Below, piece by piece: positions 1 to 21,410 of a DNA stretch of 21,410 nt. The DNA is from Candidatus Hydrogenedentota bacterium. Its GTDB lineage: Bacteria > Hydrogenedentota > Hydrogenedentia > Hydrogenedentales > SLHB01. The number at the start of each line of letters is the position of its first letter. The first letter of the stretch is position 1. Below the pieces are notes generated by a model. The model worked only from the letters and a program-made list of their open reading frames with translations, was not told where the DNA came from and did no database searches. The translations under genes were made by a program, and so were the position numbers. The stretch lies in NCBI GenBank assembly GCA_045863335.1, contig BTVY01000015.1, forward strand, positions 1 to 21,410. The letters are read 5' to 3'.

Positions 1-109
1 GCTTGGGAAAGCTACCCGAGCCCGAATTGGTGCACAGATTCTTGTGAGGAGCCACGAAAATATTCTGAGGAGTTACGCGTGAGCAAAAAGAAACGACCCT
101 GAACTAGGC

Positions 110-1939
110 TCAGCGTACTGGCGTTTGGATGGCGTACTCCGCCAGTTTTCGATAGACGGTAGGCCGGCTTACGCCCAGCATCTTCGCCGCCAGCGTAATA
201 TTCCCGCCCGCTTTTTCGAGGACTTCGGCGATCCGCTTACGCTCCAGATCCGCCAAGGAAGGCTCGCCCGCCGCGGATGCCTCATGCGCCCGGCCCGTAG
301 GCAGCCGAAGATCCTCCGCCCGAATACAGGCATCGGTGGCCAGGAAACATGCCCGCTCAATGCAGTTCCGCAATTCGCGCACGTTCCCGGGCCAACGCCA
401 TCCCATCAGCGCTTTCACGGCATCGGGATGGAACGACCGGACCGTGGGCGACCGTTCTTCCTGCGTCAATCGCAGGAAGTGATCGGCGAGGATGGGGATG
501 TCGTTAGGCCGTTCCCGCAATGGAGGCAACTCCACGGTGAATCCGTTGATTCGGTGGTACAGGTCTGCGCGAAACTGCCCCGCACGGACGGAAGACGCGA
601 TGTCCTTGTTGGTGGCCGCTACGACGCGGACGTCGACCTGGACTTCGCGATTTCCCCCGACCCGGTAGAAGGTGCCGTTCTCAATGGCGCGTAGCAGACG
701 CGCCTGGTTCTCGAGACTGAGATCGCCGATCTCATCCAGAAACAACGTTCCGCCCTCCGCCTCTTCCATTCGCCCCAACTTGCGCGACATGGCCCCGGTG
801 AACGCACCTTTTTCGTACCCGAAGAACTCGCTCTCCATCAGGTCCGGCGGGACCGCGGCGCAATTCACCACGACGAACGCCCGCGCGCTGCGGTCCGAAT
901 GATCGTGAATCAACCGTGCGGCAAGCTCTTTTCCGGTTCCCGTTTCACCCAGAATGAGAACGGGCATGCCGGAACGCGCCGCTTCTCTGAGTTGCGCCTG
1001 TGCCTTGCGAATTTCGGGACTTTCGCCTACCAGCGTCGTCCTGTCCGCCGTTCCGGACCGCAAACGTTCGTTTTCACTGCGAAAGAACTCGATCTGCTCG
1101 ATCATGTGAAACAAAGGAGCCAATTGCGACGCGACGGCCCGGAGATACGACAATGCCTTGTCATCTCGTTGAAGTACATTGTGAAGGGTACACAACGCGA
1201 ATACCCCAACCCGCTCCTGTCCGGCCGTCATGGGGACCGCGAGCGCAGTGTAGGGCGAGAAGGGCCCTCTCAATCGAACCGTCAACACATGTTGATCGTG
1301 GAATGCGCGCTCGATCAATTCCTGGGGCGGAACTAACTCCAGGGGCGCATCGTCGGCATGACGCTCATAAACCGACAGTTTGCCCCCGCCGACAGACCGG
1401 CAGAAGCAAAGGCAACGACAGGGAATCCGCGGTTCCAATTCCCGCCGTACGATGTCAAGCAACTGAGCGATGGAGGACGCATTGCCTACATTTCGGCACA
1501 TGCGAAAAAGATCCACGTAATCCTCGATCGTGTCGAGCCCTTCCATCGGGGGATTTGCGTCAAGATAGTGTGGCGTATGAGGCACGTCGTCCTCCGGAGA
1601 TTGGATGGTATCCGGTTCCCCAGCCGTTGCCTCGTCCGCTGGAAGCGTGGCCTCGGCCAGGCTTACCACGAAAATGGTTTTCCCGACGGCAATCTCATCT
1701 CCCGCTTGAAGCTTCGCTTCCGTCACGGGCCGGCCATTCAATAACGTGCAGTTGCTGCTTCCTAAATCCTTGACGCACGGAACGCCCCCATCGAGGTGGA
1801 CGACACAGTGTTGCCGGGAAATCAGCGGATCGGGAATCGTCACGTCGCAACCAAACCCGCGACCAAACACGAGCGGCTGCTCCCCGATTCGCCACGATAT
1901 CCCACGAATCGTTCCCAATCGTGCTGTTACCCAGAACAC
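110..1939 (-). CDS. Sigma54-dependent transcriptional activator (bEBP) with N-terminal FHA and GAF-like domains, AAA+ core and Fis-type HTH
   Basis: FHA motifs [16 protein letters not shown] and DLGSSNCT; Walker A GETGTGKE; GAFTGA loop; Walker B LFLDEIG; WPGNVREL; C-terminal [21 protein letters not shown]. Start moved from ORF-track 2053 to GTG at 1939, which has GGGAGG 5 nt upstream. Confidence 0.9.
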
Positions 1940-2056
1940 GCCGTCCTCCCGACTCCCAGATTGACCGCTCGCCACGCGACGCGGAACACGCCTCTCGACC
2001 GACTTATACCATACATGATACAGGTACTTAGCGGCTCCGTCCACCGCCTGCACAGT

Positions 2057-2086
2057 TTGACTTGCAATCCCGAATTTTGCTACCCT
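2057..2086 (+). promoter_or_regulatory. Putative sigma70 promoter for the yceD-rpmF-plsX-fabG operon
   Basis: TTGACT (2057-2062), 18-nt spacer, TGc-TACCCT extended -10 (2081-2086); GGAGG RBS at 2106-2110. Confidence 0.45.
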
Positions 2087-2120
2087 ACTCGCTAACCCTT
2101 CAGGCGGAGGTTGTCCGGTC

Positions 2121-2705
2121 GTGAACGTATTTCAGATTCCGCTGCCCGCCGTGACGGACGAGGGACTGGCGATTGACGCGGAGTCACCCGGCGCTGACTT
2201 ACGCCCGGAAGGCGCCGCCGAATTGCTGCTGGGACCCGTTCACCTGAAGGGTACGCTCTCCAACGATGGCGATGAGTTCATTTTCAACGGCCATCTGGAG
2301 ACAACGTATTTGGGGCAATGCGACCGATGCCTGGGCCCGGCCGAAACGCCGTTTCGTACGGACGTCCTCTGGGTCTTCGTGCGAGGTACTTCGCCGCAAC
2401 CTTCTGAAGTGTTTGAGGATGATGAAGAGGACGCCACGCTTGATGACGGCGTCATTCGGGCCTTTTTTGAGGACAACATCCTGGACTTGCGCGGAGCCGC
2501 GTGGGAAGAGATCGTTCTGGGCACGCCGCTCAAGCAGTTGTGTTCGGAATCGTGCGCGGGCTTGTGCCCCGTTTGCGGAACGAATTTGAATGAATCCTCG
2601 TGTGATTGCCGTACGGCAGAGGATTCGGAAACGTTGGAAAACAAGGGGCTCAAGGGTCTGAAAGACCTCTACCCCGATATGAACCCCGATCGTTTGGAGG
2701 ACTAA
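2121..2705 (+). CDS. yceD: YceD/DUF177 family protein (23S rRNA accumulation factor)
   Basis: CDRCL and LCSESCAGLCPVCGTNLN motifs; canonical position directly before rpmF and plsX. Confidence 0.9.
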   Translation: MNVFQIPLPAVTDEGLAIDAESPGADLRPEGAAELLLGPVHLKGTLSNDGDEFIFNGHLETTYLGQCDRCLGPAETPFRTDVLWVFVRGTSPQPSEVFEDDEEDATLDDGVIRAFFEDNILDLRGAAWEEIVLGTPLKQLCSESCAGLCPVCGTNLNESSCDCRTAEDSETLENKGLKGLKDLYPDMNPDRLED

Positions 2706-2707
2706 CC

Positions 2708-2890
2708 GTGCCGGTACCAAAGAGAAGAACCGGAAAGACCCGTAAGAACACGCGTCGTTCCCACCATGCGTTGAGCAAGCGCGTTTTCTCGGAATGCCCC
2801 AGTTGCGGCGAACGAATTATGCCGCACCGGGTATGCCCGAAATGCGGGCACTATAAGGACCGCCTCGTCGTCAACGTTGAAGGCAGCTAA
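2708..2890 (+). CDS. rpmF: 50S ribosomal protein L32 (Zn-ribbon type), 60 aa
   Basis: MPVPKRRTGKTRKNTRRSHHAL...CPSCGE..MPHRVCPKCGHY; GTG start at 2708 with GGAGG at 2696-2700. Confidence 0.97.
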   Translation: MPVPKRRTGKTRKNTRRSHHALSKRVFSECPSCGERIMPHRVCPKCGHYKDRLVVNVEGS

Positions 2891-2915
2891 ACCCCTGGGT
2901 TGGCGGGAGCCTGCC

Positions 2916-3971
2916 ATGCGAATCGCAATCGATGCCATGGGATCGGATGCAGCGCCGGATCCGGAAATTGAAGGCGCCCTGTCCGCGAGCATATCCAACG
3001 ACGTGGAGTTGATCCTGGTCGGTGACGAACCGCGCCTAAAAGCCGCTCTCGGAAACCGCGCAAAATCGCGCCGAATCTCCATCGTGCCGGCGGCGGAAGT
3101 CATCACCATGGATGAGACGCCCATGTTGGCGGTGCGCAAGAAGAAGGACGCGTCCCTCCTTGTCGCCATGCGCCTCGTCAAGCAGGGTGTGGCCGATGCC
3201 TTCTTGAGTGCTGGCAACACCGGCGCCGTAATGCTCGCGGCAAGGACGATCCTGCGCCCCATCAACGGCGTCGCCCGGTCCGCAATCTGTCAGCTCTTGC
3301 CCACAATGAAAGGCACCTGCCTCGTGCTCGACTTGGGCGCGAACGTGGACTGCAGCGCCCGTCATCTGTGCGACTTCGCCGAGATGGGTGTCGTGTATTC
3401 CCGCGAAGTGCTGGGCAAGAGCAATCCGCGCGTGGGCCTGCTCAATATCGGCGAGGAACAGGCCAAAGGAAACGACCTTGCCAAAACGGTGAACCGGAAC
3501 CTCAGCGCCGCCCCCCACGTGAATTTCGTCGGCAATGTGGAGCCTAAAGGCATGTACGCCGGGCTCGCCGACGTCGTCGTATGCGACGGATTCGTGGGCA
3601 ACGTGGTTCTGAAAACCAGTGAAGGCGCCGGGGCATTGATTCGCAGCCTGCTGGCGAAAGAGCTGCGTTCCAGTTGGGTCAGCATGCTCGGCGCGTTGCT
3701 AAGCCGGGGTGCCTACAAACGCCTCAAGCGAACCGTCGACCCAAATGAATATGGCGGTGCGCCGCTATTGGGCGTGAACGGAGTGGTCATCATCATGCAT
3801 GGCGCCTGTTCCGGGCAGGGCGTCGCCCATGCCATTGAACTGGCCTGCACCGCGGTAAAGCACGAGATCAATACACACATCGAGGAAGGCATCGCTGAAT
3901 TGAGGGCGACAGTGGCCAATCTCGATTCCAATGGCACATCTGCCCGGCACGAAGTGAGCGCCCGCAAGTAA
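2916..3971 (+). CDS. plsX: Phosphate acyltransferase PlsX
   Basis: MRIAIDAMGSD, SAGNTGA, LDLGANVD, GLLNIGEE..KG, DVVVCDGFVGNVVLKTSEG, YGGAPLLGV; ATG at 2916 after GGGAG. Confidence 0.96.
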   Translation: MRIAIDAMGSDAAPDPEIEGALSASISNDVELILVGDEPRLKAALGNRAKSRRISIVPAAEVITMDETPMLAVRKKKDASLLVAMRLVKQGVADAFLSAGNTGAVMLAARTILRPINGVARSAICQLLPTMKGTCLVLDLGANVDCSARHLCDFAEMGVVYSREVLGKSNPRVGLLNIGEEQAKGNDLAKTVNRNLSAAPHVNFVGNVEPKGMYAGLADVVVCDGFVGNVVLKTSEGAGALIRSLLAKELRSSWVSMLGALLSRGAYKRLKRTVDPNEYGGAPLLGVNGVVIIMHGACSGQGVAHAIELACTAVKHEINTHIEEGIAELRATVANLDSNGTSARHEVSARK

Positions 3972-4037
3972 ACGGGCATTAATGCTGCACGGGGTTCTGG
4001 TCGGGCGCAATCCAACGCGAATGGAAGGGGCATCACG

Positions 4038-4784
4038 TTGACCGAGTTCAAGGATCGGACAGTTCTAATCACGGGCGGTACCCGGGGTATCGGGCGCGCC
4101 TGCGCCGCATTGTTCGCCCGCGAAGGCGCGAACGTCGCCATGTGCGGCCGATCGGCCGCGAGCGCCGAGCACGCAGCCGCGGAAATCAGCGCGGAAACCG
4201 GCGGAACGGTTGCCGGATACGAAGCGGACATCGGCAATAGCGATGCCGTGGACGCAATGGTGAAGCAGGTTTCCGAGCGCTTCGGTCCGGTTTATATTCT
4301 CGTAAACAACGCGGGCATCACCCGCGACAACCTGCTCATGCGCATGAAACCGGCCGACTGGTCCACGGTGATTGAAACGAACCTGACCGGCGCGTTCAAT
4401 TGCTGCCGCGCCGTGGCGCGAGACATGGTGAAACAACGCCAAGGGCGCATCATCAACATCTCGTCCATCATCGGCATTCGCGGGCAAGGCGGTCAAACGA
4501 ACTACGCTGCCGCAAAGGCCGGTCTTATCGGATTCAGCAAATCGCTCGCGCAAGAACTCGCGTCACGCAATATCACGGTGAACGTAGTCGCGCCGGGATA
4601 TATCGAAACCGACATGACCGCCGTGCTCGGTGACGACGTGAAAACGATGCTGCTGGACAAGATTCCGCTGCGGCGTCAAGGCACCGGTGAAGATATTGCC
4701 GCCGCCGTGCGGTACTTTGCGAGCGACGGCGCATCGTATGTAACGGGAGCGGTCCTTCAGGTGGACGGCGGTCTGGCGATGTAG
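4038..4784 (+). CDS. fabG: 3-oxoacyl-ACP reductase FabG
   Basis: TGGTRGIG, LVNNAGITRDNLLMRM, YAAAK catalytic motif, VAPGYIETDMT, VDGGLAM; follows plsX; TTG start after GGAAGGGG. Confidence 0.93.
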   Translation: MTEFKDRTVLITGGTRGIGRACAALFAREGANVAMCGRSAASAEHAAAEISAETGGTVAGYEADIGNSDAVDAMVKQVSERFGPVYILVNNAGITRDNLLMRMKPADWSTVIETNLTGAFNCCRAVARDMVKQRQGRIINISSIIGIRGQGGQTNYAAAKAGLIGFSKSLAQELASRNITVNVVAPGYIETDMTAVLGDDVKTMLLDKIPLRRQGTGEDIAAAVRYFASDGASYVTGAVLQVDGGLAM

Positions 4785-4806
4785 TTGCCCGCGCTGTGGC
4801 GCACGA

Positions 4807-6729
4807 TTATAGCGTCTCGGTCGAAATCGCGTAGATATGTACGTCGTGGTACGCGTCGTGGGCAAATAAGGCTTCCCGCAGGGTCCCTTCGCGCGCAAAT
4901 CCAACGGCTTCGAGAAACGCCTGAAGCTCTTCCTCGTAGGATGCCGCTGGCACCGTCAACCTCCGGATCGACTGCTGGCCGCCGGCTTCCTTCAGAATCG
5001 TCCGGAATCCTTTCCGCACGTCGTCCGCCGCGTAGTCGTTGGGCGCGTGCATATACACCCACGCCAGCGCCGTGCCTGGTTCGCGCTCCGGGCGAAGCTT
5101 GATAAGCCCGAAGGGCTCCCCGCCTCGCTTTACCAGAATCATCTCCTGGTCAACCCCGCTCGGATGCAACGCGTCCATTTCGCGATCGTACTTGGTGGTG
5201 ATGAGGACGCCCTTTTCGTTGAACAGGAAATAGGACGCGATGTTCCAATTCTCCCAGTTCATCAGCATTTCCGCGTCAGGTTCTTCGATGGGTTTCACGC
5301 CGACCGTCATGCGAAAGGCCGCGCGCACCATTGTGAACAACGACGGCTTGGCGGTGCGCGATAACGTGTTGTATACGCGCGTGAAGTTCACGCCCTCGGA
5401 CGACAAGACGTTAAACGCGGACACGGCCGACGCCATCCACGCGCGTTGCGCCTCGCACCACGGTTCGTGTGGGGTTCGGTGAGAACCGCTCAGCGCGTGG
5501 TGCACGGCCGTGTTACCGCCGCCGCAAAGATTCCGCGCCCAACACCTCCGGCAAACCCCGGTCGTGGTCGCGCCCACCTCATCAAAACGCGCGCGGGCTT
5601 GCTCGTCAATCACGCCGTCTTCGAGCGATCCCAGCCGGTAGGCATTGATGCCCAAGAAGCGAAAGCTTGGATAAATCCCGCCGTCAGTATCCACGGCCAG
5701 CTCGTTCGTGCCGGAGGGGTCGATTCGGCGGATCGGCGAACCGTCGTAGATCCGGTAAAACAACGGAGCGATTGGATCCAACCGGAAGTATCGTTGCTGA
5801 AGCAGCCGGTTCGCGTAATAGACCGCCGTTTCGCGCAACGCGCCCAGCATGGCCTTGGGATCCAAATCGGGATTCGCAATGTAGGCGCCGTCCAGGTCCA
5901 GTTCGATTGTCGCAAACCCGGCCTTGTCCAACTCGCGCACAACTTCGCCAAACTCGGGATGATTGGGGCGTACAATAATGCGGCCCGTGACTCCGGCCGA
6001 GTCGGGATGAAGAATCTTCGCCAGTTTCGCGAGAGACTCATCGCCCGCCTTGGCCAGCAAGCGGAGATTCGGCAGAATGGCCGAACCTTCCGCGAAATCG
6101 AGTTGCAGGTGAATCGTGTGCCCGTCGAACGCCGCGGGAAGTTTCGATGTTCTGACGTCTAAAACGCGAACTGCCGCCGTCGTCTTTTTTCCCGCCATAC
6201 GGCCGCACTTCACGGCATGCGCGCACAAATCGGCGATCAATTCGGGATTGTGAATGATCTCCTCTTCAAGAAATTCGATGACGATCTCTTTCTGATCCCC
6301 CGCCCGCCCGAAGAGTAAGGAAATGGCATCGCGGCCCGCGTCCCGCGCGTTCGTGGATAGCACCGTCGCCCCTTGACCGAACCAGCCTTTCTTCTTCGAT
6401 ACCGCTTCTTCAGTGTCACGCGGCAACCGCACGGAGATCCGCTTCAACCCGCGCTCTTGCTGGATCTCCTTCTGCAGCTCTTCTTTCTTGCGCGGCGGTA
6501 GAATCGCCCGCGTGGCGCGCAGCCATTCGAGTTCGCCGATGACTTCCTCGAGCTCCTTCACATCGTGCTTGTCGCCGAGCACATGGTAGATGCGATTCAC
6601 CGAGGCATAGGGATAGTGCTCGAGCACATCCCAGGAGATCTCGTCGCACTCGAAGCAAAAGCACGTTTCGGGATCGATGGCGAACCGCCGGTCGTTCTCC
6701 ACAAAACGGTGTAGGGTTTCCTGCGTCAT
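4807..6729 (-). CDS. Degenerate CteB-like RRE / radical-SAM / SPASM protein lacking CxxxCxxC, fused to a C-terminal RimL-type GNAT domain
   Basis: N-terminal about 80 aa resembles an RRE/PqqD-like winged helix (LHRF....RFAID...DEISWDVL...ELEEVIGELEWL). The core follows the SCIFF-maturase pattern without its Cys triad. SPASM segment: ELAVDTDGGIYPS..F.G..YRLGSL.DG and CRRCWARNLCGGG...WC. C-terminal GNAT: FLEAVGFAREGTLREALF...YHDVHIYAI. ATG at 6729 overlaps the permease stop (TGATG). Confidence 0.8.
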   Translation of the reverse strand: MTQETLHRFVENDRRFAIDPETCFCFECDEISWDVLEHYPYASVNRIYHVLGDKHDVKELEEVIGELEWLRATRAILPPRKKEELQKEIQQERGLKRISVRLPRDTEEAVSKKKGWFGQGATVLSTNARDAGRDAISLLFGRAGDQKEIVIEFLEEEIIHNPELIADLCAHAVKCGRMAGKKTTAAVRVLDVRTSKLPAAFDGHTIHLQLDFAEGSAILPNLRLLAKAGDESLAKLAKILHPDSAGVTGRIIVRPNHPEFGEVVRELDKAGFATIELDLDGAYIANPDLDPKAMLGALRETAVYYANRLLQQRYFRLDPIAPLFYRIYDGSPIRRIDPSGTNELAVDTDGGIYPSFRFLGINAYRLGSLEDGVIDEQARARFDEVGATTTGVCRRCWARNLCGGGNTAVHHALSGSHRTPHEPWCEAQRAWMASAVSAFNVLSSEGVNFTRVYNTLSRTAKPSLFTMVRAAFRMTVGVKPIEEPDAEMLMNWENWNIASYFLFNEKGVLITTKYDREMDALHPSGVDQEMILVKRGGEPFGLIKLRPEREPGTALAWVYMHAPNDYAADDVRKGFRTILKEAGGQQSIRRLTVPAASYEEELQAFLEAVGFAREGTLREALFAHDAYHDVHIYAISTETL

Positions 6730-7526
6730 CAATAGGCCCCCAGGGTTCCCTTGTCGCGGCTCCAGTTCTCCATGTATTTGAAACAGGCGATACCCAAGGT
6801 GGTCCAGAGCGCAACGTTAATCAAAAGAAACGCGAACGAAGGATGTACGAAGACCTTCATGCCGATCCCCTGAATTAGCACGAGCTTCAGGCAGATGGAT
6901 GCGTCCGTAATCGGAATGAAATGGGCAAAGCCCATAATGATGGCGGGCAGGTCGTACCAGTCCGGCTTTGCGGCAAAAGCGAGCGCAATCATCCCCATAC
7001 GAACGAGCAGCGTGGCCTGACCGATCTGCTTGAAGACCAGCGTCAGCCCTCCAACCATGAATCCAAATCCGATCAGGTTTAGATACGTCAGCAACAGCAG
7101 CACGAAGGTCGGGAACGGGTCCGCGTGAAGATCGCTGTTCAGCGTCACCGAAACGAACACAAGCATAACCGTCCAGGTCAGAATGCTCACGACGGAGTTG
7201 ACGAAGGATCGCGCAAGGAAGTTGGTAATCAAGCCGTGGGGACTCATGTAAACCTGTTCCAATTCGCCCGTGCGCGCCATGCCCTGCAAACCCTGGCTGA
7301 ACATGCCGACGATGCCAAAGGCAAAAATGCCGACAACGAAACCGAGCGCGTTCTCCGTCTGGTCCGTCGCCCATTCTGTATTCACCGTACCGGACCGAAA
7401 TCCAAAGATGAGCCCGATGAGCATCCCGTAACCCACGATCATGCCCATGAGCGTGGCGAACCAATAACGCCGCATAACGATGAACGCACGGACCAGTTCC
7501 GCCTTCATGACGAGGAAAAAGCCCAC
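6729..7526 (-). CDS. ABC-2 type exporter permease, 265 aa
   Basis: About six hydrophobic segments and an ARTGELEQVYMSP motif typical of ABC-2 permeases; GTG at 7526 preceded by AAGGAAGGA, 2 nt after the ATPase stop. The ORF-track extension to 7895 overlaps the ATPase and is rejected. Confidence 0.85.
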   Translation of the reverse strand: MGFFLVMKAELVRAFIVMRRYWFATLMGMIVGYGMLIGLIFGFRSGTVNTEWATDQTENALGFVVGIFAFGIVGMFSQGLQGMARTGELEQVYMSPHGLITNFLARSFVNSVVSILTWTVMLVFVSVTLNSDLHADPFPTFVLLLLTYLNLIGFGFMVGGLTLVFKQIGQATLLVRMGMIALAFAAKPDWYDLPAIIMGFAHFIPITDASICLKLVLIQGIGMKVFVHPSFAFLLINVALWTTLGIACFKYMENWSRDKGTLGAY

Positions 7527-7528
7527 GG

Positions 7529-8569
7529 TCAATTCCTTCCTTTCGGCGCGTCGGCCTGGGATTCCGTCAACTGCAGGAAGACGCCTTCCAGATTCTGCTG
7601 CCGTTGCGTTACGGTACGGAGCAACAGCCCCTGTGATTGCAGCTGGCCCAGCGTATTGTAAAGCGCGTTGGAACGCTCCGCCTCGTCCGCGGACGTACGC
7701 AAAATGAATCCCGGACCGCCGTCGGAGTTGATAGACTCGACACCCATCACGCCGGGTAAGGCCTGGATGGTCTCGAGGTTGGGCGCGCGATCCAGGCGAA
7801 ATTCGAATCGTTGGTCCGCGAACACGCCGAGCAGTTCCTCCGTCGGCTTGCACGCGACGAGGGCGCCGTCCTTGATGATGCCGATGCGGTCGCACAATTC
7901 CTGCGCGGTACCCATATCATGCGTGGTTACCAAGACGCATTTGCCCTGTTCACGCGTCATCTCAATGACCTTGTCTTTGATGGCGCGGCTGCTTTGCACG
8001 TCTAATCCAGTCGTCGGTTCGTCAAGCAGCAGCACGGGCGGATCGGTGATGAGCGCGATACAAATCGCCAGTTTCTGCTTCTGTCCGCGCGAGAGGCGCC
8101 GCACTTGAATGTCTTTCTTGTCGGTGAGCCCGATAAAGTCCAGCAACCGGTGTGAACGTTCGCGCAAGACCTTGCCTTTCACGTCGCGCAGGTTGCCGAA
8201 GTACGCGAGATTCTCGAGCGGCGTCAGCGGCCAGATGCAGGTACGGGTACCCTCAAGAACAACTCCGATGCGCCGCAACACCTGCAGCCGTTTCTTCTCC
8301 ACGGGAAGGTCGTCGACGAACACCTCGCCGCTGCATGGCTTGACCAACCCGGAGATCATCTTGACCGTCGTCGTCTTGCCCGCGCCGTTGCGACCCAGGA
8401 GTCCGAAGATCTCCCCCGAGCGAATCCCAAACGAAACCCGGTCGACGGCGTGAACGGTCTTCTTCCGGTAGATCGGCCGCCGGCCGGTCTCTTCGTTTTT
8501 GGAGAAGAAGTGGCGGGTGTAGAACGTCTTGTCGACGTCGCGCAATTCTACGAGATACGGACTGCTCAT
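7529..8569 (-). CDS. ABC exporter ATP-binding protein (ABC-2/DrrA-like)
   Basis: Walker A GRNGAGKTT, signature LSRGQKQK, Walker B LLLDEPTTGLD, H-loop TTHD, C-terminal LEGVFLQLT. Confidence 0.95.
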   Translation of the reverse strand: MSSPYLVELRDVDKTFYTRHFFSKNEETGRRPIYRKKTVHAVDRVSFGIRSGEIFGLLGRNGAGKTTTVKMISGLVKPCSGEVFVDDLPVEKKRLQVLRRIGVVLEGTRTCIWPLTPLENLAYFGNLRDVKGKVLRERSHRLLDFIGLTDKKDIQVRRLSRGQKQKLAICIALITDPPVLLLDEPTTGLDVQSSRAIKDKVIEMTREQGKCVLVTTHDMGTAQELCDRIGIIKDGALVACKPTEELLGVFADQRFEFRLDRAPNLETIQALPGVMGVESINSDGGPGFILRTSADEAERSNALYNTLGQLQSQGLLLRTVTQRQQNLEGVFLQLTESQADAPKGRN

Positions 8570-9303
8570 AGGTTCCCCGGTCGCCCCGGCATGTAGGCCT
8601 GTTCGATCGCCTTGGCCGCTTGTTCCTCGTCGCCGAGTTCCTCGATCTTGATGAGGTACTCCAGGTAGGCAATCTCAATATCCCGGAGCGCATGGATAAC
8701 CATCACCAGGATAAAACTCCCCGTAAAGTGATAGAGGATGCCGAGTAGCAAGGCGAAAACAATGAACTCCAGCGAAATGTGCCAGGTGTTCTCAAAGAAA
8801 TGCTTATGCACCACAACAAACGCGGCGGCCACGACCACAACCCCTACTCCGGCCGCAGCCGGAGCTGGCATCCACGCAGCCAGAAAAGCAATCAGGATCG
8901 TCTGCGCGGCGACACGCCATATCAGTTCCTCCGCGACCGCCACGCCAAGAAAGCGGGTCAGCACCACAGGGCTGTCCATCGTAAAATTCCAGATAGGGCC
9001 GAAGTCGAAGAAATGACTCCACGCATCGCGCCAGGAAAGATGGGTGGCCAGCAGGGACAAACCGAAAATAAGGTGCCCGGCGACCAGGCCAATGGCAATG
9101 TATACCGGCGAGACGAGCTGGCGAGAAAAGACCCCCTGGTCCCAACCGATGTACGCGGCCAACCAGAACAAGGGACCCTGCATCAACACGTGTATCATGC
9201 GCGTGCGGCCCCGTGGCTGTCCTTCCGTTTCCATGGGATTTGTGGCAAGCGAAAATCCAACATGCGCCAGGAGGACGACCATGAAAAGCGATTCGAGTAT
9301 CAC
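8566..9303 (-). CDS. CPBP family (Abi / type II CAAX) intramembrane metalloprotease
   Basis: Multi-TM protein with EELIWR (EExxxR), FVVVH (FxxxH) and HALRD (HxxxN/D); overlaps both neighbours by 4 nt. Confidence 0.85.
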   Translation of the reverse strand: MILESLFMVVLLAHVGFSLATNPMETEGQPRGRTRMIHVLMQGPLFWLAAYIGWDQGVFSRQLVSPVYIAIGLVAGHLIFGLSLLATHLSWRDAWSHFFDFGPIWNFTMDSPVVLTRFLGVAVAEELIWRVAAQTILIAFLAAWMPAPAAAGVGVVVVAAAFVVVHKHFFENTWHISLEFIVFALLLGILYHFTGSFILVMVIHALRDIEIAYLEYLIKIEELGDEEQAAKAIEQAYMPGRPGNL

Positions 9304-9932
9304 GAAGACACCTCGTCGGCGACGGCCGGCTGTTTCAGATCGGCGATCATCGTTGCGAGGTCGATTCCCTTGAACTTCTTCTTGAACATCTCGCGAAGCT
9401 CTTCAAACTCGCTCCGCAACAGGCCGTACCCATAGAGGTCGTACAGTTCGCCATCGCGCGCGACGTGTTGCCGCAATACCAACTCGCGCTTGGCGCCGGA
9501 GAGTTCGAAGTTGCGCCAGGATCGGGTATTGAACCCGTAGATGTAGATATTGATGCGATGCATGTTCAGTTCGTGAAAGCAGTACTCGAGCACGCGATAG
9601 AAGGCGATCGTCCCGATGAAGCCGTTCCGGCGCTTCTCCGTGAGATACGAATCGATATTGCAGGAGCGGTTGCGCCAACTGATATGAACCACCGAGAAGA
9701 GGCCCACCGGCCCCAGCTTCTCCGAATCGGCCATGAAGTAGATTCCGCTGGGCATGGCGTGGTTGGCGGACCGGCCCAGCATGCCGACAATCTGTTCGCG
9801 AATCTGCTTCGGCGAACGCGTGGGGTCGCCATACAGAAAACGCTGAAACGCGGGATCTTCCATCCAGGAGACAACCGTATCGAGGTCGTCCCGATCGGCG
9901 CGCCGAATGTACACGCTGGATTTAAGCGCCAT
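9300..9932 (-). CDS. GNAT N-acyltransferase, RimJ/RimL-like, 210 aa
   Basis: YIRRADRDDL, ISWRNRSCNI, EKRRNGFIG (motif A-like), YCFHELNMHRI, FNTRS, YGYGLLRSEF; ATG at 9932 after GGGAG. Confidence 0.85.
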   Translation of the reverse strand: MALKSSVYIRRADRDDLDTVVSWMEDPAFQRFLYGDPTRSPKQIREQIVGMLGRSANHAMPSGIYFMADSEKLGPVGLFSVVHISWRNRSCNIDSYLTEKRRNGFIGTIAFYRVLEYCFHELNMHRINIYIYGFNTRSWRNFELSGAKRELVLRQHVARDGELYDLYGYGLLRSEFEELREMFKKKFKGIDLATMIADLKQPAVADEVSS

Positions 9933-10500
9933 GAGCAACTCCCGCTGTCGCATTCGAATCGTGGGTTTGGCCGCGTGCGGCGTCGAATTCCGCACGCAGG
10001 ATGCCATAACCGTACACGTCACAGGGCGAACCATCACGTAGACCGTGCCCCCGCAAGACGACTTCCCTCCGGGCGCCGAGGCATTCGAGGGCTTGATGCG
10101 CGGCATCGGTGGTGGAGTCCACCCGCGCGCTGACCCGGTGCAGGTTTAACTCGTCAAAACAATACTCCACCATCGCACGAAAGGCGCTCTGATAGAAGCG
10201 CTCGGGTTCAACAACGCCCGCCGCATACACACTGACAGCGCAGGATCGGTTGCGCCAGCTCAGGTCCTGCACGCTGGCAAGTCCGACGGGCCCCCGATCC
10301 TCCGCGGCGCACACGAAATGGCCGGCCGTAGACGAGGGCATCGACATGGCGCCACCCAACAGCGCGAGGATGTGCGAACCCATCTGTTGCTTGATGCGAT
10401 CGTTGTCGCCGTATAGAAAACGCCGAAACGCCGGGTCGCTCAACCAGTCCACGATGACGTCCAGATCGCGCCGTTCAGGCCGTCGAAGCTTCAGCTTCAT
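9922..10500 (-). CDS. GNAT-fold protein, RimJ/RimL-like; paralog of 9300-9932
   Basis: LRRPERRDL, DPAFRRFLYGD, GPVGL, SWRNRSC, YCFDELNLHRV, GARREVVLR, YGYGILRAEF; motif A glycine loop not recognisable. Confidence 0.85.
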   Translation of the reverse strand: MKLKLRRPERRDLDVIVDWLSDPAFRRFLYGDNDRIKQQMGSHILALLGGAMSMPSSTAGHFVCAAEDRGPVGLASVQDLSWRNRSCAVSVYAAGVVEPERFYQSAFRAMVEYCFDELNLHRVSARVDSTTDAAHQALECLGARREVVLRGHGLRDGSPCDVYGYGILRAEFDAARGQTHDSNATAGVAHGA

Positions 10501-11047
10501 GCAGCGGCTCCTTCAAGCGTTTGAGACCCTCTTCGCGGAACAAGGTGAGCGATTCGAGGTTGAAATACTGCCCCTTAGTGTACACCATGTCGCGCTGCAC
10601 GCCGTCGCTCTCGAATCCGCGTGCGGCGAGAAAGGCCCGGTACGCCCGTTCCGAGCTGATGCAGTGGGACTGGAGCTTGTTCATCTTCTTATCGATGAAC
10701 GCCGTTCGCAGAATGAACTGGAACACCTCTTCCGCAAGATTGGTGGCGTAGTACTCGTCCTTCCCAAAGACCAGGACGATTTCCGCGTAGTCGGACTCCG
10801 ACTTGGATCCGCGGAGCACGCAACACCCGCAGACCTCGCCGGTCTTGTCCTCCACGGCAAAGAAGGTCCCCATGACGATATCGCGCCGCCCAAGCATCTC
10901 TCGCACTTCGTCGATGGTAGGAATCATGACTTCCCGGGAAGGACCAAGCAGAAAGGCACGAGGTACACTGGGGTCGTACAATTGCCACAACGCGAATGCA
11001 TCGTCGGGCTCAGCCGACCGGATAACAGCATGTTCCCCTGTAATCAT
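10475..11047 (-). CDS. GNAT-fold protein, RimJ/RimL-like
   Basis: MITGEHAVIRSAEPDD, FFAVEDKTGEVCG, AFIDKKMNKL, RGFESDGVQRD...GQYFN; CoA-binding loop appears degenerate. Confidence 0.8.
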   Translation of the reverse strand: MITGEHAVIRSAEPDDAFALWQLYDPSVPRAFLLGPSREVMIPTIDEVREMLGRRDIVMGTFFAVEDKTGEVCGCCVLRGSKSESDYAEIVLVFGKDEYYATNLAEEVFQFILRTAFIDKKMNKLQSHCISSERAYRAFLAARGFESDGVQRDMVYTKGQYFNLESLTLFREEGLKRLKEPLHEAEASTA

Positions 11048-11184
11048 GCGGAGGTTCCCTGGTCAGATAATCGATTGGTTGCCGGACGGGTCGCGGTCCC
11101 GCTGGCGGACCGTCCGCCCGGGAGGTTTCGCGCGCTTCAGCCGCCCGCACCAGCCCCAACCGCAACACGAAATCATACATTAGG

Positions 11185-11222
11185 AAAAAAATACCGGGAC
11201 TTCAACACTTCCGAAGCCCCGG
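11185..11222 (-). terminator. Intrinsic (rho-independent) terminator between the peptide genes and the GNAT genes
   Basis: Minus strand reads CCGGGGCTTC-ggaagtgtt-GAAGTCCCGG (10-bp stem, one G:U) followed by TATTTTTTT, 27 nt after the stop at 11250. Confidence 0.8.
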
Positions 11223-11249
11223 CCAGTAAACTCTTCGTCGCGCTATCCG

Positions 11250-11387
11250 TCAGGAAGTTGGTGTGACGATCGCATTCTTCTTCGTATACACGTAGTCGAG
11301 CCACGTCTGCCACAGCGCATTGTACAGGTCCGCAAGGGCGTCTGCCTTGGCCATCTTACCCGAGGTAATCCCGCGAATGTGCTTCAT
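11250..11387 (-). CDS. Small peptide B, 45 aa, candidate RiPP precursor: MKHIRGITSGKMAKADALADLYNALWQTWLDYVYTKKNAIVTPTS
   Basis: Strong RBS GGAGGAG 9 nt upstream of the ATG; MKHxxxIT N-terminus shared with peptide A; followed by a terminator. Confidence 0.75.
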   Translation of the reverse strand: MKHIRGITSGKMAKADALADLYNALWQTWLDYVYTKKNAIVTPTS

Positions 11388-11510
11388 GAAACCCATCTCC
11401 TCCAGGTTATCGGGCGTTCCGCCCCGCGCGGAGAGTCTCCGGCCGCAAAATCGGGCCGCCTCTCGAAACACAAGTCTTCGAAAACATTGGCCATCCGGCA
11501 CTGCCGGCGC

Positions 11511-11705
11511 TTATGATTCTGGATTCTTGACCGAGTTGAACTGGGTCAGGGCGCTCAACAAGCCGTCGAAGACGGTGGATGCCGCACCGATAAAGGTGGT
11601 CACCAAATCAAAACCCAAGCTCAGAATCGAAAGCAGAAACGACAAGTCGGTCGTCTCGTTGTTCGCAAGCAGCGGAGTCTTGGTAATCGTCGTAACGTGC
11701 TTCAC
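11511..11705 (-). CDS. Small peptide A, 64 aa, candidate RiPP precursor: MKHVTTITKTPLLANNETTDLSFLLSILSLGFDLVTTFIGAASTVFDGLLSALTQFNSVKNPES
   Basis: GTG at 11705 with GGGAG RBS upstream; first ORF after the consensus promoter; N-terminus matches peptide B. Confidence 0.7.
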   Translation of the reverse strand: MKHVTTITKTPLLANNETTDLSFLLSILSLGFDLVTTFIGAASTVFDGLLSALTQFNSVKNPES

Positions 11706-11787
11706 AATAGTGTCTCCCGCTCGATGTTCGCAGTCTATACTGCTCTGGGCGCACCCCGTTTGGACCGGGGCCGCAGAGGCCAGCGCG

Positions 11788-11816
11788 AGTATAGCACCGC
11801 TCCAACACAGTGTCAA
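11788..11816 (-). promoter_or_regulatory. Near-consensus sigma70 promoter driving the peptide genes
   Basis: Minus strand TTGACA (11816-11811), 17-nt spacer, TATACT (11793-11788), with an extended -10 TG. Confidence 0.8.
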
Positions 11817-11994
11817 CAGTTTCCCAAACAACCGTCACGCAAGCATTTACAGCGCGTTCCAGTTGGGGGCTCACGCCGCGCGTCTCTCACTATTCTACAC
11901 GCCGAAACCCGGCACGTTACCGAACCTCGCCCGGCGAGTCCCCTGCTTTATCTATCATGCCTGGACCGCCGGATAAGTTCCCTTTGGCCACCGG

Positions 11995-13482
11995 TCACGA
12001 CCCGGAAAGTGCCACGCTGTCGTACCCGTGCGTGTATGCGCCCGGCAAATCCGAGTACCCCATCAGGTCGATGTCGATCACGCGTGCCGCCTCGCGACCT
12101 TCGTGGATCGCCCAGACGACCAGCGATTGGCCGCGCCGCGCGTCCCCGGCCGCATAGACCTTTTCCTTGCTGGTCCGGTACGTGCCGTAGTCGGCCTTGA
12201 TGTTTCCGCGCCCGTCCAATTCGAGGTCGAATTGCTTCGGCAATGCATGTTCCGGATGCACGAATCCGAGCGCCAGGAGTACCAAGTCGCATTCCAGCTT
12301 GAACTCGCTGCCCGGAACCTCAATCATCTTCGGCCGGCCGCTGGTGTCGGGCTCGCCCCACTCCAGGCGAACGGCGTTGATGTGCGTTACTCTGCCATCC
12401 TTGCCTTCAAAACTCTTGGTCAGGATGCTCCAGTCGCGTTCGCCGCCCTCTTCATGGCTGGAAGAGGTCCGAAGGATCAACGGCCAATTGGGCCACGGGG
12501 TCTTTTCGTTAAACCCTTCCGGCGGCTTGGGCAACAGTTCGACGGACCATACGTGCTTGGCGCCCTGCCGCAGGCTCGTCCCGTGGCAGTCGGACCCGGT
12601 ATCGCCGCCGCCAAGGACTACCACGTTCTTGTCGGTCGCAACGATCTCTTTATTGTTAATTTTCTTGCCGGATACCCGCCGATTCTGCTGCGTCAAAAAC
12701 TCCATGGCAAAATGAATGCCGTCCAGCTCCCGGCCCGGTATCGGCAGATCCCGCGGCTGGGTGGAGCCGGCGGTAATCAGCACGGCGTCAAACTCGGCTT
12801 CGAGTTCCGGACCCGTGACATCTTTTCCAACGAAGCAACTGCACTTGAAGATGACGCCTTCCTCTTCCATCTGGCGGATTCGGCGGCGCACGACCTCCTT
12901 GTTCAACTTGAAATCCGGGATCCCGTAGAGCAGCAGACCGCCCGGTTCATCGTCGCGCTCGAACACGGTCACCGTATGACCGGCGCGGTTCAGCTGTTGT
13001 GCGGCTGCAAGACCTGCCGGACCGGCTCCCACGACGGCGACTTTCTTTCCGGTGCGCGTCGCGGGCGGCTCGGGCCTGATAAGCCCTTCGTTGAACCCGT
13101 GGTCAGCGATGGACCGCTCGATGAGCTTAATCGTCACCGGTGGCTCGATGATCCCGAGTACGCAGGACGCCTCGCACGGAGCTGGGCAAACGCGGCCCGT
13201 GAACTCCGGGAAGTTGTTTGTGGAGTGCAAGCGTTCCAGCGCCTCTTCCCACTTCAAGTCTTTGACGAGATCGTTAAAGTCAGGAATGATATTGCCCAGG
13301 GGACACCCCGACTGGCAGAAGGGAACGCCGCAGTTCATGCAGCGGTAACCCTGGTCCTGCATCTTCTCGTCGTTGAAGTCCGTCAGAAACTCGTCCCAAT
13401 GCTTCGTACGCTCTTCTTTCGGCGCGTACGGGGGCAGTTCCCTGCCGTATACCATGAAGCCCTTTTCTTTGTTGGGGCGCAT
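11995..13482 (-). CDS. gltD: Glutamate synthase small subunit
   Basis: [69 protein letters not shown]; directly downstream of gltB. Confidence 0.97.
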
Positions 13483-13494
13483 TCGTAAACTCCT

Positions 13495-18048
<4,554 letters not shown>

Positions 18049-18163
18049 GGACAACAGTACCGTCCTTTCTTCAAGCTCTCCGGGGGGAGTCTGCCCGTTT
18101 GGGCCCGCGTAAGGCCGGGAAGATACAATGCACCCTGCCTCCCCGGACAAGACTTGCGCCGCG

Positions 18164-18193
18164 ATACTACTCGAAAACGCCTGTTTATGTCAA
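18164..18193 (-). promoter_or_regulatory. Putative sigma70 promoter of gltBD
   Basis: Minus strand TTGACA (18193-18188), 18-nt spacer, TAGTAT (18169-18164). Confidence 0.5.
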
Positions 18194-18493
18194 ATCTGGA
18201 GCGGTCGAAGCGATAGGTGGAACCACCCGCGAACTGCCGGTTTGCCGAGACCCTTTGAATCGCCGGGCGGCGCCCACTTGCCCCGTCTTATCCACCCGAA
18301 GAGGTATGCCTACTATCGGAACCTGCAAGATTTTGGTTTATTCCCCCCTGCACATTTTCGTACTATACGCCCCGGCGGGGCTTTTCTGGATCGATTCATG
18401 TTTAGTTTTGTGAATTCGTGCCGCAATCAGGCGCGCACAATTCCACCTATTTCGCCCGCTCCGGAGTTCGTGTCTCAGGGGGAACCTACTATT

Positions 18494-18525
18494 CCCAGGT
18501 TTCGTTCCGTTCCGCCTGGGGCTAC
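18494..18525 (-). repeat. GTAG-tagged REP-like hairpin
   Basis: Minus strand GTAG-C-CCCAGGC...ACCTGGG; CCCAGG/CCTGGG arms in the gltB-prs intergenic region; single copy in the window. Confidence 0.35.
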
Positions 18526-18584
18526 AAACCCGTCGCCCGTCCAAAGCGGTACCGGCGGACGTACGTTCGGCTGAGACGGCTTTT

Positions 18585-18670
18585 GGTCATTTGAATTTAG
18601 GTCATTCGAATTTGTTTCGGATTTCGATATTCGGATTTCGGATTTTGGTCGCCACGCCGGCGGCGTGGCG
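18585..18670. repeat. Degenerate heptamer tandem array followed by a perfect GC hairpin
   Basis: ggtcatt tgaattt aggtcat tcgaatt tgtttcg gatttcg atattcg gatttcg gatttt (18585-18646), then CGCCACGCC-ggc-GGCGTGGCG (18650-18670). Confidence 0.65.
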
Positions 18671-18704
18671 CCGTGGTCTCTAAACGTGGAAAGGATGGGG
18701 CATC

Positions 18705-19652
18705 GTGTCACCGGACGGTATTTTGGTATTTGGCGGGTCGGGAAGCCCGAATCTCACGAAGAGTATCGCCACCTATCTCGGGGTGGACGTCGGACAAAAT
18801 GAAGTGCTGCGGTTTTCCGAGGGCAACCTCTTCGTCCGGATCCTGGAAAACGTCCGCGGCCGGCGCGTGTACATCGTCCAGTCCACCGCCTTCCCTGCCA
18901 ACGACAATTTCATGGAACTCCTCTTCTGGATCGACGCCTTCCGCCGGTCCAGCGCCGAGAAGATCACCGTCGTCATGCCCTACTTCAGCTACGCCAAGGG
19001 CGACAAAAAAGACGAGCCCCGGGTCTCCATCCGCGCGCGGGTCTGCGCCGACGCTATCGAAGCGGCCGGGGCCGACCGCGTGGTCACCCTCGACCTCCAC
19101 GCCCCCCAGATCCAGGGCTTCTTCCGCATCCCCGTCGACGACCTCTACGCCTTGCCCGTCCTCGGCAAGGCGATCCAGTCCAAGAAACTCGAAGACCTCA
19201 TCGTCGTCTCCCCCGACGCCGGTTTCGTCAAACAGGCCCGGCGCTACGCGTCCTTCCTGAACGTCTCCCTCGCCATCGGCGACAAAGAACGCGCCGCCCA
19301 CGACGAGAACGCCGAAGTCATGCAGATCATCGGCGACGTGGAAGGCAAGACCGCCCTCGTCGTCGACGACTTCACCATTTCCGGCGGGACCCTCGTCGAG
19401 ATCGCCGAAAAACTCGTCGAGCGCGGCGCCAAATCCGTCTACGCCGCCGTCACCCACGGCGTCCTCTCCCCCGGCGCCCGCGAAAAGATCGACCAAAGCC
19501 CCATCGAAAAACTGCTCGTCACCGACAGCATCGAGACCCAACCCGGCCCCCTGCCCGAAAAGGTCGAAGTCGTCTCCGTAGCCCCCCTCCTCGGCGAAGC
19601 CATCCGCCGCATCCACAACCGCGAAAGCGTCAGCGTCCTCTTCCCCGACTGA
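18705..19652 (+). CDS. prs: Ribose-phosphate pyrophosphokinase (PRPP synthetase), divergent type
   Basis: RFSEGNLFVRILENVRG, NDNFMELL, VMPYFSYA, LDLHAPQIQGFF.IPVD, VVSPDAG, VVDD...GGTL, THGVLS, SVAPLLGEAIRRIH..ESVS.LF; GTG start after AAAGGA. Confidence 0.93.
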   Translation: MSPDGILVFGGSGSPNLTKSIATYLGVDVGQNEVLRFSEGNLFVRILENVRGRRVYIVQSTAFPANDNFMELLFWIDAFRRSSAEKITVVMPYFSYAKGDKKDEPRVSIRARVCADAIEAAGADRVVTLDLHAPQIQGFFRIPVDDLYALPVLGKAIQSKKLEDLIVVSPDAGFVKQARRYASFLNVSLAIGDKERAAHDENAEVMQIIGDVEGKTALVVDDFTISGGTLVEIAEKLVERGAKSVYAAVTHGVLSPGAREKIDQSPIEKLLVTDSIETQPGPLPEKVEVVSVAPLLGEAIRRIHNRESVSVLFPD

Positions 19653-19703
19653 GGAAAGGCCTGCTCCCGGATTGAGGCGATGCCCCTTCCCCGACTGAGG
19701 AAA
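19640..19703. repeat. 23-bp period tandem repeat spanning the prs stop codon
   Basis: CTTCCCCGACTGAGGAAA exact at 19640-19657 and 19686-19703, with a 12/18 copy at 19663-19680. Confidence 0.75.
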
Positions 19704-19738
19704 AGCCGCATCCCCAAACCCCGTGCACGCACCAAAAC

Positions 19739-19765
19739 CGTCACCCCCGCGCAGGCGGGGGCCCA
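19739..19765 (+). repeat. CGTC-tagged REP-like palindrome
   Basis: CGTCA-CCCCCGC-gcag-GCGGGGG-CCCA, resembling the widespread GTCATTCCCGCGnAGGCGGGAATCCA-type element. Confidence 0.6.
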
Positions 19766-19780
19766 TCTTAATTCCCCAAC

Positions 19781-19860
19781 GGAGCATGGGCGTCCCGCCC
19801 GTGTACTCTTCCTCCACGATCCACGATCCCCCATTCCGCAATCCGCAATCATCAGCTATC
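19781..19860 (+). repeat. Composite repeat, left copy: GGAG-tagged REP hairpin plus heptamer tract
   Basis: GGAG-CATGGGCG-tcc-CGCCCGTG then gatccac gatcccc c attccgc aatccgc aatcatc; first 38 nt match 21255-21292 at 34/38. Confidence 0.75.
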
Positions 19861-19973
19861 CAAATTGTCAGAATCGCCTTCGCATGATATCCTTCGGCTC
19901 GCCTGTGAGCATCCACACCGCAATCCTCTAGCATTTCTTGTAGTCACACGGCAAGGAGAACTGGGCGCCAAGT

Positions 19974-21230
19974 ATGAGCAAGCAAGCTATCTCGAAACAG
20001 CGGATTGCGGAGCAGCCGGACCCCCTCTTCGACCGCATCGTCACGATTCTCGAGGAAGCACGCGGCAGCGTGGTCCGCGCAGTTAACACGCAGATGGTGA
20101 CGGCCTATTGGCTGATCGGACGCGAGATCGTGGAAGCCCTGCAAGGCGGGGAGGACCGGGCGGAATATGGCAAACAGGTGGTCGAGAATCTATCCGAGCG
20201 GCTGACGGAGCGGTATGGAAAAGGCTTCTCAGAAGTGAGTTTGCAGCGCTTCCGAAAGTTCTATCTCGTTTACAAAGAACGCCTTGCAATTCCGTCCCCG
20301 CCGGGGACGGAATCTGAGTCAAAACCAATTCCGTCCCCAATAGGGACGAATTCGGCAGTCGCGGAAAAACCCCACCCGGCGGGTGGGGAATTCGACAGCG
20401 GCAACGCAATTCCCTCCCCGCCAGGAAGAGAATTGGCGGTCTCTCGAAAAAGTCACCCGCCGGGTAGCGAAACACAAACCTTCTCGCCGCAACTTTCCTG
20501 GTCCCACTACCGGGCGCTGATGCGGGTAGAAGACCCGGCCGCGCGGGAGTTCTACGAGCGCGAGGCCGCCGAATGCGGCTGGAGCAAGGCCCAGCTCGAA
20601 CGGCAGATTCAGTCCTCCTACTACCAGCGCATCCTGGCCAATCGCGGCGAGGCCGGACTGGCCGCGCCAGAGCGCGAGCGCCTGCCCGGCGAACCGATCA
20701 ACGCCGGCCACGTCCTCAAGTCGCCCTACGTGCTGGAGTTCCTCGGCCTGCCCGACGCGCCCGAACTGCACGAGAGCGCCTTCGAACAGGCGATCATCGA
20801 CAACCTGCAATCCTTCCTGCTGGAGTTGGGAAAAGGCTTCTCCTTCGTCGCCCGCCAGAAGCACATCCGACTTGACGACGACGACTTCTACGTAGACCTC
20901 GTATTCTACAACTTCATCTTGAAGTGCTTTCTGCTGATTGACCTGAAGATCGGCAAGTTAACCCACCGCGACGTGGGACAGATGGACGGCTATGTCCGTC
21001 TCTTCGAGGACCGTTTCAAACTGCCCGGCGACAATCCCACCATCGGCCTGATTCTGTGTTCCGACAAAGGCGAAGCCGTGGCGAAGTATTCCGTGCTGAG
21101 CGAAGGCCGCCAGATCTTCGCCTCCAAATACCTGCAATTCCTACCCAGCGAAGAAGAACTGCGGATCGAAATCCAGAAGGAGCGCAAATTGATCGAGGCG
21201 GCTTTGGAGGAAGAGAAAAACACCGGCTAA
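19974..21230 (+). CDS. yhcG: YhcG / DUF1016 family PD-(D/E)XK nuclease-domain protein
   Basis: AVNTQMVTAYWLIGREIVE, RAEYGK, LSWSHYR, AREFYE.EA...WS...LERQI, LKSPYVLEFL, FLLELGKGFSFVARQ, YVDLVFYN, LIDLK, GQMDGYV, DNPTIGLILC. Confidence 0.93.
   Translation: MSKQAISKQRIAEQPDPLFDRIVTILEEARGSVVRAVNTQMVTAYWLIGREIVEALQGGEDRAEYGKQVVENLSERLTERYGKGFSEVSLQRFRKFYLVYKERLAIPSPPGTESESKPIPSPIGTNSAVAEKPHPAGGEFDSGNAIPSPPGRELAVSRKSHPPGSETQTFSPQLSWSHYRALMRVEDPAAREFYEREAAECGWSKAQLERQIQSSYYQRILANRGEAGLAAPERERLPGEPINAGHVLKSPYVLEFLGLPDAPELHESAFEQAIIDNLQSFLLELGKGFSFVARQKHIRLDDDDFYVDLVFYNFILKCFLLIDLKIGKLTHRDVGQMDGYVRLFEDRFKLPGDNPTIGLILCSDKGEAVAKYSVLSEGRQIFASKYLQFLPSEEELRIEIQKERKLIEAALEEEKNTG
20289..20474 (+). repeat. 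Five in-frame palindromic repeat units inside yhcG
   Basis: Units start at 20289, 20328, 20367, 20409 and 20448 and encode IPSPPGTES / IPSPIGTNS / KPHPAGGEF / IPSPPGREL / KSHPPGSET. Unit 1 is an 11-bp perfect stem; unit 3 is an 8-bp perfect stem. Confidence 0.8.
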
Positions 21231-21254
21231 CCAATTCCCCCGCCCGCGTACCAA

Positions 21255-21410
21255 GGAGCACGGGCGTCCCGCCCGTGTGCACTTCCTCGACGCCCCCACC
21301 CCCATTCCGCATTCATCACTCATCATTCCGCATTCATCATTCATCACTCCCCATTCCGCATTCCCCAGTCCCCAGTCCGCAATCCCCAGTCCGCAATCCG
21401 CATTCCGCAT
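21255..21410 (+). repeat. Composite repeat, right copy: GGAG-tagged REP hairpin plus at least 15 degenerate heptamers running off the window end
   Basis: GGAG-CACGGGCG-tcc-CGCCCGTG (perfect 8-bp stem). From 21304: attccgc attcatc actcatc attccgc attcatc attcatc actcccc attccgc attcccc agtcccc agtccgc aatcccc agtccgc aatccgc attccgc. Confidence 0.85.

Follow-up and report, generated by a model that had tools for sequence, protein, structure and literature searches.

The operon and its genes

The window analysed here is a stretch of 21,410 nucleotides from a Candidatus Hydrogenedentota bacterium. On its minus strand, between positions 4807 and 11816, it carries a promoter, two genes for short peptides with an MKH-type leader, a terminator, three GNAT genes, and the genes for a CPBP protease, an ABC ATPase, a permease and a 640-aa fusion protein. 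Listed from the promoter onwards the features are:

11788..11816, minus strand: sigma-70-like promoter upstream of pepA (TTGACA, 17 nt, TG-TATACT; 11/12 matches)
11511..11705, minus strand: pepA, 64-aa precursor with GTG start and MKH-type leader
11250..11387, minus strand: pepB, 45-aa precursor of the universally conserved type
11193..11223, minus strand: intrinsic-terminator-like hairpin between pepB and GNAT1 (13 pairs + T7)
10475..11047, minus strand: GNAT1, 190 aa (PF13420, 30.5 bits, cut-off 24.3)
9922..10500, minus strand: GNAT2, 192 aa (PF13302, 46.6 bits, cut-off 25.4)
9300..9932, minus strand: GNAT3, 210 aa (PF13302, 54.1 bits, cut-off 25.4)
8566..9303, minus strand: CPBP (Rce1-like) intramembrane glutamic protease (PF02517, 35.6 bits, cut-off 22.4)
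7529..8569, minus strand: DrrA-like ABC ATPase with a C-terminal extension (PF00005, ABC_tran, 100.4 bits, cut-off 25)
6729..7526, minus strand: permease, 265 aa, probably of ABC-2 type (feature likeness to ABC2_membrane clusters)
4807..6729, minus strand: fusion protein, 640 aa, with a CteB/ScfB-like N-terminus and a GNAT-like C-terminus

Every part lies where the first-pass annotation of this DNA had placed it, and the gene set supports the RiPP logic that had been read from the layout. The junctions between the seven large genes given there were likewise reproduced from the coordinates, with overlaps of 26, 11, 4 and 4 nt, a 2-nt gap and a 1-nt TGATG overlap. Two promoter-like sites were found in the region 10900-12100, compared with 0.4 +/- 0.6 in shuffled sequences. 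In 7 of 15 loci the pepB-type gene is likewise followed by a hairpin and T-run comparable to those at 11193-11223, and the hairpin is likely an attenuator that sets the ratio of peptides to enzymes. The peptide genes are covered by contigs from the RNA libraries of four studies (spanning 11530-11729 for pepA and 11244-11447 for pepB) and the whole operon is covered in one run, where such contigs are silent on level, strand and transcript ends and may stem from DNA carry-over.

The fusion protein and its SCIFF-type scaffold

The 640-aa protein is built from the following parts:

residues ~1-95: RRE-like winged helix with an invariant C23-x-C25-x2-C28
radical-SAM-like barrel lacking CxxxCxxC and GGE
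SPASM remnant, which keeps only C393, C396, C402 and C425
residues ~458-472: linker
residues ~475-640: GNAT domain

No Pfam model matched the fusion at E<=0.01, and its C-terminus reached only E 0.044 with the Pfam GNAT model. Among the NCBIfam models, ScfB-related, SCIFF-maturase, PapB and QhpD-type models were returned, all far below their cut-offs and with the first two at the top, and the SPASM domain model scored above its cut-off (36.4 against 27). The sole sequence match in the PDB is the maturase CteB (5wgg_A, E 8.6e-19). CteB is also the best fold match of the AlphaFold model (pLDDT 86.1), with a TM of 0.67-0.70 from residue 7 onwards, and the C-terminus matches GNAT folds with a TM of 0.7-0.79. 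Since CteB is both the only PDB match and the best fold match, and the top NCBIfam models point the same way, descent of the scaffold from a SCIFF/ranthipeptide (ScfB/CteB) maturase is supported.

The radical-SAM cluster of this ancestor has been lost. CxxxCxxC is found in none of the 118 fusion homologues, and C104, C108 and C111 of CteB align with residues other than cysteine. GGE, the SAM-binding motif of radical-SAM enzymes, is changed to EEE, as CteB FFGGEP aligns with FLEEEI in the fusion. In contrast, GGE is invariant among 19 active relatives, and the nearest non-fused relatives examined (P0171, P0179, P0180, P0181, P0183 and P0184) have CxxxCxxC, e.g. CNLRCKYC. For the auxiliary clusters we used the ligand list for AC1 and AC2 of CteB in the part of PMC10177961 that describes them. 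All three AC1 ligands are lost, as C344, C362 and C413 align with a gap, a Ser and an Asn, whereas each of the four AC2 cysteines is retained, with 100% conservation among the 118 homologues. A complete SPASM domain would have seven cysteines, serving two auxiliary clusters, and the fusion has only the four of AC2. From its sequence the fusion is predicted to be catalytically dead as a radical-SAM enzyme, which bears out the earlier proposals of a catalytically dead radical-SAM scaffold and of a ranthipeptide-type pathway that has dropped radical chemistry.

The protein has not been fully stripped of metal sites, since both the AC2 ligands and the new N-terminal Cys triad are invariant in the homologues.

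Precursor peptides and distribution in Hydrogenedentota

In pepA the leader is followed by a long hydrophobic/amphipathic core, a Lys and a short polar tail, and pepB consists of a leader starting MKHI, an aromatic amphipathic core and a KKN(E) motif. The MKH peptides share the motif M-K-H-[IV]-K-x-[LI]-[ST] with the genuine SCIFF precursors beside active relatives, where a Cys-rich SCIFF ORF was found upstream in 71 of 80 loci. The N-terminal consensus of these ORFs is M-K-[HR]-I-K-T-[LI] (47 unique ORFs), MKH[IVLM]xx[LIMV][STN] fits 29 of 64 of them, and the leader start MK[HR]IKT[LI] that marks a SCIFF is present in the MKH peptides. The earlier description of the leaders as SCIFF-like therefore holds for the first 8-9 residues, to which the likeness is confined. 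A SCIFF precursor has six Cys in ~45 residues and matches TIGR03973, and the MKH peptides do neither: the model matches none of them at E<=1, the best match in the genome (E 0.8) lying elsewhere, and Cys is absent from 38 of the 46 operon-proximal peptides. No Pfam or NCBIfam family matched the MKH peptides. In 33 of the 46 the longest K/R-free stretch (median 21.5 aa) is closed by a Lys, after which E, D or K is the most frequent residue, and the tail after the Lys is polar with a median of 8 residues. We regard the conserved Lys closing the hydrophobic core as a candidate acyl acceptor.

Binding of the leader to the fusion was analyzed in a complex model, which scored 0.77 compared with 0.01 for the best control, a score that may reflect the already solved CteB-CteA complex and not the fusion-leader pair. 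Among solved complexes the mark for this score is attained by 58 of 80, compared with 2 of 110 among mismatched pairs. At least 63% of contacts are shared between runs, the partner pLDDT is at least 43, and peptide residues 1-11 are placed on residues 23-29 and 59-70 of the fusion, i.e. on the RRE strand. Leader recognition by the RRE, which the first-pass annotation had described as kept, thus appears to be so in the model, with the solved complex as another possible source of the result.

The fusion gene is present in 124 of the 135 genomes of the phylum (83 of the 86 high-quality ones), and 10 of the 11 genomes with no fusion match also lack GNAT3. The same gene order is found in 20 loci, one from each of 20 genomes, whose core set comprises two GNATs, the CPBP protease, the ABC transporter, the fusion and a single, strongly conserved aromatic peptide. 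CPBP, ABC and MKH peptides thus co-occur with fusion homologues, a point that the first-pass annotation had put forward for testing, and GNAT2 and the pepA-type peptides are lineage-specific. By tblastn a pepB-type match was found in 16 of the 20 loci and a pepA-type match in 3, and within 1.5 kb upstream no MKH peptide was found in 2 of the 20 (L040 and L048). The pepB-type sequences form 143 clusters, all annotated ‘hypothetical protein’, and are 64-87% identical between families, compared with 26% to 74% for the enzymes, and the pepB type is the most conserved product of the operon. The operon is vertically kept and near-universal in one phylum, and is not a sporadic biosynthetic cluster. 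Together with the conservation of its lead peptide this points to a core function and away from an antimicrobial shaped by an arms race.

The latter has to be weighed, as the MKH peptides could be unmodified pore-forming or amphipathic bacteriocins, with CPBP, ABC-2 and GNATs protecting the producer and the maturase left as a decaying relic. CPBP (‘Abi’) proteins and ABC-2 transporters are also known as bacteriocin immunity factors and thus need not be parts of a maturation and export pathway, and MccE-type GNATs detoxify peptides. The pepA-type cores, hydrophobic or amphipathic helices of ~20-30 residues, and the several tandem, variable peptide genes per locus would also suit a bacteriocin. 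The fusion is however not decaying, with a length of ~640 aa across the 118 homologues and many invariant residues including seven Cys, the operon is retained whole and in conserved order in the 124 genomes, a lead peptide better conserved than the enzymes is the reverse of what a diversifying toxin would show, and the leader is modelled on the RRE. We consider this explanation decidedly unlikely.

Further putative members of the leader family are scattered through the genome G000. The strict leader pattern gave 15 ORFs there compared with 1 in the reversed genome, and ~14 further MKH-leader ORFs, predicted from sequence, are dispersed through G000 with no adjoining maturase. At 7 such loci no peptide-maturase family was found among 20 neighbours. 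At the DNA level the leader pattern has 341 matches in the 135 genomes, compared with 8 for the backwards control, and the 11 genomes without the fusion account for 7 of the matches. At C22 of G000 three MKH peptides lie directly 3' of genes for an ECF sigma factor and a TPR protein.

The high conservation of the pepB type, and the position of the C22 peptides, could also mean that the pepB-type product is a secreted autoinducer, with the operon as its synthase and exporter and the variable peptides as accessories. SCIFFs are widespread in Clostridia, which is taken as an argument against an antimicrobial role, and in the excerpt of PMC8326336 that deals with them a quorum-sensing role is listed, proposed in solventogenic Clostridia. 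Among the 20 loci, where the neighbours were compared with the window's own proteins only, neither a receptor nor a two-component system was a conserved neighbour, and many different substrates per genome fit a single signal poorly. To our knowledge a 25-residue aromatic amphipathic helix is moreover unlike the small autoinducers that have been described. Signalling has a small but real chance of being the role of the system, and it is compatible with the pathway favoured below, since it concerns role and not chemistry.

Putative modifying enzymes, proposed pathway and known systems

The locus holds three GNAT genes above the Pfam cut-offs and a fourth domain assigned by fold, in line with the first-pass count, of which GNAT2 is lineage-specific: it is a separate gene in only 3 of the 20 loci, is 41-46% identical to GNAT3, and is a recent copy of it. 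GNAT1 is a core gene (18 of 20 loci) with weak cross-matches to the C-terminus of the fusion, and is a distant paralogue of the fused domain. In both GNAT1 and the fused GNAT the Gly-rich loop for acetyl-CoA looks degenerate by eye, and some or all of the GNAT domains may therefore be inactive. GNAT3, the best conserved enzyme of the core set, is found in 116 of the 135 genomes and is most likely the active acyl transferase of the operon. It resembles SpeG and RimL (PDB match 8fv0, SpeG, E 2.5e-10), which makes the GNATs look like acetyl transferases, although the nearest solved relatives of GNAT3 acetylate polyamines rather than peptides.

The (lipo)peptide product suggested earlier finds no support here, and neither does a lipid donor: genes for acyl carriers or fatty-acid synthesis do not recur as neighbours across the 20 loci (fabG/plsX in 1 of 20), and the GNATs look SpeG/RimL-like.

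The ABC ATPase (19 of 20 loci) scores 223 bits with TIGR01188, below the cut-off of 312. The permease is present in 20 of 20 loci and had no Pfam match even at E<=10. It is probably of ABC-2 type, judging from its language-model likeness of 0.98 to ABC2_membrane clusters and from the DrrA-like ATPase. In the CPBP protein (19 of 20 loci) EExxxR, FxxxH and HxxxD are present in the translation by eye, and we take EExxxR, FxxxH and HxxxN/D to be the defining CPBP motifs.

The only NCBIfam matches of the CPBP protein are MrtJ (E 2.9e-4) and myxosortase-core (E 9.8e-3), both weak and far below the model cut-offs. They raise the question of envelope sorting, in which the protease would cut the tail in the manner of MrtJ/myxosortase, the Lys would be acylated, the peptide would stay anchored, and the ABC transporter would flip or extract it. 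A hydrophobic helix of ~21 residues followed by Lys and a polar tail, in a system universal in the phylum, would suit such a scheme. MrtJ/myxosortase systems, however, use C-terminal tripartite signals on large proteins and not N-terminal leaders on 40-60-residue peptides, and with no lipid donor gene linked to the operon we find envelope sorting unlikely.

The interpretation that we lean towards, with somewhat better than even confidence, is that of an ancient, vertically inherited operon for peptide maturation and export, evolved from a SCIFF/ScfB (ranthipeptide) pair. It starts from what is observed, namely how the locus is built, that the radical machinery has been lost, that synteny extends across the phylum and that the leaders form a family with kinship to SCIFFs. 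From here we infer an acylation with its site and donor, a cleavage, an export and a physiological role. The leader M-K-H-[IV]-[KR]-x-[ILVM]-[ST]-[KR]..P..A would dock as a beta-strand onto the RRE at the N-terminus of the fusion. Having no ligands for the radical-SAM cluster or for AC1 and no GGE motif, the fusion should be unable to cleave SAM and probably has one [4Fe-4S] cluster left at AC2. It would instead act as a substrate-holding scaffold from which the core peptide is offered both to the fused GNAT domain and to the separately encoded GNATs, where GNAT3 is the most canonical, and GNAT1 and the fused domain may be non-catalytic partners. The GNATs would then N-acylate the peptide, most likely by acetylation, either at the conserved Lys or at the new N-terminus once the leader is removed. 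CPBP may trim the peptide at one of its ends, taking off the leader or else the polar tail that follows the Lys, and the product would leave through the DrrA-like ABC transporter. Substrates would be the pepB type at the head of the operon, the variable pepA-type helices and probably the orphan, scattered MKH-leader ORFs. Given its near-universal occurrence, and with the enzymes less conserved than the lead peptide, the operon probably makes products for the cell's own use, as a signal, an envelope component or a surface-active peptide, and not as a strain-specific antibiotic.

With the SCIFF/ranthipeptide system (TIGR03973 with ScfB/CteB, TIGR03974) the operon shares the RRE, the barrel and SPASM fold, the four AC2 cysteines and the leader start M-K-H-[IV]-K-x-[LI], and from the excerpt of PMC8326336 both are clade-wide and not sporadic. 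Unlike a SCIFF maturase, the fusion has no radical-SAM cluster, GGE or AC1 ligands and carries a GNAT domain, while most precursors have no Cys, and GNATs, a CPBP protease and an ABC transporter have been added. Selidamides and other GNAT-acylated RiPPs (kamptornamide, phaeornamide, nostolysamides) are also leader-bearing ribosomal peptides encoded beside GNAT maturases, with Lys/Arg at the core ends as GNAT sites in selidamide precursors, as described in the excerpts of PMC8784127 and, for the former point, PMC13060382. Their NHLP or Nif11 leaders, their PF00583-type GNAT clade and their scatter over phyla differ from the Hydrogenedentota operon, which is set apart by family matches: it has a SCIFF-type leader and two to four GNAT domains of the PF13302/PF13420, SpeG/RimL-like kind, one of them on a dead maturase, and no fatty-acyl donor is indicated.

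Small amphipathic helical peptides occur together with an ABC-2-like exporter and/or a CPBP protein in phenol-soluble modulins with Pmt, class II bacteriocins with ‘Abi’, and streptolysin S with SagE. These loci have no RRE scaffold or GNAT set and are distributed at the level of species or strains, not phylum-wide. A radical-SAM fold and a GNAT/KAT fold are joined in one chain in Elp3, from which the fusion differs, as Elp3 has an active cluster, lacks both RRE and SPASM, and acts on tRNA; Elp3 is absent among the listed fold matches of the fusion.

We found no description of such a system in print, in agreement with the earlier statement that no described class has this gene set; new here are the phylum-wide operon, the lineage-specific GNAT2 and pepA, the scattered MKH ORFs and the modelled contact between leader and RRE. 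As a more tentative reading, possible but short of an even chance, the operon would represent a new RiPP-like class, where a maturase turned into a non-radical scaffold has kept one cluster, still reads its leader and has recruited GNATs, and where a genome-wide family of SCIFF-leader peptides is served by one CPBP/ABC line as core equipment of the phylum. If so, it would be a natural case of a RiPP maturase turned pseudoenzyme, consisting of a leader reader, one auxiliary cluster and a new catalytic domain, it would show that RiPP pathways can swap chemistry while retaining recognition, and the aromatic helix of the pepB type would be a lineage-defining signal, cofactor-like or envelope peptide. 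SCIFFs are conserved across Clostridia, and as another, independent lineage retains a SCIFF-derived system throughout its phylum with the chemistry replaced, the question of a conserved function can be tested from a new angle. For the Hydrogenedentota, uncultured and known almost only from metagenomes, the operon can serve as a marker of the lineage and is a candidate for a role at the surface, in signalling or as a source of surfactants. Neither the Radical_SAM nor the SPASM Pfam model matches the fusion, and Pfam-based mining for radical-SAM RiPPs would therefore miss the family.

Organisation and conservation of the operon

The window is contig C15 of the genome G000 (6.75 Mb, 99.4% complete) and carries on its minus strand one operon headed by two genes for predicted precursor peptides, pepA and pepB. 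In order of transcription, and followed by the large open reading frames at the window ends, the features are:

From 11816, minus strand: strong sigma-70-like promoter at the operon head (11/12 matches, with TG)
After the promoter, minus strand: pepA, 64 aa, GTG start
After pepA, minus strand: pepB, 45 aa
Between pepB and GNAT1, minus strand: hairpin of 13 pairs with a T7 tail
After the hairpin, minus strand: GNAT1, GNAT2 and GNAT3, in that order, all three above the Pfam cut-off
After GNAT3, minus strand: CPBP protease, above the Pfam cut-off
After the CPBP gene, minus strand: ABC ATPase, above the Pfam cut-off
After the ATPase gene, minus strand: permease, 265 aa, no Pfam match; ABC2_membrane clusters in an ESM Atlas feature search (0.98)
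Last gene, ending at 4807, minus strand: fusion protein, 640 aa
110-2053, minus strand: large ORF
18708-19934, minus strand: large ORF
19974-21230, plus strand: large ORF

The junctions of the seven large genes, with overlaps of 26, 11, 4 and 4 nt, a 2-nt gap and a 1-nt overlap, are exactly those reported in the first-pass annotation. The CPBP protein contains EExxxR, FxxxH and HxxxD (read by eye), which we take to be the motifs that define CPBP proteases. A hairpin resembling the one in the window was seen with the pepB-type gene at 7/15 loci by a simple test, and a terminator was on this count rejected as a universal feature. Four studies have RNA libraries with contigs that map to the window. 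Run X1 covers 4608-12100, run X2 has a 959-nt contig spanning the peptide region, where its deepest contig lies, and runs X6 (a 204-nt contig on pepB) and X8 (a 211-nt contig on pepA) cover the peptide genes only; as the data are contigs and the runs were chosen together with the window, they speak for presence in the libraries and give no ranking of expression, and gaps are uninformative.

At E<=1e-10 the fusion gene has a match in 124/135 genomes of the phylum Hydrogenedentota (83/86 high-quality genomes, 61/66 genera), and it is single-copy in most of them with internal stops mostly absent. A search of 1.84 billion cluster representatives gave no more than 50 relatives of the fusion protein at E<=1e-30; the next matches are ordinary maturases, 450-500 aa long. 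In a scan of all GTDB species, the best 80 loci came from records with titles that are almost all Hydrogenedentota. Divergent titles on operon-bearing records (L051, L062-L066, L068, L111 and L127) name Nitrospiraceae/Nitrospirales, Bathyarchaeia, Robiginitomaculum and the FCB group; the Nitrospiraceae titles, which are automatic labels, and the three odd titles are probably labelling or binning noise.

Synteny was compared at 20 loci from 20 genomes, and protein identities were determined pairwise between four families.

Table. Occurrence of the operon genes at 20 loci and identity of their products between families.
Gene; loci; identity between families
Fusion; 20/20; 26-43%
Permease; 20/20; 64-68%
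ATPase; 19/20; 62-74%
CPBP; 19/20; 36-53%
GNAT3; 19/20; 54-74%
GNAT1; 18/20; 35-50%
pepB-type peptide (tblastn); 16/20; 64-87%
GNAT2 as a separate gene; 3/20
pepA-type peptide (tblastn); 3/20

The gene order peptide(s)-GNAT1-GNAT3-CPBP-ATPase-permease-fusion is kept, and by these counts the ancestral set had a single peptide type and two GNATs, together with CPBP, the transporter and the fusion protein. In the four-family comparison the pepB-type peptide is better conserved than any other product of the operon. The protein collection has 143 clusters of it, described, where at all, as "hypothetical protein" only. One operon, in genome G072, is split between C42:63142-64983 and C43:296326-298273, with permease and fusion on one contig, and GNAT3 and two matches to the DNA pattern of the MKH leader start (named after its first residues) on the other. 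Immediately upstream of the peptide genes, 7/20 loci from three families carry gltB-gltD, which encode glutamate synthase (window 11995-18150; also L031, L033, L035, L036, L039, L042 and L049); we read this as old synteny marking a stable chromosomal site and not as a sign of function.

GNAT3 is present in 116/135 genomes. Eleven genomes gave no match to the fusion gene, and in 10 of them GNAT3 is missing too, the exception being G073 (88% complete). Neither the fusion gene nor GNAT3 was found in nine genomes of family f7 (G037-G039, G042 and G044-G048) and in G002 of family f15, where leader-pattern matches are almost nil as well; G046 has only a weak fusion match (E 8e-12). This looks like a clean loss of the whole system in family f7 and in the deep branch G002, which would make these lineages useful for comparative physiology.

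The fusion protein and its relation to CteB

Compared with Pfam, the fusion protein matches nothing at E<=0.01. The NCBIfam models for ScfB-related, SCIFF-maturase, nif11-maturase, PapB and QhpD proteins all match far under their family cut-offs, and the SPASM domain model matches above its own. The protein has a single sequence match in solved structures: CteB (5wgg_A), a maturase of the Cys-rich SCIFF precursors, with E 8.6e-19 over residues 7-431 (numbered from the ATG at 6729). CteB is also the best fold match (E 1e-18, TM 0.67-0.70) of an AlphaFold model built with 45 homologues (pLDDT 86.1, pTM 0.69). Residues 458-472 form a disordered linker, and the portion after it matches GNATs including SpeG, RimL and RimJ (TM 0.7-0.79).

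Residues were compared using the CteB cluster ligands listed in PMC10177961. The radical-SAM ligands C104/C108/C111 align to non-Cys residues, GGE is aligned with EEE, and the ligands C344, C362 and C413 of auxiliary cluster AC1 are aligned with a gap, Ser and Asn. The four ligands of the second auxiliary cluster, AC2 (C400, C403, C409 and C432), are aligned with C393, C396, C402 and C425. In 118 full-length homologues CxxxCxxC is found in none, while the four AC2-type cysteines are 100% conserved and, by analogy with CteB, would cluster in three dimensions. The first reading of the protein as a catalytically dead radical-SAM scaffold thus holds, with the refinement that one auxiliary-cluster site has been kept under strict selection.

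CxxxCxxC is present in 6/6 of the nearest non-fused relatives examined (P0171, P0179, P0180, P0181, P0183 and P0184; ~25% identity), and GGE is invariant across 19 non-fused active relatives. A new triad, C23-x-C25-x2-C28, is 99% conserved in the 118 homologues. This triad (C-F-C-F-E-C, window 6661-6644, residues 23-28) is absent from CteB and sits on the beta-strand of the RRE that is modelled against the leader. Three distant fused members (P0157, P0159 and P0168) have neither CxxxCxxC nor the triad and still keep the fourth SPASM cysteine, and therefore look like intermediates. A metal site formed by the triad together with His3 of the leader was considered and is not supported, because MKH peptides are nonetheless found in the genome of such triad-less members (L047).

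Precursor peptides and their leaders

Both pepA and pepB start with V/M-K-H-[VI], and at most loci 0-5 further MKH peptides are found upstream. By their common plan, a leader of ~15 residues ending in ..P..A[QD] precedes a hydrophobic or amphipathic segment, which is followed by a Lys (with E/D/K next in most cases) and a polar tail. Of 46 operon-proximal peptides, 33 have a Lys at the close of their longest run free of K/R (median 21.5 residues), leaving a median tail of 8; among the remaining 13, 11 are of the pepB type, with the helix broken by WRAW, KKNE or a near variant further on. Two cysteines occur in five of the peptides. At L039:11215-11379, L042:7820-7987, L044:7886-8065 and L046:10715-10903 the pair is spaced 10-11 residues and placed ahead of the hydrophobic helix, and a disulfide is possible in these four.

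Searched against the PDB, pepB gave chance-level ModA matches only (E 0.66 and above), and an MKH peptide encoded on contig C1 of G000 gave no match. Since the CteA fragment bound to CteB was not among the matches, likeness of the leaders was tested with 80 metagenome loci of active ScfB-like relatives, obtained by an alignment-based scan (P0171 as a single query found nothing in the metagenome contigs). A Cys-rich small ORF lies immediately upstream of the relative at 71/80 loci, the N-terminal consensus of 47 unique ORFs is M-K-[HR]-I-K-T-[LI], and 29/64 fit MKH[IVLM]xx[LIMV][STN]. The Hydrogenedentota leaders begin in the same way, and the likeness is confined to that start. No MKH peptide gave a match to the SCIFF model TIGR03973, so these peptides are not SCIFF members, and 38/46 operon-proximal peptides are Cys-free. 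What remains of the "SCIFF-like leaders" first proposed is thus a leader start shared with genuine SCIFF ORFs.

The fusion protein and pepB, each entered as an alignment, were modelled as a complex. The model scored 0.77 vs 0.01 for the best of three controls, passing a mark reached by 58/80 solved complexes and 2/110 mismatched pairs. Contact agreement between runs was at least 63% and pLDDT of the partner at least 43. In the model, residues 1-11 of pepB lie against the CFCFEC strand (residues 23-29) and residues 59-70 of the fusion protein. Because the CteB-CteA complex has been solved, the pass may reflect likeness to it and is not proof of binding.

Proposed pathway and dispersed leader peptides

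The best reading, which we favour by a modest degree, is a pathway of leader reading, core holding, acylation, trimming and export. The RRE of the fusion protein would read the leader, and the gutted barrel with its retained AC2-type cluster would hold the core peptide. GNAT3 would acylate a Lys or else the newly formed N-terminus, with acetylation as the simplest case. Because the acetyl-CoA loops of GNAT1 and of the fused GNAT look degenerate by eye, these two may be its non-catalytic partners. CPBP would trim the peptide and the ABC transporter export it; the hairpin after pepB would hold peptide transcripts in excess. The nearest solved relatives of the GNATs are SpeG-type diamine acetyltransferases, and for Lys at core ends as a GNAT site there is precedent in the selidamide precursors (PMC8784127). 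The fatty-acyl part of the "(lipo)peptide" proposal was dropped, as no fatty-acyl donor is linked to the operon: fabG and plsX flank it at 1/20 loci, and this is a same-genus locus.

Near-universality, stable synteny and a lead peptide more conserved than the enzymes all favour a function that serves the cell itself, an argument likewise made for SCIFF in Clostridia (PMC8326336). The best reading competes with three rivals, in which the locus serves for a bacteriocin plus immunity, for signalling or for envelope sorting.

By its logic the operon is a RiPP-like pathway of known kind. The operon, the dead SPASM-GNAT fusion and RiPPs in Hydrogenedentes are all undescribed in the full texts searched, a scope outside which most subscription journals and supplements fall, and supplementary tables of RiPP surveys (e.g. 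PMC10288494) could list the family. Three features appear to be new, namely an enzyme architecture that joins an RRE and an AC2-only dead maturase to a GNAT, a family of precursors with a SCIFF leader and no Cys, and the phylum-wide status. We consider it less likely than not that the system will turn out to be a new class built on a new scaffold principle.

The leader is also found away from the operon. A strict leader pattern gave 15 ORFs in G000 vs 1 in the reversed genome, and 14 of these lie outside the operon, on C1 (five), C22 (three), C3, C8, C24, C31, C47 and C56. Phylum-wide, the DNA pattern of the leader start gave 341 matches vs 8 in the backwards control, with just 7 over the 11 fusion-less genomes, all counts coming from related and hence not independent genomes. 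Twenty proteins flanking seven dispersed loci include an ECF sigma factor and a TPR protein, UvrD helicase, a sulfatase, AmtB and P-II, AcrB, a GDSL lipase and others; none is of a peptide-modifying family, which suggests that the many scattered precursors share one central line of processing.

Two of these places hold several ORFs. At C22:64541-67756 (L213:2542-5757) three MKH-leader ORFs whose cores are rich in Trp come directly after the genes for an ECF sigma factor and a TPR protein of 527 aa; these ORFs may be a regulated sub-family of substrates. At C1:111311-115024 (L212), with no adjoining maturase, there are five MKH-leader ORFs of 31-39 aa, and their Lys/Pro-rich cores (KPVKPK repeats) are polyamine-like candidate targets for the SpeG-like GNATs.

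Follow-up and report, generated by a model that had tools for sequence, protein, structure and literature searches.

Genes and features of the locus

The stretch of DNA analysed here (the window, 21,410 nucleotides) carries on its minus strand two very small genes, encoding peptides A and B, followed by three stand-alone GNATs, a CPBP protease, an ABC transporter and a protein of 640 aa with a C-terminal GNAT-like domain, hereafter the fusion protein (Table 1). Both small ORFs were found where a sequence-only reading of this DNA had located them, at 11250-11705 on the minus strand, each with its own ribosome binding site. The description of the peptides given there was also largely correct: neither A nor B contains any Cys, both start with MKH(I/V)xxIT, and both have an Ala at position 14/15 and a late K-N. 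The terminal PxS, which had been listed as a further common trait, is present in A and B themselves but is not kept in their orthologues. In peptide A, the MKH leader precedes a hydrophobic core without Cys, which is followed by one late Lys (K-N) and a tail of four residues; peptide B consists of an MKH leader, a Trp/Tyr-rich core, KKN and then the tail. Since the first codon of peptide A is GTG, its "M1" is an initiator reading. BLASTP yields no alignment between A and B, so that the likeness of the two peptides is limited to these short motifs.

Table 1. Features of the peptide locus, in the direction of transcription (coordinates refer to the window)
Feature	Position	Strand	Remarks
Sigma-70-type promoter	11788..11816	-	TTGACA, 17 nt, TG-n-TATACT; 11/12 matches, extended -10
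Peptide A gene	11511..11705	-	64 aa; GTG start; RBS GGGAGA
Peptide B gene	11250..11387	-	45 aa; ATG start; RBS GGAGGAG
Intrinsic-terminator-like hairpin, 3' of peptide B	11193..11223	-	13 pairs, then T run
GNAT 1	10475..11047	-	190 aa, divergent; Pfam PF13420/PF13302
GNAT 2	9922..10500	-	192 aa; lineage-specific duplicate of GNAT 3, 42% identity
GNAT 3	9300..9932	-	~210 aa (ORF finder: to 10106); Pfam PF13302, 53 bits
CPBP (Rce1-like) intramembrane protease	8566..9303	-	PF02517, 35.6 bits (cut-off 22.4)
ABC transporter ATPase (DrrA-like)	7529..8569	-	ABC exporter component
Polytopic membrane protein, presumed permease partner of the ATPase	6729..7500	-	No Pfam family; syntenic in relatives
Fusion protein residues 1-78, RRE-like N-terminal domain	6496..6729	-	CxCxxC on the strand aligning with the CteB leader-binding strand
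Fusion protein residues 95-470, radical-SAM-barrel-like and SPASM-like	5320..6447	-	Without CxxxCxxC; GGEP replaced
Fusion protein residues 471-640, C-terminal GNAT-like domain	4810..5319	-	PF13420 14.3 bits (cut-off 24.3)

The promoter, whose assignment is a consensus match only, recurs at the same position in the loci of two relatives (L014, 11/12 matches; L016, 10/12). The terminator-like hairpin has a counterpart of 14 pairs in L014, and none was found in L016. A search for sigma-54 promoters (TGGCAC-N5-TTGCW, up to 2 mismatches) returned a single match in the window, far from the peptides and below chance expectation. Neither Rfam families nor tRNAs were detected in the window, and the 128-nt stretch covering the spacer between A and B gave no signal of RNA structure (z-score 0.12).

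Peptides A and B are encoded by genuine genes

ORFs of this size may be chance open frames in an intergenic region, and two observations fit such an explanation: gene callers rarely call them, and clusters similar to peptide B number only 4 among 5.8 billion clustered proteins. Searches of A and B against Pfam and NCBIfam gave no match to a curated leader or precursor family, and the best score of peptide B in the ESM Atlas (0.78) is at chance level. The evolutionary record contradicts the chance explanation. The dN/dS ratio is well below 1 for both peptides, namely 0.06-0.34 for A (10 pairwise comparisons) and 0.06-0.23 for B (8 computable pairs), with synonymous sites near saturation. Across 15 orthologues of peptide B, residues M1, K2, H3, A15, N23, W29 and K36 are invariant. 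Furthermore, position, strand, ribosome binding site and leader are kept in 18 of 20 loci, and the leader motif is found 17 times in the genome as compared to 0-6 times for control motifs (see below). That the ORFs arose by chance has, in our judgement, a negligible probability; they are genuine, conserved peptide genes.

Contigs from four RNA libraries belonging to four studies cover peptide B, a support for expression that is weak because DNA carry-over could explain the contigs. Within positions 9800-12800, the contigs of RNA runs X17 and X18 cover peptide B only, uncovered parts being unable to rank genes. In run X15 a contig over the peptides is deeper than its neighbours; contig depth, likewise, cannot rank genes.

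A conserved leader shared by peptides with unrelated cores

Comparison of the orthologues bears out the proposal that the peptides combine a conserved leader with a variable core. The leader is about 14 residues long and follows the pattern M-K-H-[IVL]-x-x-[ILVM]-[ST]-x(2-4)-P-x-x-A. In the 24 leaders compared, M1, K2 and H3 never vary and P12 and A15 show at least 90% conservation; the cores are unrelated. The leader profile, when searched against PDB chains with the CteA 21-mer as the aim, gave no match at E ≤ 10.

The motif [MVL]KH[IVL]xx[ILVM][TS] occurs at a start codon 17 times in the whole 6.75-Mb genome, 16 of these being in ORFs of at most 80 aa, as compared to 0-6 matches (0-3 of them short) for each of eight permuted or substituted control motifs in the same genome. 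The MKH motif is thus present beyond chance. When members are counted by the leader profile at E ≤ 0.01, 15 matches on 8 contigs are obtained; the genome therefore has at least 15 MKH-leader genes, and the suggestion that further MKH peptides are scattered across it proved right. Two motif matches were not counted as members, one (C24:83444) being missed by the leader profile and the other (C22:94158) lying in an ORF of 229 aa. Unrelated genes lie beside the orphan MKH peptides, those outside the cluster, and several orphans have Lys/Pro-rich, non-hydrophobic cores. One orphan MKH gene is placed after amt-glnK.

The operon and its distribution

The gene order peptides, gnat1, (gnat2), gnat3, CPBP, ABC ATPase, permease and fusion gene is kept throughout the relatives. 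Loci were considered assessable if at least 4.5 kb was present upstream of the fusion gene, and 20 of 34 qualify. Conservation of the MKH motif beside orthologous clusters, a condition set by the sequence-only reading, is seen in 18 of these 20, each with 1-5 MKH peptides upstream on the same strand (44 peptides altogether). MKH peptides are also found in 3 of 4 further, very divergent loci. Four loci are without peptides or were not readable; among them, an RND pump occupies in L030 the place expected for gnat1 and the peptides, no peptide was found upstream in L058, and the upstream part of L027 contains ambiguous bases and neither a GNAT nor a CPBP gene. The gene directly upstream is gltD in L056 and in 13 of the 20 assessable loci.

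The fusion protein is present in 111 of 121 genomes examined from the phylum Candidatus Hydrogenedentota. Leader matches, obtained with a profile (A3) built partly from this genome, occur in 85 of the 111 genomes with the fusion protein versus 0 of the 10 without it; 26 fusion-bearing genomes have no leader match at E ≤ 0.01. This co-occurrence rests on few independent losses, because 8 of the 10 fusion-less genomes belong to one family, and it is partly trivial, because the cluster-linked peptides sit inside the operon itself.

The neighbourhood also allows a different view of the peptides, namely that they are not substrates of enzymes but small structural or regulatory membrane proteins, acting for instance as regulators or accessory subunits for the ABC/CPBP machinery or for nitrogen-assimilation genes nearby, MKH being a shared interaction or stability motif. 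The frequent gltD upstream of the locus, the orphan gene behind amt-glnK and a peptide A hydrophobic enough for the membrane would suit such a role. However, 1-5 copies per locus with free cores behind an invariant leader are the pattern of a precursor family, the Lys/Pro-rich cores of several orphans are not hydrophobic, and the association with an RRE-bearing maturase homologue is better suited to substrates. We regard the membrane-protein role as improbable.

Regarding the enzymes, all three stand-alone GNATs exceed the Pfam cut-offs. GNAT 3 is the most canonical and best conserved of the cluster; its closest relatives of known structure are diamine/spermidine N-acetyltransferases (E 2.5e-10), AAC(6') and RimJ/RimL, which are acylators of primary amines. 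GNAT 2 is confined to the closer relatives. The nearest solved relative of GNAT 1 is PDB 8fv0 (E 0.0076), whose glycine-rich loop is missing in GNAT 1. The GNAT-like domain of the fusion protein stays below the PF13420 cut-off, reaches E 0.0025 with the RimL model of NCBIfam and is weakly paralogous to GNAT 1 (25% identity, E 2e-7). In both this domain and GNAT 1, the glycine-rich loop present in the aligned GNAT of known structure is missing, so that the two may not bind acyl-CoA. In the CPBP protease, the motifs EExxxR, FxxxH and HxxxD are intact and conserved across 17 sequences. The proteins encoded beside the peptides probably serve to modify, cut and export them.

The fusion protein is a decayed homologue of the SCIFF maturase

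ScfB/CteB is the closest solved as well as the closest curated relative of the fusion protein, including the N-terminal leader-binding domain. Its only PDB match is CteB (5WGG; E 8.7e-19, residues 7-431), and the first 100 residues by themselves align with positions 7-92 of a true ScfB (E 3e-6). These alignments bear out that the partner protein is homologous to the SCIFF maturase, the leader-binding N-terminal domain of the latter included; they speak to homology only. The best NCBIfam models are ScfB-related and far under their cut-offs; with TIGR03974 (ScfB), for instance, the fusion protein scores 73.1 bits against a cut-off of 425, true ScfB proteins reaching 491-590. The existing database names are "SPASM domain-containing", "GNAT family" and "uncharacterized" only. 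In this genome it is the only CteB/ScfB-like protein. Another maturase for the orphan peptides was considered and rejected: the three remaining SPASM proteins, which include an anaerobic sulfatase maturase and a PqqE/AlbA-like enzyme, do not resemble ScfB, and the contigs that encode them carry no MKH gene.

The fusion protein differs from ScfB in that it is without CxxxCxxC, has Cys at only four of the seven SPASM positions and carries the GNAT-like domain. CxxxCxxC is absent from all 25 orthologues and from all 50 family representatives; of the long matches in the next tier, 72 of 75 have it. In the alignment with CteB, GGEP is replaced as well. The four SPASM cysteines that are kept (C394, C397, C403 and C426) form a CX2CX5C...C pattern which, like CxCxxC in the RRE-like domain, is invariant in 25/25 orthologues; the divergent homologue in L055 has all seven. 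Conservation within the protein is highest in the RRE-like domain, where 24 of 78 columns are invariant (31%) versus 6% in the barrel-like part. The CxCxxC strand of this domain is reduced to CFxC in the divergent lineages L056 and L057 and has no Cys in L055, and MKH peptides are kept in these lineages. The idea of a metal bridge between His3 of the leader and the CxCxxC strand is weakened by this variation.

The invariance of the four SPASM cysteines and of CxCxxC could mean that redox or radical chemistry persists in the fusion protein, which would act through the retained SPASM cluster and CxCxxC to install a non-thioether modification on the Cys-free cores, with the GNATs as later tailoring enzymes. 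We judge this very improbable, given the absence of CxxxCxxC from all 50 family representatives, the replacement of GGEP, a barrel-like part that is the least conserved region, and the reduction or loss of CxCxxC in divergent lineages that keep MKH peptides. The loss of the radical-SAM cluster motif from the SCIFF-maturase-like part makes Cys-free substrates intelligible.

A fold without the canonical cluster motif has a parallel in the pseudo-SAM/SPASM proteins of TIGR04347, which likewise have a radical-SAM/SPASM fold; this is a different family and not among the NCBIfam matches of the fusion protein. To our knowledge, no GNAT fusion and no link to leader peptides has been described for TIGR04347.

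Variable cores with a conserved late lysine

Behind the leader, the cores of the cluster-linked peptides are variable, Cys-free and largely hydrophobic, and they are followed by a conserved late Lys with N, E or D next to it and by a short polar tail. In each of the 46 cluster-linked peptides a Lys is found 1-14 positions before the C-terminus, and in 22 of them it is the sole Lys of the core. Its conserved position could also serve protease recognition or membrane anchoring, Lys being a common residue. The amphipathic periodicity ascribed to both cores is present but only modest: against 500 shuffles, the hydrophobic moment has p = 0.09 for A and p = 0.06 for B, and in a set of 46 peptides p ≤ 0.05 is reached by 12 and p ≤ 0.2 by 38. 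Peptide A is hydrophobic enough to reside in a membrane.

Hydrophobic, modestly amphipathic cores are also what would be expected if the peptides were exported unmodified as membrane-active or surfactant-like agents, with MKH as no more than a processing and export signal for protease and transporter and the GNATs and the fusion protein used for self-protection or regulation, e.g., by acetylating intracellular peptide. Both the CPBP protease and the ABC exporter are conserved and seemingly active; CPBP proteins also include bacteriocin immunity proteins (PMC10482373), and the loops of GNAT 1 and of the fused GNAT-like domain are non-canonical. On the other hand, unmodified export leaves unexplained why conservation of the fusion protein is highest in its CteB-like leader-binding domain, why leader genes are confined to fusion-bearing genomes and why cores poor in Lys retain one late Lys; a spread over 111 of 121 genomes would, in addition, be unusual for a bacteriocin with its immunity gene. 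We consider this explanation unlikely, though less so than the other alternatives.

Relationship to SCIFF

The leader had been called SCIFF-like, and this is only partly upheld: the SCIFF peptides compared here often start with MKHIK or MKHIN, but the likeness spans about 8 residues and is not significant (best E 0.07). SCIFF peptides beside true ScfB genes commonly begin with MKHINTIK, MKHIKTLN or MKHIKTIQ. When a leader profile built from Hydrogenedentota peptides alone is used, SCIFF ORFs are the top 17 of 10,693, with E-values of 0.07-1 and none at or below 0.01. No NCBIfam model, the SCIFF model TIGR03973 included, matches A or B at E ≤ 1 or any of 10 orphans at E ≤ 10; across the whole genome, TIGR03973 scores 13 bits at best (cut-off 50), at a site other than the peptides. 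The cores are different. SCIFF precursors hold about six cysteines within a conserved core some 45 residues long, whereas A and B have none, and the SCIFF core motif C.EC..SC.SAC, present in 67 of 80 true loci, is absent from both.

Gene arrangement differs as well, the precursors being located here about 4.5 kb from the maturase homologue, behind GNATs, protease and transporter, and existing in many unlinked copies. Two general traits are shared by both systems. SCIFF precursors are described as small, easily missed genes (PMC5300114), as are the MKH genes, and SCIFF is spread through a whole lineage rather than sporadic (PMC8326336), a lineage-wide spread that also applies to the MKH system. 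The role of SCIFF throughout its lineage is, according to the latter account, still debated.

Discussion

Taken together, the data lead us to favour, with some confidence, the reading that A and B are precursor peptides of a RiPP-like pathway, conserved across Candidatus Hydrogenedentota, in which a decayed maturase scaffold is combined with N-acylation by GNATs. The fusion protein would be the descendant of a SCIFF-type radical-SAM/SPASM maturase that now works as a leader-reading scaffold. Having lost the radical-SAM cluster motif together with the ligands of the first auxiliary cluster, it would be unable to form thioethers any more. The leader of CteA extends the RRE beta-sheet of CteB (PMC6231123), and the MKH leader may dock in the same manner on the RRE-like N-terminal domain of the fusion protein. 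N-acylation or N-acetylation of the peptide would then fall to the GNAT-like domain of the fusion protein together with the two or three separate GNATs, most likely at the conserved late Lys, with the new N-terminus as the alternative site. The CPBP protease may remove the leader, perhaps by a cut behind Ala14/15 as proposed in the sequence-only reading, or else the C-terminal tail, and export of the product may follow through the ABC transporter, the scattered MKH-leader genes being presumably served in trans by the same machinery. A hint at an acyl-ACP donor, provided by the adjacency of plsX/fabG, was dropped, as this arrangement occurs within the genus only (4 of 34 loci).

Separate elements of such a pathway are found in other systems. 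In the selidamides, GNATs acylate Lys or Orn near the core termini, and the precursors are reported to have NHLP or Nif11 leaders and Gly-Gly junctions (PMC8784127). The present cluster is similar in that it combines GNATs with precursors whose Lys near the core end is a potential acyl acceptor. Unlike the selidamide clusters, it has neither a lanthionine synthetase nor an arginase; its GNAT domains number three or four, including the one joined to the decayed radical-SAM scaffold, and would be the putative acylating enzymes. Peptides A and B matched no NHLP or Nif11 leader model of NCBIfam or Pfam.

Prochlorosin-type systems comprise many scattered precursors that share one conserved leader and are served by one enzyme. 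The organisation found here is comparable, with at least 15 leader genes with unrelated cores on 8 contigs and a single candidate leader reader, which would act in trans; the enzyme class and the leader are different from those of the prochlorosins.

As to proteolysis, MroQ, a CPBP protein, cleaves the N-terminal part off AgrD; some bacterial CPBP proteins are bacteriocin immunity proteins and not maturases (PMC10482373 for both). The pair MroQ/AgrD resembles the present arrangement, where a CPBP protease with EExxxR and FxxxH adjoins small peptide genes that are its putative substrates. A second CPBP relative with which the protease of the cluster can be compared is the eukaryotic Rce1, acting on CAAX proteins. 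A more far-reaching version of the preferred reading, which we think rather unlikely, would have the dead SCIFF-type leader reader with its acyltransferase serve up to ~18 MKH peptides, each N-acylated and possibly lipidated on the near-C-terminal Lys, with CAAX-type trimming of the tail.

Our search of the literature on Hydrogenedentes RiPPs, judged from titles and abstracts, and on SCIFF or SPASM with GNAT found nothing on this system among the papers listed. If the RiPP-like reading is right, the MKH peptides would define an unannotated precursor family, for which neither Pfam nor NCBIfam has a model, and constitute a Cys-free sister system to SCIFF. It would also follow that a radical-SAM peptide maturase can decay to a pure recognition scaffold and be re-used for a different chemistry, and the module of leader, reader and GNAT could offer a compact means of producing acylated peptides that are genetically encoded. 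Most genomes of this uncultured phylum, which is common in sludge and bioreactor samples, have the system. Should even the unlikely lipidated version apply, these bacteria would possess a lysine-based counterpart of eukaryotic CAAX processing, and ribosomal lipopeptides would be a trait of the whole lineage.

Peptides A and B and their operon

Both Cys-free open reading frames proposed in the sequence-only reading were found where it had placed them, each without a cysteine and with its own ribosome-binding site. They open with the shared leader MKH(I/V)xxIT and, as described there, carry an Ala at position 14 or 15, K-N late in the sequence and PxS at the end; the likeness was said to be limited to such short motifs, and peptides A and B could indeed not be aligned by BLASTP. 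The promoter of peptide A has counterparts in two related operons (L014 and L016); a counterpart of the hairpin behind peptide B is present in L014 and was not found at L016. Comparison of five orthologues gave a dN/dS of 0.06–0.34 for peptide A (10 pairs) and of 0.06–0.23 for peptide B (8 of 10 pairs computable, two being left out because saturation was too high), with pS at 0.56–0.83. Peptides A and B are real genes under selection, and it is exceedingly improbable that their reading frames are the product of chance. Contigs of four RNA libraries from four studies cover peptide B; this support is weak, since DNA carry-over is possible and the contigs give neither transcript ends nor levels. 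Only 4 similar clusters were found for peptide B in a collection of 5.8 billion clusters, and these genes are mostly overlooked by gene callers.

Features of the window and of the loci discussed
Feature	Position	Strand	Remarks
Sigma-54 activator	110-2053	-	FHA and GAF-like parts
yceD, plsX, fabG	2121-4784	+	convergent with cluster; adjacency within genus only
Fusion protein	4807-6732	-	640 aa
CxCxxC of fusion protein	6643-6660	-	residues 24-29
Polytopic membrane protein	6729 to about 7500	-	no Pfam match
ABC ATPase	7529-8569	-	DrrA-like
CPBP/Rce1-like protease	8566-9303	-	motifs intact
GNAT 3	9300 to about 9932	-	downstream of peptides
GNAT 2	9922-10500	-	lineage-specific duplicate of GNAT 3
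GNAT 1	10475-11047	-	downstream of peptides
Hairpin	11223-11193	-	13 pairs and T run, after peptide B
Peptide B	11250-11387	-	45 aa, ATG start, GGAGGAG in front
Peptide A	11511-11705	-	64 aa, GTG start, GGGAGA in front
Promoter	11816-11788	-	near-consensus TTGACA, 17 nt, TG-n-TATACT; ahead of peptide A
gltB-gltD	11995-18150	-	glutamate synthase, just upstream of peptides
YhcG/DUF1016 PDDEXK nuclease	19974-21230	+	
RND-type efflux pump gene	L030:1266-4487		
Five C1 MKH-leader genes	L047:8312-8683, 11523-12080		
C47 orphan MKH gene	L053:8061-8234		region L053:2347-8234
C13 radical-SAM/SPASM enzyme	C13:129222-130634 (L059:3223-4635)	-	
L055 fusion homologue	G042:C9, about 4772-6604	-	29% identity

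The operon genes downstream of the peptides are single-copy in the genome, the generic ABC ATPase excepted. Of 34 related loci, 20 were assessable in that their sequence reaches 4.5 kb or more beyond the last gene on its upstream side; gene order is constant. MKH peptides lie beside the orthologous cluster in 18 of these 20, with 1–5 per locus on the same strand and 44 in total, in line with the expected conservation of the motif. The two remaining loci are L027, whose upstream part has ambiguous bases and is devoid of GNAT and CPBP genes, and L030, where an RND-type efflux pump gene replaces gnat1 and the peptides and the cluster begins at gnat3. Three of four very divergent loci (last gene 26–35% identity) retain synteny and upstream MKH peptides; at the fourth, L058, no upstream MKH peptide was found. 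The operon and its conservation are established.

A gltD homologue occupies the position equivalent to that in the window in 13 of the 20 assessable loci (L014, L020–L022, L026, L032, L033, L036–L038, L040, L041 and L044) and in the divergent L056. Common descent of the gene order could account for this adjacency, as could a connection with nitrogen metabolism.

Leader genes in the genome and the phylum

The genome scan suggested earlier was run with [MVL]KH[IVL]xx[ILVM][TS] anchored to a start codon and returned 17 matches in 6.75 Mb, 16 of them in ORFs of ≤80 aa, while eight permuted or substituted control motifs gave 0–6 matches each (0–3 short ones) in the same genome; the occurrence of the motif exceeds chance. 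In a profile of 24 leaders M1, K2 and H3 are invariant and P12 and A15 are at least 90% conserved. With this profile, the anticipated scatter of further MKH peptides materialized as 15 genes at E ≤ 0.01 on contigs C1 (5), C22 (3), C15 (2), C3, C8, C31, C47 and C56; an HMM scan adds weaker candidates on C6 and C16. Orphans, i.e., leader genes away from the operon, adjoin unrelated genes (sulfatase, kinase, dehydrogenase, DegP, Amt and others). Neither a SCIFF peptide nor, beyond the fusion protein, a second ScfB-like protein was found in the 6.75-Mb genome.

Three further loci of this genome deserve description. The five C1 genes have short Lys/Pro-rich cores with K-P-V-K-type repeats, quite different from the hydrophobic cluster-linked cores, and a terminator-like 11-pair hairpin follows the last three. 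The C47 orphan comes directly after genes for an ammonium transporter, a P-II protein and two sigma-54 activators, which gives a second setting connected with nitrogen assimilation. Finally, C13 encodes an intact radical-SAM/SPASM enzyme whose N-terminal extension of about 150 residues may be an RRE; the PqqE and AlbA models match the enzyme best (all under cut-off). No MKH gene was found near it, and it may represent an additional peptide maturase of unrelated type.

Among 121 phylum genomes, the fusion protein is present in 111 and leader matches in 85, all within the 111, leaving 26 fusion-bearing genomes without a match; the window's genus has 6–18 matches per genome. None of the 10 fusion-less genomes has a leader match, a count to be read knowing that 8 of them are one family, that cluster-linked copies co-occur trivially with the fusion gene and that the profile was built partly on window-genome sequences. 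Leader genes co-occur with the fusion protein.

The fusion protein and the SCIFF system

A PDB search with the fusion protein returned only the SCIFF maturase CteB (5WGG; E 8.7e-19, residues 7–431), and the top NCBIfam models are the ScfB-related NF040492 and TIGR03974, with scores far under cut-off. Residues 1–100 by themselves align with residues 7–92 of a true ScfB (E 3e-6). This RRE-like domain is the best-conserved part (24 of 78 columns invariant, versus 14 of 241 in the barrel-like part). The last 170 residues are GNAT-like, match a RimL-type NCBIfam model and are a weak paralogue of GNAT 1. By these alignments the fusion protein is homologous to ScfB/CteB, RRE included. In the sources, the family goes by no name more specific than "SPASM domain-containing", "GNAT family" or "uncharacterized".

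The radical-SAM motif is lost in the fusion family. None of 25 orthologues has CxxxCxxC, nor does any of 50 family representatives drawn at E ≤ 1e-30 from 1.84 billion searched proteins. ScfB-like enzymes make up the next tier of matches there, and 72 of its 75 long matches carry the motif at about residue 95–130. EEEI stands in place of GGEP in the alignment with CteB; GGE contacts SAM. Of the seven SPASM cysteines just CX2CX5C and the last Cys are left, all four invariant. Since the most divergent homologue (L055) has seven SPASM cysteines but no CxxxCxxC, the radical-SAM cluster was seemingly lost first, which suggests stepwise decay, with the first auxiliary cluster following. That the fusion protein is a residual redox enzyme has a very slim chance of being correct.

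On the strand that corresponds, by alignment, to the leader-binding strand of CteB, all 25 orthologues carry a separate CxCxxC, which could bind metal or a cluster. L056 and L057 have only CFxC left there, and the motif is gone in L055. Outside the family, the ScfB-like proteins P0256, P0213 and P0246 also have no CxxxCxxC. In P0256 (656 aa) the SPASM cysteines are retained, and the C-terminus is extended by a segment with a G-D-S-M-L-P stretch, which resembles S24/S26 peptidases. P0256 could be a further maturase that has decayed and become joined to an enzyme of another kind.

In keeping with the sequence-only reading, SCIFF precursors often start MKHIK-like. A SCIFF-core ORF was present in 67 of 80 metagenome loci gathered around relatives of a true ScfB, with MKHINTIK (14), MKHIKTLN (7), MKQIKTLN (4) and MKHIKTIQ (3) among the starts; MKH itself opens 27 of the 67, an undercount because start codons were picked automatically. 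The Hydrogenedentota profile ranked SCIFF ORFs as the top 17 of 10,693 ORFs, at E values of only 0.07–1. The likeness of the leaders appears real but short and is no proof of homology. Peptides A and B differ from SCIFF precursors in cysteine content and fall below the curated cut-off, and the fusion protein likewise fails that of ScfB and lacks CxxxCxxC and the full SPASM motif. Peptides A and B do not belong to SCIFF, nor does the fusion protein to ScfB.

A candidate pathway

A Lys lies 1–14 residues from the C-terminus in all 46 cluster-linked peptides (2–14 in 45), is the sole core Lys in 22 and is followed by N (19), E (16) or D (3) in 38; 10 of 15 orphans share this placement. The amphipathicity envisaged earlier for the cores is modest. 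That the peptides are small membrane or regulatory proteins is improbable.

Taken as a whole, we consider the following model reasonably probable. The leader would dock on the RRE-like domain of the fusion protein, much as in CteB the leader extends the RRE beta-sheet (PMC6231123). N-acylation by the GNAT domains would fall on the late Lys or else on the new N-terminus. Among solved structures, the closest to GNAT 3 are those of enzymes that acetylate primary amines; in selidamides, GNATs acylate Lys/Orn close to the ends of the core (PMC8784127). Export of unmodified peptides, with the GNATs serving self-protection, is unlikely, if the most credible of the alternatives. In the acylation model, the CPBP protease would take off the leader, as the CPBP protein MroQ does with AgrD (PMC10482373), or else the tail; the ABC transporter would export the product and orphan MKH peptides would be handled in trans. 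A literature search, with supplements outside its reach, found no publication on the MKH-peptide/fusion system. We infer a RiPP-like pathway that would have its origin in a SCIFF-type maturase lineage.
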